From Candidatus Aminicenantales bacterium (lineage in GTDB: Bacteria > Acidobacteriota > Aminicenantia > Aminicenantales > UBA4085), in assembly GCA_049697115.1 (NCBI GenBank), contig JBAVVD010000095.1, forward strand, positions 15,797-79,796: a stretch of 64,000 bases of DNA, read 5' to 3'. Both the position numbers and the translations under genes were made by a program. A model generated the notes under the pieces. It did not search any database. It was not told the DNA's origin and was given only the letters and a program-made list of their open reading frames with translations. Shown here one piece after another: positions 1 through 64,000 of this stretch; positions within the stretch are counted from its first letter, which is position 1; the number at the start of each line of letters is the position of its first letter.

Positions 1-1
1 T

Positions 2-979
2 TACACAAAGCAAGCTAGGGCCTTGAATAACGCATTCCGGGGCCAGGTCCATTTCGCCCTCGAAAGGTTGTACTTCCAGGCCGGCGGAGGATTGATAAAC
101 GCCAAGGAACGCATTAGCACGGAATTGAACATCCCCGTCCGGCGCAAGCAGAACGACCTCGCGGGACAGGCTTTTTGGCAGATTTCCGAAGGGTCGGCAG
201 TCGCATTACAATACAGGTCATTCACCTTTGAATACGAGAACCCTACAGACGGAAGTATCAATCTTCGGGAGAACCTCAACAGAAAGTCAAGTTACATTAA
301 CTTCGCGGCCTACCTCCAGCTTGTCTCGGGGACGAGGTTTTACCTGGACGCAGAATACGGGTCATTTGTTTTTAGGGAACCCATATCGAGCTTCAAAGAC
401 TCCCGGAGCTACAGCATCTTCGGGGGGGTCGAATTCTTGCCGGCACAGGCGGACAAAGAACAAATAAGAGGTATCCAGGGGAGAATCAATCTGGGATACA
501 AGAGCTTTGATATCCTCGACCCCCAGCTAAAAGACTACAAAGGTCTGGTCGGTAATACGAGTATCGCCATAAATATTATTAAATTTACAACGCTCCGCGG
601 AGTATTTGCCCGGGATATCCAATTCTCCGTCTATTCAGACATCCCTTATTATATCCAAACAGTCTACGGGGCGGGTTTTTCTCGCGCCTTCACGAGCAGA
701 ATCAATTTAACCTATGACCTCTCCTTCAGCCGGAATGATTATGCGCAACTTGAAGACAACGGATCTAGGGGAGCAAGGCTGGATAAGTATATAACCCATG
801 TTTTTGGACTCGGCTTCAAGCTGAGGAAAGATCTCGAACTCAACTTGATGGCGAGCCTCAGCACGAGGAGCTCGAATCTTGTCGAGGAGGTCAATCACCG
901 CAACTTTATCGGTTTCAATCTGACATACGGCTATTCCCCTGGCGGCATTTCCATGCTTGCGAGCCCATTTTCTCGATAG
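2..979 (+). CDS. Outer-membrane beta-barrel protein (5'-partial), likely partner of the downstream short OPX/Wza exporter
   Basis: ORF open to the window edge (track start 23 is an internal TTG). The sequence shows amphipathic alternating-residue beta-strand character and a C-terminal aromatic residue near the end. Its stop overlaps the start region of the Wza-like gene. Confidence 0.4.
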   Translation, partial: YTKQARALNNAFRGQVHFALERLYFQAGGGLINAKERISTELNIPVRRKQNDLAGQAFWQISEGSAVALQYRSFTFEYENPTDGSINLRENLNRKSSYINFAAYLQLVSGTRFYLDAEYGSFVFREPISSFKDSRSYSIFGGVEFLPAQADKEQIRGIQGRINLGYKSFDILDPQLKDYKGLVGNTSIAINIIKFTTLRGVFARDIQFSVYSDIPYYIQTVYGAGFSRAFTSRINLTYDLSFSRNDYAQLEDNGSRGARLDKYITHVFGLGFKLRKDLELNLMASLSTRSSNLVEEVNHRNFIGFNLTYGYSPGGISMLASPFSR

Positions 980-1080
980 ACGTGATCCCTTTGGGCTTGA
1001 CTCAAAGTCCCGCCTGAGTTACGATAGAAAGGATTATTTTATAATGTTTATTAAAGCAAGAAGTCGAAGAGAAATTCTCA

Positions 1081-1964
1081 TGAGAAAACTACAGGAGAAG
1101 GCGAAAAAATCGAGATATACCATCCCAAGCACCATTCTTGTAATTTTGATAATCTTCCTTATTTCTTCAGTTTCACAGGGAGAAATCCTCGGCCTTCAGC
1201 AAGAAAGCACGCTTCCTGTCTCGGATTATAGAATCGGATCCAAGGACCTGCTGGAGATCAAGGTTTTCGAGCTGCCCGAACTCAATCAGACTGTCCGCGT
1301 CTCCGAAGACGGCTCGATCAGCCTTTCCTTGCTCGGCAAGGTGGATGTCGCGGGGCTGACTGCCCAGGAGCTGGAAAAGAAGCTGGCTTCGATCCTGGAT
1401 CAAAAATATACGAAGGCCGGCCATGTCACGGTTTTTATCAAGGAATATCAGAAAGTATCGATTATGGGTGCTATAGGGAGACCCGGCAACTACGAATTGG
1501 TCGGGCCTACGACTCTTCTTCAAGTCATTTTACAAGCCGGAGGATTGACGGCCCAGGCCATGAGCGAGCTCTATGTCTATAGACGGGAGAAAGACGGCCG
1601 GAAAACCAGAATCGCGGTCAACCTGGAAGATTTGATCAGCGGGAACCAAACCCTGAACATCGACCTTCAACCCAATGACGTGGTCAGCATTCCGATCGAT
1701 CAAATGCTCACCGTCTATGTGTATGGGGAGGTCAGGAATCCTGGCGCGATTCAATTCAAGCAGTCGAAAAAGATCACCTTGTTGCAGGCCATCGCCCAGG
1801 CAGGCGGGACGACGGAATGGGCATCGAAATCGCGCGTGATGATCAAACGAAAAGATAAAAAAACCGGGAAAGATATGAAGATTCGGGCGAACCTGAAATC
1901 TATAATCAGCGGAAAAACTTCCGACATCGTCCTCGAAGAAGGCGACATCGTGATTGTCCCTTAA
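1081..1964 (+). CDS. wza: Polysaccharide export protein, OPX/Wza family (Poly_export + SLBB domains), short form without a C-terminal membrane helix
   Basis: PGNYELVGPTTLLQVILQAGG and later QAIAQAGG-type SLBB motifs. An N-terminal signal-like stretch follows the ATG at about 1081 (track ORF begins at 957 TTG). The protein ends right after the second SLBB domain (…EEGDIVIVP). Confidence 0.8.
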
Positions 1965-4254
1965 GCTAACGGCTATTTTAAAAGAGACCATGATGGCTGA
2001 ACATAACATTGAAACCAAAAAAAGGCCTATAGCACAAGTCCAGCAGTATTGGCGCGATATTCTCAAATGGAAATGGACTGGCTTGATTTTCTTTTTCACG
2101 GTCGTCACGGGCGCGACTCTTTACAGCCTCTTGACAACGCCGATATACACGGCCAGCGGCAGCGTTTGGATCGAGGATGTGCCCAAGATCCTGCCCTTCG
2201 AAGAGATCCAGGCGCTCGATGCCGGCACTAACCTGCCGAGTCACGCACGATTGCTTCAGAGCCGGGCCCTGGCTGCCAAAATTATCGAAAAACTCAAGCT
2301 TTACGAGAATCCAGAATTCGTCGGGAAGGTAGCTAAAGGGAAAGGATCCATCGATGCTTCGGACCCGATATTCAGGGAGGGGCTTATTGAGAGCTTTTTG
2401 AGGAGTATCGCCGTCGCGCCGGTCGTGGGGACCCGATTGGTGGATGTTAAATTCAGCAATCGCAACCCGAGGCTTGCTGCCGAGATCTTGAACGCTCTTT
2501 TTGACGGATTCATCGATATGATCGTCAGGAAGAGGTACATGACGTCGGAACAAGCCACGGAATTCTTGAACACCCAGGTCGCGACACTCCGGACCGAGAT
2601 CGAAGAGCTCGAGAAAAAGTTCAACGAATATGGGTCGGAGAAGGATATTCTCCCACTCACCGCCGCGGAAGCCCCGGCCGTCACCAGGCTGTCGGAAGTC
2701 AATAGAGCCCTGACGAACGCGACGATCGACCGAATCAACAAACTTAATTATTATAACCAACTCAAGTCGGCCCCTCTGGGAGAAATTCCTGATGCCCCGG
2801 CGGGCACCCTCATCCAGAGACTACGCGAGCAATTTGCGACGCTCAGCCGAGAGTATGCCAGAAGGCTGGCCACCATAAGGCCGGAGTACCCGGAGATGCA
2901 GCGTCTTAAATCCGAGCTCGACGCGGCTAGCGATGCTCTCCAGAAAGAAACCCAAAACTTTGTCGGTACCGCTTATGCCGATTATCAGGCCGCACTCAGG
3001 AAGGAATGGTCCCTCCAGAATCTGCTCGAAGATTTAAAGAACGAAGCGTACAAGGCCAACAGCAATTCCATCCTCTACAACAGCCTGCGGATTGAGCTCG
3101 CAAACAAAAAAATTCTTCTCGAGGCTCTTTTTAAGAGACAGAGCGAAGCCAATGTGTCCTCACGGCTCAAGGGTTTAGAGGCCGTAAATGTCTGGATCGT
3201 GGACAAAGCACGTTATCCCCTGAGGCCTTCATTCCCGAATAAGCGAAAGATCGTCCTCATCGGCCTTCTGATCGGCCTAATAGGGGGAGTGGGTTTGGCC
3301 CTTGGCCTCGAATATTTGAATCAAACGGTCAAGACATCGAAAGACGTGGCGATCTCCACGGGATTCCCCATCCTAGGGGTCATCCCCTCTTTCGACGCAG
3401 AGACGAAATCGAAAGGCCCCAGGTCCGAGTTCACGAGGCTCGTCAACATTATCAGAGGTGGCGGCGGGGCGAAGGAGAGGGAGAATAAATCCGCGCTACG
3501 GAAAGCAGACACCAGCATTCTGAGAGCGTCCCCTCACCGCCCGGACATCGCCGACGAAGAGCGCCGAAGAAACACGATCGAGCTCATCGCCTCGTGCAAG
3601 CCCCAATCGATACACTCGGAAAGCTACCGCTCGATCCGAACCACTCTACTTATCTCCTACCCCCCGGGGAAAATCAAGTCCATCCTCTTCACGAGCCCGC
3701 TGGCCCGGGAAGGGAAATCCTCAACGGTCTCTAATTTGGGTATCACTCTGGCCGAGGCCAACATGCGTGTCGTGATCGTGGATTCCGACCTTCGGAAACC
3801 GAAACAGAGCCAAATTTTCGGCTCAGATAACGGTCCGGGCTTGACACGGTTCCTGAGTTCTTATGTCGACCCGACGGACCTCGCGAAGCCCACCCAGATC
3901 CCGAACCTCTGCCTTATTAACAGCGGGCCTCTCCCCGCCAACCCCCTCGAACTTCTCACGTCGGAGAAGATGAGTGAACTCGTCGCATTCCTGAAACGGA
4001 ATTTCGAATATATCCTCTTCGATACCCCTCCAATCCTGGCGGTTTCCGACGCCTTGGCCCTGGCCCCCATGGCCGACGGGATTATCCTCATCGCCCGTGG
4101 AGGGCACACGCCGATGCAAGCCATGAAGCAGACCAAGCAGAAGCTCGACGCCCACAAGCTCAAGTGCCTCGGCGTTATTCTTAACGGCGTCAACCTGATC
4201 GAGCAGGACGGCTATTACGCCCGGCAATACTATCACTATTCCAAATCGGACTGA
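1954..4254 (+). CDS. wzc: Polysaccharide co-polymerase / bacterial tyrosine kinase (Wzc/PCP-2a family)
   Basis: N-terminal Wzz-like region with a TM segment, long coiled coil and second TM (IGLLIGLIGGVGLALGL). C-terminal P-loop kinase domain: Walker A SPLAREGKSST, Walker B-like DTPPIL. C-terminal tyrosine cluster YYARQYYHY. Overlaps wza by 11 nt. Confidence 0.85.
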   Translation: MSLKLTAILKETMMAEHNIETKKRPIAQVQQYWRDILKWKWTGLIFFFTVVTGATLYSLLTTPIYTASGSVWIEDVPKILPFEEIQALDAGTNLPSHARLLQSRALAAKIIEKLKLYENPEFVGKVAKGKGSIDASDPIFREGLIESFLRSIAVAPVVGTRLVDVKFSNRNPRLAAEILNALFDGFIDMIVRKRYMTSEQATEFLNTQVATLRTEIEELEKKFNEYGSEKDILPLTAAEAPAVTRLSEVNRALTNATIDRINKLNYYNQLKSAPLGEIPDAPAGTLIQRLREQFATLSREYARRLATIRPEYPEMQRLKSELDAASDALQKETQNFVGTAYADYQAALRKEWSLQNLLEDLKNEAYKANSNSILYNSLRIELANKKILLEALFKRQSEANVSSRLKGLEAVNVWIVDKARYPLRPSFPNKRKIVLIGLLIGLIGGVGLALGLEYLNQTVKTSKDVAISTGFPILGVIPSFDAETKSKGPRSEFTRLVNIIRGGGGAKERENKSALRKADTSILRASPHRPDIADEERRRNTIELIASCKPQSIHSESYRSIRTTLLISYPPGKIKSILFTSPLAREGKSSTVSNLGITLAEANMRVVIVDSDLRKPKQSQIFGSDNGPGLTRFLSSYVDPTDLAKPTQIPNLCLINSGPLPANPLELLTSEKMSELVAFLKRNFEYILFDTPPILAVSDALALAPMADGIILIARGGHTPMQAMKQTKQKLDAHKLKCLGVILNGVNLIEQDGYYARQYYHYSKSD

Positions 4255-4296
4255 ATCCCTTTTTAGCACACCGGGGCAGGAGGGATTCCCTTTTCA
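4254..4296 (+). terminator. Possible intrinsic terminator after wzc (7-bp stem aatccct/agggatt, about 20-nt loop, then cccttttc)
   Basis: Inverted repeat directly after the TGA stop followed by a T-rich tract. The loop is long, so this is weak. Confidence 0.25.
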
Positions 4297-4574
4297 GGGC
4301 TAGAGGCTGTGTTTGATCCCTCCCCCCGGGCTCTTTTTCCGCCTAACGCCCCCTCAAGGCTCGGTAAGCCCGCCCAAGCGCCATGTGGCTGGTCTTCGGG
4401 CTCGAGGCGGGCGCCTGCGCGATCCGGATCCGGGCGAAGGTTTTCGACCTGACGCTCCTGGACGATCGGATCGACCGGGAGAACAAGGATATCTCCTTCG
4501 TCTCATCATATCCGGTTCAACGTAATCGGATGGAAGGAATCCGTTTGATAAATGTGCGTCAACGGACTAACCGA

Positions 4575-6092
4575 TTACAGCCTTGCTTCGGTGCGATGTC
4601 TGACGTAGTTCACTCTATATTTCATTTCTTTTAACAGCGAGTAAATCCCTATTTCTTTCAAACACTTGGCGACTTTATCCTGCAACTTGTATGGAGGATT
4701 GATCGGCCACCTCGTCAATTCTGGCCACATTTTGCGGATCATCTCTCTAAAAATCACGGGTTTATAGTAATTGGTATACCTATCATCAACACCTAAAAAG
4801 ATCTCGTAAAGCTTATGGCTGTCATATGGGTCAATCTCTTCAATCGCGATATCGGATTCCGAATTTCCAGTTGCCCCCCAATTTCCAAGCCAATGTTCCC
4901 AGTACAGAAGTGTTAACACATTTAAACCGTACTCTCTGCCCACGGGCAGCAACTCAGCCACTATACTTTCGCCTTGCGTTATCGCGTAGCGGCCTTCTTT
5001 ATATCCCATTTTATAGGCAATTCTGTAACTGTTCAAGTTCTTCGGCTCTTTCCCAAACCGTATGCGACCTATTTCTCCAATGCCCAGAATGTTGACTTTC
5101 TCTGAATGGTCTTTGAAATAAATGTTGTAAATTGTAGGCAGGATTCGTTCCGATGCAAAAAATGTGTTGCTTAAAAAGATTTGCCGGAATTCATCATCAA
5201 CATCGTTCGGTACATCGTGAATATGAAATGGAACCCTGATACTCTCAAAAATCTTTTTTGGAACTGAAATGTCAGGATGACTAGGACCTAAGCCCTGGCT
5301 ATTAATAAAATAATATATTTTATCCTGGATGTCTCTAGTCGCCGCAAGCAGAGTTCTGCTATCCGTTCCTGCGGTCACGGCCATCATGACCGAGTGCCGA
5401 TTCGCCACTGCTCTGATACTTCCCTGCAGAAACGAACAGCTCTTGGACACTGCCTCTTCTAAATCTAACTGTTTTATGGGTTCATTCGGCCAATAACGCC
5501 GAGCTTCACATCTGTTTATATCGAGATAGTGATTGGGCAGGAGGTGTTTGATACCCTCGTAGTATGTTTCATCACCGATCCATTTACAATAGGGGTTCCA
5601 TTTTGAATTCTTCGAATGCGTTGTGTAGTATTCTAAAAAGTCGGGATCGCTTCTCGGTAGTATTTTAGGTTTTGCGAATTTGATCAGCAGATTGGGCTGG
5701 GATCCGCATATGATCTGGTTTTCTTTTGAACAATAGTATATTTCCCTCAAAGCAAGAGCATCATGCAGGATAACAGTTTTCTTATCATCTTTGTATAACA
5801 GCGCATAACTCCCTGCATATCGCTTGATCCATGAAAATAAACCTTCCATGTTGCATGTGCTGACAAATATGTCTTTTAAAATATCGGTGTTTCCCTTTTC
5901 AGGTTCAGCTGGACTAAAAATACTTCCAATTAGCACAATGTTCTTCCTTAAATCCGTAACTCGATTGACCTCAAGATCAGGATGAGCATGAAGATAGTAT
6001 CGGCCTATCTGTAAACACTTCCAGTCGACAAGCGATGTGATAGGAGCCCTACAAAAAAGAAATTGTCGCCGGAACTGAAGCTTTTCGTACAT
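4575..6092 (-). CDS. Asparagine-synthetase-like PP-loop protein (possible sugar amidotransferase), function uncertain
   Basis: 505 aa with an internal VMMAVTAGTDSR motif resembling the SGGxDS PP-loop. No N-terminal Cys nucleophile. Sits inside the polysaccharide locus in the lower-GC block. Confidence 0.3.
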   Translation of the reverse strand: MYEKLQFRRQFLFCRAPITSLVDWKCLQIGRYYLHAHPDLEVNRVTDLRKNIVLIGSIFSPAEPEKGNTDILKDIFVSTCNMEGLFSWIKRYAGSYALLYKDDKKTVILHDALALREIYYCSKENQIICGSQPNLLIKFAKPKILPRSDPDFLEYYTTHSKNSKWNPYCKWIGDETYYEGIKHLLPNHYLDINRCEARRYWPNEPIKQLDLEEAVSKSCSFLQGSIRAVANRHSVMMAVTAGTDSRTLLAATRDIQDKIYYFINSQGLGPSHPDISVPKKIFESIRVPFHIHDVPNDVDDEFRQIFLSNTFFASERILPTIYNIYFKDHSEKVNILGIGEIGRIRFGKEPKNLNSYRIAYKMGYKEGRYAITQGESIVAELLPVGREYGLNVLTLLYWEHWLGNWGATGNSESDIAIEEIDPYDSHKLYEIFLGVDDRYTNYYKPVIFREMIRKMWPELTRWPINPPYKLQDKVAKCLKEIGIYSLLKEMKYRVNYVRHRTEARL

Positions 6093-6137
6093 CTATTGTC
6101 CTTCCATAAGCCAGAGTAAAATATCATGTTTTCATTG

Positions 6138-6980
6138 TCATTGAAGAACCTTGAGGGCCCGATTCTTTATGAAACGAACAACGTCATAATTTCCATAAAC
6201 TCTCGCTCTAAACACTCGCCCAGGCATTGAGGCTCCGGTAAGCTCCCTATGTAACAGGTATGGGCTCGACCTGACACTGTTGAAGCCAGGTACCGTAGTC
6301 ACCGCTCCCTTGTATCCCAAGTCTTTCAGCACTTCTGCCAGATTTATCTCAGGATTGTAATACACCCCAGATGGGTACGCAAAGTATTTAATCTTTACGC
6401 CGGTTACTTTCTCCAATCTCATCTTGTCCTCGGCAATTTCGTATCTTGCTTGAGCGCTATCCCGAAGCTTTCCCAGATTGCAGTGATTCAAGGTGTGCCC
6501 ACCAATGGTAAAACCTTCCTCAACAATCCTTCTCACATCTTCAAAGTTAAAACCTCTCGTTATTCTCCCGGGACCCAGTGTTAAGAACAGTTTCGACCGT
6601 AGAAAATCGGCCTCATCATCCTTTGAGATACCGACAAAACCGGACGTCACGAAAAATGTCGCTGGCAATCCAAGCTCCTTCAGGACTGGTACTGCGTGGG
6701 TGAGCCAACTTTTGTACCCGTCATCGAAAGTAATGACTACATTGATTTTCTTTGATGATAATCTGCCTGCGAAAAAATCTTCGAGGCTTACAACATTCGT
6801 GCTTCGTTTCAGAAAGTAAATATTAGCCTTGAAATTACTGAAGGTCTCGGGCAGTATGTCATGGAAAGTCACGAACCTTGTTACTGGTTGACGCTGAAGG
6901 CGGAGGACTAAATTTCTGATTCTGGAATATCCCAGGTAGTAAAGTAATAAAACACAGAGATCCTGACTACGTATCATCAT
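6138..6980 (-). CDS. Polysaccharide deacetylase (NodB-homology domain)
   Basis: VVITFDDGYKSW…HTLNH motifs typical of carbohydrate esterase family 4. Confidence 0.8.
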   Translation of the reverse strand: MMIRSQDLCVLLLYYLGYSRIRNLVLRLQRQPVTRFVTFHDILPETFSNFKANIYFLKRSTNVVSLEDFFAGRLSSKKINVVITFDDGYKSWLTHAVPVLKELGLPATFFVTSGFVGISKDDEADFLRSKLFLTLGPGRITRGFNFEDVRRIVEEGFTIGGHTLNHCNLGKLRDSAQARYEIAEDKMRLEKVTGVKIKYFAYPSGVYYNPEINLAEVLKDLGYKGAVTTVPGFNSVRSSPYLLHRELTGASMPGRVFRARVYGNYDVVRFIKNRALKVLQ

Positions 6981-7094
6981 GTTTCTACACTTCGAGTAAA
7001 AATCACGGGTGTTAGTAACTCCAGTATGTTTCTAAAACATGCCATGTTGCGAGAAGTCTTACTTATCCTGAATTTCCCTCGTTTTAGGGGCATA

Positions 7095-7225
7095 AGAATT
7101 TCTTTTTAGCCTTCACGCTGGAACGCCCTTCGTTAAGCTCGGAATCGATACCTCCCACCACGAAATGATGATATTCCCGGCCGCGGGTCGCTGTCAAGAA
7201 CAAGGAAATGGCCTGAACAGGCGCC
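7095..7225. repeat. Copy A (truncated, about 130 bp) of an intergenic repeat family shared with copies B and C
   Basis: ttt(c/t)ttttagccttc…cgttaagctcggaatcgatacctccca…atgatgatatt…gtcaag…ggaaatggcc aligns with 11519-11640 and 17836-17960 at roughly 80-85% identity by eye. Confidence 0.7.
7168..7197 (-). promoter_or_regulatory. Sigma-70-like promoter module inside repeat copy A: TTGACA(-35) N18 TATCAT(-10), facing the deacetylase gene
   Basis: Minus-strand TTGACA at 7197-7192 and TATCAT at 7173-7168 with an 18-nt spacer. The identical arrangement is kept in copies B and C. Confidence 0.4.
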
Positions 7226-7539
7226 GATTTGCTGACCGTCGAACGGTTTCATTTACTTTTTCCATAGCGGTTGAGCCAGTTGAAGGAGCACAAGGCCGGC
7301 GGGGGCAGATGATCTTGGCGGAATCGCGGCGAGATGACGATTTGAGATTGAAGGATGGGCCAGAGAAGCAATCCGACGGAGAGATAGGATAGACGCGGCC
7401 CCTTGGTTTTCGAAGGCGGCCGGATCGATGGATGCCCGTCGGCGACGGCATGGCCGACGGCGGTGAGTAGAAGACGGCGAGACCGATCTGGAGGACGCCT
7501 GCTGGAAAGTGCTTCACTTCAGCCTCCACTCCCATCGCG

Positions 7540-8556
7540 TTACAGCCATTTATCATGTTTTTTTCTAAATAGGCCAGGGAATAAAACAGCTGCGCGACAA
7601 ACATAATGAAACGCCAAACTTTTTGCTCCATAATACCAAAGCCATTCTTTCCAGGTGAATGTCTTTTTCCTACTTCGCACTTCATCAGCCAATTCTCTGT
7701 TTCTTGTATGAAAAGCAAGCCGTAATGAACAATCGTTCCAAAAATCTTCTTGCTTGTCTTTAATATGTTGCGGAAGATTGTATTTATTACAGAGGTAAAG
7801 AATAAGTTCTGCGTCGGAAAGTGTGTGTCGCAATACCTTTTTAATATCCTTGCTTCTGGTAGCTGATTCGTCCGTGATGTTATGAGTGGCCATAGACTCA
7901 GGAATATAGTGCAGTTGGGCTTTTGTTGCCATCTCCGCCCAGAGTTGTGTATCACCCATTAGAAAATGGTCACTTTGGTGAAGGTGGGGATCCGATTCAA
8001 TAATCTGCTCACAGAGAGCATGTCGAACCATAACAGCACAAGTTATAATACCACGCGAAAAGTCACCTTTGTTTTCACAAAAGTCAAATATATCCGGGTT
8101 TTTAGGCATCTCCAACTTTCGGTGTTTGATAAAGTCTTTTATCAGTTTCCCGGATTCGACATGATAAACATCGTAACTGGAATACACCAACCCGCATTCC
8201 GGATGGCTTTCCATATAATCCACCTGTTTTTGTAGTTTATCCGGATGAGGCCAGTAATCATCCCCTTCGCAAAAGGCACTGTACTTCCGCTTGTAAGCTT
8301 TCATAGTGCGATAAGTATTTTTCTTCATCCCGACATTTTTATCTGATGTGATCACTCGAATGATATCCGGGTACTTTTTTTGATATTGAAAAACAATCTC
8401 TCGTGTTCCGTCGGTGGAACAGTCCTCACCAATTACCAGCTCAAAAAGAAAGTTCGTTTTCTGCTGTAAAACCCCTTCGATCGCCTGGGCGATAAAAGGG
8501 GCATGATTGTAAGTAATCATCTTGACGCTGACCAAGGGCTCTGTCATATCAAGCAA
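7540..8556 (-). CDS. Glycosyltransferase family 2
   Basis: N-terminal VSVKMITYNHAPFIAQAIEGVLQQ…IGEDCSTDGT and a CEGDDYW (DXD-like) motif. Confidence 0.85.
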   Translation of the reverse strand: MLDMTEPLVSVKMITYNHAPFIAQAIEGVLQQKTNFLFELVIGEDCSTDGTREIVFQYQKKYPDIIRVITSDKNVGMKKNTYRTMKAYKRKYSAFCEGDDYWPHPDKLQKQVDYMESHPECGLVYSSYDVYHVESGKLIKDFIKHRKLEMPKNPDIFDFCENKGDFSRGIITCAVMVRHALCEQIIESDPHLHQSDHFLMGDTQLWAEMATKAQLHYIPESMATHNITDESATRSKDIKKVLRHTLSDAELILYLCNKYNLPQHIKDKQEDFWNDCSLRLAFHTRNRELADEVRSRKKTFTWKEWLWYYGAKSLAFHYVCRAAVLFPGLFRKKHDKWL

Positions 8557-8590
8557 CTCCTATAAGGATCAAACTTAATTATTTATTTTA

Positions 8591-10057
8591 TTATCTGGCG
8601 GTGCCATCTCTCGAAAAAGGTATTCTCTTCCATACCACTTGCCACAGCTCCATAAATGCCGTTAGCCGAAACAGCCTGCATATGCAAACATATAGAACAA
8701 TTCCAATGGGAATTTGTACTACAAGCATGATCCAATGGTTGGGAAATGGCAGCAGTCCGGCCGCATATATTGCGATGCCCATCAGCACGGCCATGATCAG
8801 ATAGGAGAACACGTCACGCATCTGCTCCCATATCGAATATCCGATCAGAACACCCGCATAATAACTATTCAGATAGTAAGCGATGAGGGACATCGCAATC
8901 ATACCATAAATCATCGCGGATATGCCCCATCGCCATGTGACGGCAATGTTGATGACAATCAAAGCCTTCTTGATAATCTCAAGGCGTAAAAATAAATCTG
9001 AACGTCCCAAAGCCATCAGTAAATTTAAATTTATCACGTGTAAAGAATACAGCACGCCGGCAACACAAAATAGCTGCAAATAGGGAATACAAGGAGCCCA
9101 CTTTTCCGTCAACATCACCAGCACCAATGGACGGGCGACTACTGCAAGGCCGATCATCATTGGGAAATTCACGAGGACCAGCACAGTCAACGCCTTTTTC
9201 AATCCCTTTTTCAATCGAGCCGGATCATCCTGGATGCTGGAGAAAACAGGAAAAGTGACCCGGCCGACTATCCCAGCTAATGTATTCTGGGGAATCTCCT
9301 GGAAGGTCTTGGCGCGTGTAAAAAAACCCAGATCAGTCGCCGAGAACAGCTTGCCGATGACCAATAAATAGATATTGTCAAATAGTCGGTTAAGCAAATC
9401 TGAAAACAAGAGGCGCGAGCCAAAACCAAACATTTTCCGTAGGGCGCTAAAGCTGAAGATCATTGCCGGCCGCCAGGAACTGAAAAACCAGAGACAAATA
9501 GTCCGGAAAAGCGCTCGGGATACTTGCTGGACAACCAGGCTCCATACGCCAAAACCAACGGTGGCCAGGGCAACCCCGAGTAAGCCGGACAGTGTGCTGG
9601 CTATCAGGCTTACCTTGGTCAGGATCTTGAAGTTGAGTTGCTTTGTGAAAATGACGCCTTGGATCAAACCAAAGGAATTGATCACGATCTCCAGCGACAG
9701 AGCCCGCGTCAGGGGAGTCAGGATTGGCTGTTTATAGAAAGCAGCAATCCAGGGAGCAACCAGGCACAATAGGCCCGCAGCCGCCAGCCCTACCACGATG
9801 TTGAAATAAAAAATCGAACAGGTGTCGAGTTGTGTGACGTCGCGTTTCTGAATCAGGGCGGCCCCGAACCCACTATCGAGGAATGACTGCGCCAAAGCCA
9901 TGAAGATCATCAGCATCCCGATCAGACCGAACTGCTCCGGAAATAACAGCCGCGCCAGGACGATTCCGATGATAAACCGCACTCCTTGGAGCCCTACAGA
10001 CTCAAGAAAACTCCAGGAAAGAGCATGAAGGGTTTTGGATCTTAGAGAATCGGCCAC
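8591..10057 (-). CDS. wzx: Polysaccharide flippase (Wzx-like, MOP superfamily polysaccharide biosynthesis protein)
   Basis: 488 aa, highly hydrophobic with about 12-14 predicted TM helices. Conserved N-terminal LSWSFLESVGLQGVRFIIGIVLARLL pattern of the O-antigen/EPS flippase family. Confidence 0.75.
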   Translation of the reverse strand: MADSLRSKTLHALSWSFLESVGLQGVRFIIGIVLARLLFPEQFGLIGMLMIFMALAQSFLDSGFGAALIQKRDVTQLDTCSIFYFNIVVGLAAAGLLCLVAPWIAAFYKQPILTPLTRALSLEIVINSFGLIQGVIFTKQLNFKILTKVSLIASTLSGLLGVALATVGFGVWSLVVQQVSRALFRTICLWFFSSWRPAMIFSFSALRKMFGFGSRLLFSDLLNRLFDNIYLLVIGKLFSATDLGFFTRAKTFQEIPQNTLAGIVGRVTFPVFSSIQDDPARLKKGLKKALTVLVLVNFPMMIGLAVVARPLVLVMLTEKWAPCIPYLQLFCVAGVLYSLHVINLNLLMALGRSDLFLRLEIIKKALIVINIAVTWRWGISAMIYGMIAMSLIAYYLNSYYAGVLIGYSIWEQMRDVFSYLIMAVLMGIAIYAAGLLPFPNHWIMLVVQIPIGIVLYVCICRLFRLTAFMELWQVVWKRIPFSRDGTAR

Positions 10058-10222
10058 GATGTTTTATTCCTGTACATGCTAAATAATCCTAAGAATCGCA
10101 ACTTCCGCCTAACGCAAATCAAGCCCTTTCATTAATGAGCATTTCAACCATACTACAATCAACTGTTCCGCGTTTCTTGGGAAATATCGATTTAAAACCA
10201 ATTTACGAAACAAAGAATTATC

Positions 10223-11350
10223 CTATCCCTTCTGAAGAGACAAAATGATGTCACAAATGGTCTCGACTTCAGAAAGTTCCAGGCCATCGTAAATCGGCAA
10301 TGTCAGTATGCGGTCAGCAACGCGACGGGCGACGGTCAAGGGATCCTTTATCGAAACACTTCGGTAGCAGGCGTAATCGCAAATTAAGGGGTAAAAATAT
10401 CGGCGAGAAAATACGTTGTATTGTTTGAGAGCCTCATATAATGCATCCCGGCTCATTCCAAACTCTTGTTCGTCCACTTCGACAGGCATGTAAACATGGT
10501 TGTGCTTGATATCAGGAGATAGAGCTGGTAGAAGATGAATACCCGGTATTTCCTTGAGGCGCTGCCGATATAAATCAGTGATCTTACCTCGCTTGAGAAT
10601 TATTTCTTCCAGATATTTTAGAACCAGACTTCCCATTAAGGATTGCATTTCGTTCATTTTGGCATTGGTGCCGGGCATGACCACTTCGAGCTCGTTTTTG
10701 AAACCGAAGTTCTTTAAATAGTCGAATAATCCTTTGAGCCCTGACTCTTTGAATGTGAGCAGTCCACCCTCGATGGAGTGGAACGACTTGGTCGCGTGAA
10801 AGCTGAACATACTCAGATCGCCAAAATGAGCGATAGACTTGTTGCCGATTTTTACGCCGAAAGCGTGAGCGGCATCATATATAAGCTTCAAATTATGCCG
10901 TCTTGCAATATCGGCTAATGCATTGAGTTTACAAGGGTAACCGTAAACGTGAACTGCCAAAATGGCTGTTGTCCAGGGGGTGATTGCCGCTTCGACCTTT
11001 TCCGGGTCAATGGTGCAATAATCTGGTTCGATGTCCACAAAGACGGGCCTGATCTTGTTCCAAAACAACGCGTGGGTTGTTGCCACAAACGTAAAAGGAG
11101 TGGTGATAACCTCTCCCGAGATTCCCATCCCCTGCAATGCGATTTGAAGAGCCAGGGTCCCGTTGTTAAAAAGACAGATATTGTCAGTCTCGAAAAAGCT
11201 GGACAATTCATGAGTAAACCGCTGTAAAATGGGCCCATTGTTTGTTAACCATCCTGTCTCCCAGATTTCGTTAAGTCCCTGGCAAAATTCCTCCACCGGT
11301 GGTAAAAAGGGCCTAGTTACAAAAATAGGTTTCTCAAAAGGTTTTATCAT
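10223..11350 (-). CDS. DegT/DnrJ/EryC1/StrS-family PLP-dependent sugar aminotransferase
   Basis: DAAHAFG…GDLSMFSFHATKSFHSIEGG (PLP lysine) and a C-terminal LTLPIYDGLELSEVETI motif. Confidence 0.85.
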   Translation of the reverse strand: MIKPFEKPIFVTRPFLPPVEEFCQGLNEIWETGWLTNNGPILQRFTHELSSFFETDNICLFNNGTLALQIALQGMGISGEVITTPFTFVATTHALFWNKIRPVFVDIEPDYCTIDPEKVEAAITPWTTAILAVHVYGYPCKLNALADIARRHNLKLIYDAAHAFGVKIGNKSIAHFGDLSMFSFHATKSFHSIEGGLLTFKESGLKGLFDYLKNFGFKNELEVVMPGTNAKMNEMQSLMGSLVLKYLEEIILKRGKITDLYRQRLKEIPGIHLLPALSPDIKHNHVYMPVEVDEQEFGMSRDALYEALKQYNVFSRRYFYPLICDYACYRSVSIKDPLTVARRVADRILTLPIYDGLELSEVETICDIILSLQKG

Positions 11351-11511
11351 AAATCTCCTTTATACATATTATGACTACTATTAAGATTCAGTTCCACCTT
11401 AAGAAAGGCTACAGGCACAAATACACTTTCTCGGTTTCTCCCCATCACCGCGCCTCCGCTTCAGTCTTTTTTATCCACTTCACCATACACCCTACACCGT
11501 GCTTTAGTAGA

Positions 11512-11845
11512 TGATTAAGGGTATTTCCTTTTAGCCTTCGCGCAGAAACGCTCTTCGTTAAGCTCGGAATCGATACCTCCCATAACAAAATAATGATATT
11601 ATCGGCCTGGGATCAATGTCAAGGAAATGGCCGCGAAGAGGGTCATCCGGCCGCATCATCGTTCCGGACGACTACGAAATCCCCCAAAAGACGATAGCCC
11701 TCCCTCCCCCTCTTGAAATCACCTGTCCTTAATAATATTCCCCGCTCTCCTCGGCCGCCATCAAGGCGACCGGCTCGAAGACATGCGACGGAGGCGGCTT
11801 CTCGGCAACAAATGTCAACTTCAGAGAATCGATCACGGGTAGCGT
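11512..11845. repeat. Copy B (about 330 bp) of the intergenic repeat family
   Basis: Near-colinear match to 17830-18165 across the whole length (…gccgcatcatcg(t/g)tccggacga…cttgaaatcacctgt…ccccgctctcctc(a/g)gccgccatcaaggcgacc…acatgcgacggaggcggcttctcgg…) and to copy A over the first about 130 bp. Confidence 0.75.
11593..11622 (-). promoter_or_regulatory. Sigma-70-like promoter module in repeat copy B (TTGACA N18 TATCAT), facing the aminotransferase/flippase operon
   Basis: Minus-strand TTGACA at 11622-11617 and TATCAT at 11598-11593, 18-nt spacer. About 235 nt upstream of the start at 11350. Confidence 0.4.
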
Positions 11846-12066
11846 TATTCGCGGGGAAATGTTAATATCAACAGGTTGGAAGACTTCTGGAGCTATGCGA
11901 AAGAACGGTCGACAAAGTTTCGCAGTCTGTCGGCGGAGAAGTTACTTCCATATCACATAGAAATGGAATTTCAATATAAGATAGGAGAGGAAGCATCTCC
12001 ACCAGGCTCATTCAGAATCTCTACGATTTCGCGTAAAAATCATTTAAAATTCTCTAAAAATAACTA

Positions 12067-12984
12067 ATGTCTCAAAAGCATCACATTTGCGTGTGCATCT
12101 GCACATACAAAAGGCCTAAACAGCTCGATCGCTTGCTGTGGAAACTGGAAAAACAGGAAACCGGAGGTATTTTTGACTACTCGATCGTCATTGTGGATAA
12201 CGACAGGTCTGAATCTGCGCGGCTGACCGTGGAATCCCATGCGGGTCAATCAAATATTGCGATCAGCTATCATGTGGAGCCGCAACAAAACATCGCTTTG
12301 GCGAGGAACAGAACCATAGAGAATGCCAACGGTGATTTTCTTGGTTTCATTGATGACGATGAGTGGCCGGACTCGAGGTGGCTTTTCAATCTCTTCGGGG
12401 CGATCAATCGCTATAAATCGGACGGGATTTTGGGCCCGGTCTTACCCTGCTTTGAAAAAGAGCCACCCCAATGGGTATTAAAAGGACGCTTCTTTGATAG
12501 ACCCGCTCACCCGACAGGACATGTTCTGGAGTGGAAGAATACACGGACAGGAAATGCGCTGTTAAGAAGAGACATCTTTAAAGATGATCGTGAGTGGTTT
12601 CATCCTCGATTTGGCAGAGGAGGTGAAGACCGCGATTTCTTTAGGAGAAAAATTGGAGAAGGACATGTTTTCGTTTGGTGCGACGAGGCCCCCGTTTTTG
12701 AGACGGTGCCGCCGGAACGCTGGGGACAAAAAGTCCTGATGAAAAGGGCGCTCTTGAGAGGGAAAATGGCCCTCCTTTCCTCAGAATCTGGTCCCCAGAG
12801 TATTCTGATCTCGGTGGGAGCCGTGGCCATTTATTCTGTTTGTTTGCCGCTTCTCTTTGTTCTTAGCCCTATTATCGGTTATGACGTTTTCATGAAATAT
12901 CTGATCAAGAATTGTGACCACCTCGGTAAAATATTAGCGTTTCTAAAAATCGATTTGGTGAGAACAAAATACGTCAGTTTATGA
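12067..12984 (+). CDS. Glycosyltransferase family 2
   Basis: ICVCICTYKRPKQLDRLLWKL…SIVIVDNDRSE and FIDDDEW (DXD) motifs. Confidence 0.8.
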   Translation: MSQKHHICVCICTYKRPKQLDRLLWKLEKQETGGIFDYSIVIVDNDRSESARLTVESHAGQSNIAISYHVEPQQNIALARNRTIENANGDFLGFIDDDEWPDSRWLFNLFGAINRYKSDGILGPVLPCFEKEPPQWVLKGRFFDRPAHPTGHVLEWKNTRTGNALLRRDIFKDDREWFHPRFGRGGEDRDFFRRKIGEGHVFVWCDEAPVFETVPPERWGQKVLMKRALLRGKMALLSSESGPQSILISVGAVAIYSVCLPLLFVLSPIIGYDVFMKYLIKNCDHLGKILAFLKIDLVRTKYVSL

Positions 12985-13374
12985 CGAGGAGGTGAAAGTG
13001 TACGCTAGCCTGCGTAACATGACCCTCTACAAATAGAGTCTCTATCCTCCCTGCGAATAATAATGTACATTCCTGGGTGAAGTGCCCCCCAAAACCTTGC
13101 CCGATCAGCGACAGGTGCTATATGCAAAGTCAAGTGATTTTAAATAGTATTTGAAAGTATCCGTTGGCGGCACGGTGGCGTTCGCGGGCCGCCATAGGAA
13201 ACGATGCTCATGGGCCCCAGGGAAGGGCGTCCTTCGAGTTTCTCGCATGGTCGCCCTGCAGTTCATATCTCTCGTGATTATATGTCATTATTTGCACGCT
13301 GACTTTCATGCAAGCAACTTTGAAATCGGGCAAATTGGAGACGAATGGCTCCTCTAGACTCTGTACCCTTGTCT

Positions 13375-14427
13375 TTACTTGTTCGGCGGTTTGCTTTCGA
13401 TGATTGCCCAATTAGGTTTTCTCCCGCTGTAAATGCGGGTTGGCTCAAACGGAATGATCGCGGTGAGTTGCAAGCCGGCCATCGCCAGTAAAGCCCGATA
13501 CTCTGCTTCGGTGCGTTCCCGACCACGTGTGAGCAACAGCATGCTCAAATCGCTGCTGACCGTTACTGGAGCATCGACAACACGCTCCGGCATAATCTCC
13601 TCAATCAGCAAGAGTGTGCTGTCATCTCGCATCGCGGCGCGGCAGTTGCGCAGGATTTGCGCTGCGCGCTCATCATCCCAATCGTGAATGATGTTGGACA
13701 TGAGATAGAGCGCGCCACCCGGAGGAACGGTGTCGTGAAAGAAATCTCCAGCTATTGTTTGACAGCGATCCGCCACACCATTTTGGGCGAGATAATGCTG
13801 GGCTTCAACCACCACCTTGGGCATATCAAAGATAATACCCCGAAGATGGGGATGGGCGCGCAAAATGGCGATGAGCAGCGCGCCATTTCCTCCACCCACA
13901 TCAACGATGGTGCTGGCCCTAGAGAAATCATAAGCTGCGACGACGCCCGCTACGCGATCATCAATCCCCCGGCTCAAAAGATCGTTGAAGAGGGCGCCAA
14001 TGTGAGGATGTTGTGCAAAATAATCAAAGAAGGACATCCCAAAGATGTGATCAAAAGCAGGTTCGCCTTTCTGAACGGCGTGGAGCATCCCTTGCGCTGC
14101 ACGATAGTTCACTTCACCAATATAGAGAATTCGGTTACGCATCGAGTCAGGATGATCGGAGCGAAGGAGGTCGCCCAGAGGCGAGAGCCGAAAGCCTCCC
14201 TCGTTTTCCTGGACCAGCAAGTTCAGCACGACCATCATTCGAAGAAACCGATAAAGTGCCTGTGGAGACGCGTTCACTGCCTGGGCCAGCTCGTGTGCTT
14301 GTTTGGGGCCATTCGCCAAGTGATCGGCAACCCCAAGTTTCACAGCCGTATACAGCACCTGGGTGAGTGAAAATCCGCCAGCCATCTGGCGTAAGGTGTC
14401 AGTTAGTGATTCTTGAGTAGAAGGCAT
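13375..14427 (-). CDS. SAM-dependent O-methyltransferase (class I, COMT-like with N-terminal dimerisation domain)
   Basis: VVDVGGGNGALLIAIL…IIFDMP motif I region and overall O-methyltransferase family-2 architecture. Confidence 0.75.
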   Translation of the reverse strand: MPSTQESLTDTLRQMAGGFSLTQVLYTAVKLGVADHLANGPKQAHELAQAVNASPQALYRFLRMMVVLNLLVQENEGGFRLSPLGDLLRSDHPDSMRNRILYIGEVNYRAAQGMLHAVQKGEPAFDHIFGMSFFDYFAQHPHIGALFNDLLSRGIDDRVAGVVAAYDFSRASTIVDVGGGNGALLIAILRAHPHLRGIIFDMPKVVVEAQHYLAQNGVADRCQTIAGDFFHDTVPPGGALYLMSNIIHDWDDERAAQILRNCRAAMRDDSTLLLIEEIMPERVVDAPVTVSSDLSMLLLTRGRERTEAEYRALLAMAGLQLTAIIPFEPTRIYSGRKPNWAIIESKPPNK

Positions 14428-14505
14428 CGTTTTGTCTCCGGTTAGATAGTTTTATCTTGGCAAAATAGAGGCATGAGCAGCACAACTCCTTTTTCATCCG
14501 ACCTC

Positions 14506-14844
14506 CTATAAAACCGACCGAGGTGAAGCTAGTCCGCACATGTCTTCACTCGTGTAAGATAACAGTCTCTCTCTAACTTCCTGCCCATGCTCAACCACAA
14601 AGCGAATGATCCGACAAATTTTGCCGACCTCTTCTGACCCGACCGCTGTGCCCGTGGGTAGGGACATCACACCTTGCACCAGCTTTTCCGTTTCAGACAG
14701 CATGAGCCCTGCATGGGGAAAATAGGAACGATAAGGCTCCATATGATGATAAGCTGGATAAAAGTAGCGCCGGGCCAGGACGTTTTCAGCATGCAGAACT
14801 TGAACTAGTCGAGTTCGAGAGCTCTTAAGTATACAAATTCCAAT
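14506..14844 (-). pseudogene. 3' fragment of a DegT-family aminotransferase (C-terminal about 110 aa only)
   Basis: Translation …LHAENVLARRYFYPAYHH MEPYRSYFPHAGLMLSETEKLVQGVMSLPTGTAVGSEEVGKICRIIRFV matches the conserved C-terminus of DegT enzymes (compare RRYFYP…LTLP in the 10223-11350 gene). Upstream frame closes at a stop near 14845. No N-terminal part is present. Confidence 0.5.
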
Positions 14845-14928
14845 TTATTACCTCCTCGCATGCTTGCATTCGTCTCATTCAGACGGATCGTGGAACAAGC
14901 TCTTCGCCATGATCCGCATGTAGCCTTA

Positions 14929-15834
14929 TTATCCCATTTCGCCACTCCTATATGCCGGAAAGTAATCTGTCCTGGGAATAGCCTTTGCATCCACAAGTGC
15001 TGTGTATTTTGCCTGATCAAAAACCCTCCCGCACAAATAGGCCGTTCGAGTTCCAGTAGACCATCCGCGCTTGAATTGGCTCAAGCCATCCGTCCTGTCA
15101 TTTTGAACACCGGAGGTTCCGCCCCAATCGAGCCACCGGACTTTGCCAGAGAAGTACTGGAGGTTGGACCAGTACAGTGCATACGATACCCCCAATTTGT
15201 GACCGACTTCGCTGGCCCCCATCAGGTGACCATAGGCCACTTCCCCTTGCACAAAGCAAAGGGCTGTCCCAATTGTCGTGTTCTGATGGAAGGCGCGGAA
15301 CATTACGAGTCCCGGAATACTAAGTTGCTTGAGAAAAGCCGCTCTCGAAAACGTCCTGAGTCCCCTGACGTTATGTCTGTCAGTCAAAGTAGCGTAAAGG
15401 GCCGTCCATTCGTCAATGTGCTGCCTTGGGTCCTCACACGTTTCTGTACGAATAATCTCTAACGCTTTTCGACTGTAATAGCGATGATGCCGGGAGACAA
15501 TCTCATTTATGGGACGATGAAGGTCAGCGACATAGTGTTCCTTGAAAGAGATGACGACATCAAAGCAGCGATGCAGACAGGCCTCATCATATTCTCCAAA
15601 AGGGTCAGCGACCAGGGCCAGACTTACCAGATCGTCTCCTAGACCGTCCAAATCAGCGGCAAGCTGAGACCAGTCCTGACAAGCAAATAAAGGGTAACAC
15701 CCCATGGCATCACGGTAGGGAAACCCCGGTATCGGGCGCTCCAAGATCCACCCCCCGCAACGAGGCAATTCGCGCGGGGTGCCGAACTCGCTCAATGATT
15801 CTGCGTATTGAGGGTGCAAGTATCCCGTCACCAT
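14929..15834 (-). CDS. FemAB/CelD-like (Acetyltransf_6 / GNAT-fold) acyltransferase
   Basis: About 300 aa with …TTIGTALCFVQGEVAYGHLMGASEVGHKLGVSYALYW…WLDWGG pattern typical of BioF2-like/FemAB-type N-acyltransferases in polysaccharide loci. Overlaps the upstream gene by 7 nt. Confidence 0.4.
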   Translation of the reverse strand: MVTGYLHPQYAESLSEFGTPRELPRCGGWILERPIPGFPYRDAMGCYPLFACQDWSQLAADLDGLGDDLVSLALVADPFGEYDEACLHRCFDVVISFKEHYVADLHRPINEIVSRHHRYYSRKALEIIRTETCEDPRQHIDEWTALYATLTDRHNVRGLRTFSRAAFLKQLSIPGLVMFRAFHQNTTIGTALCFVQGEVAYGHLMGASEVGHKLGVSYALYWSNLQYFSGKVRWLDWGGTSGVQNDRTDGLSQFKRGWSTGTRTAYLCGRVFDQAKYTALVDAKAIPRTDYFPAYRSGEMG

Positions 15835-16859
15835 TCCAGTGCCTCTGCAACCAGCCGAGCCATCCGCTCCATATCGTCGCCATCATATCTTTGGTCACAG
15901 GGTAAGGTCATGATCTCGGATGCCAGCTTATGACTGTCGCTGTACTCTTCGGGAACCACTCCCTGAATTGACCAATGAACAGGAGGATAGATCTCGTGGG
16001 CAAATAACGCTTGCCTGACTTTATCACGTTCTTTCGTGCGGATCGGAAATCCAAGCGGAACGATCTGATCAGGTAGACAGGGAAAGAGTGCCAAGCTGCC
16101 CAATTTGTCAGCCAGGGCCTGATAGTTGTCCACTCGCCTCTGGGTGATCGTCGAGTAGTCAAAGCTATTCAGCAATAGCATCTTGGAGAGTTCGCTCATA
16201 GCGAAGGGTCCGATGGGAGAATTCGGCTCAGTCTTTTGAAACAGTTCAAACCACTTCCGTGTTCCTCCATGAACATCGAATTCCCTTCGTAAGAGAGAGG
16301 CTAAAAAGGCACTCAGCCACCACTCTGGGGACGGGGTTTCAAAATCAACACCTTGAAAATGGATATCACGATTGATACGCAGAATCCCACCATCCGGTAC
16401 GCCTACAAACTTTCGAGGACTGAACAGGACGAAATCGGAAAACTGGCCCACATTTCCGGATAGAAGGGCCTGGCCTGCGTCTTCCAAAACCCAGGCCCCA
16501 CGCTCTCTTGCTTGAACCGCACATGTTGAATCGCAGCTAAAACCAAAATAATCTATCAATATCACCAGGTCGCCTTGCTGCACCTGGTTAAGCCAATCAA
16601 ACGAGGGAATCGCCAAATCACAGTTGACCTGATAGAATCTTACACTTGTCATACTGTTTTTGGCGGCATCCAGTATTGTATGACACAAGTACGACGGGCA
16701 CCAGACTTGTTGAGGGGATAGCTGATACACCAGAAGCCAAATGCCGGATCGCGCATTGACCAGGTAAATGCTTCGGTTGGATAGAAAGGGCGGCGTGCTT
16801 GCGTCCGAGTCCGGCGTTGCTTGTAGGCCGAACATGCCGCCGATGATTTTTGTCGTCAT
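15828..16859 (-). CDS. DegT-like PLP-dependent aminotransferase (divergent)
   Basis: EDAGQALLS…FSPRKFVGVPDGG (PLP-Lys region) and C-terminal MTLPCDQRYDGDDMERMARLV. 4-nt overlap with the downstream glycosyltransferase. Confidence 0.6.
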   Translation of the reverse strand: MTTKIIGGMFGLQATPDSDASTPPFLSNRSIYLVNARSGIWLLVYQLSPQQVWCPSYLCHTILDAAKNSMTSVRFYQVNCDLAIPSFDWLNQVQQGDLVILIDYFGFSCDSTCAVQARERGAWVLEDAGQALLSGNVGQFSDFVLFSPRKFVGVPDGGILRINRDIHFQGVDFETPSPEWWLSAFLASLLRREFDVHGGTRKWFELFQKTEPNSPIGPFAMSELSKMLLLNSFDYSTITQRRVDNYQALADKLGSLALFPCLPDQIVPLGFPIRTKERDKVRQALFAHEIYPPVHWSIQGVVPEEYSDSHKLASEIMTLPCDQRYDGDDMERMARLVAEALEW

Positions 16860-17617
16860 GCCTTTTTCTTGAATTCCAAGGACCGACTCTCCCCGAGTCT
16901 CAGACTCTCTTTAAGCAACCTTTCTCTAGTCCACGATATCCACGCAGCGGCCAATCGCCTTCCCAAGATACCCTTGCGCTTGCGCCAAGTCCCCTCCATT
17001 AGATGAACACCATATTCCCCAAAGCGTCTCCATTTGGTAGGATCGCAGACATTTTTGGGAAAGAGCACTTTTATCTGGTTGGCAGCATCCGGATACTCTG
17101 CCATCGTCCTCGAAACTAATCCGGGCCCGGTTGTACAGAAGCCATAAAAATTTTTTCGATACATTCTTGGAATCGATCTCATCATTGCTTGCGCCCACTT
17201 CGGGCTCTTCTGCGCTCTCACGCAATTTTTAATGATCGCATCGATAAAGGGGTGCCCTGCCGCTGCGCCAAACGCATAGTTACCAATTTCCCAGTCCATC
17301 CCATACTGCTGGCGCAAGAACTTATATATCGTTAACTCTTCGAAGGGAAATACGCAACCGAAGTCCGATAGATCCGCCAGACTAGACGCCAGGAACACAT
17401 CAAGGTCGAGGTAAAACCCACCGAAGTGATAAACCGCCAAATACCGGAAGAAATCGTACCGCTGGATATGAACGTGAAACGAATCGAATACGCTCCGGTA
17501 TTCCGGAAAATGCATATCGATGAATTCTTCAACTTGCGTATCATCGAAAAACAAGTATTCGAAATCAGGATTGAGTAGTCTTACATTTACGACAGCAGCT
17601 TTCGCTTGCAGAGGCAA
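16856..17617 (-). CDS. Glycosyltransferase with DXD sugar-binding region (GT32/OCH1-like)
   Basis: DFFRYLAVYHFGGFYLDLDVF motif characteristic of the Gly_transf_sug family. Confidence 0.65.
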   Translation of the reverse strand: MPLQAKAAVVNVRLLNPDFEYLFFDDTQVEEFIDMHFPEYRSVFDSFHVHIQRYDFFRYLAVYHFGGFYLDLDVFLASSLADLSDFGCVFPFEELTIYKFLRQQYGMDWEIGNYAFGAAAGHPFIDAIIKNCVRAQKSPKWAQAMMRSIPRMYRKNFYGFCTTGPGLVSRTMAEYPDAANQIKVLFPKNVCDPTKWRRFGEYGVHLMEGTWRKRKGILGRRLAAAWISWTRERLLKESLRLGESRSLEFKKKA

Positions 17618-17829
17618 ATCCAGACTCTTACCCGTCTGGATGATACGCCTTGGGATTCTTGAATTCAGAAATTATCTCCCTTTGAGTATCTATCGGCCGG
17701 CTGCCAACGCCATTGGCCATTCAGACAAACAGATCCGCGCATCACGGTCTTCTCCCCGTAAGCCTTCTCAAGGCCCTAGACAGCCGCGCGTCGGATTGCG
17801 AGACACGTAAAGTCTCAATCTCGCGGCTA

Positions 17830-18165
17830 GGGTATGGGAATTTCCTTTTAGCCTTCGAGTAGGAACGCTCTTCGTTAATCTCGGAATCGATATCTCCCAT
17901 TACGAGATAATGATATTCGCGGACTGGGATCGATGTCAAGTACACGGAAATGACCACGAAGAAGGCCATCCGGCCGCATCATCGGTCCGGACGAACAAGA
18001 AATCCCCCTCAATAAAACCCCATCCGCTCTTGAAATCACCTGTTAAAAATACTCCCCGCTCTCCTCAGCCGCCATCAAGGCGACCTTGGTGAAGACATGC
18101 GACGGAGGCGGCTTCTCGGTCACAAATTGCAAGCGGCTGTTTTTATTGAGGACTGGAGAAGTGAA
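17830..18165. repeat. Copy C (about 335 bp) of the intergenic repeat family
   Basis: See copies A and B. Track ORFs inside it (17742-17969 -, 17910-18092 +, 18043-18243 -) are most likely non-coding, because copies differ by indels and mostly non-synonymous changes. Confidence 0.75.
17910..17939 (-). promoter_or_regulatory. Sigma-70-like promoter module in repeat copy C (TTGACA N18 TATCAT), facing the GT32-like/DegT/FemAB/OMT operon
   Basis: Minus-strand TTGACA at 17939-17934 and TATCAT at 17915-17910, 18-nt spacer. Confidence 0.4.
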
Positions 18166-18411
18166 TATAACCGATGCCGGCCTCACAGCTCTCTGGGGGT
18201 ATATGCCACCGGCATCAGAGGCTGTTAGGCTTGAAAATGTCACTTTACAGGTGGTATATTAATGGGGGGGTAGGTCATCTTAGCGCCGGTGCTTTGGGCT
18301 TTAAGAAGATCTGAGATAAAAAGTTTGGGCAGACAAATAGCTCCTGAGGAACATGTTCCGGGCGGCCATGAGGGCGGCGGCTAAAAAAGCAGTTAAAAAA
18401 AGTATTAAATC

Positions 18412-19569
18412 GTGCAAGCACTATTGAATGATTACAGGCGCTTCCTTGGGGCCTTTTGTATTGCTATGACGATAGGGCTTCTTTTTGTGGGTCTTTGGCC
18501 CTTTGCCTTTTCTCCCAAGAATAGGGCTTATTGGTTTTCCGATGGAAAGGGCCTGTATTTTGATGGGAAGAAGAGGCACTGGAAGCTTTCGGTCGGAGGC
18601 ATCGCCTATTCACCTTCTCTAATAAGCTCATTGCAAATTCCACCGACGGAAAAGGGCTCATTCACCATCGCGATTCATCTTCAGCCGGCGGAGGAAGTGA
18701 CTGGAGGAGTCCCCCAGATTCTTTCTTTGGTGGAGAAATCGGGACATGAAGTGCTGCATCTGGGCCAATGGAAGCAATCCCTGATTGTGCGATGGTTCAG
18801 CTCCGAACAAGGGGGGAGAAGGAAGTTGCGAGAAATAGGCGTCGGCGGGGCGCTATTAAAAGAGAAAGCCCGATGGCTGACAATTGCGTCGGATCAAGCG
18901 GGCACGACCATCTATGTGGACGGTGAAGTAGCGAAGCGTTTTCAAGGGACAGCGTTGCTGGCTAAAGGAAGCTCAATCAGAGGCTATTATGTTGTGTTAG
19001 GCAATTCGCCGGAGGCGAAGAGCCCCTGGACGGGCACTATCATGGCTTTGGCCCTGTACGAACGGTCTTTAAGTGAAGGGAAAGTTTTTGAGAGTTGGAA
19101 ACGATCAAAAGAGAGTTTCAATGATTCGAATATCGCTCATGATGGATTGATATCGGCTTTTAATTTTAAAGAAGGGGAGGGGACGCGTGTTTCTGACCTT
19201 TCCGGAAATGGAAACGCCATCGTGGTTCCGGCGCGTATTGCTTTCAAGAGCAGGATGCTCGAGTGGCCTGATAAAAGGTTCCGATCCAGCGCTTCGATGG
19301 TGGAAGACATGGTCGCTAATGTTTTTGGGTTTGTGCCTTTTGGGTTTGTCTTTTTATTGTGGCTCAGGGGTACAAAGCGATGGAATCGCAGGCGTTCTTA
19401 TCTATTTGTCATTCTGATAGGAGGATTGATCGGCCTGGGGATCGAGATGGCGCAGGCTTTCATCCCAGCCCGCGATTCGTCTCTGGCTGATGTCATCTGC
19501 AACACGGTGGGCACTATGCTGGGTGTCATGGGCTTTCATTTCTTCTGCGGTTCCAAATGGGGGCAATAA
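18412..19569 (+). CDS. Membrane protein with LamG/concanavalin-like lectin domain and C-terminal VanZ-like domain
   Basis: N-terminal TM segment, then a central …TIYVDGEVAKRF…YYVVLGN (LamG-like) region. C-terminal polytopic segment LLWLRG…LIGLGIEMAQAFIPARDSSLADVICNTVG typical of VanZ. Confidence 0.55.
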   Translation: MQALLNDYRRFLGAFCIAMTIGLLFVGLWPFAFSPKNRAYWFSDGKGLYFDGKKRHWKLSVGGIAYSPSLISSLQIPPTEKGSFTIAIHLQPAEEVTGGVPQILSLVEKSGHEVLHLGQWKQSLIVRWFSSEQGGRRKLREIGVGGALLKEKARWLTIASDQAGTTIYVDGEVAKRFQGTALLAKGSSIRGYYVVLGNSPEAKSPWTGTIMALALYERSLSEGKVFESWKRSKESFNDSNIAHDGLISAFNFKEGEGTRVSDLSGNGNAIVVPARIAFKSRMLEWPDKRFRSSASMVEDMVANVFGFVPFGFVFLLWLRGTKRWNRRRSYLFVILIGGLIGLGIEMAQAFIPARDSSLADVICNTVGTMLGVMGFHFFCGSKWGQ

Positions 19570-19657
19570 TAGTTGTCGTACGCTCTTATAAAATCCATTT
19601 CCGGCCTCTTTAACTCAGCCATTGCATGACGGAGGATAATATGAATAAACGCATCGC

Positions 19658-20395
19658 GTGCATCCTGTTTTTACTTATAGCGGCGATCCCCACGAAAAAG
19701 TGGACCTCGCTTTCATCGCCGAGGGCTACGCGGCCGAGGATAAAGATAAGTTCAAAACCGACACGGACCGGTTCGCGGGATATCTCTTCGGTATCGAACC
19801 CTATAAAAGCGCCCGGGACAAGTTCAACGTCTATGGCGTATTACGTCCGTCCCCGGAACGGGCGATGGACGAGCCGCGCCAGGGCGTTTACAAGAAAACC
19901 GTCCTCAATGCCTCGTTCAACGCTTTCGACCTCGACCGTTATATGCTCATTGAGAAAGACCACCGGCTGCACGAGATCACAGCCCGGGTGCCGTACGACG
20001 CCATCATCGTCCTCGTCAACAGCAAGCGCTACGGAGGAGGGAGCATTGGCTTCGATTACTGCGTGACCACGGTCGACCATGCCTCAAGCCGACGGGTCTT
20101 CGTTCACGAGCTCGGCCATTCCTTCGCCGGTTTGGCCGATGAGTACTATGCCTCGGAGGTCGCCTACAACGATTTCTATCCCAAGGGGGAACACCCATTC
20201 AATCCCATGAAGGAATTTGAGAGTCACGAACCGGGGAATAAAAAAGATGATCCAATCGGCTTTGAAGCCGCTATTAGAGGCTTATTCAGGGGCTTCGATG
20301 GTCTAGAAAGATTGAGTAAATTTGATAGATATCCAAATCTGACGGTATATCCATTAGCCGTTTTTCGCGATATTTATCCAAAAGGAAAGGTCTAA
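19658..20395 (+). CDS. Zinc metallopeptidase, M64 (IgA-peptidase-like) family catalytic domain; signal peptide lies in another frame upstream (see findings)
   Basis: KVDLAFIAEGY…VHELGHSFAGLADEY (HExxH) plus downstream Glu/Tyr context typical of Peptidase_M64. Confidence 0.75.
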   Translation: MHPVFTYSGDPHEKVDLAFIAEGYAAEDKDKFKTDTDRFAGYLFGIEPYKSARDKFNVYGVLRPSPERAMDEPRQGVYKKTVLNASFNAFDLDRYMLIEKDHRLHEITARVPYDAIIVLVNSKRYGGGSIGFDYCVTTVDHASSRRVFVHELGHSFAGLADEYYASEVAYNDFYPKGEHPFNPMKEFESHEPGNKKDDPIGFEAAIRGLFRGFDGLERLSKFDRYPNLTVYPLAVFRDIYPKGKV

Positions 20396-20502
20396 CAACA
20401 GCATCAACCTGACGCGGATTAGCCGCATCAGGTTTTTTGGCATCGGTGATTGCTCGCGCAGGTTATGCAAATCGTTAGAAGGCTGAAAGAGAAGTCTCAG
20501 TT

Positions 20503-21168
20503 ATGGACCAAAACATCGAACATACAGAGTTAATAAATAAACGCAAATGGGACTTAAGAGCAGCCACATTCAGCCAAAAGCGCTTTGATTACTTTCGCTG
20601 GATGCAGAAGAGGGCCATACGACTCATCGACTTAAGACCCGGCATCCATTTCCTCGACATTGGTTGCGGTACGGGGTGGGCTGTGCGTTACGTTGCCAGC
20701 CTTCTGCGGTATGAGGGTGAGTTCTACGGCATCGATATTTCCAAAGCCATGATTGAAATAGCTCGGGTTCAATCTCATAACTTTAGGAACGTGCATTTTT
20801 ATGGGGCTAATGCCGAGCAGCTTCCTCTCGATAGCGAATATGTTGACTGCGCCATTTGCACCAATTCTTTTCATCACTATTTGAATCCATCTAAAGCCTT
20901 GGCCGAGATTCACCGCGTCCTGGCAGCAGACAGCCGCATACATATCATGGATTTGACCACTGATGATTTTCTCATGAGATTCATTGACGACCTGTTCAGA
21001 AAGAAAGAGCGCGAACACGTTAAGTTCTATGGCAGTAAGGGATACCAGGATATGTTTGAGGCGGCACAGCTAAAATACCTAGGCAGTAAATTGCTTGTGT
21101 ACCCCATTAAAGTCCACATAGCAAAGAAACAATCGCCAACGTTGGTTCAACCTCAGCCGAGATATTAG
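20503..21168 (+). CDS. Class I SAM-dependent methyltransferase
   Basis: FLDIGCGTGW motif I and overall Methyltransf_11/25-like layout. Confidence 0.75.
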   Translation: MDQNIEHTELINKRKWDLRAATFSQKRFDYFRWMQKRAIRLIDLRPGIHFLDIGCGTGWAVRYVASLLRYEGEFYGIDISKAMIEIARVQSHNFRNVHFYGANAEQLPLDSEYVDCAICTNSFHHYLNPSKALAEIHRVLAADSRIHIMDLTTDDFLMRFIDDLFRKKEREHVKFYGSKGYQDMFEAAQLKYLGSKLLVYPIKVHIAKKQSPTLVQPQPRY

Positions 21169-21390
21169 GCTCGTCTACACCCTCAGAAGTGACAATGATG
21201 CCGAAAACGCTCTTTCGAGGGTGCCGCCGACTGGCTTCGTCTCGATGCGCTCGGCTCGCCTGCAGGTGAACCGCACTGTTCACCGAGAGAGAAAACTCAA
21301 AGCTATTTGATTATTCAGGTGAAATATATTTGATTTTGGCCAAATGTTCCATTAGTATTAAAATTCCTTTTTCATGGCCTGAAAAAAAAC

Positions 21391-22572
21391 GTGAGGAGGA
21401 ATTCCATGGAAAAGTTCATTTTTCTCGATAATGCCGCCACTTCCTTTCCAAAACCAGAAGAAGTCTATACATATATGGATCAATTTTATCGAAAATATGG
21501 AGTCAATCCGGGACGATCCGGATACGATATGTGCCTGGAAGTCGGAGAAATGGTGGAAGACACCCGGAAGATGCTGACGCGATTCTTTAACGGGAATGAT
21601 CCCAACCGGCTTTGTTTCTCTTACAATTCGACGGACGCCCTGAATCTCATCATTTTTGGAGTTCTCCAGCCCGGAGACCACGCCATCACAACCACTCTGG
21701 ATCATAATTCTGTCCTGAGACCTCTTTACCATTTGGAGAAATTCAACGGCGTGGAAGTCGACCACATCCCTTTCAACGGCCAGGGATTTGTCGATCCGGA
21801 CGACTTCCCCAAAAAATTCAAAAAAAACACAAAGCTTGTCATTATCAACCACGCTTCCAACGTAGTCGGCACGGTTCAACCCATCAAAGAAATCGGCCGG
21901 TACTGTCGGGAGCGAGGAATTATTTTTGCGATCGATGCCTCTCAATCATCAGGAAAAATTCCGATTGACATCGAAGAAGATTATATCGACATCCTGGCGT
22001 TCACCGGTCACAAATCCCTTCTTGGCCCTACGGGAATTGGAGGCCTTTATGTGAGAGAAGGCATTGAAATCAGGCATACTCGAGCCGGAGGCACAGGTGT
22101 CCGCTCCGCGGTCCGGACTCATCTTGAGGAGTATCCTTACCGGCTCGAATACGGAACGCTGAATGTCCTGGGTGTGGCGGGGCTTCATGCCGGCTTGAAA
22201 TGGATAGAAAACAAGGGTCTCACTGAAATCCATGCCTTGGAGATGAAGCTCCATATGCGGCTCGTCAGCGGGCTGAAAGAGATTGAGAATGTGACACTCT
22301 ACTGTCAGGAAGACCTCCGTGACCATATCAGCGTGATGTGCTTCAATATCAATTGATTAGAAGCCCGCGATACGGGCACTCTGCTCGATGTGGATTACTC
22401 TATTGCCAGTCGGACCGGCCTCCACTGCGCCCCTCTCATTCATGAGCAACTGGGGACGGATAAAATTCACGGCACCGTCAGATTTGGAGTGGGGCCGTTC
22501 AATACGGAAGAAGACATTTTCTCGGCCATCCAGGCTGTCAGGGAAATTGCCACTCTCAAATCGAAAAGTTAA
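21391..22572 (+). CDS. Class-V aminotransferase (cysteine desulfurase/SufS-CsdA-like), interrupted by an in-frame TGA at 22354-22356
   Basis: LDNAATSFPKP…, PLP region LAFTGHKSLLGPTGIGGLYV. The C-terminal SRTGLHCAPL…RFGVGPFNTEEDI continues in the same frame after the TGA (track ORF 22390-22572). A GAGGAGG RBS precedes the internal ATG near 21405. Confidence 0.7.
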
Positions 22573-22591
22573 GTTAATCCTCGCTATTGAC

Positions 22592-22912
22592 CTAGACACA
22601 CCCATCCGGTTTGGGAAGCCCGGCGACTTTACAAGCTCCTTTGGCCGGGCCTGAAGGGAAAAGGTTATAGATATATTTCAAGGCAAAGCCCGTTGTCTGA
22701 CAGATTTTTCTGACAATTGGCGCGAGGTCCTTTTCCAGATAATAATTTCTGATGTAATGGATAACGGCCCAATGGTCTTCAGTGAGCTGGTCGATACTCT
22801 CTTCCAGCCGTGCCAGGACCTCCGCGACATCTTTATTCCATTCTTCCGGACGGACTAAAAATCCCTCTGCGTTAATCTCAATCTTTTTATCTTTGACATC
22901 AATCTCCGGCAT
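22592..22912 (-). CDS. dsrC: DsrC/TusE-family sulfur-relay protein (two-cysteine DsrC type)
   Basis: 106 aa ending …LFPSGPAKGACKVAGLPKPDGCV. Conserved penultimate Cys plus a second Cys 10 residues upstream, the DsrC arrangement. TusE has Thr at the upstream position. Confidence 0.75.
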   Translation of the reverse strand: MPEIDVKDKKIEINAEGFLVRPEEWNKDVAEVLARLEESIDQLTEDHWAVIHYIRNYYLEKDLAPIVRKICQTTGFALKYIYNLFPSGPAKGACKVAGLPKPDGCV

Positions 22913-23096
22913 AGTTTTTCCTCTCTATGATGCAACTATAAGTTTTAACTTATATCACAGTGGGCGCTCCAAGGGCCAGTTATTTTCAGATTCCGTAAGC
23001 CAACTCATTAAAAATATAAGATCATTCGGCCAGGGGAATGTAGTGAAGAAGGTCGTAGGAAGGCGGAACATAAGCATCACTCAATAGGTGACCTTA

Positions 23097-23160
23097 GAGT
23101 TCCTGTGTATTCTCAACCAAATCCACCCGTCCCCCTGGGTTTTCGAACACACAGGAACTC
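23097..23160. repeat. Perfect 12-bp inverted repeat GAGTTCCTGTGT…(40 nt)…ACACAGGAACTC in the divergent intergenic region
   Basis: Read directly. Lies between dsrC (-) and the 23266 gene (+), upstream of a TGnTATAAT extended -10-like element near 23225-23236. Confidence 0.5.
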
Positions 23161-23265
23161 TCCAGGTCCCAAATGAATTTCTATCTGGTCTCTCCCATGA
23201 AGCATTAATGTCATTCCGGTAAAAATGTTATAATGCGGAGAGATTAAAAGTGGAGGTTTTTTCTG

Positions 23266-24015
23266 ATGAAAAAAATATGGACCTGGCGGCTATCAATGTT
23301 TCTGATCCTCATCTCCGCTTCCTTTCTTGTCTATACCCTTCACTATTCCATCTTCCATGACCTGCATCACATTTTTATCTATCTCATCGGTGATATCGGA
23401 TTTCTCTTTCTGGATGTCCTTCTGGTTATTCTGCTGATTGAACGCGTCCTGGCCCAGAGAGAAAAACGGGCGATCATGAAAAAGCTGAATATGGTGATCG
23501 GCACTTTCTTCAGCGAAGTGGGGCTGGAGTTCTTGAAGAAAATCTCTGAGTTCGTGCACAACTCGGAAAACCTCGCTCGAAGCCTCTCCATCAGCCCTCA
23601 CTGGGACAAAAGAGACTTTCAAAAAGCCATGCAGGCGGCCCAAAATTTCTCCTACGAGATTCGCGTCTCTCCACCCGAACTGCTCGCCCTTCGCCAGTTC
23701 CTCCATGAGCAAAGGCCTTTTTTGCTCCGCCTCTTGGAAAATCCGAATTTGCTCGAACACGACCGCTTCACGGACCTGCTCTGGGCCGTGTTCCATTTGG
23801 CCGAGGAACTGGACTTTCGCGGCGATCAACTGGAACACCTTCCCGAAAGCGATTCCCAGCATCTGGCCGGAGATCTCAAGCGGGCTTATTCTCAAATCAC
23901 AAGCGAATGGCTGGCCTACACAATGCACCTTAAACAGAGCTATCCCTTCCTGTTTTCACTGGCCGCCCGGATTAATCCTTTCAATCTCAGGCCATCTCCG
24001 ATTATCCAGTCCTGA
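23266..24015 (+). CDS. Hypothetical membrane-anchored protein
   Basis: Two N-terminal hydrophobic helices, remainder soluble. GGAGG RBS 8 nt upstream. No recognisable family motif. Confidence 0.35.
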   Translation: MKKIWTWRLSMFLILISASFLVYTLHYSIFHDLHHIFIYLIGDIGFLFLDVLLVILLIERVLAQREKRAIMKKLNMVIGTFFSEVGLEFLKKISEFVHNSENLARSLSISPHWDKRDFQKAMQAAQNFSYEIRVSPPELLALRQFLHEQRPFLLRLLENPNLLEHDRFTDLLWAVFHLAEELDFRGDQLEHLPESDSQHLAGDLKRAYSQITSEWLAYTMHLKQSYPFLFSLAARINPFNLRPSPIIQS

Positions 24016-24277
24016 AAAGCCGGAACTCTTATGCGGTGCGGAGGCCGCCACATCCGGCGTTCCAACAGGGCCGGTTGTCGGAGGATATTTTTTATCTTCC
24101 GACTCCGCTTCCCGCGCAGAAGTTCAATTTGCGGACAAAAAAGATCCATCCAAATCCGTGATATCTGAAGGGCTAGGAGTATGTGGCGAAGAAGGCCTTG
24201 CAAAAAAGATCATTTGGCAGATGGGGATGTCTCAATTATAATAGATTTTCTAATAAGATTCTTTAAAGGAGGACGCC

Positions 24278-25354
24278 TTGGTTATACGCCATCTCAAACA
24301 TCTTGTTCTTGGCCTTTTCTCTTTAGCTCTGGCTTCTTCTCTGACGGCCCGACAGGCCCAGGCGCCGGCGGCGCTCTCTCTCAAGGAACTTATAGAGAAA
24401 AACATCCAGTTTTCCGGAGGTAGGGAAAAGATTGCCCAAATCCAGAATTTCTCATTCCGAACAGGACCGGCGGCTTATACCTGCACTCCCAGAGGCCAGT
24501 TGAAGATTGTTATCGGCAGAGAACCCGTAATCACAGAAGTGATCCTAGTCAATCCGGATCAAGTGCAGCGCAACTACTTTCATGAAACGAGCGAGATCTT
24601 AGGTCTTCAGGGCGCCATCTTACAGGCCCAGGCCAGGCTTTACAGTGGACTTTTCACCCTTCTGCAATTTGAAAATGATTTGCAATATTCAGGTTTGAAA
24701 ACATTTGGCCCGGAGAAATTCCATCACCTGGAGACAAAAATCGGAGAACTCAATATCGGTTTCTATCTCCTTCCGGATAACTTTGCTCTCAAAAGAGCCG
24801 TTTTCCAGAGCGTATCCTCTGAAGGAAACAAACTGGAGATAAACTGTGACTTTGGCCCTTTTGAAGAAATCGAGGGCTTTAAAATGCCGCTCTCCTGGTT
24901 CAGCTCTCAGGTTGGAACGCGCGGTATCCTCTATGAGGTGACAGGCTTGAAATTCAATCAACCGCTGGAAGAGGATTTTTTTACTAAACTCGAAGTCCAG
25001 GTGGGCGAAGTGGAAACCGGCCCCGGCCTATTGAAAGGAAATGTCCTGGCTTTCAATACCCAGCGGAACATCCTGTCTATCTCAACAAACTGGAGAAAAA
25101 GTGATGCAGAAAGAGCCGGCCTGAAAACCCATGACGCATTGGTCCTCAGTATCGAGGGTACGGAGACAGAGCTTGTCTTCTACGCCTCACCCAATGAACT
25201 CCCGTCACAGAGCGAAATGGCCGGAGGCGCTCAAATGATGTATTTCAACCCGCGCGGCTTGGAGACCTACGTCATTACTTTCTTTGCGACGGATTTCTCT
25301 CCAATATCCGAAAAACTCAAATCCCTGGGGCCTATTCAAGTAAAGAAAAAATAA
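24278..25354 (+). CDS. Hypothetical secreted protein
   Basis: Signal peptide (…LALASSLTARQAQA). No recognisable catalytic motif. Confidence 0.4.
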   Translation: MVIRHLKHLVLGLFSLALASSLTARQAQAPAALSLKELIEKNIQFSGGREKIAQIQNFSFRTGPAAYTCTPRGQLKIVIGREPVITEVILVNPDQVQRNYFHETSEILGLQGAILQAQARLYSGLFTLLQFENDLQYSGLKTFGPEKFHHLETKIGELNIGFYLLPDNFALKRAVFQSVSSEGNKLEINCDFGPFEEIEGFKMPLSWFSSQVGTRGILYEVTGLKFNQPLEEDFFTKLEVQVGEVETGPGLLKGNVLAFNTQRNILSISTNWRKSDAERAGLKTHDALVLSIEGTETELVFYASPNELPSQSEMAGGAQMMYFNPRGLETYVITFFATDFSPISEKLKSLGPIQVKKK

Positions 25355-25368
25355 AAAAGGAGAAACAC

Positions 25369-26556
25369 ATGTCTCGATTAAATAGAAGAAACTTTATCGC
25401 CGCCTTCACATCCGGTGTTGTCGGACTGGGGCTGCCTAAAAGTATCAAAGCAGAGACAACAAAACTCGCTTCTCTCCAGAACCAGACCTCAACTCCCAGG
25501 ATCCGGAAGTTCAATCTCCTCGGAACAACCGGCCTGAAGATCTCTGATGTGAGCTGCGGCGCTATATCCCTTTTTGAGCCCAATGTCCTGAGGTATGCCT
25601 ATGAGTGCGGAGTAAACTATTTTGACACGGCCGAGGGCTATCTCCGGATGAAGGGCGAAGTTTACGTCAGCCAGGGATTGAAAGAGGTCAGAGACAAGGT
25701 CATCATCACCACCAAACATCCTTATGACTTCGACCAAAAAATTGATAAGGCCTCCATCCTCCGCCGGGTGGAAGCCAGTCTCAAGCGCCTCCAGACCGAT
25801 ACTGTTGATATCGCCATGGTCCATAACATCTCCGACCTTTCTCCCCTCCTCCAGAGTGAGGAAATGCTTTCCGCCTACGCACAGCTCAAACAGGAAGGCA
25901 AAATTCGCTTCACTGGATTCTCCACCCACAACCCCAAGCTCACGCTCAGGCAGGCCCTGGAAACAGACTTTGCCCAGGTCATCCTGTTTATTTACAGCCA
26001 TATGGAAGGCAGGGAAATCGAGCCACTGATCAAGGCCGTCCGGCAAAAAGGAATCGGCACTGTGGCCATGAAAATTTTTGCCGGAGGCATGCAGGACAAT
26101 CTCAAGGCTTTTATCAGCCCGGAAGTCAGCTATTCCCAGGCGGCCATTCGGTGGGTGATGACGAATCCGGATGTGGACTGCTGCATTCCCACCATGAGTA
26201 GCTATTCCCATGTGGAGGAGTATGTGGCGGCCTCAGGTCAATCGCTGAAAAGAGCGGATTTAAATGCTATTGCCAGCTATAGGAAACAGGCCGGACCTCT
26301 CTACTGCCGCGTGAGCTGCCAGAAATGCCTGCCCGCCTGCCCGCATCAGGTCGCCATCAATGAAGTCCTCCGCTATGCCATGTACTTTGAAAACTACAAG
26401 ATGGAAAAGGATGCCGTCAGCCACTATGCGGATCTCGACAACAGCCGGAAACCCTTGATCTGCTCTTCCTGTTCCGGCTACTGCGAGAGCTCCTGCCCTT
26501 ACGGGCTTAAAATCAAGCAGCGGCTCATCCATTCCCACGAGATTCTCACGGGATAA
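25369..26556 (+). CDS. Tat-exported aldo/keto reductase with C-terminal Fe-S (ferredoxin-like) cysteine cluster
   Basis: Twin-arginine motif RRNFIAA, an AKR core (…GVNYFDTAEGY…), and a C-terminal tail CRVSCQKCLPACP…CSSCSGYCESSCPYG. Confidence 0.7.
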   Translation: MSRLNRRNFIAAFTSGVVGLGLPKSIKAETTKLASLQNQTSTPRIRKFNLLGTTGLKISDVSCGAISLFEPNVLRYAYECGVNYFDTAEGYLRMKGEVYVSQGLKEVRDKVIITTKHPYDFDQKIDKASILRRVEASLKRLQTDTVDIAMVHNISDLSPLLQSEEMLSAYAQLKQEGKIRFTGFSTHNPKLTLRQALETDFAQVILFIYSHMEGREIEPLIKAVRQKGIGTVAMKIFAGGMQDNLKAFISPEVSYSQAAIRWVMTNPDVDCCIPTMSSYSHVEEYVAASGQSLKRADLNAIASYRKQAGPLYCRVSCQKCLPACPHQVAINEVLRYAMYFENYKMEKDAVSHYADLDNSRKPLICSSCSGYCESSCPYGLKIKQRLIHSHEILTG

Positions 26557-26600
26557 ACGGCCGATGAATGGGTGGGATAGATTCTCGAGCTGGAGAAATA

Positions 26601-27338
26601 ATGGTTAAAATGACTTTTCCTTTTTGGCTCATAACCATCGGGCTTACTCTTCTGGGAGCCCGTCTCCAGGCCTTTGAGGAAGACATCATTTCAACCAGCC
26701 AAGGCGACCTGAGAATAACGCTCATCGGTCACGCAACGGTGATGTTCACATTCGGAGGTAAGACTATTTATGTGGACCCCATTTCAAGTCTGGCCGACTA
26801 TTCTCAATTCCCCAAGGCCAACCTCATCCTTATCACTCATGACCACGGAGACCATCTGGATCCGAAAGCCATCCAGACTCTGCGCATGCCGGAATCAAGC
26901 CTCATCTACTCAGAGAAATGCGCTGAAAAAGTCCCGAATGGAATCATCATGAAAAACGGCGATAAAAAGACCCTTCAGGGTATTGTTATAGAAGCCGTGC
27001 CCGCCTACAACATCGTCCACATGAGAAGCGAGCGCGTCCCTTACCATCTCAGGGGACTGGGGAATGGATATGTCCTCACTTTCGCTGATAAAAGAGTCTA
27101 TGTGGCCGGCGACACGGAAAACATCCCTGAGATGAAAGAGATCAAGAATATTGATGTGGCTTTTCTTCCGATGAACCTCCCTTATACCATGTCGCCGGAA
27201 ATGGCGGCGGATGCAGCCAGGATGATCCGGCCAAAGGTCCTCTACCCTTATCACTATGGCAACACAAACACCTCCACGCTGGTGGAGTTGCTCAAGGACA
27301 CAAAAGAAATCGAGGTTCGGATCCGGAAAAGGAAATAA
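26601..27338 (+). CDS. Secreted MBL-fold metallo-hydrolase
   Basis: Signal peptide, HxHxDH motif ILITHDHGDHLD. Start taken at ATG 26601 with a GGAG RBS (track ORF begins at 26568). Confidence 0.7.
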   Translation: MVKMTFPFWLITIGLTLLGARLQAFEEDIISTSQGDLRITLIGHATVMFTFGGKTIYVDPISSLADYSQFPKANLILITHDHGDHLDPKAIQTLRMPESSLIYSEKCAEKVPNGIIMKNGDKKTLQGIVIEAVPAYNIVHMRSERVPYHLRGLGNGYVLTFADKRVYVAGDTENIPEMKEIKNIDVAFLPMNLPYTMSPEMAADAARMIRPKVLYPYHYGNTNTSTLVELLKDTKEIEVRIRKRK

Positions 27339-27416
27339 TTTTTCGAAATCCCAGAGATCTCGCTCTGTTTGCTTTTTACAAATTTCTTTGGTATATATTT
27401 CATTTCCAAATTAAAG

Positions 27417-27962
27417 ATGTCGAACTCAGTCAAAAAAACCATTTCGTGCCGCCATAAATGGGAAATTGTGAACATGCGCAGCGGATATCTGGTGATTGAG
27501 GGATGTTTCCACTGCCGGAACCGAATTTCTTTCTTTTCGGAAGAGCCGGTTCCTCCCATTGATGATTATCAAGAAGGGGAGCATTTTTGGAGCTACCTGA
27601 GCAGTTATCAGGCATCCAAGTTCGACCTTAAATGCAAAAAATGTGCGAAAGACGTCCGCCTCCCTGACGTTATGGCCATTATGTTGTGTCAAAGTTGTAA
27701 TCCCGAGTGCGGCGTTTTCCAATTGGGCGCGCAGCCGCAGAATCAGAAGGCATGGATCTATGTGGCTCTCTGCGCGAATTCCTCTCATGCATCCGGACAC
27801 TGTATCTCGACAGAAGGGATTCATGCCTTGAACGAATATTTCAATTACGGTCTGCGAGATCCTTTAAAGAAAATCATCGTTGCCCCCTGCCGGCTGCGCA
27901 AATCCGTCGATACATGTCATGGAATTATTCTCGCGGATGTCGGATTGACAGAGTTATATTGA
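27417..27962 (+). CDS. Cysteine-rich hypothetical protein (two zinc-ribbon-like CxxC pairs)
   Basis: CRHKW…CFHCRN and CKKCAK…CQSCNPEC. No family assignment. Confidence 0.35.
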   Translation: MSNSVKKTISCRHKWEIVNMRSGYLVIEGCFHCRNRISFFSEEPVPPIDDYQEGEHFWSYLSSYQASKFDLKCKKCAKDVRLPDVMAIMLCQSCNPECGVFQLGAQPQNQKAWIYVALCANSSHASGHCISTEGIHALNEYFNYGLRDPLKKIIVAPCRLRKSVDTCHGIILADVGLTELY

Positions 27963-28092
27963 AGAAAAGCCCATTGATGTGCTGTTCAGCCGCCGTTATG
28001 GCTGATCGATGATATATAGTGCGGATGATCATTGGAAGCCGAATGCATCATAGGATCTTTAGGATTATTATTCCAAAAAAGGAAAGGACATC

Positions 28093-28419
28093 ATGAAAAT
28101 CTCCGAACTTGTCGAAAAGGCCGGCCTCAAGGCATTTAACGAATCCAGCGATAAGGACATCCTTGGAGTTTACATCTCCGATATGGTGAGTGACATCATC
28201 AACATCACGGAAGGAAATCTGCTGGTGACCTTGCAGATGCACAAGAATATCATTGCGGCGGCAAATCTTGTCGATGTCGCGGCCATCGTATTTTGCCGGA
28301 GCAAGACGCCGCCAGACGATGTGGTCGCGCTCGCCAATAAAGCCGGTATCGAGTTACTGGGATTCGACGGAGACACCTGGACGCTGGCGAAGAAGCTTTA
28401 TGAGCTCGGATTAAGGTAG
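28093..28419 (+). CDS. Small DRTGG-domain-like protein (accessory protein typical of hydrogenase/NuoEF-type operons)
   Basis: 108 aa. The pattern …GNLLVTLQMHKNIIAAANLVDVAAIVFCRSKTPPDDVVALANKAGIELLGF resembles DRTGG-domain proteins. A paralogue sits at 33449-33793. Confidence 0.4.
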   Translation: MKISELVEKAGLKAFNESSDKDILGVYISDMVSDIINITEGNLLVTLQMHKNIIAAANLVDVAAIVFCRSKTPPDDVVALANKAGIELLGFDGDTWTLAKKLYELGLR

Positions 28420-28492
28420 CGATTTGCTCTTCCATTCCTGTCCATCTCTACAGAGAGGGCAGGAAAATTCTAGGAATTATCAAGGTTAAACC

Positions 28493-31003
28493 ATGGCGCG
28501 AACAGAACCACGAACACTGGCAATGATGATGAACCACCGAAAGGTGTATTTTCCGGAAGGCGTCACCGTCCTCCGGACGGCCGAGCTGAACGGCGTGGAC
28601 ATTCCCTCTCTCTGTTCCCACAAAGATCTTTCCCCCTACGGCGGATGCCGATTGTGTATGGTGGAAATCGAGGGAATGCGCGGCTATCCTTTAGCCTGCA
28701 ACACGATAGCTCAGGAAGGAATGAAAGTCCTGACAGATACAGATATGCTGCGGGAACTCCGGAAAGAAATCTTGAAACTTATCCTCTGCGAGCATCCCTC
28801 GAGCTGCCTGGTGTGCGGAGAAAAAACCGAGTGTCAGGATTATCAAGGAACGATCCGGAAGACCGGCGTAACGACGGCGTGTCGATTTTGCCCAAATGAC
28901 GGCCAATGCGAACTGCAGAGCCTGGTTGAAAAAATCGGTGTGACGGAAATCGACCATCCCATACTTTATCATGGCTATGAGCCTGAGCACGACGATCCCT
29001 TTTACGACAGGGACTACAATATCTGTATTCTCTGCGGCCGGTGTGTTCGGATGTGTCAGGAAGTTCGGGGGACCGCGGTGCTTGCCTTCACCTCGCGGGG
29101 TCCTCAGGTCAAGATTGCCCCGGCCTTTGGCCGAAGCCATCGGGAAGCGGGATGCGAATTCTGCGGGGCATGCGTGGATGTCTGCCCGACAGGCGCCCTT
29201 GTGGATAAGGCCTCCAAGTGGGACGGCCGGCCGGATGGATTTCATGTTTCCACATGTCCGTTCTGTGCGCTGGGATGTCAGATTGAGCTGTTTTATAAAA
29301 ACCGCAGGCTGTCCAAAGCCAAAGCCCATATGGATCCGGAAGTCAATGACGGACAGCTCTGTGTGAAAGGACGCTTCTGTCTGCCGGAAGTCACTCACCA
29401 TTTCGAACGGGCAAAAAAGCCCATGCTCCAAAAAGGGGATTATTTCCGGGAAGTCTCCTGGGAGGAAGCCTTGGAAAAAGTGGCCGAAGAGCTCAAAGGA
29501 ATTCAATCGGATGAGTTTCTCATGCTGGTTTCTCCGGATCTCACCAACGAGAGTTTGTATGCCGCTCAAAAATTCGTTCGGGACGGCCTGGAAAGTCCGA
29601 ACATCGACTCCACGGCGAGACTGGAACTTGCAGGCGGATTGGGATTTTGGTCAAAACTGTTCTCATTGCCCATCTCCATCAAGAATATCGCCAGAGCCGA
29701 TGTGATCCTTGCCGTCGGACTCGACAGCCGGTTCAATTTTTCGGTGGTCGGGACAAAGGTTCGTCGAGCGCTCGATGTGGGTGCCCAATTGGTGACCATC
29801 GATCCTCTCGACAGCAATCTGGCCCGCTATACCGATCACTGGCTCCGTCCTGTGCCGGGCCAGGAAGGACGGCTTCTGAAGTTTTTCGCCGATCGTCTGG
29901 CCGGCCGAAACAACAATCCTTCCTCTGTCGCTCAAGAAACATCCGTGGATATTCCACTTTTGGAACGGGCGTTCGCAATTCTTTCTTCCGGCGACGATTT
30001 GACGGTGATTATCGGCCCCCGGATATTTCATTATGAAAACAGCGAATCTTTCGTGGACGGATTAATGAGCCTGGCCAAACGCCCGAATACGAATTTCATT
30101 CCCCTTTTCTTCGGCGCCAATACGCGCGGGGCCCTTGAGTTGGGCGTATTTCCGGAACTCGGTTCAGATGGAACTTCCCGCTTTGGGAAGGGATCAGGTT
30201 TGTCCGAAATAATCAACGGATCAAAGCGTTATAAAGTGATCTATCTGGTCGGCGATGTCCCGTTTTTTGAAAGGCCGAACTGCGATTTCTTAATCGTTCA
30301 GGATATTTATCTGCCGCCCTTCAAAGTCGATGCATTTCTTCCGGCATCCTCTTTTGCGGAGGCCGGTGGGACTTTTGTGAATATTGAAGGACGGATTCAG
30401 GAGATCGTCCAGATCGAAGATCCGCCCGAAGGCCAGGTAACGGGATTTATGCGTCCCGATTGGCTGATCTTTTCTGAGCTGGCCAATGTTCTCAATGTTC
30501 ATCCGCTGAATTACAAAACTTGGAAGGATGTCTTCAAGGAAATTCAAAAATCCATGCCGAATTTTCCAGAACGGATCAACCGGAAGCCCCGACGGATGAA
30601 CGCTTTCGATGATCCGGCCATCCACAAATCAACCGATGGACAAAAGCCGGACGGAGATTTCTGGATGGTGGCCGAACCGGGCGGCTACCGCCATCGAGGG
30701 ATCGATATCTCGTCGAAAGTCGGAGGTTTGAGCGAATTGGCCCTGGAAGAAGGATTCCGAATGCACCCCGAAGACATCGAGTCCCTTGGTTTGAAAAGCG
30801 GCGATCCGATCACTCTATCGCTCGGCAAGAGTAAGCGGCGCGTCACGGGCACTGTCAAATCAGACATCGAATGTCCGAAAGGGGCAATTTTCTTCTCCCG
30901 GCCAGTTATCTTGGGCGGTCTGAAACATCGACGTGAACTTCTTCCCTTATACATTCTCCAAAAAAATCCGATCCGCGTTCACATCTTGAAGACGGCGACC
31001 TGA
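28493..31003 (+). CDS. NuoG/formate-dehydrogenase-alpha-like Fe-S and molybdopterin-fold subunit lacking the catalytic Sec/Cys-His pair
   Basis: N-terminal 2Fe-2S (CSHKDLSPYGGCRLC), a His-x3-Cx2Cx5C cluster (HPSSCLVCGEKTEC) and two further Cx2Cx2Cx3CP motifs. The FDH-like domain begins TCPFCALGCQIELF…DGQLCVKGRF. At the position aligned to E. coli FdhF …ARVUHGP the sequence is …ARLELAG (no Cys/Sec or His). A C-terminal molybdopterin-dinucleotide-binding-like barrel follows. Confidence 0.7.
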   Translation: MARTEPRTLAMMMNHRKVYFPEGVTVLRTAELNGVDIPSLCSHKDLSPYGGCRLCMVEIEGMRGYPLACNTIAQEGMKVLTDTDMLRELRKEILKLILCEHPSSCLVCGEKTECQDYQGTIRKTGVTTACRFCPNDGQCELQSLVEKIGVTEIDHPILYHGYEPEHDDPFYDRDYNICILCGRCVRMCQEVRGTAVLAFTSRGPQVKIAPAFGRSHREAGCEFCGACVDVCPTGALVDKASKWDGRPDGFHVSTCPFCALGCQIELFYKNRRLSKAKAHMDPEVNDGQLCVKGRFCLPEVTHHFERAKKPMLQKGDYFREVSWEEALEKVAEELKGIQSDEFLMLVSPDLTNESLYAAQKFVRDGLESPNIDSTARLELAGGLGFWSKLFSLPISIKNIARADVILAVGLDSRFNFSVVGTKVRRALDVGAQLVTIDPLDSNLARYTDHWLRPVPGQEGRLLKFFADRLAGRNNNPSSVAQETSVDIPLLERAFAILSSGDDLTVIIGPRIFHYENSESFVDGLMSLAKRPNTNFIPLFFGANTRGALELGVFPELGSDGTSRFGKGSGLSEIINGSKRYKVIYLVGDVPFFERPNCDFLIVQDIYLPPFKVDAFLPASSFAEAGGTFVNIEGRIQEIVQIEDPPEGQVTGFMRPDWLIFSELANVLNVHPLNYKTWKDVFKEIQKSMPNFPERINRKPRRMNAFDDPAIHKSTDGQKPDGDFWMVAEPGGYRHRGIDISSKVGGLSELALEEGFRMHPEDIESLGLKSGDPITLSLGKSKRRVTGTVKSDIECPKGAIFFSRPVILGGLKHRRELLPLYILQKNPIRVHILKTAT

Positions 31004-31063
31004 AAAATAAGAATATATATTCATGGAAACGCGATGGGTTCGGCCGATGGATGGAGGACAGGA

Positions 31064-31897
31064 ATGTATGAAATCATTGAACGACGGATGATTGTTCCGA
31101 ATTTGCACGAATTCAAAGTGAAGGCTCCGGCCGTTGCCGAAACCGTGAAACCCGGCCACTTCATCATCGTCCGGGCGGATCAATATGGCGAGCGTATTCC
31201 TTTGTCCGTCGCGGACTGGGATCAGGAAGCCGGCACGGTGACATCCATTTTTATGCAGGTGGGCGGATCCACCGGCAAGCTGGCTCGTCTGAAATCCGGC
31301 GATACCATTCCAACATATGTTGGGCCTTTGGGGAAAGAAACCGTGATCGATAATTTCGGCACGGTTCTTTGCATCGGCGGATGCTACGGGATCGGATCGA
31401 TCTACCCCATCGCACGGGCGCTGAAGGAAGCCGGGAATAAAGTTTATGTCCTGCTGGAAGCCCGAAGTTCGTTTCTCCTGTACTGGCAGAAGAGGTTCAC
31501 CGGAGTCTCGGATGAAGTATTTGTTATCACCCGGGATGGCACTGCGGGGGAAAAAGGTCATGTGAGCAAGATCCCTGAGTTGATTGAACACGCAGGAATC
31601 ATTCCCCATCTGGTCATCGTGAACGGGTGCACGTTCCTGATGATGCGGGTTTCTCAGGTGACAAAGCCTTTTGGATGGAAAACGATCGTCAATATGAATC
31701 CGATAATGATCGATGGAACGGGGATGTGCGGAGTCTGTCGACTCTCGGTCGGAGGAAAAATGAAGTTCGCCTGCGTCGATGGGCCCGATTTTAACGGCCA
31801 TGAAATCGATTGGGCAGAATTCCTGGCGCGGCGCAAGAGTTACAACCCGGAAGAGGTCGATCCGCTCCGCCGTTCGAGCTGCCGGTCTCATTTCTGA
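31064..31897 (+). CDS. NfnA/SudB/PyrK-like FAD plus 2Fe-2S oxidoreductase subunit
   Basis: Ferredoxin-NADP-reductase-like fold with C-terminal CGVCRLSVGGKMKFACVDGPDF. Start placed at ATG 31064 after a GGAGG RBS (track ORF begins at 31034). Confidence 0.7.
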   Translation: MYEIIERRMIVPNLHEFKVKAPAVAETVKPGHFIIVRADQYGERIPLSVADWDQEAGTVTSIFMQVGGSTGKLARLKSGDTIPTYVGPLGKETVIDNFGTVLCIGGCYGIGSIYPIARALKEAGNKVYVLLEARSSFLLYWQKRFTGVSDEVFVITRDGTAGEKGHVSKIPELIEHAGIIPHLVIVNGCTFLMMRVSQVTKPFGWKTIVNMNPIMIDGTGMCGVCRLSVGGKMKFACVDGPDFNGHEIDWAEFLARRKSYNPEEVDPLRRSSCRSHF

Positions 31898-31935
31898 TTC
31901 GATGGAAGACGCCCGCGCAGAGGAGGTTGGCCAGA

Positions 31936-33354
31936 GTGAGTGAGGAAAAACAGGAAAAGAAAAAATTGGATCTGAATCGTCGGTCCATGCCGAAACAGAA
32001 TCCATGGGAGCGGGTCAAGAATTTTGACGAAGTCGCCCTGGGATACTCCGCCGCGGTCGCTGTGGAAGAAGCCCGTCGCTGTTTGCAATGTCCGAAGCCG
32101 CTCTGCAATCAAGGGTGTCCAGTAGGGATTGATATCCCCGCATTCATTAAATGTATTGTCGACGGGGACTTCGGCTCCGGAATCAAAAAAATCAAGGAGA
32201 CCAATGCCCTTCCGGCGATTTGCGGCCGGGTCTGTCCTCAAGAAGAGCAGTGCGAAAAGACGTGCGTCCTGGCCAAAAAGAAGGCCCCGATCGCCATCGG
32301 CCGGCTGGAGCGGTTTCTTGCCGATTGGGAAGCGGCGGAAGGAAAAATCGAAGTTCCGGATATGGCTCCCAAAACCGGGAAGAAGGTAGCTGTCGCCGGA
32401 GCGGGCCCCGCAGGCATAACCGTCGCCAACGACCTCATCATCCTCGGACATGATGTGACCATCTTCGAAGCTCTGCATGAATGCGGCGGCGTCTTGATTT
32501 ACGGCATTCCGGAGTTCAGGCTTCCCAAAGCCATCGTGAACCGTGAAGTGGAATACGTCAAGAGCCTGGGAGTGAAAATCCATACGGATTTCGTCGTGGG
32601 AAAAACCAAGTCCGTCGACCGACTCCTTGAGGAATACGATGCCCTCTTTATCGGCTCGGGCGCCGGACTTCCCTGGTTCATGGAAATCCCCGGCGAAAAC
32701 CTCAATGGCGTCTTTTCGGCCAACGAATACCTCACCCGGGTGAATTTGATGAAGGGTTTTCGATTTCCGGAGTATGAGACGCCCGTGAAACGTCCCCCTC
32801 GAGTGGCGGTTATCGGAGGCGGTAACGTGGCCATGGACTCGGCGCGAACAGCCGTCCGGCTGGGCGCTGATGAGGCCCATTTGGTCTACCGCCGCAACAA
32901 GACGGAATTGCCCGCGCGCGCCGAGGAAGTGGAGAATGCGGAAGAAGAAGGAGTGATTTTCGATCTTCTCACATTGCCTGTGCGTCTCATCGGCGATGCC
33001 AACGGCTGGATCAAAGAGATGGAATGCCTGAAAATGGAATTGGGGGAACCCGATGAATCGGGACGGCGAAGACCGGTTCCCATTAAAGGGTCAAATTTTC
33101 TCATGCCGTTTGATGCGGTCGTCATCGCCATCGGTAACAGCCCGAATCCGATGATTCCCATGACCACTCCTGGATTGGAGATCAGCAAAAAAGGGGGCAT
33201 CGTGACTCATCCGGAGACGGCCCGGACCTCAAGACCAGATATCTGGGCCGGCGGGGATATTGTCAGAGGCGCGGCGACGGTGATCAGCGCGATGGGTGAT
33301 GGGAGGATTGCCGCGTCATCCATACATAAATGTCTCATAAACAAAGGAATTTAG
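31936..33354 (+). CDS. NfnB/SudA/GltD-like NAD(P)H-dependent oxidoreductase subunit (2x[4Fe-4S] + FAD + NAD(P)-binding)
   Basis: CLQCPKPLCNQGCPVGIDIP and CGRVCPQEEQCEKTC clusters, then GxGxxG VAVAGAGPAGI and a second dinucleotide fold. Probable GTG start at 31936 after GAGGAGG (track ORF begins at 31810 and overlaps nfnA). Confidence 0.8.
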   Translation: MSEEKQEKKKLDLNRRSMPKQNPWERVKNFDEVALGYSAAVAVEEARRCLQCPKPLCNQGCPVGIDIPAFIKCIVDGDFGSGIKKIKETNALPAICGRVCPQEEQCEKTCVLAKKKAPIAIGRLERFLADWEAAEGKIEVPDMAPKTGKKVAVAGAGPAGITVANDLIILGHDVTIFEALHECGGVLIYGIPEFRLPKAIVNREVEYVKSLGVKIHTDFVVGKTKSVDRLLEEYDALFIGSGAGLPWFMEIPGENLNGVFSANEYLTRVNLMKGFRFPEYETPVKRPPRVAVIGGGNVAMDSARTAVRLGADEAHLVYRRNKTELPARAEEVENAEEEGVIFDLLTLPVRLIGDANGWIKEMECLKMELGEPDESGRRRPVPIKGSNFLMPFDAVVIAIGNSPNPMIPMTTPGLEISKKGGIVTHPETARTSRPDIWAGGDIVRGAATVISAMGDGRIAASSIHKCLINKGI

Positions 33355-33448
33355 GCCGCATGGAACTTATGGTTATATGCTTATTAACGATGTTCAGGAC
33401 AGGCCAAAAGTCTGGCTCATGGATTTCATGCGCAGCTCAGGAGCACAC

Positions 33449-33793
33449 ATGACATTGCACGAGATCAAAGAGATTCTCCAATGTGAGGTTCTTGCCGGAG
33501 AAGAGAATCTTGCGATAGACGTCCAACAGGTCGTGGCCTCAGATGGAATGAGTGAAATCCTGGCGTTTGCCAGATCCAAAGAGCTGATGATTACCGGTCT
33601 GACCAACATCCAATCCATCCGGACGGCGGATGTCGCCGGCGTCAGCGCCGTCATTTATTGTCGAGGAAAACGTCCCGATAAGGCCGTGATCGAATATGCC
33701 AAAAAGAAAGCGATTCCGATCCTGATGACGAAGATGGTCATGTTTGATATCTGCGGAATTCTTTATGCCAGAGGCCTCAAGGGCGTCTCATAA
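33449..33793 (+). CDS. Small DRTGG-domain-like protein (second copy)
   Basis: MTLHEIKEILQCEVLAGEENL…MITGLTNIQSIRTADVAGVSAVIYCRGKRPDKAVIEYAKKKAIPIL is colinear with the 28093 protein. Start chosen at the internal ATG with a GGAG RBS (track ORF begins at 33377). Confidence 0.4.
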   Translation: MTLHEIKEILQCEVLAGEENLAIDVQQVVASDGMSEILAFARSKELMITGLTNIQSIRTADVAGVSAVIYCRGKRPDKAVIEYAKKKAIPILMTKMVMFDICGILYARGLKGVS

Positions 33794-34230
33794 TGGTCAT
33801 GGAACTACTACGAGAACGATTCGAAATTCAGGGAAGGAATTTCGATAAGGCCGGCGAGATCGCCACCGAAATCAAAGTGATTCTTAAAGATCTCGGCATT
33901 CACGCCGCGAATATCCGGCGTTCCGTGGTCGTGGCGTTTGAGGCCGAGATGAATGTGGTCATGTTTGCCGACCGGGGAACACTGACCCTCATCCTGACCG
34001 ATGAAGAAGTCTGCCTGGAGATTACAGACGAGGGGCCGGGAATCCCGGACATTGAGCTGGCGTTTCAGCCCGGATATTCCACGGCCTCAGACGAAATGCG
34101 CTTAATGGGTTTTGGCTTTGGTATGGGACTGCCGAATATGAAAAAGAACTCCGACGCGTTTCAAATCGAATCAGAGGTAGGAAAGGGGACGTCGGTCTTT
34201 GCCAGAATAAAATTAAATGCCAATGACTGA
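33793..34230 (+). CDS. Histidine-kinase-like ATPase (anti-sigma-factor/Ser-kinase-like, HATPase_c) small protein
   Basis: G1 box EITDEGPGIPD and G2-like GFGFGMGLP. About 145 aa, as in accessory genes of NADH-dependent hydrogenase operons. Confidence 0.6.
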   Translation: MVMELLRERFEIQGRNFDKAGEIATEIKVILKDLGIHAANIRRSVVVAFEAEMNVVMFADRGTLTLILTDEEVCLEITDEGPGIPDIELAFQPGYSTASDEMRLMGFGFGMGLPNMKKNSDAFQIESEVGKGTSVFARIKLNAND

Positions 34231-35512
34231 ATTAAAGCACGGATTTAAAATCGACACGGACAAGTGCACAGGAAGAATGCACTGCATGCGCGCCTGTCCG
34301 ACGCGGGCCATCCGGGTGAAAAACGGCAAAGCGCGTCTGATCCAGGCGCTCTGCATCGACTGCGGCTCATGTCTGCAGGCATGCCCCACGGGAGCCATCA
34401 CGGCAACGACGATCACCTTTGCCGAACTGGACAGGTTTAAGTTCAAGGTTGCGGTGGCCTCGCCAGCGCTGTTCACCCAATTCGGTATCCATATTTCACC
34501 CGCCCAAGTCGGCAGAGCTCTGTTGGACCTTGGATTTGACGCCGTCTGGGAATACGCCGTCGACATTGAGCTGATCGACCAGGCGATTATGGATTCCGTC
34601 AAGAAATGGCCCGGCCCATTTCCCCTGATCTCCAGCTCCTGTCCCGTTGTCGTCCGATTGGTCCAGGTCGCGTACCCCAGTATGGTCGAACAGCTCATTC
34701 CTATCGAATCCCCGCGAGAAATTGCCGGCCGGGAACTGAAACGGAAATACTCCCAGGAGTTGGGCCTGGATCCGGAAGACATTGCCGCGATATATATCAC
34801 GCCCTGCCAGGCTAAAACGATTTCCATCCTTCAACCCGCTGAGGGCGTAGAAAGTTATCTGGATGGATCGGTCGGCATTTCTGAAATTTATAATGACATT
34901 CTTTATAAACTGCGAAAAGATGCGCATAATCAAGAATCCCCGAAAGACTTTTCCATCTCCGGCGAATTGTTTCACGGAGGAGTGATGGAAGGGGAATTTC
35001 CCCGCCTGTCCCGGGAGCATTATCTTCCGCTGACCGGCCTGACGGATATCATTAAAGTTTTCGACGACATTGAAATGGGAAAAATCAGAAATATTGAATT
35101 TTTGGAATGCCATGCCTGCCAGGGGGGATGCATCGGGGGAAACCTGACGGTCGAAAATCTTTATGTGGCGCGCAGCAAAAATCTCCATTTGATCGCCAGT
35201 ATCACGCCGCCCGATTCGACCTTCAAGAATGAGGTTGAACGGCGTTATGCCATTGAAAATTTTTCATTAAGACGACCTTTGAAACCCCGGATCATTGAAG
35301 AGGGCGTCTCGGAACTGCGCGAGCGCGTCACAAGACGAAAGAGAGCGGATGAACTTTTGAAAAGCCTTCCCCTGCTGAATTGCGGCTTGTGCGGCGCCCC
35401 GACGTGCAAGAACCATGCCGAAGACGTGGCCGCTCTCAGGGCGGACTTGAGGGAATGCGTTTTTCTCTCGCCCGACCGGATTGACCAATTGAGAAGAATC
35501 CATAAAAAATAA
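34217..35512 (+). CDS. [FeFe]-hydrogenase H-cluster-domain protein of the putative sensory/regulatory type (HydS-like, no PAS domain)
   Basis: Two N-terminal ferredoxin motifs (CTGRMHCMRACP, CIDCGSCLQACP). H-domain motifs L1 SSSCPVVV (single Cys instead of TSCCPxW), L2 TPCQAK, L3 EFLECHACQGGCIGG. C-terminal Cx2Cx4Cx16C (CGLCGAPTCKNHAEDVAALRADLREC). Confidence 0.75.
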   Translation: MPMTELKHGFKIDTDKCTGRMHCMRACPTRAIRVKNGKARLIQALCIDCGSCLQACPTGAITATTITFAELDRFKFKVAVASPALFTQFGIHISPAQVGRALLDLGFDAVWEYAVDIELIDQAIMDSVKKWPGPFPLISSSCPVVVRLVQVAYPSMVEQLIPIESPREIAGRELKRKYSQELGLDPEDIAAIYITPCQAKTISILQPAEGVESYLDGSVGISEIYNDILYKLRKDAHNQESPKDFSISGELFHGGVMEGEFPRLSREHYLPLTGLTDIIKVFDDIEMGKIRNIEFLECHACQGGCIGGNLTVENLYVARSKNLHLIASITPPDSTFKNEVERRYAIENFSLRRPLKPRIIEEGVSELRERVTRRKRADELLKSLPLLNCGLCGAPTCKNHAEDVAALRADLRECVFLSPDRIDQLRRIHKK

Positions 35513-35537
35513 TCGCTCCACGAAGGAGAAGAAAGAG

Positions 35538-36038
35538 ATGACGGCTAAGTTATCACGCGGAGGTCCGGACAACACCCATGAGAGGCGAAAGGATCTGATT
35601 CCTCTTTTACAAAAGGTCCAGAAGACGGATGGATATCTCTCTCCGGAATCCGTAGAGACCATTTCCCGGAAGCTCAAGGTTTCGGAAAATGAAATTTACG
35701 GAGTGGCCACATTCTACGCGCAATTCCGATTTCAACCTCCGGGGAAGTACAATATCAAAGTTTGCCTGGGGACTGCTTGCCATGTCGGAGGCGGCCATAA
35801 TTTTATGGAGGTCATGAAAATAGATAAGAACATCGGCCACGGGGAGACAACGCCGGACGGGACATTCAGCCTTGAACGAGTCGCCTGTTTGGGTTGTTGT
35901 GCCCTGGCTCCGGTGGTCGTCGTCAACAACGAGGTCCATGGAAAAATGAACCGTGTCACATTTATGAAACTCCTGGAATCCCTGGACCCTTCCCGGAAGG
36001 TTGAAGAACCGCCGGAAACATCGAAATCGCCGGAATGA
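35538..36038 (+). CDS. NuoE/HndA-like thioredoxin-fold [2Fe-2S] subunit
   Basis: CLGTACHVGGG…CLGCCALAP signature of the 24-kDa subunit family. Confidence 0.8.
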   Translation: MTAKLSRGGPDNTHERRKDLIPLLQKVQKTDGYLSPESVETISRKLKVSENEIYGVATFYAQFRFQPPGKYNIKVCLGTACHVGGGHNFMEVMKIDKNIGHGETTPDGTFSLERVACLGCCALAPVVVVNNEVHGKMNRVTFMKLLESLDPSRKVEEPPETSKSPE

Positions 36039-36136
36039 CTCACCGGCCGTAACCGTATACCGATGAGCACATCAATGCCAGTCAGAAAAAGTCAAGCGGA
36101 TCGGAGGCGTATCAGAGATCCGATTAAGGAGCGGCC

Positions 36137-38005
36137 ATGAGCAGTGATCATCCGAAAATCGACACACGGCCCGGAGGAGACGGCAGGGAGGCGACCCTTG
36201 GGAATAAAATCCGGGTTCTTGTCTGCGAAGGCACCGGATGTGTGTCTTCGAAATCGCCGGACATTCGAGCCGCTCTCGAAAAGGCCGTGCGTCAAATCGG
36301 CTTGAGTGAAAAGATTGAAGTGGGATTTACCGGCTGCCACGGCTTCTGCCAGATAGGCCCTATCGTGGTCGTCGAACCCGAGGGGATTTTCTATTGCAAA
36401 GTGAACCCCAGGGATGCCAAAGATATTGCCGAATCCCACCTCGTCGGCGGGGAACCGGTCAAACGCCTTTTTTACCGCCACCCGGTGACCAAAGAGAGTG
36501 TCCCTTATTATCGGGACATCATGTTCTATAAAAAACAGCAGCGAGTGATCCTGCGCAACTGCGGCAAGATCAACCCGGAAAAAATATCGGATTATGAAGC
36601 TCTGGGCGGTTATCAAGCGCTCCGAAAAGCCGTTCTCAAGATGGGCCCTGAACAGGTTATCGAAGAGGTTCGTCGTTCCGGCCTGCGCGGACGCGGCGGG
36701 GCCGGCTTCCCAACCGGAGTCAAATGGAATTTTTGCCGGAAGCAGCCCGGGGACATCAAGTATGTCATTTGCAATGCCGACGAAGGCGATCCTGGAGCCT
36801 TTATGGATCGCAGTATTCTTGAGGCCGATCCCCATACGGTAATTGAAGGGCTTATTATCCTTGGCTTTGCCATCAACGCCCGCCGGGGTTTTTTCTACTG
36901 CCGCGCGGAATACCCTTTGGCCGTCAAAAGGGTAGGCATCGCCCTTGAGCAGGCGCGCCATAAAGGCTTTCTGGGGAAAAACATCTTCGGATCGGGCTTC
37001 GATTTCGATGTCGAAATATTTGAAGGAGCCGGGGCGTTCGTCTGCGGAGAAGAAACCGCTCTGATCCGTTCCATCGAGGGTTCAAGGGGAATGCCGCGCA
37101 GCCGCCCGCCCTTTCCGGCCGAAAAAGGACTCTGGGGGAGGCCCACTGTCATCAACAACGTCAAGACTCTGGCTTCCGTCCCCGTCATTATCAATCAGGG
37201 AGCCGACTGGTTTGCATCCATCGGGACGGAAACCAGTAAAGGAACGGCCGTCTTTGCGCTGACGGGAAAGATCGCCAATTCCGGACTCGTCGAAGTGCCA
37301 ATGGGGGCTCCCCTGTCACACATCATTTACGATATCGGAGGAGGAATTCCTAATAAGAAAACCTTCAAAGCCGTCCAGACCGGCGGGCCGTCGGGAGGAT
37401 GTCTGCCGGCCACACAGCTCGAACTTCCGATTGATTTCGATTCCTTGCAGAAAGCGGGTTCGATGATGGGCTCCGGAGGTCTGGTTGTGATGGATGATGA
37501 TACGTGCATCGTGGATGTGGCGCGGTTCTTCCTCTCCTTCATCCAGAGCGAATCATGCGGCAAATGCGTCCCCTGCCGGATTGGCACTCGTCTTATGGTG
37601 GACATTTTGGAGAAAATCATGGCCGGAAAGGGAACGGAACAGGACCTGGTGCGACTTGAAAAGCTGGCTAACCTGGTGAAGTTCGGCTCACTCTGCGGCC
37701 TCGGACAGACCGCTCCCAATCCCGTCCTCACAGCGCTCCGATACTTCCGGTCCGAATTTATCGCCCATATCGTCGACAAACGATGCCCGGCGGCCGTCTG
37801 CCGCGAACTCGTCACGTTTCGCGTGATTCCAGAACGGTGCACGGGCTGTCAGTTGTGCGTTAAGGTCTGTCCGACGAAAGCCATTTCCGGACCCCGATCT
37901 CAACCGCATAATCTCGACCAGACCAAATGCATCAAATGCCGCGCGTGTTATGAAATTTGTCGGTTCGATGCCATCGCCGGCGAGGCCATCGTCATCGTAT
38001 CTTAG
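36137..38005 (+). CDS. NuoF/HndC-like NAD(P)H-binding flavoprotein subunit with N-terminal 2Fe-2S domain and C-terminal 2x[4Fe-4S]
   Basis: GLRGRGGAGFPTGVKW (FMN/NADH site), the 4Fe-4S N3-type CxxCxxC…C region, and C-terminal CTGCQLCVKVCP / CIKCRACYEICRF ferredoxin motifs. Confidence 0.85.
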   Translation: MSSDHPKIDTRPGGDGREATLGNKIRVLVCEGTGCVSSKSPDIRAALEKAVRQIGLSEKIEVGFTGCHGFCQIGPIVVVEPEGIFYCKVNPRDAKDIAESHLVGGEPVKRLFYRHPVTKESVPYYRDIMFYKKQQRVILRNCGKINPEKISDYEALGGYQALRKAVLKMGPEQVIEEVRRSGLRGRGGAGFPTGVKWNFCRKQPGDIKYVICNADEGDPGAFMDRSILEADPHTVIEGLIILGFAINARRGFFYCRAEYPLAVKRVGIALEQARHKGFLGKNIFGSGFDFDVEIFEGAGAFVCGEETALIRSIEGSRGMPRSRPPFPAEKGLWGRPTVINNVKTLASVPVIINQGADWFASIGTETSKGTAVFALTGKIANSGLVEVPMGAPLSHIIYDIGGGIPNKKTFKAVQTGGPSGGCLPATQLELPIDFDSLQKAGSMMGSGGLVVMDDDTCIVDVARFFLSFIQSESCGKCVPCRIGTRLMVDILEKIMAGKGTEQDLVRLEKLANLVKFGSLCGLGQTAPNPVLTALRYFRSEFIAHIVDKRCPAAVCRELVTFRVIPERCTGCQLCVKVCPTKAISGPRSQPHNLDQTKCIKCRACYEICRFDAIAGEAIVIVS

Positions 38006-38035
38006 GACAGGCAACAAAGAATCTTACTTTATTTA

Positions 38036-38193
38036 TTGAGTGAGAAAAGAGCTTCAGTCGAAGAAATCAGACAGAAGCTCAAATTGGTGAGAAGAACAGT
38101 TCGGCGCGATCTATCAAGATTATGTGATTTAGGCCTATCAAAAGAGATAGTTAAGAGCAAAACAGATCCGACAAAATCTTACGAGTTAGTGTG
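38036..38193 (+). CDS. Possible mini winged-HTH protein (DeoR-like helix-turn-helix only, about 52 aa, TTG start)
   Basis: Translation LSEKRASVEEIRQKLKLVRRTVRRDLSRLCDLGLSKEIVKSK… resembles the DeoR N-terminal HTH (…TVRRDL…L…GL). Below the track length cutoff; no ATG. Confidence 0.2.
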
Positions 38194-38245
38194 ACATTTT
38201 ATTGTGACAACACTGCGACATATATTGTGACAGGTTACTGTGACA
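38190..38245. repeat. Array of five direct heptamer repeats TGTGACA (one TGCGACA) spaced 11-13 bp
   Basis: Copies at about 38190, 38203, 38214, 38226 and 38239. Starts at the stop codon of the mini-HTH ORF, about 125 bp from the 3' end of tRNA-Asn. Confidence 0.6.
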
Positions 38246-38370
38246 CAATATGAACCAGGGAGTTCCTGCGGGACGGTTGTTGGATGGGGAGCGAGTTCTC
38301 CGAGCGGAAAAGGGCGAGGCAGACGAGCGAACATGCGCCTCTTTTATGTGTTTGAAAAAATTATTCAGAA

Positions 38371-38446
38371 TGGCTCCTCGGGCAGGACTCGAACCTGCAA
38401 CCTATTGGTTAACAGCCAACCGCTCTGCCAATTGAGCTACCGAGGA
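38371..38446 (-). tRNA. tRNA-Asn (anticodon GTT), CCA encoded
   Basis: Reverse complement folds as a canonical cloverleaf: acceptor TCCTCGG/CCGAGGA, D-arm GCTC-AATTGGCA-GAGC, anticodon stem GTTGG/CCAAT with loop CTGTTAA, T-arm GCAGG-TTCGAGT-CCTGC, discriminator G, then CCA. Very close to E. coli tRNA-Asn. Confidence 0.85.
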
Positions 38447-38553
38447 GCAAATCGGTCTCAATTTAGCATGATTCAAAAAAAATATCAATAGAACCGCATT
38501 GACCGGCGGTTCTCCGGCTCTCGGGTAAAAAAAGAAAAAATGTCTTTTAAGAA

Positions 38554-39066
38554 TTAAAGATCTGGGGAAATCTTTTTAAGAAAAGGGAGGGACTCAGGAA
38601 AGAGGTCTTCCAGGCCGATTTCTTCCCACTCCCCATAAAAAATCCGCCAGCGGGCATCCGTTTTTCGCAATTTCAGCCGGAAACGATAAAAACTTCCCGC
38701 CAGGCGGACAAGCTTCCGGAAGATTTCCGCCCCGCCTGAAGACAAAACCACTTCTGTCCGGATGGATGCCTCGAAATCCTGGAGATCGTCGAATCTGGTG
38801 CTCAGAATATGGATGACGATACCCCTATAATCCCTGAAATAACTTTGAATCAGATCTTCTGTCTCTCCCCTGCCCCGGCCTTCGAAATCCGTATAGTCTT
38901 CTTCCACAAGCTCCATGAGACCTGAAACATTTTTCTTGGCTGCAAGGTCCTCTACTTGATCCATCATCTCCAGAATCAAATCCCGGTCTGTTTTCCGGCT
39001 GCAGGAACAGATGAAAAAAGCAGGAAGAACGACCAGGAAAATGAAATAATAAAAATTATTCTTCAT
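38554..39066 (-). CDS. Hypothetical lipoprotein
   Basis: MKNNFYYFIFLVVLPAFFICSCS signal with a lipobox-like Cys. No family motif recognised. Confidence 0.4.
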   Translation of the reverse strand: MKNNFYYFIFLVVLPAFFICSCSRKTDRDLILEMMDQVEDLAAKKNVSGLMELVEEDYTDFEGRGRGETEDLIQSYFRDYRGIVIHILSTRFDDLQDFEASIRTEVVLSSGGAEIFRKLVRLAGSFYRFRLKLRKTDARWRIFYGEWEEIGLEDLFPESLPFLKKISPDL

Positions 39067-39157
39067 TCTACAGGATAAAATTATAAACAAAAAATGACAT
39101 TTGACCAGGATTTTTTTGTTATACTATAAAATTAGGTTATGCCGGATGAAATAAACC

Positions 39158-40948
39158 ATGGCGACACCGCTTGAAAAATGGGTCGAAGAACAGGCCCGTC
39201 TCCTTCAGCCAAAAAGAATATACTGGTGCGACGGTTCCGAAGGTGAAGCCCGCCGGATGATCGAAATGGGATTGAAAGAAGAAGGAATCGGGGAGTACGG
39301 CATTTTCCATGAGCTCAACCATAAATCCTGGCCCAAATCCTATCTCCATCGCAGCCATCCCACGGATGTCGCCCGCACAGAACATCTCACCTTTGTCTGC
39401 CATCCGAACCGGGAGACCACAGGTCCCAACAACAACTGGATGGATCCACGGGAAGCCAAAGAGCTTCTGACAAAGCTCTCCACCGGCAGTATGAGCGGAA
39501 AAACAATGTACGTCCTCCCCTACATGATGGGCCATCCGGACTCTCCCTATGCCAAGGCCTGCGTCCAGTTGACAGATATTTCCTATGTGGCTGTGAGCAT
39601 GAGAATCATGACCCGGATGGGCAAAAATATCACGAAAAAAATCGGAAGCCGGGAAGATTTCGTTAAAGGCATTCATTCGGTCGGAAATTTCGATCCCAAC
39701 AAGCGCTTCATCATGCATTTTCCCGAGGACAGCCTTGTCTGGAGCATCGGCTCCGGCTATGGCGGGAACGCCCTGTTGGGAAAGAAGTGCTTTTCTCTGC
39801 GGATCGCCTCATGTCTGGGACTCAAACAGGGCTGGCTGGCCGAACACATGGTTATCATGGGCATCGAGGATGTGAAGGGAAATGTTACCTATGTCACGGC
39901 GTCCATGCCTTCGGCCTGCGGCAAGACAAACCTAGCCATGCTGGAATCGGCCCTTCCCGAATACAAGGTCTGGACGGTCGGCGATGATATTGCCTGGCTC
40001 AACATCGGTCCGGACGGCCGCCTGTATGCCATCAATCCGGAAGCCGGTTTCTTCGGGGTGGCTCCGGGGACATCGATGCAGACAAATCCCAATATGATAA
40101 GGACATTGAGGGCCTCGAATTTTTATCCCACGCTATTCACCAACACGGCCCTGGATCTGGATACAAATGAGCCGTGGTGGGAAGGGCTGGATGGCTCCCT
40201 GCCCATGAATCTTCTGGACTGGCAGGGCCGGCCGTGGGACAGCACTCTCAACACCAGGGCGGCACACCCGAACTCCCGTTTCACGGTCTCCCTGTATAAT
40301 TGCCCCACGCTCTCCAAAGAGTTTGACAATCCCCAAGGCGTTCCCATCTCCGCCATCATTCTCGGCGGACGCCGGTCCAGACTCATTCCTCTGGTCACAG
40401 AGGCCTTCCATTGGGACCATGGAGTATTTATGGGCGCAAGGACGGGCTCAGAGACAACGGCTGCGGCGGCAGGCAAGACTGGCGTTCTACGCCGAGATCC
40501 GATGGCCATGATTCCGTTCTGCGGCTACAATATGGGAGATTATTTCCGCCACTGGATCAACATGGGCAGGCTGCTTACACGCCCGCCGAGGATTTACACC
40601 TGGAATGCCTTCAGGGTTAATGAAGAAGGAAAATATCTCTGGCCGGGATTTGGCGAAAACATCCGGATCTTGAAGTGGATTATGGACAGAGTAAACGGCC
40701 GTGCCGGTGCCCAGGAAACCCCTTTAGGACTGATTCCGGACCTCAAAGATTTTAACGTGGACGGTCTGAGCATCCCAAAAGAGAACCTAAAAAATTTATT
40801 CGAGGTCAATCCTTCGGAGTGGCATGAAGAACTGAAGGAAATAAAAAATTTTCTGGGCCAATTCGGACGGCATCTTCCCTATGAAGTCCGGGATGAGTTC
40901 CACAGGCTTGCCCAGCGCCTGGCTCCAGAAAAGAATCTTTCCCTCTAA
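39158..40948 (+). CDS. pckG: Phosphoenolpyruvate carboxykinase (GTP)
   Basis: Full-length match to the GTP-PEPCK family, including the kinase-1a P-loop SACGKTNLAML and many family-specific blocks. Confidence 0.9.
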   Translation: MATPLEKWVEEQARLLQPKRIYWCDGSEGEARRMIEMGLKEEGIGEYGIFHELNHKSWPKSYLHRSHPTDVARTEHLTFVCHPNRETTGPNNNWMDPREAKELLTKLSTGSMSGKTMYVLPYMMGHPDSPYAKACVQLTDISYVAVSMRIMTRMGKNITKKIGSREDFVKGIHSVGNFDPNKRFIMHFPEDSLVWSIGSGYGGNALLGKKCFSLRIASCLGLKQGWLAEHMVIMGIEDVKGNVTYVTASMPSACGKTNLAMLESALPEYKVWTVGDDIAWLNIGPDGRLYAINPEAGFFGVAPGTSMQTNPNMIRTLRASNFYPTLFTNTALDLDTNEPWWEGLDGSLPMNLLDWQGRPWDSTLNTRAAHPNSRFTVSLYNCPTLSKEFDNPQGVPISAIILGGRRSRLIPLVTEAFHWDHGVFMGARTGSETTAAAAGKTGVLRRDPMAMIPFCGYNMGDYFRHWINMGRLLTRPPRIYTWNAFRVNEEGKYLWPGFGENIRILKWIMDRVNGRAGAQETPLGLIPDLKDFNVDGLSIPKENLKNLFEVNPSEWHEELKEIKNFLGQFGRHLPYEVRDEFHRLAQRLAPEKNLSL

Positions 40949-41178
40949 CATTCAATATGATCCAATTTTCTTAATATTCTCATAATTCTCTTCTACAGTT
41001 GATGTATGAGTACTAGTAAAGCAAAATACACAAGTATGAGAATCTTTCAATAACAAGAAGTGAAACTTTTTATTGTTTTCTGCCTGGAGCCGAACGTTAA
41101 AGGATTGAAGCAAGCATAACTCATTGGGAATAGAGCATGAAATTACACTTAGTCCGAGAATAGGGAGCTTCGAGTTTG

Positions 41179-41952
41179 TTAAAACCTGTAGGAAGCTTGC
41201 TTGGCGACTTTTCGATAGTCTTCCCCCTGCATCTCGACGACCTTGCACATTTCATAGATTCGCGACCGCAACCGGATGCCGATCCGGTCCACGAGCGAGT
41301 CCTCACCTCTTTTGACAAAATCAGTCTTTTTGAAATACGTCTGCCTGGTATCCTCTTCTTCCTCACCTCTGTCCAGGTAATTGGAAGTAAAAATGGTCAG
41401 CTTCTTGTGATTGTAGCGGTGGTTGATGACGTAAGAAATCGTTTCTTCCACCCAGGCCGAGGACCTCTTGGCGCCGAGCTCGTCCAGCACCAGAACCGCG
41501 CTTTCAAAAATCGGGCTCAGCACATCCGATTCGGTGATCGCAGAATCCGGTGTGAAGGTGTTCTGGATGTCCCGGATGAGGTCACGGAAATCGTAAAAAA
41601 CACAGGGCACTTTCTTTTTCTGTATGAACTCACGGATGACGGCCACGGCCAGATGGGTCTTTCCCACTCCGCAGGGGCCAATAAAAAGAAGCCCGATTTC
41701 CTGTTCAGGAAAGTTGGCGATGAACTTCTTGGAAATCTTCAGCGCATCCCGATGAGAATCGTTGTGGACTTCAAAATTCATGAGAGAGCAGCTCTGGTAC
41801 CGTTTGGGAATGCCGGCCTTTTCCATGAGAATCTGGGCCTGCCTGTTGTGAAAGCACTGGCATCTTTTGGCCAGAGAACTTCCTCGGGCTTCCTCCAGAA
41901 TCCAGCCCGTCCCTTTACAGATGGAACATTCTTTCTCTGGCATCTTCTTCAA
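41179..41952 (-). CDS. DnaC/IstB-like AAA+ ATPase (helicase-loader-like) with N-terminal Cys4 zinc motif
   Basis: CSICKGTGW…CQCF zinc ribbon, Walker A GPCGVGKTHLA, Walker B VLVLDELG. Confidence 0.55.
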   Translation of the reverse strand: MKKMPEKECSICKGTGWILEEARGSSLAKRCQCFHNRQAQILMEKAGIPKRYQSCSLMNFEVHNDSHRDALKISKKFIANFPEQEIGLLFIGPCGVGKTHLAVAVIREFIQKKKVPCVFYDFRDLIRDIQNTFTPDSAITESDVLSPIFESAVLVLDELGAKRSSAWVEETISYVINHRYNHKKLTIFTSNYLDRGEEEEDTRQTYFKKTDFVKRGEDSLVDRIGIRLRSRIYEMCKVVEMQGEDYRKVAKQASYRF

Positions 41953-42038
41953 ACCTTTAAGGTCTCACCGGACTTTCCTTTTAAAACAGACGCAAACTGG
42001 TCTTCACGGTTCGCGCCCACCGTTTCGGCCGTCCGACA

Positions 42039-42881
42039 TCAGTTCAGATATCCTCTCAACTGCTGGAGCCTTCGAGATCGCGACAGCTTGCCCATGGCTT
42101 TCTGTTCGATCTGCCTGATCCGCTCTCTCGTCAGATGGAGCTGGTCGCCGATCTCCTGAAGGGTGCGCGGCTGGTCGTCATCCAGGCCGAATCTTAATTT
42201 TAACACAAGGGACTCTTTCTCATCCAATTCATCCAGCATTTCCCTGATCTGATGCTGGATGGAAGATTTGATGATCTGGTACTCGACTGAAGGAGAAATG
42301 GGGTCTGTAATCTTTTCCTCCATCTCCATATCGTCTTCATTATATTTATCGCTCAGGGAAATATTTTTTTCTTCAAGCATTTCCATATCTTCCACATCCT
42401 CCACAGAAATGCCCATGTTCCTGGCGATTTCCTCCCTTGTCGGCTCCCTCCCCAATTCTGCCTTCAGTTGAGCGATTTTTCGCTTCTTCTGCTGGATCTG
42501 GTCGGAGAGCTTCTGAGGGATATGATAGATGCGCGAGTATTGGGTTAGGGCATGAACGATGGCCTGCCGGATCCACCAGATGGCATAGGAGATGAATTTG
42601 ACATTCCGCGTGGGATCGAACCTTTTGGCGGCTTCAATCAGCCCCAGGTTTCCTTCATTGATCAGGTCGAGCATACTCATTCCCATTCCCTGGTATTTCT
42701 TGACAGCCGAGACGACAAAGCGCAGGTTGGACTCGATCATCTTCCTCAAGGAATCTTTGTCTCCCTTCTGGATGAGCTCACCAAGCTTCTTTTCCTCTTC
42801 TTCGGAATTGAGAGGAAACTGGGAGATTTCCTCCAGATAGTGCCTCAGGTTTTTGGACTCAAAATAATCCTTGTAGTTCAT
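42039..42881 (-). CDS. RNA polymerase sigma factor, sigma-70 family (RpoD/RpoS-like, no region 1.1)
   Basis: Region 2 IESNLRFVVSAVKKYQGMGMSMLDLINEGNLGLIEAAKRFDP, region 3, and region 4.2 LTRERIRQIEQKAMGKL. Confidence 0.8.
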   Translation of the reverse strand: MNYKDYFESKNLRHYLEEISQFPLNSEEEEKKLGELIQKGDKDSLRKMIESNLRFVVSAVKKYQGMGMSMLDLINEGNLGLIEAAKRFDPTRNVKFISYAIWWIRQAIVHALTQYSRIYHIPQKLSDQIQQKKRKIAQLKAELGREPTREEIARNMGISVEDVEDMEMLEEKNISLSDKYNEDDMEMEEKITDPISPSVEYQIIKSSIQHQIREMLDELDEKESLVLKLRFGLDDDQPRTLQEIGDQLHLTRERIRQIEQKAMGKLSRSRRLQQLRGYLN

Positions 42882-42884
42882 CGT

Positions 42885-43295
42885 TCATTCTGCTTTTTCA
42901 ATTTTCACGATTTTGGAAGGAGCGATGGGAACAAGGCTGTCTTTTTTGACCTCGAATTCCTCTTCGCGCCCCTTGAAGAATTCTTTTCGGATGTATTCCA
43001 AAAACTCATTCACTCCGGCCTCCATCTGCTCCATCTTTTTCCTCATGTTCAGAATGACTTCAACGCCGGCCAGATTGACTCCCAGATCGCGGACAAGATT
43101 AAGTATCAATTCCAACTGTCTGAGGTCCTCATCCGTATACAGCCGCGTATTCCCTTCACTCCGGGAGGGTTTGAGAAGGCCTTCTCTTTCATAAAGCCTG
43201 ATCGTCTGGGGATGAATGTTGTACTTCCGGGACACACTGCTGATATGGTAGTAAGTTTTGGTCTCTTTCTGTTTCGCTTCTCTGGATTTTCTCAT
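42885..43295 (-). CDS. hspR: MerR-family heat-shock repressor HspR
   Basis: MerR HTH YYHISSVSRKYNIHPQTIRLYEREGLL. Lies immediately downstream of dnaJ in the dnaK operon. Confidence 0.7.
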   Translation of the reverse strand: MRKSREAKQKETKTYYHISSVSRKYNIHPQTIRLYEREGLLKPSRSEGNTRLYTDEDLRQLELILNLVRDLGVNLAGVEVILNMRKKMEQMEAGVNEFLEYIRKEFFKGREEEFEVKKDSLVPIAPSKIVKIEKAE

Positions 43296-43296
43296 G

Positions 43297-44403
43297 TCAA
43301 TGCTCCATCATCTTGTCACGGGGATTCTCGCCCGCAATTTTCTCCAGCTCCTTCATCAGCTCCCTCACTCTCTGGTCATGGAATGGGGGAGGAACAATTG
43401 TCACTTCAATAAACTCATCTCCCCGAACACGCTTCCCGGGATGCGGAACGCCCTGTTCTCGCAGTCTGAATTTCTGTCCGGATTTTGTCCCGGGAGGGAT
43501 TCGGATCGTCGTCCTTCCGTCCAGTGTAGGGACTTCAATTTTGCCGCCCAGAGTGGCCTCGGAGACGGTGATAGGGACTTTCACATAGAGGTTCGAACCT
43601 TCTCTCCGGAAAAGCGAATGGGGTGTGACTTCGATGGTAATGTAGAGGTCCCCCGGAGGGCCTCCATTCATTCCGGCATTTCCTTTTTCAGGAATTCGGA
43701 CTCTGGAGCTCGTGTCCACTCCGGCGGGAATCCTGACATTGATCAATTCCGTCTTTTGGACCAGGCCTTGCCCTCGGCAATTTGCACAGCCTTCCCCGCG
43801 CACAACACCGCTTCCACCGCAGGTGGGACAGGTCGATGAAAATTTCATAAAACCTCTCTGCAGGAAAGAACGTCCGCTTCCGCCGCATGAAGAACAAACC
43901 CGCTGTCCTCCCTTCTGTGATGCGCCCGACCCCTGACATTCTGAACAACTCACCATCCGAATGAGCCGGATTTTCGTCTGCAGTCCGTGAACGGCATCCT
44001 CAAAGCCCACTTTCATTGTATAAATCAGGTCTTCGCCTTTCTCGGGCCTTGGCGGCGTCGGCTTTGACCGGCCGCCAAAGAGGTCATTAAAAAAATCTCC
44101 GAAAGAAGACGTCCCAAAATCAGAGAAATCAAAGCCCTCAAATCCGGAGGCCTGGGGTCTCGGGTCTCTGGCTCCTGGAGGAAAGTCTCCAATAAAGCCA
44201 AACTGGTCATACTGGCTTCTTTTTTTTGGATCGCTGAGGACGGAATAGGCTTCCTGAATTTCTTTAAATTTTGCCTCTGCGGCCTTGTCTCCCGGATTCA
44301 AGTCAGGGTGGTACTTCCGGGCAAGCTTCCGATAAGCTTTTTTTATTTCCACAACCGAAGCTTTTCGGTCTACTCCAAGGATTTTATAATAATCCTTCTC
44401 CAT
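43297..44403 (-). CDS. dnaJ: Molecular chaperone DnaJ
   Basis: J-domain with HPD (KYHPDLNP), a Gly/Phe-rich linker and four CxxCxGxG zinc-finger repeats. Confidence 0.9.
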
Positions 44404-44514
44404 CCTGTCTCCTTGCTCCCCTGGGGAAGAAACTGGAAAAATCGGTTTCCTTTATATTCTCGTTTCCCGCTCTTTCTGAGGAGAGGCGAAACTTTACAGT
44501 CGATTTTATAATAT

Positions 44515-46452
44515 TCAGCTCTTCTTGTCTTTGTCTTCGTCCACAACCTCGGCATCTATGACATCGCCCTCGGCCGTGTCCGAAGAGCGACTGGCTTCCT
44601 GGTTCTGAGAGGAAGATTGCTGCTGGGCTTCACTCTGTTGGGCCTGCTGCTGAGAAGCTTGCTGGTACATGATTTCCGTCAGTTTATGCGAAGCCTGAGA
44701 GAGAGACTCCATGGCTTTCTTGATTTTCTCGAGGTCTTCACTCTCTATCGCCTTTTTTGTATTTTCAATCTCTGCCTTTACGCGATCAGCCTCCTGTTGG
44801 GGAATCTTGTCCTTGTTTTCCTTGAGGAGTTTCTCCAGGCTGTAGACGAGCTGATCGGCCTGGTTCTTGGCATCAATGACTTCCCTTCTCTTTTTGTCTT
44901 CTGAGGCGTGAGCTTCAGCCTCTTTGACCATCCCATCTATTTCTTTATCATCCAGGCCGCTGTGGCCGGTGATGGTGATGGCCTGGTGTTTTCCAGTGCC
45001 AATGTCCTTGGCCGAGACATGGAGAATCCCATTGGCATCAATGTCAAAGGTCACTTCAATCTTGGGGACTCCGCGCGGGGCAGGTGGAATGCCGTCGAGA
45101 TGGAACCGCCCCAGAGTCCGGTTATACGAAGCCATCTCTCTTTCGCCCTGAAGGACATGGATTTCAACGCTCGGTTGGTTGTCCGAAGCTGTGGAAAAAA
45201 TTTCCGCCTTCTTTGTCGGAATGGTTGTATTTCGGGGGATCATCTTGGTAAAAACTCCGCCCAATGTTTCAATGCCAAGAGTGAGCGGCGTAACATCCAG
45301 AAGAAGGACATCCTTGACATCCCCGGCCAAAACAGCTCCCTGTATGGCGGCTCCGACAGCCACCACTTCATCCGGATTGACTCCCTTGTGAGGCTCCCTG
45401 CCGAAAAGCTCCTTGACCAACTGATGAATTTTTGGCATGCGGGTCTGTCCGCCGACAAGAATCACCTCATCGATGTCTTCAGGTTTCATATTGGCATCGG
45501 CCAAAGCCTGCTTGCAGGGTGTCATTGACCTCTGAATAAGTTTTTCCGTCAGCTGCTCCAATTTGGCTCTGGTCAGCTTCATCAAGAGATGTTTGGGCCC
45601 AGAAGCATCGGCTGTGACAAAGGGGAGGTTAATCTCCGTCTCCATAGTTGTGGAAAGCTCAATTTTAGCCTTTTCAGCGGCCTCTTTGAGCCTCTGCAGA
45701 GCCATTTTATCTTTGGTCAGGTCAATCCCTGATTCTTTTTTGAACTCGGCCACAATCCAGTCCTGAACGAGCTGGTCGATGTCGTCACCTCCCAGATGGG
45801 TATCCCCATTTGTGGACTTAACCTCAACCACGCCTTCTCCGACTTCCAGAATAGAGATATCAAATGTCCCGCCGCCAAAGTCATAAACGGCGATTCTCTG
45901 GTCTTTCTTTTTATCCATCCCGTAGGCCAGGGCTGCAGCGGTCGGCTCGTTGATTATTCTCACCACCTCCAGCCCGGCAATAGTTCCGGCGTCTTTGGTG
46001 GCTTTCCGCTGGCTGTCGTTGAAATAGGCCGGCACTGTAATCACGGCCTTTTCGACTTTCTCTCCCAGATAATCTTCAGCCGCTTTTTTGAGTTTCTGAA
46101 GGATCATAGCCGAAATTTCGGGAGGTGAATACTTTTTTCCCAGAGCTTCGATCCGGACATCTCCATTGGAATCTTCGTTGACCTTGAATGGCACCTGTTT
46201 GATTTCCCCTGGAACTTCCTTGTAGCGACGCCCCATGAATCTTTTTATCGAATAAATAGTATTTTCAGGATTGGTAATTCTCTGTCTCTTGGCAACCTGT
46301 CCAACCAGTCTTTCACCCTTGGGAGTAAACGCCACAACTGAAGGTGTAGTCCTGCCCCCTTCTTCATTGGGGATAACAACAGGATTATCGCCATCCATCA
46401 AAGCGACAACTGAGTTTGTTGTACCCAGGTCAATTCCTATTATTTTAGCCAT
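44515..46452 (-). CDS. dnaK: Molecular chaperone DnaK (Hsp70)
   Basis: [18 protein letters not shown] and the complete Hsp70 architecture. Confidence 0.95.
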
Positions 46453-46543
46453 TTTTGCCTCCTATTTTAGTCATCTAATAATATATTATTTGAGTATAGC
46501 TTTGTCAACTATATTTTAATAATTCATCTATACTGAAGAAAAA

Positions 46544-47182
46544 TTACCTGGAAGGGATAATCAAGCAACCCTTTTTTTCCAGAAAAGACCAAAACAAGGC
46601 TTTGGCATCCTTTTCGCTGGCCATAAGCACGTCTATTTCCGTGAATTTTCTCTTCTTTGCGGACTGCCAGAGTGTCTTTAAAGGCAAGAATGCATACCAT
46701 CTCACATTCTTTCCGAAATTTCTCAGCTTTGAGAAAAAATTCGATGTCTTCTGCCTTATTGAAATCCGAATGCCCTCCTCCAGAGAAATAATGTATGAAG
46801 AAGGCATGTCTTTCAGCTCGAATACATCCAGTTCAAAAGACTTTTTTTCGTCATTTTTGCCGGGCATAATTTTCTTTCTTTTGGGCGGGAACCAGGCGCT
46901 TTTTTTGATCAAAGAATACGGCTGACATGAGAGAGGGTCTCCCCAGAATTTAATTCTACTGATTTCCCATTTCCTGAGGACCAGACCTTTCGCCTTAATT
47001 TGTATACTCTTTTCGTCCAGGTCAAATACAACGTATGTGGAAGTTCTTCTCGCCAGGAGAAGCTCGGCTTCGAGTAATTGATTCCCCCTGATTATTTCTC
47101 CCCTTTCCATTTCAAAGGCGGACATTCCGGCCGCGAGCGTCATCCACAGACCAAAAAATATTATAATGGACTTAATGCGCAT
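46544..47182 (-). CDS. Hypothetical secreted protein
   Basis: N-terminal signal peptide. No family motif. Confidence 0.3.
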   Translation of the reverse strand: MRIKSIIIFFGLWMTLAAGMSAFEMERGEIIRGNQLLEAELLLARRTSTYVVFDLDEKSIQIKAKGLVLRKWEISRIKFWGDPLSCQPYSLIKKSAWFPPKRKKIMPGKNDEKKSFELDVFELKDMPSSYIISLEEGIRISIRQKTSNFFSKLRNFGKNVRWYAFLPLKTLWQSAKKRKFTEIDVLMASEKDAKALFWSFLEKKGCLIIPSR

Positions 47183-47189
47183 TGGAAGA

Positions 47190-47837
47190 TTAATAAATAA
47201 AAACCTTTGTCCCTATGGTCGTCATCCGAAAGATATACTTTAAATCTTCATCACAGACACGAATACAGCCATGAGTCACATTTCTCCCCAGAAGCCGCGT
47301 ATACAGTGTGCCATGAATGAAATATCCTTCACCAAAACCCAGGGCAAAATCTCCCAGTGAGTCATAGTCAATCCTCTCATCATATTTTTTTGGAAGCTCC
47401 TCTCCCTCTTCTATGAACGCCCAATCGGGCTTGATCCAGGTGGGATCGACCAATTTTGATCGGATTATAAATTCTCCCCGGGGAGTATCAAAGACCCATT
47501 TTCTTTTGCCTCCCGGCTCTTCAAGGACATCCCCACTCCCGCAGGAAACTACCGCTTCCCGAAGGACGTGACTTCCCTTTTTGATATATATTTTATTTTC
47601 TCCTGTATCAATGACAAGATATATTCCTCTGGGAGAAAGGACTTTCATTCTGTTTTTCAAAGTGCGGTTCTTTGTTTTCAGGGCTTTCATGCTAAAATCC
47701 GCCATTTCCTGGCTGAGGACAGGATTCTTCCATTGAAAAATCTTCTGTCTGCCGATGAGATATCCAACCGTCTCTATGGCAAAAAATATGAGAACTGCTC
47801 CTGAAAACAGGATCAGCCGTCTCTTTCTGGCCATCAC
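47190..47837 (-). CDS. L,D-transpeptidase (YkuD domain)
   Basis: Catalytic HGT…THGCIRV motif. N-terminal TM/signal. Confidence 0.7.
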   Translation of the reverse strand: MMARKRRLILFSGAVLIFFAIETVGYLIGRQKIFQWKNPVLSQEMADFSMKALKTKNRTLKNRMKVLSPRGIYLVIDTGENKIYIKKGSHVLREAVVSCGSGDVLEEPGGKRKWVFDTPRGEFIIRSKLVDPTWIKPDWAFIEEGEELPKKYDERIDYDSLGDFALGFGEGYFIHGTLYTRLLGRNVTHGCIRVCDEDLKYIFRMTTIGTKVFIY

Positions 47838-48941
47838 TCAAAAATCTTTAAGATCCGTCAAGATCGAGTTATCAACGGTCAGTGCTCCAACGATAGTCAC
47901 AGAGGTTCCCACATCCACAAGTCGGAAAAGTTCATCCATGACCTCATTCTCAACAGCAATACATCCTTGAGTCAGGCTGTCCTTTCCTCCTCCATGGATC
48001 TCTATCAGACCGCCAATGCTTGCCTGAGCCGGAAGCAGCCCGTTCTTTTTTGCCCGGGCAAAATTTTTTATGTCTTCTTGATTAGGATAGTTGATCAACA
48101 AAGCTTTGTAATACCGGCTATTATATATTTTTTTTATTATCTTATAGTTACCCTCAGGAGTGGCGTCATCTCCCGAATTCAGTTTATCCGATAATCCGTA
48201 TCGTCCCAAACCGATCTCGTAGGCGGCAATCGGTTCTCCTCCTCTGTAAAGGGTGAGTTTCCTCTCCAGTTTATTCACAATAATGACCAGGCTCTTTTTC
48301 CGTTTGGATTCCAGAATTGTGTCCATGGCCCAAGTTTGCCACTTCTCCAGTTGGCGCCTGTCCATATATCGATTGAGAACTAAAAGAAAGGCCTCTTCCG
48401 CCTGTCTGATGTATACATCGGCAGCAGCAATACCGGCAGCCGCAAGATTAAATTCTTCTTTCACCACCAATGTCTCTGCCTCTTTAATTTTGACTTCAGC
48501 CTGGGAAAGATTTTTCCGGATCAACTGACTTTCGTTGATGGATAAAGTGGCTTCCTTGAGCGTGAGGACTCTCTTTCTCAGTGCGGTAATCTGCGCATAA
48601 AGACGGTTTTCGATGTTGTTTTTTTGTTTTCTGATGGATTCAAGTATTTTCCTTCCCTTTTCAAGAGTCTTCCGGAGATTTTCCTGGAGGGGACGGTAAT
48701 TCCTGAACCAGCCGAATCTTGCCTTTTCTCTGCCAAGATGTATTTTAGCTTCTTTAAGAAGGGCTCTATACCCGTCATATTCCTCGGCGGCGTAGAGAGA
48801 AGCGCCGGCCCTCCAGAGGATATCCTCAAGGTCAACCGCCTCCTGGAACTCTGAAGGGACCGGCGGAACTTTACATCCAGCAAGAATGAGGCTCAACAGA
48901 AACAGCAGAATCCAGTGTCTTGTCAAAATCCGCTTCAACAA
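47838..48941 (-). CDS. L,D-transpeptidase-family protein with N-terminal coiled-coil region
   Basis: C-terminal IEIHGGG…TQGCIAVEN YkuD catalytic motif. Signal peptide. Confidence 0.7.
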   Translation of the reverse strand: MLKRILTRHWILLFLLSLILAGCKVPPVPSEFQEAVDLEDILWRAGASLYAAEEYDGYRALLKEAKIHLGREKARFGWFRNYRPLQENLRKTLEKGRKILESIRKQKNNIENRLYAQITALRKRVLTLKEATLSINESQLIRKNLSQAEVKIKEAETLVVKEEFNLAAAGIAAADVYIRQAEEAFLLVLNRYMDRRQLEKWQTWAMDTILESKRKKSLVIIVNKLERKLTLYRGGEPIAAYEIGLGRYGLSDKLNSGDDATPEGNYKIIKKIYNSRYYKALLINYPNQEDIKNFARAKKNGLLPAQASIGGLIEIHGGGKDSLTQGCIAVENEVMDELFRLVDVGTSVTIVGALTVDNSILTDLKDF

Positions 48942-48983
48942 AAAAGCTTTCGCTTCACGGATTTGTTCGGACTCTCAGCTCGT

Positions 48984-49574
48984 TTATTTTTTCTTAATTT
49001 TTTCGATGGCGGCCTTGACCTGGTCGCTGATGGCCACTGCTTTTTCCTTAATCGTATTGGCTTTTCCAGCCGCTCCGATATAATCCTGGGAATCAATGGC
49101 CGTTTGAATCTCAGCGAACGCCGCTTCAACACCCGAAAGGTCAGCTGTCAGAGCTTCGATGTCCTTCTTTGTTCCTTTGCCCTTGGGAGCCTGCTCCAGC
49201 AGAGCCTTGGCCTCGGCAATCGCCGCTTGGGCTTCTGACTGGAGGGTGATGGCATTATTTTTGGCGGCTTCAATTTTCGCCGGCAGAGCGGCTTTCATGG
49301 CTTCGGCATCGGCTTTCACCGCAGCCAGTATTTCTTTAGATTTCCCGAATTTCTTGAAAAATTTTTGATCCTGAGTATTGACCTCATCTAGAGCTACCGT
49401 CAAGTCATCATTCAGCTTCTTGAGCTCTTCAACAGCGTAGAGGTCCGCTCCGGCCTTGGTCACGTCATTGACAGCCGCTTTGGCTTCGTCCATCATTTTA
49501 GTGGGCTGTTTACAGCCAGAAAAAACAAGGGCAATCGCCAAAAGCAAAACAAGATTTTTCAAAGTCCCTTTCAT
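48984..49574 (-). CDS. Alanine/lysine-rich alpha-helical lipoprotein (DUF4398-like)
   Basis: Lipobox LVFSGC after the internal start MKGTLKN (track ORF begins at 49610). Repetitive A/K/E-rich helices. Confidence 0.45.
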   Translation of the reverse strand: MKGTLKNLVLLLAIALVFSGCKQPTKMMDEAKAAVNDVTKAGADLYAVEELKKLNDDLTVALDEVNTQDQKFFKKFGKSKEILAAVKADAEAMKAALPAKIEAAKNNAITLQSEAQAAIAEAKALLEQAPKGKGTKKDIEALTADLSGVEAAFAEIQTAIDSQDYIGAAGKANTIKEKAVAISDQVKAAIEKIKKK

Positions 49575-49812
49575 TGATTTCCTCTCCTTTCTGTTTATAT
49601 TTATTTCCATCAGATCTCTCTGCCAGTCTAAGTATTCTGGCGATTCTCACCTCCTTTTTCACTCGATGCACGAATACCCGTATTCAATCATCTGGAAATA
49701 CTATTTTTGCTGTGATGAATGCTTTCGTTTATTCGGATGCCTCTGTTATCTCTCTATACTCACCAATTCTTGAAATTCTGCCGGCTCGACTTCTTTTGCT
49801 TTTCTCCTCTTT

Positions 49813-51159
49813 TTATGCGTCAGGATCAATGATGTATTTTTCTTCCATTAACATCCGGACTTGTTCTCTGGACTGCTTGATTATAGATTCGGCCAGCTTG
49901 AATCGCTCCTCGGCCGTAGCTTTTTTTCTGGCCACGCCCTGCTCAATCCCCTTTGATCCCACTGCAACCGCCTCTCTCGTAAAGACTTCCCATTCGTCCA
50001 TATTGGGGATAATATATTCCTCATGAATGCCTTTGTCCTGGGCCACCTTGGCCAATTCATTGGCCGCTTCGATGCACATCTCATCTGTAATTTGAATGGC
50101 CCGAATATCAAGAGCACCCCTGAAAATTCCGGGGAATCCCAGCGAATTATTGACCTGATTCGGGAAATCCGACCGGCCGGTGGCCACAATCCGCGCTCCG
50201 GCTTCTTTGGCTTCCCAGGGCCAGATTTCAGGGACCGGATTGGCCTGGGCAAAGACAATCGCATCTTTGGCCATGGTTTTCACCCATTCCTTCTTGATTA
50301 TTCCAGGGCCCGGCTTTGAAGCGGAAATCAGTACATCCGCGCCATTAAGGGCATCCGGAATATCCCCTTTGATCTGTTGCGCATTGGTCGTCAAGCAGAG
50401 GTTCCATTTCTCCTTGTAGCGGGTCTGGAGAGTCTCGCGGTCTCCCCTGTCGCGGTGAAGAATCCCTCTTGAATCAACGGCAATGATATTGCCCGGTGTT
50501 GCTCCGGCTGTTATCAGCAGCCTGGAAATGGCGATATTGGCAGCTCCGGCCCCCACCTGAACAATTTTGACATCTTTCATCTTTTTATTGACAATTTTCA
50601 AAGCATTGATCAAGCCGGCCACAGTGACACAGGCTGTGCCCTGCTGGTCGTCATGCCAGACTGGAATTTCACATTCTTTCCTCAGCGTGTCCAGAATGTG
50701 AAAGCATTTGGGATGGGATATATCCTCCAGGTTGATACCGCCGAAAGTGGGCTGGAGGGCTTTGACGATATAGATGAACTTTTCCGGGTCCTTTTCACTA
50801 AGGCAGATGGGGAAGGCATCCACGCCCCCTAAATACTTATAGAGAAGGGCCTTGCCTTCCATGACGGGAAGGCCCGCCTCAGGGCCAATGTCTCCCAGTC
50901 CCAGGACTCTTGAACCGTCAGAAATCACGGCCACGAAATTCCACTTGTTGGTCATTTCATAGGCCTTTTCCTTGTCTTTTTGAATCTCCTTGCAGACAGC
51001 GGCCACACCCGGCGTATACCAGATGGCAAAGTCATTGAAATCTCTGATCCGGCACTTGAGTGTGACACCGACTTTTCCTTTATAATACGCATGAAGACGA
51101 AGAGCATCTTTCGAAGGTTGTTCAGCTTTGGCCAACAACTCTTCTACTGAAACTTTCAT
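49813..51159 (-). CDS. NAD(P)-dependent malic enzyme
   Basis: Malic enzyme N-domain plus NAD-binding GAGAANIAI Rossmann motif. About 450-aa short form. Confidence 0.85.
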   Translation of the reverse strand: MKVSVEELLAKAEQPSKDALRLHAYYKGKVGVTLKCRIRDFNDFAIWYTPGVAAVCKEIQKDKEKAYEMTNKWNFVAVISDGSRVLGLGDIGPEAGLPVMEGKALLYKYLGGVDAFPICLSEKDPEKFIYIVKALQPTFGGINLEDISHPKCFHILDTLRKECEIPVWHDDQQGTACVTVAGLINALKIVNKKMKDVKIVQVGAGAANIAISRLLITAGATPGNIIAVDSRGILHRDRGDRETLQTRYKEKWNLCLTTNAQQIKGDIPDALNGADVLISASKPGPGIIKKEWVKTMAKDAIVFAQANPVPEIWPWEAKEAGARIVATGRSDFPNQVNNSLGFPGIFRGALDIRAIQITDEMCIEAANELAKVAQDKGIHEEYIIPNMDEWEVFTREAVAVGSKGIEQGVARKKATAEERFKLAESIIKQSREQVRMLMEEKYIIDPDA

Positions 51160-51338
51160 AATATATTACCTCCTTCTTATCAAAAAACATTATTATATTC
51201 TTTTCCCCTACAAAGTCAACGACGATTCATTCCTGAGTCAACCTTGGAGACAGACCTTCCGCACCCGAGAAAAAAGAAAAAAATGCATGAGCCCTTCTGT
51301 TTTTGATTTTTGCCTGAACTTATCTGGAAACTGTTCCC

Positions 51339-52196
51339 TTATGGCTTTGAAAGGGGCTGGAACTCGTATTTATTGGCCGCTTTCCGGACACGGCCGAAAT
51401 AATGAGCCGAATCGTGCACAAAGGCCATCACCCAGTCTTCCTCAATCGCTTGGTCGTAGAACCGTTTTTTAGTCTTCAGGGTTTCCAGAGGGTAAAGGTC
51501 GTAGCTCATGACATAGGCCAGGCGGACATGGGCCGATGTGGGAACCAGGTCACCGAGATAAAAAAGGACCCTTCCCATGGATTTGATCTTGACGCACTGG
51601 TGATGGGCGGTGTGGCCCGGAGACAGAACAACCTCCACTCCATCGGCGATTTCCGTATCGCCATCAACCAGAAGGAGCTGGCCGGCTTTCTCCAGAGGGA
51701 GAAAATTCTCCCGGATGTAACTGGCCTTGTCCCGCTCATTGGGATTGAGGGCATCCTCCCATTCCCCTTTCTGGATGACATACCGAGCCTGAGGGAAAGT
51801 GGGGACGATTATCCCATCCTCGCCCTTCATCGTGTTCCCGCCGCTGTGGTCAAAATGGAGATGGGTGTTGACGACGAGGTCGATATCTTCCGGCCGGACT
51901 CCGAGCTCGCGGAGAGACGGAACCAGCCCGGGCTCCTGTTCCACGGAATACAGGCCTGAAAACTTCTGGCCGAATTTGGACCCTATGCCTGTTTCAATAA
52001 GAATCAAGTCTTTGGGCGTCCGTATAAGAAGGGAATTCAGAGCCAGCCGGATTCTGTTGGCACTGTCCGAGGGATACTTCTTTTCCCACAGGATTTTGGG
52101 CACAACACCGAACATGGCTCCCCCATCCAGGTGGAAATAACCGTCGCTGATTCCATAGACTTTCAGGTCCCCCAGAGAGAATTCTTCGATTCTCAT
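51339..52196 (-). CDS. MBL-fold metallo-hydrolase
   Basis: HxHxDH motif NTHLHFDHSGGN. Start overlaps the nuoI stop by 4 nt. Confidence 0.7.
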   Translation of the reverse strand: MRIEEFSLGDLKVYGISDGYFHLDGGAMFGVVPKILWEKKYPSDSANRIRLALNSLLIRTPKDLILIETGIGSKFGQKFSGLYSVEQEPGLVPSLRELGVRPEDIDLVVNTHLHFDHSGGNTMKGEDGIIVPTFPQARYVIQKGEWEDALNPNERDKASYIRENFLPLEKAGQLLLVDGDTEIADGVEVVLSPGHTAHHQCVKIKSMGRVLFYLGDLVPTSAHVRLAYVMSYDLYPLETLKTKKRFYDQAIEEDWVMAFVHDSAHYFGRVRKAANKYEFQPLSKP

Positions 52197-52711
52197 TTCA
52201 GGAGTCTGTCAAGGTCGAGCACCAGGTCCGGACGGGAATATTGGGCCAGTTCGATAGTTCCCGTATCCATCCGGATGGCATCCTCCGGACAGGCCTCCAC
52301 GCAGAAACCGCAAAAACAGCACCGGCTGATGTCGATCGTAAACCGGGCGGGATACTTCTGGATTTCGGGGTCAGGATCTTCGACCGCTTCCACATAGATG
52401 CATTCCGAAGGACAGACCGTGACGCAAAGCATGCAGCAGACGCAGCGGGGCTTGCCGTCGTCTCTCTTCATGAGTCGGTGAAGGCTCCTGTGCCTGGAAG
52501 CCAGCTCCTTCTTCTGTTCGGGATACTGAATGGTCACGGCGCCTTTCCTTTTTGTCTTGATGCCGAAGACATTCAGCGTGTGAAAGAACATGTTGACGAA
52601 AAAATGCCTGGCGGTGATCCAGCTTCCCCTGATGAGTTCCAGAAAATATCCGAGTGCTTTGAACATGTTATCTCGCCAATAAAATAATTCCTGTTCCGAT
52701 AATATTGACAA
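52193..52711 (-). CDS. nuoI: NADH-quinone oxidoreductase subunit I
   Basis: Two Cx2Cx2Cx3CP motifs (CVCCMLCVTVCP, CCFCGFCVEACP). Confidence 0.85.
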   Translation of the reverse strand: MSILSEQELFYWRDNMFKALGYFLELIRGSWITARHFFVNMFFHTLNVFGIKTKRKGAVTIQYPEQKKELASRHRSLHRLMKRDDGKPRCVCCMLCVTVCPSECIYVEAVEDPDPEIQKYPARFTIDISRCCFCGFCVEACPEDAIRMDTGTIELAQYSRPDLVLDLDRLLK

Positions 52712-53744
52712 GGCTCAGCGGGACGAGCAGCTTCCAGCCGAGATCCATGAGCTGGTCGTAGCGGAGCCTGGGATAGGTCCACCGGATGAGCACCTGAAGC
52801 CAGCAGAAAAAGAACACCTTAAGATTGAACGCCGCGACTTGAAGCCCCACGACAAGCCATCGGGCCATCAGCCACTCTCCTCCCCAGGGAAAATGAAATC
52901 CGTCAGAACAGAGCCATGGCACCTGCCAGCCTCCGAAAAAGAGCGTTGTCAGAAGCGTGGAGATGATGATGATTTCCATGAAATCCGTCATCATAAAAAG
53001 GCCCCATTTAAGACCTCCGTACTCGGCGAAGAAGCCGATGATTTCCGACTCCCCCTCGGGAAGGTCAAAGGGGACTCTCTTGGTCTCCGCCAGGGCGGCA
53101 AACAGAAAAATGAGGAATCCAAGAGGCTGGAGGAAAATTCCCCACTTGGGGAGGAAGCCAAAGAGCAGGTTTCCTTGCGCCTGAACGATCTGGGAGAGCT
53201 TCAGGGAGGGATATACCATGATCAGCCCGATAAGCGAAAGGCCCAAGGCCACTTCATAGGAAATGAGCTGGGCCGCACCCCGGATTCCGCCCAGAAGAGT
53301 GAACCTGTTGTTGGAAGCCCAGCCGCTGATTATGATGCCGTAGATCCCCAGCGACAGCATGGCCAGCACAAAAAGCAGTCCCACATGAAAGTCCAGAATC
53401 TGGAGAGCGATGGCGCGGCCGCCGATGTGAATCGTGTCGCCGAAAGGAATGGCGGAAATGGTCACAGCCACGAAAAAGAACGATAGGAATGGAGCGAGCG
53501 TATGCAGGAATTTCCTGGAAAAGGTCGGCACAAAATCCTCTTTAAAAATCATTTTAATGGCATCGGCGAACGGCTGAAACAGACCCAGAATGCGAATACC
53601 TAAAATGGAGGCCCGGTTGGCGCCGATGCGGTCCTGAATAACCGCGCTCTCCTTTCTCTCCACCCACGTCAAGTAGAGGGTGAGGGTTAAAAACCAGACC
53701 AGGGCCAGAATGATCTTGATCAGAATGATGACGACGTCAATCAT
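52668..53744 (-). CDS. nuoH: NADH-quinone oxidoreductase subunit H
   Basis: Polytopic membrane protein with conserved NuoH/ND1 blocks (…RIGANRASILG…, GWASNN…). Confidence 0.85.
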   Translation of the reverse strand: MIDVVIILIKIILALVWFLTLTLYLTWVERKESAVIQDRIGANRASILGIRILGLFQPFADAIKMIFKEDFVPTFSRKFLHTLAPFLSFFFVAVTISAIPFGDTIHIGGRAIALQILDFHVGLLFVLAMLSLGIYGIIISGWASNNRFTLLGGIRGAAQLISYEVALGLSLIGLIMVYPSLKLSQIVQAQGNLLFGFLPKWGIFLQPLGFLIFLFAALAETKRVPFDLPEGESEIIGFFAEYGGLKWGLFMMTDFMEIIIISTLLTTLFFGGWQVPWLCSDGFHFPWGGEWLMARWLVVGLQVAAFNLKVFFFCWLQVLIRWTYPRLRYDQLMDLGWKLLVPLSLVNIIGTGIILLAR

Positions 53745-55296
53745 TGGTCTCGCTAAAAAAAGGAATCTCTCTTTGGAGAGCCTGGAATACCGCCTCCGGG
53801 TTTGAAAACCGTTGATAATACCTGAAATTGATTTTCAATTCCTTGGCTAAGGACGCCAGCATCTCCCATTCCGGCCGACTTTCCGAGCGGGGATCGAGCG
53901 CGGCGGAAAACCTCTGGATAATTCCCTTTGTATTGGTCAGAGAGCCGCTCTTCTCTGTAATGAGGGCTGTGGGACATACGAAATCCACCACGGACTCAAG
54001 GCCGCTGAGATGGGAAGTAAACAGAAATTTCGACCCGATTTGATCCAGGACCAAATGAAGATCCGTCAGGCGAAATGTGTCCGTGAGAAACGGGCCGAAG
54101 ATCAGGAGCAAATCTGTCTCATGGGCCAATGCTTCCAACCGGACCTCTTTTAAGTCGAATCCGATTTCTATCGCTCCCTTTCGATTCGGGCTGTGCTCGG
54201 CCTGGAGTAAAAACCCGTCGCTTGTTCCCGGCTTCGGGTCGGCAAAAAAGACTTTTTCCAGCTTCAGATCGTCCAGGAACAGCTTCTTGATAAGAAACAG
54301 CTCTTCATTGGAAAGCAAGGAGGTGAGGACCAGGCCGATCCGGGAGGTCTTTTTCATGAAGTGGAGCGTCCGGATTTTTTCGGTAAGCGCGCCCAGGATT
54401 TTCTCCCAGGTGAGGATCGTTTCTCCCTCCTCTTTGTTCATCACGAATTTCTCGCACCGGTTCTTCTCCAGATAGGCGGTATTGTACCGGCCGATGTCAC
54501 AGATCCAGTGGTCGTTAACATCCAGATTTTCACGGGCCCTGATCCGGTAGACTTTTTTTGTTTCCGGGAGACGCGGAAAGCCCGGATGGTGTTCGACGTA
54601 TATATTGCACCCGCGGCTGCAGAGAGGACAGATGGATTCGCCTTTGACCAGGAACCAGGACCGCGTTTTGAACCGGAAATCCGTGTCGGTGATGGCTCCT
54701 ACAGGACAGAGCTCAGCCAGATTCCCGGAATAATTGTTATCCACCAATGCTTCCTCGAGAGTTCCGATTTCAGAGTGGATTCCTCTTTCGAAGACGCCGA
54801 GCTCACGGGTTTTTGTGATACCGGCCAAGAACCTCACGCAGCGCGTGCACAGGATGCAGCGCTCCCTGTCCAGGAGCAGCCGTCTTCCGATCAGGATTTT
54901 CTTCTCTTTTTTCTCCTTGAGCTCCCTAAAGGCGCTTTCAAAAAGCCCGTATTCATCATAATAATCCTGAAGCTTGCACTCACCGGCCTTGTCGCAGATA
55001 GGGCAGTCCAGAGGATGCTCGGCCAAAAGGAACTCCAGAACGCTCTGCCGCGCCGAGCGCACGCGCTCGTTCTGTGTCGCAATCTTCATGCCCTCCCTGA
55101 CTACAGTGGCACAGGCCAGCTCAAGCTTGGGCATGCCTTCAATCTCGACCAGGCACAGCCGGCAGCTGCCTTCGGGAATGAAGGCCGGATGATAGCAGAG
55201 GTGAGGAATGAAAATCCCGGCCTGTTGGGCGGCATTAAGGACGGTTGCGCCCTCCTTAACCTGCAGGCCTATGTCATCTATGAAAATTTTAACCAT
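53737..55296 (-). CDS. nuoG: NADH-quinone oxidoreductase subunit G (short form, 519 aa)
   Basis: N-terminal 2Fe-2S (CYHPAFIPEGSCRLC), HxxxCxxCxxxxxC (HPLDCPICDKAGEC) and CILCTRCVRF clusters. The C-terminal domain is much reduced compared with about 900-aa NuoG proteins. Confidence 0.8.
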   Translation of the reverse strand: MVKIFIDDIGLQVKEGATVLNAAQQAGIFIPHLCYHPAFIPEGSCRLCLVEIEGMPKLELACATVVREGMKIATQNERVRSARQSVLEFLLAEHPLDCPICDKAGECKLQDYYDEYGLFESAFRELKEKKEKKILIGRRLLLDRERCILCTRCVRFLAGITKTRELGVFERGIHSEIGTLEEALVDNNYSGNLAELCPVGAITDTDFRFKTRSWFLVKGESICPLCSRGCNIYVEHHPGFPRLPETKKVYRIRARENLDVNDHWICDIGRYNTAYLEKNRCEKFVMNKEEGETILTWEKILGALTEKIRTLHFMKKTSRIGLVLTSLLSNEELFLIKKLFLDDLKLEKVFFADPKPGTSDGFLLQAEHSPNRKGAIEIGFDLKEVRLEALAHETDLLLIFGPFLTDTFRLTDLHLVLDQIGSKFLFTSHLSGLESVVDFVCPTALITEKSGSLTNTKGIIQRFSAALDPRSESRPEWEMLASLAKELKINFRYYQRFSNPEAVFQALQREIPFFSETND

Positions 55297-55302
55297 TGTC
55301 CG

Positions 55303-56565
55303 TCATTTGAATTGCGGCTGACCTGAGAGACTCGCCTCCAGCTCTTTTCTGAATTTCTGAACAAGGGAAAGGATGGGCATTGCCGCTGCGTCTCCCATCG
55401 GACAGAGAGTCTGGCCTTTGATATTCGCGGCGAGGCGATGGAGGGTTTCAATATCCCTGCTTTCTCCCTTGCCCTCGCTCATCCGGCTAACGATCTTTTT
55501 AATCCAGGAAGTCCCCACACGGCATGGCGTGCACTGCCCGCAGGACTCATGGGAATAGAATTTGGCCACTTTCTTCAGGACTTCCAGGATGGGAGTCTCT
55601 TCGTCGATGACGATGATCGCCGCCGAGCCCAGCATGGAACCGGCGCTGACCAGTGATTCACAGTCCATCCGGACATCCAACTCCTCGGCGGTGAGGACCG
55701 GCGCAGACATTCCGCCCGGGATGACGGCTTTGATCTTCCGGCCGGCCTTGAGCCCGCCGGCATGTTTGAAGATAATGTCCCGCAGGCTTGTGCCCACAGG
55801 AAGTTCATAAATTCCGGGTTTGATGACTGCTCCGCTGACTCCGAAAATCCTCATCCCTCCGTCTTTGGGCATGCCCCTCTCACAGAACCACTGCGCGCCT
55901 TTGAGGATGATGGCGGGAATATTGGCAAGGGTCTCCACATTGTTGATGACCGTTGGACACTGGAAAAGCCCCACGGCAGCCGGAAAGGGAGGCTTCAAGC
56001 GCGGATGGCCCCTTTTTCCTTCCAGGGATTCCAGCAGAGCGGTCTCTTCGCCGCAGATATAGGCGCCGGCTCCCCGATGGACAATGACATCCAGGTCGAA
56101 GCCGCTTTTAAGAATATCCTTGCCGAGATACCCGTTGTCATAAGCCTCAGAAATGACCTGTTCAAGCCTTAGGGCGACGGCTTCGTACTCTCCACGGATA
56201 TAGATAAAAGCCGTATGAATGCCGACACAGTAGCTGGCGATGATAATCCCCTCAAGGAGAAGATGGGGATTATGGCTCATAATATACCGGTCCTTGAATG
56301 TCCCGGGTTCCCCTTCATCGGCGTTGACACAGAGATAGCGGGGCTTTTTCACCTTCTGGGGAACAAAACTCCATTTGACTCCTGCGGGAAAGCCCGCTCC
56401 TCCTCTCCCCCTCAGGTTAGCCTTCTTGACTTCCTCCAGTATCTCCGTGGACGTCATTTCTTTCAGAGCCTTTTTAACCGCCTGATAGCCGCCCTGCTTG
56501 GCATAGATCCCGATTTTGTACAGGTTTTCCATGCCGAAATTTTTGGTTATCACTTTCTCTTCCAC
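55303..56565 (-). CDS. nuoF: NADH-quinone oxidoreductase subunit F
   Basis: ANLRGRGGAGFPAGVKW and a C-terminal 4Fe-4S motif. Confidence 0.9.
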   Translation of the reverse strand: MEEKVITKNFGMENLYKIGIYAKQGGYQAVKKALKEMTSTEILEEVKKANLRGRGGAGFPAGVKWSFVPQKVKKPRYLCVNADEGEPGTFKDRYIMSHNPHLLLEGIIIASYCVGIHTAFIYIRGEYEAVALRLEQVISEAYDNGYLGKDILKSGFDLDVIVHRGAGAYICGEETALLESLEGKRGHPRLKPPFPAAVGLFQCPTVINNVETLANIPAIILKGAQWFCERGMPKDGGMRIFGVSGAVIKPGIYELPVGTSLRDIIFKHAGGLKAGRKIKAVIPGGMSAPVLTAEELDVRMDCESLVSAGSMLGSAAIIVIDEETPILEVLKKVAKFYSHESCGQCTPCRVGTSWIKKIVSRMSEGKGESRDIETLHRLAANIKGQTLCPMGDAAAMPILSLVQKFRKELEASLSGQPQFK

Positions 56566-56569
56566 TTTA

Positions 56570-57043
56570 TTATTCCAGGCTCTTCAGCAGTTGATCTATC
56601 TTTTTTTTATCGAGGTTGCCGTAATAGTCCAAATTAACCATCATGCAGGGAGCCTGCTCACATGCGCCCAGACACTCCACTTCGGAGAGCGTGAATTTCC
56701 GGTCCGCTGTTGTCTCGCCGATCTCAATCCCCAGTTTTTCCTTCAAGTAATCGATGAGCCTCTCGGCTCCAAGAAGCGAACAGCTCAAGTTGGAGCAGAC
56801 CTGAATGTGGTATTTCCCGAGAGGCTTCTGATGAAGCATGGTGTAGAATGTCACCACTTCCCTGATTTGAATCGGCGGAATGCCCATCAGGCGAGCTACC
56901 CATTGTTCTTCTTCCGCGGATATCGATCCCTTTTCCCGCTGGACCAGATGGAGGACAGGGAGAAGCGCCGCTTCCTTTTCCGGATAGCGCGCGACAAGCT
57001 CTTCGACCTTTTTTTTCAATTCCGGAGAATATTCAGGGCTCAT
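56570..57043 (-). CDS. nuoE: NADH-quinone oxidoreductase subunit E
   Basis: CSNLSCSLLGAERL…CLGACEQAP 2Fe-2S signature. Confidence 0.85.
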   Translation of the reverse strand: MSPEYSPELKKKVEELVARYPEKEAALLPVLHLVQREKGSISAEEEQWVARLMGIPPIQIREVVTFYTMLHQKPLGKYHIQVCSNLSCSLLGAERLIDYLKEKLGIEIGETTADRKFTLSEVECLGACEQAPCMMVNLDYYGNLDKKKIDQLLKSLE

Positions 57044-58365
57044 CGGTCCAGTTCTCCTCCGATCATGTTCATCGAGCCAAATGTGGGGATGACATCCGCC
57101 ACATAGCGGCCTTTAATCAGCTCTTCCAGAGCCGCCACCACATGGAAACAGGGGGCTCTCAAATGGAGACGGTAGGGCTTGTCGCTCCCGTCGGAGACGA
57201 TGTAGAAGCCCAGCTCTCCGTTTCCGCCTTCCACGGAAAAATAGACCTCGCCTTTAGGAGGCCGGATACCGTGTCCCTTCATGAAGAATTTGAAATGCTG
57301 GATGAGCCCCTCGATAGATGTGTACGTGTCTTCTTTGGGCGGAATGATGGACCGGCGGTCATCCGCCAAAATCGCTTGGTAAACCTCTTTTTCTGATCCT
57401 TCCAGGCCGGGCGAAAGCCTGATGTTTTCTTCGGCTTTTTTGACCCGAGAGGTCTTGATGGCCGCGGACGGCTCAATCTCCGCGGCCGAGACGCGATGTG
57501 GAGACGCAGGGATTTTTTCCATACACTGTTCGATAATGCGCAGGCTCTGTTCCATCTCCTTCATCCGGACCATGTAGCGGTCGAAATTGTCGCCTCTCTC
57601 TCCAAGAGGGACTTCCCAGTTCAATCGGTCATAGACAAGGTAAGGGTGGGTTTTGCGGATATCATAATAAACTCCGGTGGACCTCAAACAGGGACCTGTC
57701 CAGCCGAAGGAAATGGCATTTTCAGGAGTCATCACGGCAATGTCCCTGGTCCGGTTCAGAAAAATCTTGTTTTTATCGAGCAGGCCATGGACATCTTTGA
57801 GAACTCTCTTCGTCTCCTGGATCGCTTTCGCGATGGCCTGCGGAGAATCGGGATGCAGGTCCGCTCTCACACCGCCGATACGGATGTATGATGTGGTCAT
57901 CCGTGCTCCGGTGGTGGCCTCGATGACATCCCAGATGAACTCACGGGCCTTCATTTTATAGAGAAACACCGTAAAGGCCCCGCATTCCATGGCCATGGCG
58001 GCCAAACAGGTCAGGTGGTCAGATATCCGTGACAGCTCGCTCATGATGACGCGGATATACTGGGCACGCTCCGGGGTTTCAATTCCCAGCATCTTCTCCA
58101 GGGTCATTACATAAGCAAGGTTGTTGATGAGAGGGGAAACGTAATTCAGCCGGTCCGTGTACGGAAGGAGGTTGAAGTAAGTCCGGTGTTCACAGATTTT
58201 CTCAAAACCGCGGTGTAAATAACCGACTTCGACTTCGGAATTAAGGATTTTCTCCCCGTCCAGCTCCAGCATGATGCGGATGGTCCCGTGCATAGCCGGA
58301 TGGGAAGGTCCCATGTTGATCAGAAGGCTTTCCGTCCTGGCTTCTCTCTGAATTCTTGTCGGCAT
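57040..58365 (-). CDS. nuoD: NADH-quinone oxidoreductase subunit D
   Basis: …INMGPSHPAMHGTIRI… and the full 49-kDa subunit architecture. Confidence 0.9.
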   Translation of the reverse strand: MPTRIQREARTESLLINMGPSHPAMHGTIRIMLELDGEKILNSEVEVGYLHRGFEKICEHRTYFNLLPYTDRLNYVSPLINNLAYVMTLEKMLGIETPERAQYIRVIMSELSRISDHLTCLAAMAMECGAFTVFLYKMKAREFIWDVIEATTGARMTTSYIRIGGVRADLHPDSPQAIAKAIQETKRVLKDVHGLLDKNKIFLNRTRDIAVMTPENAISFGWTGPCLRSTGVYYDIRKTHPYLVYDRLNWEVPLGERGDNFDRYMVRMKEMEQSLRIIEQCMEKIPASPHRVSAAEIEPSAAIKTSRVKKAEENIRLSPGLEGSEKEVYQAILADDRRSIIPPKEDTYTSIEGLIQHFKFFMKGHGIRPPKGEVYFSVEGGNGELGFYIVSDGSDKPYRLHLRAPCFHVVAALEELIKGRYVADVIPTFGSMNMIGGELDR

Positions 58366-58366
58366 T

Positions 58367-58852
58367 CTATTTCCTCAACGGAATCCGCGGCTGCCGCTTG
58401 CGCAGAGGATAGTCCTTGCGCAGCGGATGGCCCTCAAATCCATCATACATGAACAGCCGGCGCAGGTCCGGACGGCCATGAAAATGGACACCAAACATAT
58501 CGTAAACCTCTCTCTCCAGCCAGTCGGCATTTTTCCAGATGGAGGTTAAAGACGGCACACTAGGGTGCTTCTCGGAAAGGGGAATTTTTACCCTCAGCCG
58601 GCGGTTCATGGACAGAGAATAAAGGTGATAGACCATCTCAAAACGGTTCTCACGGTCCGGGTAGTCCACGCAGGTGAGGTCAAGGAGCATCGTGAATCCG
58701 TAGGGTTCTTTCCTCAGAAAATGGACAATATCCGGAAGAGCATCACCCGTGATGACCACCGTGTCATCGCCGAATGGTGAAGACGCCTCCCGTATTTCTT
58801 CCGGAAACTTGAGCGTCAGTTCGTCTAGTATTTTCTTCGTTTCCATCGCCAT
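58367..58852 (-). CDS. nuoC: NADH-quinone oxidoreductase subunit C
   Basis: 30-kDa subunit family pattern. Position between nuoB and nuoD. Confidence 0.85.
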
Positions 58853-59304
58853 TCATGCTCTTGTTTCTGAATTTTTTCCTGAAGCTTCAAGATTCCATCC
58901 AGAATGGTCTCTGGCCGCGGCGGGCAGCCGGGAATGTAGACATCCACCGGGATAATCTGGTCAATGCTTTGAACGACTGCATAGTTGTCGTAAATGCCTC
59001 CACTTACGGCACATGTCCCAACGGCAACGACCCACTTGGGCTCGGTCATCTGCTCATAGACGGTCCTGAGTACGGGAGCCAGTTTCTGTGTGATCGTGCC
59101 GACCACAAGGAGCATGTCGGATTGGCGGGGGGAAAAACGCGTCCAGCCGGCTCCAAAGCGGTCCAAATCGAAATGAGCGCAGGCCACCGACATGTATTCC
59201 ATTCCACAACAGGCTGTGATGTAGGGATATTGAAAGAGAGAAAATTTCCGGGCCCAGCCGAGCATTTCATTGAATTTCGTTGTGATAAAATGGCCGTTCA
59301 TCAT
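58825..59304 (-). CDS. nuoB: NADH-quinone oxidoreductase subunit B
   Basis: …[10 protein letters not shown]…GTCAVSGG…IPGCPPRP cluster-N2 ligand motifs. Confidence 0.85.
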
Positions 59305-59307
59305 CCT

Positions 59308-59691
59308 CTAGTCCCACTCAAAAGCACCCTTTTTCCAGGCATAGACAAACCCGATGACGAGCACGAACATGTAGACGAGCATCACCAGGAAAGCACTCTC
59401 CTTCATGCTCCTGAAAACAAGGGCCCATGGGAAGAAGAACACAACCTCGATGTCGAAGAGGAGAAAGAGAAAAGCCACCAGATAAAACTTGATCGGGAAG
59501 GGCTGGATGCTTTTCTGAAGATAAGGGCTTCCGCACTCAAAGGGCTGTTCTTTGGTCGGGTTTGACCTTTTCGGCCCGAGAAGCCAATTCATGGAGATTA
59601 ATACACCGCCGAGCAGGCCGAAAATCAAGAAGACCAGAAAAAGTTCGATCATTGGACGGCTGATTAAGGTGAATGATTTTATAAAAGTCAA
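59308..59691 (-). CDS. nuoA: NADH-quinone oxidoreductase subunit A
   Basis: Three TM helices with PFECGSP and FDIEVVFFFPWA motifs. The true start may be the internal ATG near 59652. Confidence 0.8.
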   Translation of the reverse strand: MTFIKSFTLISRPMIELFLVFLIFGLLGGVLISMNWLLGPKRSNPTKEQPFECGSPYLQKSIQPFPIKFYLVAFLFLLFDIEVVFFFPWALVFRSMKESAFLVMLVYMFVLVIGFVYAWKKGAFEWD

Positions 59692-59796
59692 AAGAAATTT
59701 GCAAACATTTTGACAATTTTTTTTTGTTTTTTCATAATAAATTCTTCTGGCCTCTATTCCTCAACTGGAATTATACTTCCTTAAAGGATAAAGAAT

Positions 59797-61440
59797 ATGA
59801 GCGAAACTTTTTTCCATAGGTCAAAATCCAGGCTGCCGATCCCCCTCTTTACCATTCTCTGTGCCTTCCTGTTAATCATTTCCTCCAATGGCTGCCGGAA
59901 AAAGCCCTCTCCCCGGAACTTCATTCTCATCACTCTGGATACACAGAGGGCCGACTTCGTGAGTTATGACTCCCCGGAGAATGCCCGAACGCCCCATCTC
60001 GACTTACTCGCCCAACAAGGGACCGTCTTTAAAAATTGCTACAGCCTCATTCCGATCACGCTCCCCTCCCATGCCTCAATATTCTACTCCGTTCCTCCTC
60101 ATATCATCAAAAATTACACCAACGGCCAAGTCATCCGGAACAAAAGAAGCCTTCCGTCTTTTGTCAATGTGTTCAAGAAAAACGGATTTACCACAGCCGC
60201 CTTCGTCTCCCTCGGAGTGCTCAAGTCCCAGTTCGGTCTGGAAAAAGGATTTGACCTCTATGTCGACAAATTCCCCGAAGGCCGCTGGTATCTTTATGCA
60301 GAGGAGGTCAACAGGAAGGTTTTTCCCTGGCTGGAAAAAAACCACAACAACCGATTCTTTCTATGGATTCATTATTCCGATCCCCATGATCCCTACGCTC
60401 CACCGGACACACCCGACGACTGTCAGCTCTTTTTCAACGGCAAGCGCGTCGCCGATTTTTGTTTGAACAAATACCTCATCAATGAAGTCGAGCTGATCCT
60501 GGAAAAAGGCCGGAATAAAATCATGCTGGAAGTGAATAATCCTTTCGACGAAAATCCCGATCATTACCAGGCCCGACTCGATAAGCTGGAGTTCAATCCG
60601 TCTCCTGGAGAAGACAACCTTCAGATTGAATTTGGCCGCGGATGGTTTATCCGCAGGGAAGAGCGAGACATCTACTTTTTCAAGAAGCAGGGATTCATTG
60701 AAATCCTTAATCCTGGAGCTCCTCGGCCGGTCAAAATTTCGTTCCGCGGTAAGCTCGTCATTCCCATTGAGGCCGCCAGAGACGCCTATAAGAGAGAGGT
60801 CGAATATATGGACAGTGAAATCGGCCGGCTCTGGAAGAAATTGGAAGAGTTCCGCCTTTTTGAAAACACGGCCATCCTCGTTGTGGGCGATCACGGCGAA
60901 GGTCTCGGAGACTTCTGGACGGACGTCGGGGATCCGCATATCGGACATATCCATTACCTTTACGGCGTTTACATGAAAGTCCCTTTCATTCTCTACAATC
61001 CTTTCTCGTCTCAAAGAGGTTCTATCCGGGAGGAACCCGTTACGCTTCTCGATGTGGCTCCCACGACCATGAACCTCATGGATTTTAAAAAATTATCCAG
61101 CTTTCAGGGGAGGGACCTCCTGAGGTTGAGAAAGGGAAAGCGCCTTGAGATTTTTGAGGAAACCTACAAACCGGAAGCATTCATGGATAAATTCGGTCTC
61201 CTCTCGTCTCCCTGGCATATCATCCTGACGCCCGAAGAAAAGAAATTCGAAATCTTCAACCTGCACACGGACCCGAAAGAAAGGACGGATGTTTTTCAGG
61301 ACACACAGAAATCCCCTGAGGTGGAATCCCTCAAGCGCCGTCTGGAGGAATTCGTCCGGCAAGTTCTGAAAGAAAAGGAAGAAGTGAAGATCGACAGGAA
61401 AACGGAAGAAATGCTCAGAGCCTTGGGCTATGTGAAGTAA
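59797..61440 (+). CDS. Sulfatase-like hydrolase/transferase (alkaline-phosphatase superfamily), probable lipoprotein
   Basis: Signal/lipobox-like …LLIISSNGC. ILITLDTQRADF metal-binding N-terminus. The sulfatase signature position reads TLPSH rather than C/S-x-P-x-R. Confidence 0.6.
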   Translation: MSETFFHRSKSRLPIPLFTILCAFLLIISSNGCRKKPSPRNFILITLDTQRADFVSYDSPENARTPHLDLLAQQGTVFKNCYSLIPITLPSHASIFYSVPPHIIKNYTNGQVIRNKRSLPSFVNVFKKNGFTTAAFVSLGVLKSQFGLEKGFDLYVDKFPEGRWYLYAEEVNRKVFPWLEKNHNNRFFLWIHYSDPHDPYAPPDTPDDCQLFFNGKRVADFCLNKYLINEVELILEKGRNKIMLEVNNPFDENPDHYQARLDKLEFNPSPGEDNLQIEFGRGWFIRREERDIYFFKKQGFIEILNPGAPRPVKISFRGKLVIPIEAARDAYKREVEYMDSEIGRLWKKLEEFRLFENTAILVVGDHGEGLGDFWTDVGDPHIGHIHYLYGVYMKVPFILYNPFSSQRGSIREEPVTLLDVAPTTMNLMDFKKLSSFQGRDLLRLRKGKRLEIFEETYKPEAFMDKFGLLSSPWHIILTPEEKKFEIFNLHTDPKERTDVFQDTQKSPEVESLKRRLEEFVRQVLKEKEEVKIDRKTEEMLRALGYVK

Positions 61441-61474
61441 TTCTCTCTGTTAAAGAAGGTCTCCTTTCTTTTCT

Positions 61475-61888
61475 TTAGTAATCCCACTTTTTCTCTTTGA
61501 CAATATGCCAAATTTTCCCCGGGATTTTAAGAAAGAGCCTGTTGAGAAAGCGAAACACAACGGGCTTTTTCGGCGGAGAAATGGAGCCGGATGAATGGCG
61601 TTTTTTTCTCGTCAAATATCTCTGAACAATCGGACAGCCCAGGCTTTCCAGGCAATATGCCGGAAGTTTTCCCCGCTTGAGCTGGCGCCGAATTCTCCGG
61701 AGATCTGGAGAATTCCAGGCTTCTTTCCAGTCTGTCATTGGAGCAATAATCGGATTCCCATAGCTGCAGGGTAGAATTCCTCGCCGAAGGATAAAATAGC
61801 TCTCCCAGGGCTCCCGGCAAAGAGGAAGCTGGGAAAATCCCAGTTCTTCTTCCCAGAGGGCGCTGGGCGCTTCCTTTTTTTCTTTCAT
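61475..61888 (-). CDS. Small Cys-containing hypothetical protein, translationally coupled to the radical-SAM gene
   Basis: ATGA start/stop overlap with the upstream gene. About 137 aa with scattered Cys (…LPCSY…, …LPAYCLESLGCPIV). An alternative overlapping frame (61527-61940) cannot be excluded. Confidence 0.2.
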   Translation of the reverse strand: MKEKKEAPSALWEEELGFSQLPLCREPWESYFILRRGILPCSYGNPIIAPMTDWKEAWNSPDLRRIRRQLKRGKLPAYCLESLGCPIVQRYLTRKKRHSSGSISPPKKPVVFRFLNRLFLKIPGKIWHIVKEKKWDY

Positions 61889-63471
61889 CCTGGTTTTTGC
61901 ACCTTTCCGAAATCAAACTGGCTGGAGACCTTGACCGCATACTTCAGCGACAATTCTTCACTTTTCTGAATAATGGCGTTGATCTCCGGACGGCTCAGAA
62001 GTTCCTTCTCATAGTCAAAAATGTACCCCCCTCTCTCGACTTTAATCTGAGGCTTCCAGATAAAAAGTAAAGGTCGAAGGACCAGGGTATCCGCCTCGAT
62101 TTTCCGGCAGAGACGAAAATACTCCTCCAGATCTCCTCTGTTGACCTTCATCGGCATAAAAACCATATAGAGCTTTGGAAGGTTACCCTGTTTTTTTCTC
62201 TCGGCATTGAGACGGATCAGGCTGGGGATAATTCCATCCCATGAATCGTTCCGAATCTTGGCATATGTCTCCTTTGTCGCCGCATCCAGAGAGACGTACA
62301 AATAGACTTGTTTGCCAGCTAGCGCTTGGATCGTCCGGGACGTAAAAGCCTGGCCGTTTGTGGAAATTTCCAGATATTTTCTATTTCTCTGGCAGAGCGC
62401 CAGGATTTCCGGAAACCGCGGATGAAGAAGAGGCTCGCCGAAGGAACAATTGATAATCGTCCGGGCAGAGTGAAAAAAAGGGCCGTAGCCTTCGAGGGTC
62501 CTTTCATCCACGACCTGATTCACATACGGGCCCTCCAGTTTCTTCATCCGCTCCCAGAGACAATAGACACACGGAGGATAAATATTGCATTTGGGATATA
62601 AATCCACTCCCAGATTAAGTGGATAAGATTTCAGAACGGTCCTTCCTTCTTTCATTTCTCGGAAATTCAAGAGGGCATTCCGGTGAAAAAAATGGGCATT
62701 CCGGTGGAGTTCGCTGTCACTGTGGAATTCCAGCGCTCCCATCCGGATGCCCAGATTCCGCGGATCATCTGGATGAAACCTTTCGGGGAAAAGCCTGTCG
62801 AGGGAAAAATGAAGTATGGGAATCGGTCCATGGCCCGATGCCTCAGAGAAAGAAAAACTGTAGTAATTCCATTTATTGAGAAGAGGAATTTCACCGAGAT
62901 TGGACTCCCCCAGAGACAGACGCAGCACTTGGCGCCCGCTCATAAACTCGGAATAGGCAAAAAAAGAAAAATACGCGCTGTCCCTCAGCCGAATCGAGGG
63001 GAAAATAATTTCCGCCTCCTGGGCCATCCAGTGGTAAGGAATCAGATCTCCCGGCTCCCAGTCGTACCAGCCCTCTCCATACAGGGGTTCGGTGTCTCCG
63101 GAAAGAGAATGGATTTTGATGTTCCGGACCATCATTCCCAGTTCTCTGGAGTCTGTGGGGATCTGGAAAGTCCGATTGAGACGGAGTTCGAAAATCCGCT
63201 CTCCTTCTGCGATGAAAGGGAAAATATAAGTGAAAAAAAAGGGGTGGATTTTTTTCTCTCCGATTTTCCGCCCGTTTACAAGGACTTCAAGAACAGGAAA
63301 GTGTTCGTCCTTGAGTGTGTGGGCGGCCGTGATCTGAAGAACTGTTGGGCCTGCCGCCATCCGATTTTTCAAAGCCAGGACGGCCTTTTTCCCCATCCAG
63401 CGGAAGGCCTGACATCTATCGCTCTCTTCAGGGTACCATCCTTTGCGGTAGGCAAAACCGAACTCTTCCAT
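61885..63471 (-). CDS. Radical SAM-domain protein with N-terminal domain of unknown function
   Basis: C-terminal half has CNIYPPCVYC (Cx5Cx2C variant of the radical SAM cysteine triad), GEPLLHP, ISTNG, YVSLDA. The N-terminal about 250 aa is unassigned. Confidence 0.55.
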   Translation of the reverse strand: MEEFGFAYRKGWYPEESDRCQAFRWMGKKAVLALKNRMAAGPTVLQITAAHTLKDEHFPVLEVLVNGRKIGEKKIHPFFFTYIFPFIAEGERIFELRLNRTFQIPTDSRELGMMVRNIKIHSLSGDTEPLYGEGWYDWEPGDLIPYHWMAQEAEIIFPSIRLRDSAYFSFFAYSEFMSGRQVLRLSLGESNLGEIPLLNKWNYYSFSFSEASGHGPIPILHFSLDRLFPERFHPDDPRNLGIRMGALEFHSDSELHRNAHFFHRNALLNFREMKEGRTVLKSYPLNLGVDLYPKCNIYPPCVYCLWERMKKLEGPYVNQVVDERTLEGYGPFFHSARTIINCSFGEPLLHPRFPEILALCQRNRKYLEISTNGQAFTSRTIQALAGKQVYLYVSLDAATKETYAKIRNDSWDGIIPSLIRLNAERKKQGNLPKLYMVFMPMKVNRGDLEEYFRLCRKIEADTLVLRPLLFIWKPQIKVERGGYIFDYEKELLSRPEINAIIQKSEELSLKYAVKVSSQFDFGKVQKPG

Positions 63472-63589
63472 TTTTTTATTTTAATCTCAGCTTTTCAGAT
63501 ATGTCAATGCAATCTTCGCCCAGGACATCCTTGACATCTTTTTGAATCGCGATCTATAATTCCCGAGATAAAAAAGCTCCTCGGTAGAT

Positions 63590-64000
63590 GATGACTACAC
63601 TTTTCCGATACATCTCCGACATCTTTTTTCTCTTCCGCCATTCTTATCTCAGCCGTCAGAGGATCCTGGAATATCAAGACCAGAAGCTGCGTCAGGTCAT
63701 TGACCACGCCTACAGGAAGGTGCCCTATTACAGAAACCTTTTTCAGAGAGCGGGGATTTTGCCACTGGATATTCGGACGGCTGCCGACCTCAAAAAAATT
63801 CCTTTAACGACAAAAAAAGAATTCAAAAACACGCCTCCGGATCAGTTGCTGTCCAGGCGAGCGAAAGAAGCAAGGCTGGGCGTTTTCAAGACTTCGGGAT
63901 CGACGGGCTTTCCGCTCGTGATCCGTCGTTCACGCCTTGAAGAAATCATATTTCATCTCTTCAGGCTGCGCGTATTAAACTCCTACGGCCTGAAAAGCCT
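63590..64000 (+). CDS. Phenylacetate-CoA-ligase/CapK-like adenylate-forming enzyme (5' part only, runs off the window)
   Basis: N-terminal …QDQKLRQVIDHAYRKVPYYRNLFQRAGILPLDIRTAADLKKIPLTTKKEF… matches the PaaK/F390-synthetase family N-terminus. Confidence 0.5.

Follow-up and report, generated by a model that had tools for sequence, protein, structure and literature searches.

The work of Schwabe 2022, Saïdi 2022, and Mellouk 2026 (PMC9601211, PMC9603273, PMC12819527) defined composite translocons built from a Class-3 OPX protein and a β-barrel. In Myxococcus xanthus, direct binding of WzaB to WzpB and to WzcB, and its necessity in vivo, were demonstrated, and WzaB was found to depend on lipidation of its N-terminal Cys19 for oligomerisation and on a C-terminal Phe-Phe for porin binding (PMC12819527). 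EpsY/EpsX/EpsV and ExoA/ExoB/ExoC are paralogous systems, in which a Class-3 OPX likewise goes with an 18-stranded porin (PMC9601211, PMC9603273, PMC12819527). The Myxococcus Wzp family comprises WzpX, WzpS, and WzpB, that is, EpsX, ExoB, and MXAN_1916, respectively, and outside the myxobacteria, Saïdi 2022 found no Wzp homologues (PMC9603273).

The arrangement of a short OPX with a barrel, described in 2022, is common. Class-3 OPX make up 46–49% of all OPX proteins and were present in 13 of the 14 Acidobacteria genomes surveyed (PMC9603273), while coupled short-OPX/barrel pairs, D1D2D2 variants included, were identified by bioinformatics in 10 phyla (Schwabe et al. 2022, PMC9601211). This latter survey dealt with fully sequenced genomes only, so that uncultured Aminicenantes were probably not covered. 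A literature search for papers on EPS export in Aminicenantes returned none. Here, we describe such a pair at the start of a window of 64,000 nucleotides, the whole stretch of DNA that was analysed, from a Candidatus Aminicenantales bacterium. The initial annotation of this DNA had proposed the pairing, and the finding is correct but ordinary.

Results

An OPX protein that ends after its second SLBB domain

The features of the locus are collected in Table 1. The Pfam model Poly_export (PF02563) matched the OPX with an E value of 5.9e-22 and 78.1 bits (cut-off, 28), and the SLBB_2 and SLBB models matched two stretches each. These were the only Pfam matches at E ≤ 0.1, and neither Wza_C nor GfcC was found. 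In the AF2 model (pLDDT 78.7), two β-grasp domains are followed directly by the stop codon. Indeed, the C-terminal …LEEGDIVIVP closes on the final strand of the second SLBB domain, the last element being strand 290–293, and the final 18 residues contain no helix. The last helix assigned by DSSP on this model covers residues 272–276, that is, 5 residues, and no α-helix longer than 9 residues lies in the last 20, which is the rule used by Schwabe for short OPX proteins. With 294 aa, the protein lies 14 aa above the empirical 280-aa screening cut-off of the same authors (PMC9601211). This ending was conserved in 48 of 48 aligned homologues, 276–327 aa long, so the short C-terminus is not a truncation artefact. 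The initial annotation, which had the protein stopping directly after a second SLBB domain, was thus right on this point.

Table 1. Features at the start of the window, with coordinates in the window
Feature	Coordinates	Strand	Description
Outer-membrane β-barrel gene, 3′ part	2..979	+	Residues 119–443 of 443; stop TAG 977–979; strands 4–18 of 18
Barrel periplasmic C-terminal tail	935..976	+	…SPGGISMLASPFSR after the last strand; low pLDDT (AF2)
Intergenic spacer barrel–OPX	980..1079	+	Alternative in-frame ATG at 1044
OPX gene	1080..1964	+	294 aa; Class-3 / D1D2D2; without D4 helix; 0 Cys
OPX N-terminal signal region	1080..1181	+	Residues 1–34; basic n-region, hydrophobic TILVILIIFLISSV, then putative SQG↓E
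Poly_export (PES) domain, Wza D1 equivalent	1221..1439	+	Pfam, residues 48–120
First SLBB domain (D2)	1449..1688	+	SLBB_2, residues 124–203; AF2 model
Second SLBB domain (D2′), at Wza D3 position	1704..1961	+	SLBB, residues 212–268; strands 209–293
PCP-2a (Wzc-like) co-polymerase / BY-kinase	1990..4254	+	754 aa; Pfam, NCBIfam, TM segments
Wzx-type flippase	8591..10057	-	Polysacc_synt_3; 10 hydrophobic segments; Pfam and hydropathy
Remaining polysaccharide cluster	4575..17617	-	Sugar-modifying and glycosyltransferase genes
GT2 gene within cluster	12067–12984	+	

Comparison with E. coli Wza pointed in the same direction. The phmmer alignment of the OPX with Wza (2J58) broke off at about chain residue 294 of 359, and the top Foldseek match was 2W8I, the engineered D4-less Wza24-345 (E 8e-19, 326 columns). 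The D1-D2-D3 rings of Wza (2J58, 2W8I) thus correspond to the whole mature OPX, at 24–27% identity. Unlike Wza, the OPX has neither the D4 amphipathic helix nor a lipoprotein signal; instead, its gene is accompanied by a separate one for a barrel. The lack of D4, which had also been claimed beforehand, is supported by the missing Wza_C, the helix-free end of the AF2 model, the early stop of the Wza alignment, and the match to 2W8I. By its domains and helices, the protein is a Class-3, D1D2D2-type OPX and not a Class-1 OPX such as Wza, which carries the D4 helix and Wza_C. By sequence, the closest relative with a solved structure was a Class-3 OPX from M. xanthus, WzaB (9N9A, E 4e-21).

The OPX contains no cysteine and is therefore not a lipoprotein; a lipobox was also absent from 46 of the 48 homologues. 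Judged from its sequence, the N-terminus would be a type-I signal peptide or a signal anchor rather than a lipobox, and the putative cleavage site given in Table 1 was read by the same means. An exact-sequence look-up of the OPX, with either start, returned no match, and genomic context was obtained through the barrel protein instead. Both the barrel ORF and the OPX ORF have hundreds of homologues, with E values down to 1e-209, showing that neither is a chance ORF.

The upstream gene encodes an 18-stranded β-barrel

The barrel ORF is cut by the window edge and represents the 3′ three-quarters of its gene. The complete 443-aa protein (P0001) was retrieved from public data at 100% identity, the 5′ end of the gene lying on the upstream locus L001, and NCBI labels it [quoted passage not shown] It belongs to PF10082 (BBP2_2, putative β-barrel porin 2; 54.7–55.9 bits vs a cut-off of 23.7), and a precomputed match to this family is present in most of its homologues. 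AF2 placed 18 long strands, running antiparallel, in the stretch from residue 57 to residue 428 (pLDDT 88.9, pTM 0.83). The full protein begins with a signal-peptide-like N-terminus (…GRSFG↓WGK, no Cys), whose type was judged by eye, and the …P(F/L)SR ending of its C-terminal tail is conserved across the family. Signal peptide, family, and strands together confirm that the gene upstream of the OPX encodes a β-barrel, as was first supposed.

Unlike the AlgE, PgaA, PelB, and BcsC porins, which work with a synthase, this barrel goes with an OPX/PCP pair; it has no detectable sequence relationship to them and no TPR or periplasmic partner domain. PF10082 holds about 2,000 clusters at 50% identity. 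A literature search on the accession PF10082 returned no paper and hence no stated function, and a search on PF10082/DUF2320/EpsL returned only unrelated "EpsL" matches.

Gene order and pathway context

The barrel and OPX genes had been described as overlapping. This proved wrong, as they overlap only if the mechanical ORF, with its start at TTG 957, is taken for the OPX gene. A start at ATG 1080 is backed by annotation and homologues, and it leaves a gap of 100 nt after the barrel stop (64 nt with ATG 1044), compared with gaps of 39–114 nt in relatives. Since no terminator-like site was found between the two genes, their co-transcription is likely on the evidence of the spacer sequence. Rfam, tRNA, and promoter/terminator scans gave nothing relevant to the region.

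In all three relatives examined, whose barrels are 52%, 42%, and 37% identical to this one, the order is PGT, barrel, OPX, and PCP-2a, and one of the three has Wzy_C upstream. In addition, for at least 15 pairs of barrel and OPX matches, the longest contig has the same length. The coupling is thus kept across relatives. As in the D1D2D2 couples of Schwabe, a barrel of at least 16 strands lies within five genes of the OPX, with a PCP nearby (PMC9601211). The OPX also resembles the members of such couples in its own make-up, including VpsN of the Vibrio cholerae VpsN/VpsM couple, as it has a PES domain, two SLBB domains, and no C-terminal helix.

The protein encoded directly downstream of the OPX is a Wzc-like PCP-2a, so that the partner is of the same kind as in the E. 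coli Wza/Wzc system. It has TM segments at about 30–48 and about 430–450, with a periplasmic domain between them that is about 380 aa long, and a fused C-terminal P-loop tyrosine autokinase (BY-kinase). Pfam assigned Wzz, GNVR, and AAA_31 to it, and TIGR01007 matched with 160 bits (cut-off, 108). The periplasmic domain of E. coli Wzc is of similar size.

The Wzx-type flippase lies five genes away from the OPX, which, with the adjacent PCP-2a, places pathway genes within five genes, and its presence assigns the locus to the Wzx/Wzy-type pathway. According to Pfam and hydropathy scans of the window, Wzx is the only multi-TM protein in the cluster, and no Wzy polymerase was found in the window. 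The minus-strand cluster further encodes a 505-aa protein with weak similarity to asparagine synthase, a polysaccharide deacetylase, GT2 glycosyltransferases, a DegT aminotransferase, an O-methyltransferase, a FemAB-like acetyltransferase, and a DXD glycosyltransferase. A Bac_transf phosphoglycosyl transferase (PGT) is encoded upstream of the barrel.

Likeness to the Myxococcus systems

The locus shares the main traits of the WzaB/WzpB/WzcB system. The OPX is, like WzaB, devoid of D4, and the D1-D2 regions of the two proteins are 34% identical in structural alignment. The barrel gene precedes the OPX gene, as wzpB precedes wzaB, and like WzpB, the barrel is 18-stranded, has a type-1 signal peptide, and is adjacent to a Class-3 OPX. 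The PCP-2a partner and the Wzx-type context are common to both as well. The likeness to the EPS/BPS systems of Myxococcus, put forward from the outset for a truncated OPX with its dedicated barrel, is therefore supported by relatedness to WzaB, synteny, and gene order.

There are differences, however. WzaB-type proteins are 190–217 aa long, whereas the OPX of this locus, with its second SLBB domain, reaches 294 aa. WzaB is lipidated, which the OPX, having neither Cys nor lipobox, is not. WzaB ends in …DIVFVPESFF, whereas the OPX ends in …GDIVIVP and lacks the Ser-Phe-Phe tail that determines WzpB binding. Moreover, the Arg-Arg motif by which WzaB binds its PCP aligns to Lys-Ala, and the periplasmic domain of the PCP is not extended, unlike that of the Myxococcus PCP. 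Both determinants essential to WzaB being absent, assembly must differ in detail at this locus.

The barrel belongs to PF10082, whereas WzpB has no match to this family. With hhalign, comparison to the single WzpB sequence was not significant (probability 1.6%). We then built a WzpB (MXAN_1916) profile of 68 sequences from Myxococcus loci, and the barrel profile matched it with a probability of 60%, a score of 43.9, and an E value of 8.6e-5 over 349 collinear columns, as compared with scores of 15.6–27.0 for reversed and block-shuffled controls. This suggests that the PF10082 barrel and the Myxococcus Wzp proteins share a remote collinear similarity only. Altogether, the differences from the Myxococcus models, that is, remote barrel similarity, an unlipidated OPX, and no Phe-Phe tail, are modest.

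Discussion

The barrel and OPX are best read as a composite Class-3 (D1D2D2) OPX/β-barrel translocon, and we think it likely that, in an exopolysaccharide or capsule pathway of the Wzx/Wzy type, they form the part at the outer membrane. The upstream Bac_transf phosphoglycosyl transferase would start the Und-PP-linked repeat units, Wzx would flip them, and the Wzc-like PCP-2a would control their polymerisation. After Sec export, the OPX would be wholly periplasmic and would oligomerise, probably as an octamer like Wza and WzaB, into a three-ring channel, D1-D2-D2′, about as tall as Wza D1-D3 and sitting on the PCP. The top OPX ring would dock on the periplasmic rim of the barrel. Since the OPX is without a D4 helix, the polymer would then cross the outer membrane via the lumen of the 18-stranded barrel encoded next to it, which probably supplies the pore for an OPX unable to cross this membrane alone. 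For the oligomeric state, the docking, and the barrel lumen as conduit, we infer from the Myxococcus and Vibrio systems. The size of the PCP-2a periplasmic domain agrees with a three-ring OPX, which would not require an extended PCP; the two-ring EpsY, by contrast, pairs with a long EpsV (PMC9601211).

Another possibility would be that the barrel is an accessory, either a Wzi-like lectin, which would anchor or organise the finished polymer at the cell surface, or an incidental substrate porin, with the polymer taking some other route. In structure searches with the barrel, OccK/OprD porins and maltoporin scored as well as AlgE, and such searches consequently cannot tell a conduit for polysaccharide from a substrate porin. 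Still, we regard an accessory role as unlikely. Pfam gave no match to the Wzi family or to porin families other than PF10082. Besides, the partner of Wzi is a Class-1 Wza of full length, whereas the membrane-spanning part is missing from the OPX, so that some conduit is needed. Last, the tight barrel-OPX-PCP synteny, kept down to 37% identity, resembles that of the couples validated by experiment, EpsX/EpsY, WzpB/WzaB, and VpsM/VpsN.

We also considered whether the locus could be an exosortase/PEP-CTERM EPS system, of the Methylobacillus EpsL/EpsE or the XrtA type, with the barrel as the EpsL orthologue and with the sorting of PEP-CTERM proteins as a role alongside EPS production. As a matter of fact, the sole NCBIfam match of the barrel was TIGR03014 EpsL (E 7e-9), found in the Methylobacillus-type XrtB/PEP-CTERM EPS loci; it covers the C-terminal 130 residues, and PF10082 is shared. 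The best NCBIfam matches of the OPX were XrtA/PEP-CTERM TIGR03027 and EpsE TIGR03028, and the PCP matched the pepcterm_ChnLen and pepcterm_TyrKin models. Yet the scores fall under the equivalog cut-offs, with 35–37 bits vs 275 for EpsL, 149.8 vs 180 for TIGR03027, and 141 vs 263 for EpsE, and no exosortase was found among the window ORFs scanned or the called genes of locus L001. We thus set this idea aside as very unlikely. Even if true, it would keep export by a short OPX with a barrel and would amount to a sub-classification, not a different mechanism.

Finally, it is highly improbable that an uncleaved signal anchor holds the OPX at the inner membrane as a periplasmic extension of the PCP, the barrel acting alone like AlgE or PgaA. 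In favour of this reading, the hydrophobic stretch of ~16–18 residues is longer than usual in type-I signal peptides and comes after a strongly basic region, AF2 models residues 17–32 as a helix, and there is no lipid anchor to keep the OPX at the outer membrane. Against it, a small-residue −3/−1 motif, S-Q-G↓E, follows the hydrophobic core (an A-x-Q↓E-like junction is retained there in homologues), residues 33–46 are modelled with low confidence as a linker, which would suit an N-terminus that is cleaved or flexible, and ~30% of Class-3 OPX are predicted to be Sec/SPI secreted (PMC9603273).

Read as a composite translocon, the locus leaves the current picture of polysaccharide export unchanged. 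It extends the composite OPX/β-barrel route to uncultured Candidatus Aminicenantota and links PF10082, a family for which our literature search gave no function, to an export route. We wondered whether PF10082 barrels and unlipidated D1D2D2 OPX might constitute a mechanistically distinct sub-type of Class-3 translocon, which seems doubtful to us. If so, the OPX ring would assemble on another scaffold, candidates being the PCP octamer or the barrel itself, and the …P(F/L)SR tail of the barrel would perhaps insert into the top SLBB ring. Such a sub-type would give the otherwise uncharacterised PF10082 its first function. The pair is useful for annotation, as such genes now carry the label "outer membrane beta-barrel protein" or "hypothetical," and it offers a natural variant, without lipid anchor and Phe-Phe tail, for dissecting the assembly of Class-3 translocons.

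A β-barrel gene precedes a short OPX gene

[quoted passage not shown] The cluster genes located downstream of these are mostly on the opposite strand.

Features of the export locus and of the adjoining cluster (window positions)
Feature	Position	Strand	Remarks
Barrel ORF (3' part)	2-979	+	Frame 2, open from window edge to TAG 977-979
Barrel C-terminal tail	935-976	+	15 residues, low pLDDT, past last strand (…FNLTYGY)
OPX gene	1080-1964	+	Stop TAA 1962-1964
PCP-2a gene	1990-4254	+	754 aa; Wzz and GNVR domains, fused BY-kinase domain
505-aa ORF	4575-6092	-	Within polysaccharide cluster; weak TIGR01536 match

The initial annotation had proposed a β-barrel upstream of the OPX protein, and this was borne out. 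The fragment in the window is identical (100%) to residues 119-443 of P0001, a 443-aa protein with a signal-peptide-like N-terminus, MRKKSKMKANEGLIIAVTAVIFSVLLFPGRSFG/WGK, encoded on an 82-kb contig of a 'Candidatus Aminicenantales bacterium' MAG. The barrel scored above the gathering threshold of PF10082 (BBP2_2, 'putative beta-barrel porin 2'), and its sole NCBIfam match was a sub-threshold one to EpsL over the last 130 residues. An AF2 model built on 71 homologues (pLDDT 88.9, pTM 0.83) showed 18 long antiparallel strands between residues 57 and 428, taking 104-110 and 113-117 as a single kinked strand, with a short helix (38-49) before the strands and a low-confidence tail after them. The barrel fold is established, but the fold alone does not reveal function. 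The family is large, with 2,072 clusters at 50% identity (E≤1e-3) or 1,090 (E≤1e-10). PF10082 has no demonstrated function so far, and our literature search on it found no paper naming it. The ending of the tail, …P(F/L)SR, is conserved family-wide (last columns of the barrel alignment). As the tail should be periplasmic, it is a candidate for the motif at which the OPX ring docks.

The overlap between the barrel and OPX genes put forward in the initial annotation was not confirmed. A TTG at 957, which appears in a mechanical ORF list and implies a 23-nt overlap with the upstream stop, was rejected as unsupported. In L001, the public locus carrying P0001 and an independently assembled version of this DNA, the called gene starts at the equivalent of 1080; the NCBI protein P0083, identical to the window OPX, has 294 aa; and the 48 aligned homologues, mostly 291-299 aa, begin at the Met of 1080. 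The gene might instead start at the in-frame ATG 1044, which is preceded by GAAAGGA. Depending on the start chosen, the spacer is 64-100 nt, and gaps of 39-114 nt were found in three relatives. A terminator scan found no terminator-like hairpin between the two genes.

The OPX protein lacks D4 and a lipid anchor

The absence of D4, the C-terminal membrane helix of Wza, was verified in several ways. Pfam recognized Poly_export (residues 48-120), SLBB_2 (124-203) and SLBB (212-268), and no further domain. In the AF2 model (48 homologues, pLDDT 78.7), a hydrophobic N-terminal helix leads through a low-confidence linker into D1, after which come two β-grasp domains; the final structural element, strand 290-293, is immediately followed by the stop codon. 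The top PDB sequence match was 9N9A (E 4e-21), the Class-3 OPX WzaB of Myxococcus xanthus (PMC12819527). The alignment with E. coli Wza reached only chain residue ~294 of 359, beyond which ~27 OPX residues remain, enough to finish D3 and none for D4. The top structural match was 2W8I, an engineered Wza24-345 without D4 (326 columns, 322-residue target). Since the ending …EEGD(I/V)(V/I)I(V/I)P is kept throughout the family of 48 homologues, the short OPX is the native form.

The OPX contains no cysteine, and 46 of its 48 homologues have no lipobox; hence, it cannot be a lipoprotein. A basic region, TILVILIIFLISSV and SQG/E make its N-terminus resemble a type-I signal peptide. The two remaining homologues, P0158 and P0193, carry a lipobox-like L-A-A-C in the signal region, and their nearest relatives have L-A-A-F at this position. 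The aligned sequences suggest that the family switches occasionally between SPI and SPII export.

Comparison with the Myxococcus systems

Class-3 OPX proteins, defined as Poly_export-SLBBn only, make up 46-49% of all OPX proteins, ~30% of them with SPI signals, and are present in 13 of 14 Acidobacteria genomes (Saïdi et al. 2022, PMC9603273). Proteins >250 aa have a D1D2D2 architecture (PMC9601211). The 18-stranded barrel EpsX, whose closest structural homologue is AlgE, is required for EPS synthesis; it binds EpsY, a D1D2-OPX, and stabilises it (Schwabe et al. 2022, PMC9601211). The structure of WzaB has been solved; its oligomerisation is lipidation-dependent, and it binds the barrel WzpB via C-terminal Phe203-Phe204 and the co-polymerase WzcB via Arg106-Arg107 (Mellouk et al. 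2026, PMC12819527).

We retrieved 77 myxobacterial wzaB loci with a WzaB fragment as query. In Myxococcus sp. Y35, a 421-aa wzpB lies 13 nt upstream of wzaB, that is, in the same barrel-then-OPX order as in the window. In contrast to the window OPX, WzaB has a lipobox (…LPAC) and ends in …FVPESFF, and its Arg-Arg motif is replaced by Lys-Ala in the window protein, which also lacks the Phe-Phe tail. WzpB, unlike the window barrel, has no PF10082 match, and sequence homologues of the Wzp barrels were reported only in myxobacteria (PMC9603273). Comparison of our barrel profile with the single WzpB sequence was not significant, whereas comparison with a profile of 68 WzpB orthologues gave an almost full-length collinear alignment of 349 columns (score 43.9, E 8.6e-5, probability 60%), as against scores of 15.6-27.0 for a reversed and eight block-shuffled control profiles. 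We read this profile similarity as remote relatedness or shared topology, not family membership.

Everything that could be tested on sequences and models fits a pair of the D1D2D2-OPX/β-barrel kind, which supports the short-OPX/β-barrel export reading. On the Wzc-like PCP, the mature OPX would assemble into a periplasmic channel of three rings, with the barrel as the exit for the polymer; we consider this joint mechanism quite likely. The periplasmic domain of the PCP (~380 aa) is about the size of that of E. coli Wzc, and the three rings would reach about the height of Wza D1-D3, so that an extended PCP would be unneeded, whereas the two-ring Myxococcus systems need one. Given the missing lipid anchor and Phe-Phe tail, the Lys-Ala replacement and the PF10082 barrel, docking details must differ from those of WzaB. 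That PF10082 barrels and unlipidated D1D2D2 OPX proteins assemble through a different interface is a tentative proposal, to which we give a rather low probability. The export pair belongs to a known, common kind, occurring here in an uncultured phylum.

The surrounding polysaccharide cluster

Directly upstream of the barrel gene, L001 carries a four-gene cassette (609-4873) encoding a DegT aminotransferase, a GFO/IDH oxidoreductase, a hexapeptide acetyltransferase and a Bac_transf phosphoglycosyl transferase with a CoA_binding_3 domain. The whole order, from DegT to barrel, OPX and PCP, was kept in all three barrel relatives examined (loci L079, L080 and L081; barrel identities 52%, 42% and 37%), each with an OPX made of Poly_export and two SLBB domains. 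The cassette is similar to the WbpB/WbpE/WbpD pathway, which yields 2,3-diacetamido uronic sugars; this similarity is a hint as to what kind of sugar comes first in the repeat unit.

The downstream cluster encodes a polysaccharide deacetylase, GT2 enzymes, a second DegT, methyl- and acyl-transferases and a Wzx flippase (Polysacc_synt_3, E 3e-95). The 505-aa ORF had no Pfam match and scored 23 bits (E 2.8e-5, cut-off 267) against TIGR01536, glutamine-hydrolysing asparagine synthase; it may be a sugar-acid amidotransferase. No Wzy (Wzy_C or a multi-TM protein besides Wzx) was found in the cluster (1-22000) or in the 5 kb upstream on L001. One of the three relatives has a Wzy_C gene (L080, 231-1613) just upstream of the DegT gene, and the Wzy of the window cluster may sit further upstream on the contig.

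At the cluster edge, a 385-aa protein with Laminin_G_3 (ConA-like lectin) and VanZ domains adjoins an M64 (IgA-peptidase-like) metallopeptidase (18412-20395, +). Past ~22 kb, most genes are unrelated housekeeping ones (nuo, dnaK and others), and this part of the window showed no exosortase. Two adjoining ORFs of 249 and 358 aa (23266-25354, +) matched nothing in Pfam or NCBIfam. A NuoF (Nuo51) homologue (55303-56565, -) also matched SLBB and SLBB_2 in Pfam, so SLBB matches alone are no marker of an OPX protein.

Follow-up and report, generated by a model that had tools for sequence, protein, structure and literature searches.

Three repeats that precede exopolysaccharide (EPS) operons in a Candidatus Aminicenantales bacterium are best explained as remnants of the right (oriIS) end of an IS91/ISCR-type rolling-circle insertion sequence (IS), with outward promoters directed into the operons. 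We give this reading a probability of about 0.6. The analysis, which covered a 64,000-nt stretch of DNA (the window), shows the identity, order and orientation of the pieces and the conservation of the promoter. In the model that we propose, RNA polymerase would start about 7 nt past a TATCAT box, still inside the IS end, transcribe the last ~67 nt of the element, previously taken for a leader, and then continue into the EPS genes. A precedent is found in ISCR1, whose oriIS region contains two outward promoters that increase downstream expression 13- to 15-fold (PMC6218425); from these promoters, named POUT, transcription proceeds from the IS end into downstream resistance genes (PMC6218425). 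The activation of neighbouring genes by mobile-element debris is an already-known route, and what we describe would be an instance of it and not a new regulatory RNA.

The three repeats are located on the minus strand, at 7089-7221 (A), 11520-11854 (B) and 17831-18144 (C). A repeat search of the window recovered 7088-7213, 11513-11638 and 17830-17955 as 74-81% identical, together with additional blocks common to B and C. Local alignments gave 81% identity between A and C (7213-7088 with 17955-17830), 81% between A and B (7221-7098 with 11641-11523) and 82% over 304 nt between B and C (11813-11516 with 18127-17833). The preliminary description, which had reported three homologous segments, is thus borne out. 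The window contains the core 29-mer TATCGATTCCGAGMTTAACGAAGRGCGTT three times and no more, with a chance expectation of 0. Copy A, placed between a GT2 (7540-8556) and a deacetylase gene (6138-6980), is reduced to the final ~133 bp of the IS end; it retains promoter and tip and has no transposase remnant. Copy B is a 5′-truncated right (oriIS) end of IS91/ISCR type in the divergent intergenic region between GT2 and DegT genes. In tblastn searches, the IS91-type fragments P0379 and P0408 reach 11836-11854 in this copy, which is orthologous to a remnant in contig L015. Copy C is a 5′-truncated right end of the same IS type as B, upstream of the GT32-DegT-like-FemAB-like-OMT unit, and its truncated edge abuts a frameshifted C-terminal remnant of an IS3-type (rve_3) transposase on the plus strand (18127-18262; Pfam PF13683 positions 40-67, E 1e-9). 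An assembly artefact is ruled out as the origin of copy C by its presence in an independent Logan assembly (L024, SRR27973968), which is 99.98% identical to window positions 12213-23797. The minus-strand order in both B and C is 35-40 final transposase codons, a stop codon, ~105 bp of non-coding DNA, the promoter and ~70 bp to the tip. Beyond the tip of each copy there is unrelated host DNA and then a polysaccharide operon in the same orientation.

As judged by sequence similarity, an IS91-family transposase (Y2/HUH, rolling-circle) has left its final 35-40 codons in the far part of B and C. The remnant in B, MIDSLKLTFVAEKPPPSHVFEPVALMAAEESGEYY (11732-11836, minus strand, stop codon at 11729-11731), was identified by profile search, and that in C, ...RLQFVTEKPPPSHVFTKVALMAAEESGEYF (18046-18144, minus strand, stop codon at 18043-18045), by profile search and tblastn. 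With a profile of the 35-aa ORF common to B and C, 507 library proteins were matched (93 at E<=1e-10), the match falling at the C-terminus of the protein in nearly every case. The longer matches read ...CPKCGG.MKVVAFITD..VDRIIDHLKLTFVAEKPPPSHVFEQVALMAAEESGEYF and carry Zn_Tnp_IS91 (PF14319, 2e-9), Y2_Tnp (PF04986, 4e-7) and the NCBIfam model transpos_IS91 (NF033538, 6e-27), and the genes that P0379 matched on plasmids by tblastn are annotated as IS91 family transposases. All of the best 150 of the 507 tail matches are 223 aa or shorter, with no intact copy of the IS among them. Likewise, the window contains no intact tnpA, tblastn with P0379 and P0408 returning the two tail remnants only, and no terIS left end was seen, all three copies being 5′-truncated. 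A, B and C are remnants, not complete autonomous IS91/ISCR elements. The earlier view that the repeats are unlikely to be coding holds for the leader and fails for the far part of B and C. No support emerged for the proposal that this extra ~200 bp may also serve the plus-strand genes: the stretch consists of transposase tail and IS non-coding DNA, and no plus-strand promoter-like site was found in it in either copy.

The non-coding part of the repeat probably belongs to the IS element as well, several of the supporting translated-fragment matches being individually weak (E 0.04-0.2). Read-through ORFs from unrelated metagenome contigs are colinear with the repeat past the stop codon, through the promoter and into the leader. 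The tail of P0401 matches B at 11709-11650 (70% over 20 aa, E 4e-6), the alignments of P0408 and P0477 extend down to 17908, across the -10 box, and the three best window matches of P0445 are the leaders of A, B and C, with a tail-to-leader spacing of 46 residues compared with 47 codons in C. The homology between the three copies stops, ~212 bp past the transposase stop, at a sequence that in C reads GAAATTCCCATACC (17831-17844, minus strand; 199-212 bp past the stop). CTAG comes directly after this oriIS-like tip, which agrees with the ISCR27 oriIS core GAACTTCCTATACC in 12 of 14 nucleotides. The positionally homologous tip of A, GAAATTCTTATGCC (7089-7102, minus strand), matches the same core at 11 of 14 and is followed by CCTA. 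In B, the IS terminates in a stretch of ~67 bp (11520-11586, minus strand) whose tip, GGAAAT------ACC, shows a 6-nt deletion when compared with C. Because ~0.4 chance matches per window are expected for the 14-mer core with 2 mismatches (an estimate from match probability; 4.09 with up to 3), the 12/14 match draws its weight from its position. The core of ISCR27 lies 236 bp past the transposase stop (PMC8894482), the oriIS region of ISCR1 measures 232 bp (PMC6218425) and the stop-to-oriIS distance of a sphingomonad IS91 is 167 bp (PMC5737581). Since read-through ORFs run colinear into the leader and the A/B/C homology ends at an ISCR27-like core, we identify the leader as the predicted oriIS tip of an IS91/ISCR-type element.

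Other properties of the ends were also considered. The repeat search of the window revealed no inverted repeats relating the unit ends, and none are expected in the IS91 family (PMC13181058). Next to the tip, C has CTAG, B has CTTA and A has CCTA/CTAA. None of these is an exact CTTG or GTTC, the canonical 5′ target tetranucleotides abutting oriIS in this family (PMC13181058), although B and C retain the T at position 2. Subterminal palindromes are weak, consisting of a 4-bp AACG-N5-CGTT hairpin in all copies and a tip dyad (GGAAATTCC / AGAAATTCT), and DNA folds of the oriIS region are no better than those of shuffles. A MITE is improbable: the units have no inverted termini, and the flanks of these copies, whose left ends are missing, differ without duplication. 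The preliminary description had named a mobile element with terminal inverted repeats and target-site duplications as the reading opposed to its own; a mobile element is indeed what was found, of a type that by nature lacks both features.

Each copy contains, on the minus strand, an exact TTGACA, an 18-nt spacer and TATCAT: at 7168-7197 in A (-35 at 7197-7192, -10 at 7173-7168), at 11593-11622 in B (-35 at 11622-11617, -10 at 11598-11593) and at 17910-17939 in C (-35 at 17939-17934, -10 at 17915-17910). The motif and the conserved ~70-nt stretch following it stand as first described. In every copy the promoter is separated from the tip by 67-72 nt and is directed at EPS operons. These three sites are the only 11/12 promoter-like matches in 4000-20000, scored against a sigma-70 consensus that may not be that of Aminicenantes, and no other site of at least 9/12 was found on the same strand between each promoter and its first gene. 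These data support the prediction that each copy carries a sigma-70-type promoter close to consensus and directed into a polysaccharide unit of the same orientation, and we regard it as a putative outward promoter of the ISCR1 POUT type. According to Pfam, the unit downstream of A (4575-6980, minus strand) encodes a polysaccharide deacetylase and a 505-aa protein without Pfam match; that downstream of B (7540-11350, minus strand), a DegT aminotransferase, a flippase (Polysacc_synt_3) and a GT2; and that downstream of C (13375-17668, minus strand), GT32, DegT-like, FemAB/GNAT-like and O-methyltransferase proteins. From homologue alignment, the GT32 start codon is probably the CTG at 17668. The first gene begins ~181 nt past the predicted start site in A, 236 nt past it in B and 235-286 nt past it in C, in agreement with the long 5′ UTRs (about 180-285 nt) proposed earlier.

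Orthologous remnants upstream of DegT in two related contigs provide a further argument. Both hexamers are unchanged in L015 (DegT 93% identical, syntenic, 18-nt spacer) and in L008 (91%, 17-nt spacer), making them invariant across A, B, C and these two remnants. L015, the closest syntenic relative, has lost the 73-nt tip, that is, the whole leader, and 78 nt of the tail, and the tip of L008 is only ~58% identical. The retention of the hexamers while the rest was lost or scrambled argues that the predicted promoter is in use. The IS insertion at the DegT site would be old, and the comparison suggests that its promoter may have been domesticated there.

Why, then, is the leader so similar among the copies? 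According to the preliminary description, the repeats would be a dedicated, duplicated promoter-plus-leader cassette, the leader recruiting a NusG paralogue (ops/JUMPstart-, UpxY- or LoaP-like) or acting as another cis-regulatory RNA. Polysaccharide operons often need antitermination, the untranslated leaders ahead of them are long here, and the first ~65 transcribed nt are 90-97% identical among copies, above the flanking sequence. There is also a partial likeness to ops, as GGAGGTATCG shares 8 of the 10 nucleotides of the ops core GGCGGTAGCG, an A3:T8 pair replacing C3:G8 (compared with PMC5995543). However, the leader is the predicted tip of an IS91-type element, and it is missing from syntenic L015, while L008 has it in scrambled form. 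The leader folds no more stably than shuffled sequence (z 0.2-0.3), none of the 17 predicted pairs is compensatory, so that no covarying structure emerged, and no Rfam match to it was obtained even at E<=10. The ops 12-mer GGCGGTAGNNTG, whose required features include G4, G5, A7, G8 and the TG pause dinucleotide (PMC5995543), is absent from the EPS region at up to 1 mismatch. At the corresponding place, the leaders of A and B read GGAGGTATCGAT and that of C reads GGAGATATCGAT; neither version contains the pause TG, and that of C has a change equivalent to G5A, which abolishes RfaH recruitment in E. coli (PMC5995543). Nor was a NusG-like gene found in the window, whose 50 largest ORFs gave no NusG/KOW match. 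We therefore consider a regulatory leader improbable: homologous copies with a promoter toward an operon are retained from the earlier proposal, and the unit itself is an IS91/ISCR oriIS end. In the IS-end reading, the conservation of the leader would reflect the end that the transposase recognizes and nicks, or recent copying, with no regulatory-RNA role.

A closer competitor accepts the same IS identity and takes the repeats as inert debris in which TTGACA-N18-TATCAT goes unused, the EPS genes being transcribed from other promoters or by read-through. The case for promoter use is drawn from consensus match and conservation, promoter-like sites overall are not commoner than in shuffles (24 found, 19.9 expected), and copy A lies within a co-directional gene string that read-through from B could cover. 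Against this, the three copies supply the top three sites in 16 kb, all at 11/12, and all of them aim into operons; the three leader regions contain no alternative site of at least 9/12; and the hexamers stayed untouched in L015 and L008 while both sides were deleted or diverged to ~58% identity. We judge inert debris unlikely, though clearly less so than a regulatory leader. It is very improbable that the repeats encode small proteins, either a 22-24 aa leader ORF (MGGIDSELNEER...) or a 33-39 aa ORF spanning the promoter (...GHF.LDIDP.P.IS...GRYRFRA). Each of the three copies does have ORFs with start codons in matching frames, and every B/C indel is a multiple of three. However, substitutions show no 3-nt periodicity (22:19:19 between B and C), nearly every difference within the leader ORF is non-synonymous, A has a GTG start and C has lost the stop, L015 and L008 carry interruptions or frameshifts in both frames, and there is no Pfam match.

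With outward promoters on IS ends as the preferred reading, the closest known system is ISCR1 POUT (PCR1-1/PCR1-2) of complex class 1 integrons. In both, an IS91-related transposase gene is followed by ~200-240 bp of non-coding DNA up to oriIS (PMC6218425), and promoters within this stretch, here predicted, point outward to variable co-oriented genes (PMC6218425). In contrast to ISCR1, the transposase is almost wholly deleted here, leaving solo ends; a single promoter of 11/12 replaces two whose -10 boxes score 4/6 and 3/6, and is much nearer consensus; and the genes concerned are for polysaccharide biosynthesis in an uncultivated Aminicenantales bacterium instead of resistance in gamma-proteobacteria. 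With IS91, IS801 and IS1294 the repeats share a tail from proteins with Zn_Tnp_IS91, Y2_Tnp and NF033538, as well as asymmetric ends without inverted repeats and an oriIS downstream of tnpA (PMC13181058, PMC5737581). They differ in belonging to a subgroup with a ~50-aa C-terminal extension past the NF033538 model, in their flanks (CTAG, CTTA and CCTA vs CTTG/GTTC) and in that no terIS, intact tnpA or clear subterminal palindrome pair was seen. ISCR27, with oriIS GCGGTTGAACTTCCTATACC, resembles the tip of C in 12 of 14 core positions and in distance from the stop (236 bp vs ~212 bp; PMC8894482), whereas the upstream half of its 20-mer (GCGGTT) is unmatched here, and the motif has lost 6 nt in B and contains three mismatches in A. 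The resemblance to ops/JUMPstart-RfaH is limited to a short conserved sequence with partial ops-core likeness, placed within the long 5′ leaders that precede polysaccharide operons; here the ops consensus and pause TG are lacking, no NusG paralogue is nearby and close relatives lack the IS tip. Finally, ISCR28 'sandwich' structures (cited in PMC12772301), in which remnant ISCR ends with an additional oriIS flank captured genes, likewise combine truncated ISCR remnants with oriIS beside cargo and several oriIS per locus. The present locus differs in giving no sign that such an element mobilised the EPS blocks, and in having no intact partner element in the window.

Three homologous intergenic repeats, copies A (7089-7221), B (11520-11854) and C (17831-18144), all on the minus strand, are probably solo oriIS ends of the IS91/ISCR type, that is, right ends of rolling-circle insertion sequences, which would drive three EPS transcription units. 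Their existence, claimed in the preliminary description, is well established. A repeat search of the window returned a three-copy family at 7088-7213, 11513-11638 and 17830-17955 (identity 74-81%) together with homologous blocks found only in B and C, and local alignments paired A with C (7213-7088/17955-17830), A with B (7221-7098/11641-11523) and B with C (11813-11516/18127-17833) at 81-82% identity. A 29-nt core of the stretch downstream of the promoter occurs three times in the window against an expectation of zero. Copy C is not an assembly artefact, because a Logan contig assembled independently for the same population, L024 (99.98% identical to window 12213-23797), also contains it. Two library proteins, P0001 and P0121, are 100% identical to proteins of the window; an exact-protein look-up of the window's own DegT and deacetylase returned no records. 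An exact 20-mer from the core of the conserved stretch gave, in genome and metagenome contig collections, chance matches within coding genes only, and blastn of copy C against plasmids gave no match.

The window opens with a polysaccharide export set (23-4254) of BBP2_2 porin, Wza-like and Wzc-like genes. On the minus strand, copy A precedes a polysaccharide deacetylase and a 505-aa protein, copy B precedes DegT, flippase and GT2 genes, and copy C precedes GT32, DegT-like, FemAB/GNAT-like and O-methyltransferase genes. The gene map agrees with the earlier placement of B and C in divergent intergenic regions, and A lies inside a co-directional string. Several genes deserve a comment of their own. 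For the 505-aa ORF (4575-6092, minus strand) that follows the deacetylase, Pfam gave nothing at E<=1e-3. A 38-aa ORF (MPLKRGKFRISKTSRNMACFRNILELLTPVIFTRSVET; 6977-7093, minus strand) shares 5 nt with the tip of copy A and ends on the deacetylase start codon, which its stop overlaps (ATGA); B and C contain nothing homologous to it. For the GT32 ORF on the minus strand the listed start is TTG 17617 and 270-aa homologues (MNSRIPKRIIQTGKSLDLPLL...) align from CTG 17668, which has AAGGGAG 7 nt upstream; translation may begin at this CTG, or the codon may be a decayed ATG. In L024, the automatic gene call gave a shorter GT32 product of 219 aa. Unrelated to the repeats, a sigma-70-family factor of 280 aa (regions 1.2, 2, 3 and 4) is encoded just downstream of dnaK-dnaJ (42039-46452, minus strand).

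On the minus strand, an ORF lies in the far part of both B and C (MIDSLKLTFVAEKPPPSHVFEPVALMAAEESGEYY* in B), and its two versions are 69% identical. When a profile of this tail was searched against 1.84 billion representative proteins, 507 matches (representative clusters) were obtained, 93 of them at E<=1e-10 and nearly all at the C-terminal end of the matched protein. The longer matches read ...YYGLYANAHRGKVRKA...KGWAEMIRKVYEVDPMVCPKCGGSMKVVAFITD..VDRIIDHLKLRFVAEKPPPSHVFEQIALMAAEE.PEYF, carry the Pfam domains Zn_Tnp_IS91 and Y2_Tnp and match NCBIfam transpos_IS91 (E 6e-27) and ISCR clade Ia; tblastn against plasmids matched genes annotated as IS91 family transposase. On the strength of these profile, domain and tblastn matches, B and C open with the remains of an IS91-family rolling-circle transposase gene, its final 35-40 codons; the subgroup has the characteristic C-terminal tail ...KPPPSHVFEQVALMAAEESGEYF. 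All of the best 150 of the 507 matches (P0361-P0510) were at most 223 aa long and none was full length; several, P0379 and P0364 among them, are internal-deletion derivatives in which the zinc-binding domain runs straight into the end of the Y2 domain. Fragments annotated as hypothetical proteins seem to make up most of what represents this lineage. The best plasmid tblastn match, a Trichlorobacter lovleyi transposase (45% identity), was discarded as a complete relative, being too distant and devoid of a comparable 3′ region, and a degenerate back-translated tail pattern found in viral contigs only a single chance match, in a phage gene. The window holds neither an intact tnpA nor a left end (terIS), and therefore A, B and C are not complete elements.

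The sequence 3′ of the transposase stop also appears to be part of the element, as judged from translated read-through ORFs, several of whose matches are individually weak. Colinearity was tested with database ORFs from unrelated metagenome contigs in which the stop is read through. Six of these (P0381, P0401, P0434, P0439, P0450 and P0476) run on as ...EYE(Q/L)RVISRG..., comparable to QVISRG/A in B and C; the tail of P0401 alone aligns with B 11709-11650 (70% over 20 aa, E 4e-6), and the alignment of P0408 and P0477 with C reaches 17908, across the -10 box. The three best matches of P0445 (LVAGGVDDERDAERSGPSKKRNFL) in the whole window are the conserved stretches of about 70 nt, formerly called the leader, of A, C and B, with a tail-to-leader spacing of 46 residues compared with 47 codons in C. 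The motif SLDSELN is present in P0440.

All copies share a 3′ boundary, at a tip that reads GAAATTCCCATACC in C (17844-17831, minus strand), GAAATTCTTATGCC in A (7102-7089, minus strand) and, on the minus strand with a 6-nt deletion, GGAAAT------ACC in B. On this reading, related elements are predicted to share a 3′ region of ~210 bp containing TTGACA-N17/18-TATCAT and a tip ...GAAATTCCNATACC. In ISCR27, 236 bp separate oriIS (GCGGTTGAACTTCCTATACC) from the stop codon of the transposase upstream (PMC8894482); the C tip, ~212 bp after the transposase stop codon, agrees with the last 14 nt of that oriIS at 12 positions. Since ~0.4 matches with two mismatches are expected by chance per window, as estimated from the match probability, the agreement owes its weight to where it lies, at the very boundary of the homology and as far from an IS91-type stop as expected. 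Elements of the IS91 family have no inverted repeats and generate no target duplications, their oriIS follows tnpA and the terminal ~82 bp are enough for transposition (PMC13181058, PMC5737581), which explains how A, B and C can share one 3′ end despite differing 5′ truncation points. The absence of inverted repeats at the three copies in the repeat search of the window fits this end structure. The flanking target tetranucleotides are CTAG, CTTA and CCTA rather than the canonical CTTG/GTTC, and the subterminal palindromes are weak. Three sequence features place the repeats in the IS91/ISCR family: the transposase tail, the oriIS-like tip and the spacing that separates the two. The tip at the common boundary makes the supposed leader the terminal ~67-72 bp of the element.

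Within this end, pointing outward and 67-72 nt from the tip, each copy carries on the minus strand an exact TTGACA, 18 nt and TATCAT. In a 16-kb scan (4000-20000) these were the only promoter-like sites with 11/12 matches, and no other site of at least 9/12 was found between them and the first genes. Two related contigs reached through DegT hold decayed remnants. L015 (DegT identity 93%), syntenic with B between GT2 and DegT, retains the stretch of ~190 bp that leads from the stop codon to the -10 box, with TTGACA-N18-TATCAT in it, and is short of 78 nt in the transposase tail and of the whole 73-nt tip; L008 (91%), with a different upstream gene, retains TTGTTCTTGACA-N17-TATCAT, has a distal 5′ UTR homologous to that of B and is only ~58% identical in the tip region. 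None of the 12 hexamer positions varies among A, B, C, L015 and L008, the spacer is 17 or 18 nt and both candidate ORF frames are broken in the relatives, as expected of a used promoter and not of a coding sequence or leader RNA. We infer that the ends of A, B and C would have promoter activity, with predicted starts at about 7161, 11586 and 17903 on the minus strand, and in this respect the preliminary description holds. Ahead of the -35 box, B (11640-11690, minus strand), C (17960-18010, minus strand) and L015 (680-720) share a conserved GC-rich dyad (TCCGGAMCGATGATGCGGCCGGA, then GGCCGGAYGRCC), to which a protein might bind as part of the function of either the IS end or the promoter.

What remains of a leader acting as a regulatory RNA? 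The conserved stretch had been proposed to be a JUMPstart/ops-style antitermination signal or another cis-regulatory RNA, and this part did not stand. Rfam gave no match at the repeats at gathering thresholds or at E<=10, the ~80-nt leader folds no better than shuffled sequences (z 0.2-0.3), with the same outcome when it is folded as DNA, none of 17 predicted pairs shows compensatory changes, and no convincing consensus structure emerged for the remaining DegT 5′ UTR (B, L015, L008). No ops 12-mer occurs in the locus; in the sequence that comes closest to it, GGAGGTATCGAT in the leader, the pause dinucleotide TG is missing, and a change in copy C corresponds to G5A, with which RfaH is no longer recruited in E. 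coli (PMC5995543). Nor is there a NusG paralogue, for which a search had been proposed, among the 50 window ORFs scanned. Small coding sequences have in their favour ORFs in two frames in all three copies, and are discarded because B-C substitutions show no periodicity by codon position (22:19:19) and relatives contain stops and frameshifts; differences between copies in a 22-aa leader ORF are nearly all non-synonymous. Each of the ops/JUMPstart, UpxY/LoaP-type leader, riboswitch and MITE readings lacks a defining feature that was tested, and a documented mechanism, IS ends donating outward promoters, replaces a new antitermination leader or riboregulator.

Other insertion sequences have visited the region. 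On the plus strand, 18127-18262 holds what is left, with a frameshift, of the C-terminus of an IS3-type transposase (...FIEDWRSEYNRCRPHSSLG/YMPPASEAVRLE; Pfam rve_3 positions 40-67, E 1e-9). The rve_3 match is limited to this segment, and the whole repeat was thus rejected as an antisense or decayed IS3 transposase gene. As the remnant starts at the truncated edge of C, nested IS debris lies between the VanZ/LamG gene and the GT32 operon, pointing to repeated IS activity there. Six-frame fragments adjoining the copies (upstream of A, B and C) have no Pfam match. In the related contig L028 (1414-2588), a DegT relative (84%) is directly followed by an intact IS3-family element (HTH_Tnp_1 and rve), another sign of IS elements frequenting these loci; its transposase has no significant match in the whole window, a second ground for rejecting the repeat as an IS3 transposase gene. 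The repeat is absent from DegT relatives of at most 88% identity (L009-L014, L016, L025-L029) and from GT2 relatives at 79% (L017-L023). In the latter, Wzy/deacetylase or MBOAT/Asn-synthase blocks replace DegT-flippase, and the DegT relatives at 84-88% (L009-L014) lie behind Wzy_C with 50-100 nt between genes. The polysaccharide locus (4575-12984) is strongly mosaic among relatives, with the differing gene content typical of mosaic loci. The insertion at the DegT site would be older than the split from the L008 and L015 lineages, and A and C would either have inserted afterwards, as related copies, or have arisen by copying or gene conversion; tip identities of 90-97% among the copies versus 58% in L008 are compatible with either origin.

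One-ended IS91-type transposition requires oriIS alone, and hence mobilisation in trans is conceivable. We regard it as unlikely that the truncated units are minimal non-autonomous rolling-circle modules, mobilised by a full-length transposase elsewhere and carrying adjacent polysaccharide genes with a strong promoter; room for this is left by the internal-deletion derivatives and the absence of full-length proteins among the best 150 of 507 tail matches, and the still very similar tips are compatible with it. If it were true, an ISCR-like gene capture and expression system would be shuffling EPS cassettes in uncultivated environmental bacteria. For annotation, our analysis flags a widespread, mostly fragmentary IS91 subgroup that metagenome pipelines now label as hypothetical small proteins.

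Returning to the repeats as solo oriIS ends, if their promoters are active, three consecutive EPS blocks of an uncultivated Aminicenantales bacterium would be transcribed from domesticated IS91/ISCR-type ends, and this architecture would give a handle on the assembly and expression of mosaic polysaccharide loci. Outward promoters of the IS91/ISCR family have been studied mostly beside antibiotic-resistance genes in clinical gamma-proteobacteria, and an environmental polysaccharide locus built in the same way would widen the known reach of ISCR-like elements. The closest system is ISCR1 with its outward promoters (POUT), whose 232-bp oriIS region contains two of them and raises downstream expression 13- to 15-fold (PMC6218425); common to both is the layout, a promoter inside the oriIS end, pointing outward.

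Follow-up and report, generated by a model that had tools for sequence, protein, structure and literature searches.

A gene encoding a DsrC-type protein with two cysteines lies in a stretch of 64,000 nucleotides, the whole of which is called the window here, from a Candidatus Aminicenantales bacterium. It raises the question of what such a protein does in a region that contains no dsrAB. Two-cysteine DsrC is widely taken as a marker of DsrAB-based sulfur respiration. The initial annotation of this DNA held that the two cysteines define a bona fide substrate of DsrAB, and gave as an alternative a TusE-like sulfur-relay protein that has kept the second cysteine. According to Stockdreher et al. 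(2012; PMC3397948), the second cysteine is found only in organisms with DsrAB, with few exceptions; a two-cysteine dsrC without dsrAB has been known in Aminicenantes since 2018.

The dsrC product has 106 aa and the C-terminus SGPAKGACKVAGLPKPDGCV; the gene ends in a TAG stop codon at positions 22592-22594 and shows an AGGA-type ribosome-binding site upstream of its ATG (Table 1). The penultimate residue is Cys105 (CysA), and Cys94 (CysB) is 11 positions upstream with 10 residues between them, which in the alignment is the spacing of Cys93 and Cys104 in D. vulgaris DsrC. The Pfam DsrC model (PF04358) matches residues 6-106 with an E-value of 8.6e-36 and 123 bits (cutoff 24.9), and TIGR03342 gives 112.3 bits (cutoff 53.5). 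With a full-length match above curated cutoffs, the protein is a member of the DsrC/TusE/RspA superfamily, and the two-cysteine DsrC-type protein recognised initially is borne out. Its closest proteins among the matches listed show 74-79% identity and are all 106 aa long, and those with a taxon label belong to Candidatus Aminicenantes MAGs; an exact-sequence look-up of the protein gave no record. No separate terminator-like hairpin was detected in the spacer between dsrC and the convergent gene, and a terminator and promoter scan around this gene pair showed nothing above the shuffled expectation.

Table 1. Features of the dsrC locus, in positions of the window.
Feature	Position	Strand	Basis or remark
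EF2568-type (TIGR01977) cysteine desulfurase-like PLP enzyme, convergent with dsrC	21406..22572	+	Aminotran_5, TIGR01977
Premature TGA in the desulfurase gene	22354..22356	+	Between the PLP-Lys region and the catalytic-Cys loop; GGA (Gly) in L001
Spacer between the two convergent stop codons, 19 bp	22573..22591	.	Sequence, hairpin scan
dsrC-family gene, PKPDGCV (D-type) subfamily	22592..22912	-	ORF, PF04358, TIGR03342, C-terminal signature
249-aa membrane protein, divergent from dsrC	23266..24015	+	MJ1433_N/MJ1433_C on orthologue

Judged by its sequence, the window protein is clearly on the DsrC side of the family and is not TusE-like. It aligns with the solved DsrCs of P. aerophilum, Desulfomicrobium, A. 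fulgidus and D. vulgaris with 104-108 bits and with A. vinosum DsrC with 87.5 bits, against 28 bits for the TusE-like structure 7SYB. Its identity is 46-50% to the solved DsrCs and 57-59% to the DsrCs of canonical dsr loci. The TusE equivalog model NF008562 gives 74.9 bits, far from its cutoff of 191. A TusE is recognised by a single cysteine, with CysB replaced, and by linkage to tusBCD or mnmA; the window protein shows both cysteines and neither linkage, so that the initial distinction from single-cysteine TusE holds. Two further marks of a bona fide DsrC are the motif AGLPKPTGC, shown by all solved DsrCs, and an association with canonical DsrMK(JOP). As to the first, the window protein shows AGLPKPDGCV, with Asp for Thr; as to the second, the window contains no DsrM or DsrK and the relatives carry a different, shorter HmcEF/TmcCB-like pair. 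The DiSCo classifier, which uses the AGLPKPTGC motif, tolerates one mismatch or simply requires both cysteines (PMC8477390), so it would still call this protein a DsrC. In the JGI annotation, many proteins with the Asp variant are named 'tRNA 2-thiouridine synthesizing protein E'.

The remark that no dsrAB lies in the window was confirmed over the full 64 kb. A Pfam and NCBIfam survey of all long ORFs and of 55 small ORFs from intergenic gaps found no dsrAB, dsrD, dsrMK, dsrEFH/tusBCD, tusA, apr or sat anywhere in it, and the 55 small ORFs showed no Pfam match to DsrD, TusA, DsrEFH or rhodanese. The MnmA family is absent from the window, small ORFs included, and from the recurrent neighbours of dsrC. 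A tblastn search of the 64 kb for all canonical Dsr proteins, and for the two-gene membrane module (M/K-like) found beside dsrC in the relatives, gave no match.

The window was compared with the loci of its best 80 relatives, with their flanks and one genome per GTDB species, and with one near-identical locus (L001), by tblastn-based synteny and ORF clustering. The DsrC ends in PKPDGCV (D-type, with the C-terminal consensus ...GACK(V/L/I)AGLPKPDGCV) at 58 of the 82 loci, the window included, and in PKPTGCV (T-type) at the remaining 24 and in all four solved reference DsrCs. This position, four residues from the C-terminus, separates the 58 D-type from 28 canonical sequences without exception, and three further columns also discriminate the two types. 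When the last eight columns are left out, a neighbour-joining tree continues to place D-type and T-type on the two sides of one bipartition; its bootstrap value of 75/200 is weak because the protein is short (about 100 residues). The PKPDGCV ending is present in 120 of the 120 best matches to the window DsrC and in 119 of the 120 best matches to a Holophaga D-type protein, and among the D-type proteins from the best matches listed, CysA is kept in 239 of 239 and CysB in 237. Among the carriers of the D-type are Aminicenantes, Zixibacteria, Ca. Saccharicenans, Holophagaceae, Ignavibacteria, Latescibacterota and Eisenbacteria. Those with a complete sequence comprise four Aminicenantes chromosomes (OY969586.1, OY970261.1, OY970122.1 and OY969762.1), OY970208.1 (Zixibacteria), OY760195.1 (Holophaga) and CP132910.1 (Geothrix sp. 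21YS21S-2).

The two types also differ in their neighbours. An orthologue of the window desulfurase (57-79% identity) is found at 5 kb or less from dsrC at 53 of the 58 D-type loci, and M/K-like genes lie beside dsrC at 42 of them, usually between dsrC and the desulfurase gene. Four D-type loci with M/K-like genes and no desulfurase gene are ended by contig edges, and another D-type locus (L034) is on a 3-kb contig. None of the 24 T-type loci shows a desulfurase or M/K-like neighbour. Using as queries the canonical Dsr proteins of locus L071 (whose DsrA scores 578 bits to TIGR02064 and whose DsrM scores 517 bits to NF038037), at least one of dsrA, dsrB, dsrD, dsrN, dsrT, dsrM, dsrK and dsrJ was found within 10 kb at 13 of the 24 T-type loci, against none of dsrA, dsrB, dsrD, dsrN, dsrT, dsrM and dsrJ at the 57 related D-type loci; the sole Dsr-type match near the latter is the K-like gene, with 24-30% identity to DsrK. 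In Aminicenantes, dsrC and the desulfurase gene are convergent and not co-transcribed. These sequence comparisons define the PKPDGCV DsrCs as a distinct and widespread subfamily paired with a TIGR01977 desulfurase and, mostly, also with a DsrK-like reductase. The idea that two cysteines are enough to define a DsrAB substrate is therefore not supported for a protein of this subfamily, whose partners are a desulfurase and an HmcEF/TmcCB/DsrMK-like module and whose genes never lie within 10 kb of dsrAB. No description of the subfamily, of its linkage to the desulfurase and the module, or of its presence in cultured Geothrix was found in the open-access literature.

The window gene could still encode an ordinary DsrC, with the genes of its DsrAB and DsrMK at another place in the genome; the organism would then reduce sulfite or sulfate or disproportionate sulfur. 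Such a protein would have both catalytic cysteines with the canonical spacing and the level of identity to solved and dsr-locus DsrCs given above, and dsrC lies away from dsrAB in many sulfate reducers. An Aminicenantes MAG described by Dalcin Martins et al. (2018) contains dsrD and a two-cysteine dsrC and lacks dsrAB; one study assigns dsrAB/asrA collectively, without detail, to Desulfobacterota and Aminicenantia MAGs; and Zixibacteria, one of the D-type lineages, include some members with dsrAB (Diao et al., 2023). Against this stand the Asp-for-Thr change and the three other columns, which set the D-type apart from every dsr-locus or solved DsrC examined, and the contrast between none of 57 and 13 of 24 loci with canonical dsr genes nearby. 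Among the best 80 relatives there is no T-type DsrC from a genome labelled Aminicenantes. The uncut supplementary table of Diao et al. (2023), with 950 dsrAB-carrying genomes from AnnoTree/GTDB, includes Zixibacteria and Thermoanaerobaculia and has no entry for Aminicenantia, Holophagae, Ignavibacteria or Geothrix, and a dsrAB-bearing MAG once labelled Aminicenantes was later reassigned to Thermoanaerobaculia. This indirect evidence points to no DsrAB elsewhere in the genomes that carry a D-type dsrC. An ordinary DsrC is thus improbable here, and the distribution and neighbours of the subfamily suggest that it most likely works without DsrAB.

The module of the D-type relatives contains a membrane protein (M-like) of about 200 aa (194-216), weakly similar to HmcE, TmcC and NarI and with two invariant His, and a cytoplasmic Fer4/CCG protein (K-like) of about 450 aa. 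The K-like protein shows two CX2CX2CX3C ([4Fe-4S]) motifs and the five invariant Cys of one CXnCCGXnCX2C motif, and the ECGH cysteine is present in all 31 K-like proteins compared. Its NCBIfam scores are below the cutoffs of the three related families: 277-326 bits for TmcB (cutoff 735), 297-321 for HmcF (750) and 235-247 for DsrK (400). The M-like protein has no DsrM match, and neither cytochrome c nor DsrJOP partners accompany the module. By these scores and motifs, the K-like protein appears to be a relative of DsrK, HmcF and TmcB and a member of none of them, and the module a related yet separate one with two subunits. According to Barbosa et al. (2024; PMC10861901), DsrK, HmcF and TmcB have in common a single CCG motif and the (G/T)ECGH cysteine, a combination that is probably indispensable for reducing disulfides or trisulfides; in a 2026 cryo-EM preprint, the DsrC arm inserts into DsrK beside the (G/T)ECGH cysteine. 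The cultured isolate Geothrix sp. 21YS21S-2 (CP132910.1) carries the genes encoding DsrC, the membrane protein, the CCG protein and the desulfurase, in this order, as one co-directional operon: dsrC abuts the membrane protein gene, and at the two junctions that follow the genes overlap. Upstream and in divergent orientation lies the gene of a MocR/GntR-type regulator. In several other genomes, including two complete Aminicenantes chromosomes, the module is absent within 10 kb and both dsrC and the desulfurase gene are intact. One relative shows the module 5 kb upstream, so that it may lie elsewhere in the genome from which the window comes.

These neighbours bear on the sulfur-relay alternative as well. 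A D-type DsrC working as a TusE-like biosynthetic relay would take no part in energy metabolism: the desulfurase would load it, and it would hand the sulfur on to an enzyme that thiolates tRNA (2-thiouridine) or another thio-cofactor. The tight linkage of dsrC to a cysteine desulfurase, the JGI label carried by many members and the absence of the reductase module from the window are what such a relay would show, and the IscS-TusA-TusBCD-TusE relay is a known precedent (PMC3397948). The protein itself is far from TusE in its NF008562 and 7SYB scores, nearly all members keep the second cysteine, which is dispensable for TusE, and no tusBCD/dsrEFH, tusA or mnmA is present in the window or recurs beside D-type dsrC. 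The recurrent partner is instead a membrane-anchored protein of the DsrK/HmcF/TmcB type, and we know of no role for such a protein in the known thiolation relays. Of the two possibilities offered initially, the sulfur relay comes closer to the findings; its TusE-like part does not stand, since the sequence is not TusE-like and the usual partner is a DsrK-type reductase and not TusBCD or MnmA. A purely biosynthetic relay is therefore regarded as unlikely.

The desulfurase gene of the window deserves separate consideration. That the convergent neighbour is a desulfurase-like PLP enzyme was seen correctly at first, and its in-frame TGA was missed. The longest ORF begins at a GTG at position 21391, and the start called in the 99.98% identical relative is the ATG at 21406. 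The PLP-Lys motif FTGHKSL and the catalytic-Cys loop RTGLHCAP both occur, one on each side of the TGA. Aminotran_5 matches the N-terminal part with an E-value of 2.4e-78 and the C-terminal part with 27 bits, and TIGR01977 matches in two pieces of 365 and 66.5 bits (cutoff 377), against 448.7 bits for the intact orthologue of L001; beside TIGR01977, the best related models are SufS and CsdA. L001 is a metagenome contig (Logan SRR27973968) that runs collinear to the window for 11,206 bp and differs from it by two mismatches, both inside the dsrC/desulfurase pair: it shows GGA (Gly) for the TGA, and Met for Ile66 of DsrC. A reading of the TGA as a sense codon, either Gly under code 25 or selenocysteine, was ruled out, since TGA is the ordinary stop of 20 of the 51 window genes and L001 has GGA at this position. 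For the same reasons, the TGA is no recoding signal, and either a nonsense allele or an error accounts for it. The window copy of the desulfurase is thus truncated by a nonsense codon before the catalytic Cys. Since the near-identical L001 has an intact gene, the TGA may have arisen very recently in this strain or may be an error of a single read or of the consensus.

The truncated gene also suggests a different reading, local decay in the genome of the window, by which the desulfurase gene would be a pseudogene, the reductase module would have been lost and dsrC would be a remnant. The TGA before the catalytic-Cys loop in a region where TGA is a normal stop, the lack of M/K-like genes in 64 kb and the position of both L001 differences in this gene pair are in line with it. 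The dsrC gene, however, is intact with all the family hallmarks, the 11.2 kb of L001 encode a complete desulfurase, and several other genomes without a module within 10 kb, among them the two complete Aminicenantes chromosomes, keep both genes intact. Local decay is considered the least probable of the alternatives.

The explanation that fits best as a whole, and whose chances appear evenly balanced, is that the D-type DsrC would accept a persulfide from the desulfurase and would be recycled, independently of DsrAB, by the DsrK-like module. The TIGR01977 desulfurase would take sulfane sulfur from L-cysteine and form a persulfide on Cys105 of the flexible C-terminal DsrC arm, and Cys94 would resolve this persulfide, giving a disulfide or trisulfide. 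DsrC would then be reduced by the DsrK-like protein, which the membrane subunit would anchor to the quinone pool, so that sulfide is released and DsrC regenerated. The net outcome would be that cysteine-derived sulfur serves as an electron sink, or that sulfide or persulfide is handled in a controlled way; the direction in which electrons flow in this cycle and the source of its sulfur in the cell are guesses. Loading by a desulfurase has a precedent, as IscS with cysteine persulfurates the penultimate Cys of A. vinosum DsrC in vitro (PMC3397948). With no M/K-like genes in the window and a stop codon in the desulfurase gene, the proposed cycle cannot be completed from the window content. The more specific proposal, that D-type DsrC forms, together with a desulfurase dedicated to it and the short DsrK/HmcF-like membrane module, an undescribed DsrAB-independent DsrC cycle in which sulfane sulfur of cysteine or related thiols is reduced to sulfide by quinol, is tentative and seems possible rather than probable. 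If it is true, Aminicenantia, Holophagae (cultured Geothrix among them), Ignavibacteria, Zixibacteria, Latescibacterota and Eisenbacteria would share a small pathway that serves respiration or acts as an electron sink.

Each part of this candidate cycle resembles a known system and departs from it. The DsrCs of sulfite reducers (D. vulgaris 2V4J chain C, A. fulgidus 1SAU and P. aerophilum 1JI8) share with the D-type the family, the length, the Cys spacing and the arm motif GPAKGACKxAGLPKPxGCV. They differ in the Thr present in all 28 canonical sequences, where the D-type has Asp, and in the three other columns; moreover, the D-type gene is never beside dsrAB, dsrD, dsrN or canonical dsrMKJOP (57 related loci, 10 kb) and is found in lineages without known dsrAB. 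DsrMK, HmcEF and TmcBC, which reduce the DsrC trisulfide or carry electrons to DsrC in sulfate reducers, also consist of a membrane protein and a Fer4/CCG protein, and the K-like protein of the relatives likewise shows the (G/T)ECGH Cys and a single five-Cys CCG motif. The module of the relatives, absent from the window, is below all equivalog cutoffs, has a short membrane subunit and lacks cytochrome c and DsrJOP.

SufS-SufE and CsdA-CsdE are two-component desulfurase/acceptor pairs. As in them, a group-II-like desulfurase with the RTGLHCAP loop is genetically paired in D-type loci with a small dedicated Cys-bearing protein, but this acceptor has the DsrC fold and not the SufE/CsdE fold, and a quinone-linked reductase, not Fe-S scaffold genes, usually accompanies the pair. 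In the E. coli IscS-TusA-TusBCD-TusE system, a DsrC-family protein downstream of a desulfurase receives cysteine-derived sulfane sulfur on its penultimate Cys (PMC3397948); the D-type differs by its non-TusE score, its second Cys, the lack of linked TusA, TusBCD or MnmA and a desulfurase of the TIGR01977 type and not IscS. In the sulfur oxidiser A. vinosum, the sulfurtransferase DsrEFH loads the penultimate Cys of DsrC as a persulfide, which IscS with cysteine also does in vitro (PMC3397948), whereas the window has neither DsrEFH nor a DsrAB to oxidise the product.

The subfamily has consequences for the annotation of sulfur metabolism. Since D-type DsrC is paired with a desulfurase and a DsrK-like reductase instead of DsrAB, dsrC alone is no marker of sulfate or sulfite respiration, and if the DsrAB-independent cycle is true, this would hold even for a dsrC with two cysteines. 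The D-type would account for 'orphan' dsrC calls in metagenomes, such as those of Aminicenantes (PMC6081815), and would add a large exception to the rule that the second cysteine occurs only in DsrAB organisms. Sulfate or sulfite reduction should accordingly be inferred from dsrC with caution, and PKPDGCV versus PKPTGCV provides a one-residue diagnostic. The D-type loci suggest a DsrAB-independent use of DsrC/DsrK chemistry that is testable, as a cultured Geothrix isolate exists.

The window also encodes, according to the Pfam/NCBIfam survey, an exopolysaccharide cluster, an FdhA/NuoG-like molybdoenzyme, NfnAB/SudAB-like and HydA/NuoE/NuoF-like genes, PEPCK, dnaKJ and nuoA-I. The nuo operon shows a quinone-linked chain to be present, which is circumstantial for the mechanism of DsrC. 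The Rfam scan of the window found one tRNA only.

It is uncertain if the 249-aa membrane protein encoded divergently from dsrC is part of the dsrC unit. The Pfam search of the protein itself gave no match, and its orthologue in L002 shows precomputed MJ1433_N/MJ1433_C domains. The gene is directly upstream of dsrC in the Aminicenantes relatives and recurs at 11 loci; its distance from dsrC is mostly 160-590 bp, and 7.3 kb in L006.

The frame of the cysteine desulfurase-like gene (TIGR01977) convergent with dsrC is broken by a TGA codon at window positions 22354-22356, upstream of the catalytic-Cys loop. TGA is a normal stop codon among the window genes, and the metagenome contig L001 (Logan SRR27973968; 99.98% identity to the window) shows GGA (Gly) at this site. 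The window and L001 show two differences in total over 11,206 aligned bases, at positions 22354 and 22715, and both are inside the dsrC-desulfurase pair: the nonsense change in the desulfurase and an Ile66/Met66 difference in DsrC. With just two events, their confinement to this pair no more than hints at relaxed or diversifying selection, or at errors. In most relatives, the D-type dsrC (the subfamily with C-terminus PKPDGCV) is adjoined by two genes, usually located between dsrC and the desulfurase gene, which together form the M/K-like module absent from the window. One encodes a roughly 200-aa membrane protein that weakly resembles HmcE/TmcC and has two invariant His, and the other encodes a roughly 450-aa Fer4/CCG protein bearing the DsrK/HmcF/TmcB motifs. 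In Geothrix sp. 21YS21S-2 (L085), dsrC, these two genes and the desulfurase gene make up a single co-directional four-gene operon with overlapping junctions.

Locations of features in the window and in related D-type dsrC loci (L numbers, own coordinates)
Sequence	Feature	Position	Strand
Window	Intergenic element, copy 1	11516-11813	
Window	Intergenic element, copy 2 (direct)	17833-18127	
Window	M64 peptidase-like ORF	19658-20395	+
Window	249-aa membrane protein gene, divergent neighbour of dsrC	23266-24015	+
Window	Aldo/keto reductase with fused C-terminal 4Fe-4S dicluster domain	25369-26556	+
Window	Redox gene cluster	28493-38005	
Window	NfnAB/SudAB-like genes	31034-33354	
Window	Small ORFs with DRTGG and HATPase domains	33377-34227	
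Window	tRNA-Asn (GTT)	38371-38446	-
Window	nuoABCDEFGHI, contiguous	52193-59691	-
Window	Sulfatase-like protein	59797-61440	+
Window	Radical SAM/SPASM-type protein, adjacent	61885-63471	-
L002	M/K-like gene pair	3202-5261	
L022	M/K-like gene pair	9710-11703	
L027	M/K-like gene pair	10152-12341	
L085	M/K-like gene pair	10324-12199	
L085	Four-gene operon	10001-13413	

The 249-aa membrane protein gene is recurrent (11 Aminicenantes loci), and an orthologue of its product contains MJ1433_N/C domains. Several Aminicenantes loci (L002/L006, L008 and L018) carry an orthologue of the aldo/keto reductase fusion at a distance of a few kb from dsrC. The match of the M64 peptidase-like ORF to its Pfam profile (302 positions) is confined to profile positions 5-180; since the same ORF (245 aa) occurs in L001, it represents a short form and not a local truncation.

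Two copies of an element of about 300 bp, around 85% identical and with internal indels of 6, 6 and 3 bases, lie on either side of the glycosyltransferase/methyltransferase section within the polysaccharide cluster, each in a divergent intergenic region. The element shows neither an Rfam match nor a long ORF common to both copies.

Besides the genes listed in the table, the redox cluster contains genes encoding an FdhA/NuoG-like molybdopterin enzyme carrying a 2Fe-2S domain at its N-terminus, a HydA-like protein that has an Fe-S domain at its C-terminus, and NuoE-like and NuoF-like proteins; it looks like a locus of the electron-bifurcating hydrogenase or formate dehydrogenase type. nuoJ-N are absent from the 64-kb window, and genes encoding a metallo-beta-lactamase-fold protein and a malic enzyme come next downstream of nuoA-I. 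The sulfatase-like and radical SAM/SPASM-type neighbours are possibly an anaerobic sulfatase-maturase pair. The tRNA-Asn is the sole RNA gene detected in the window.
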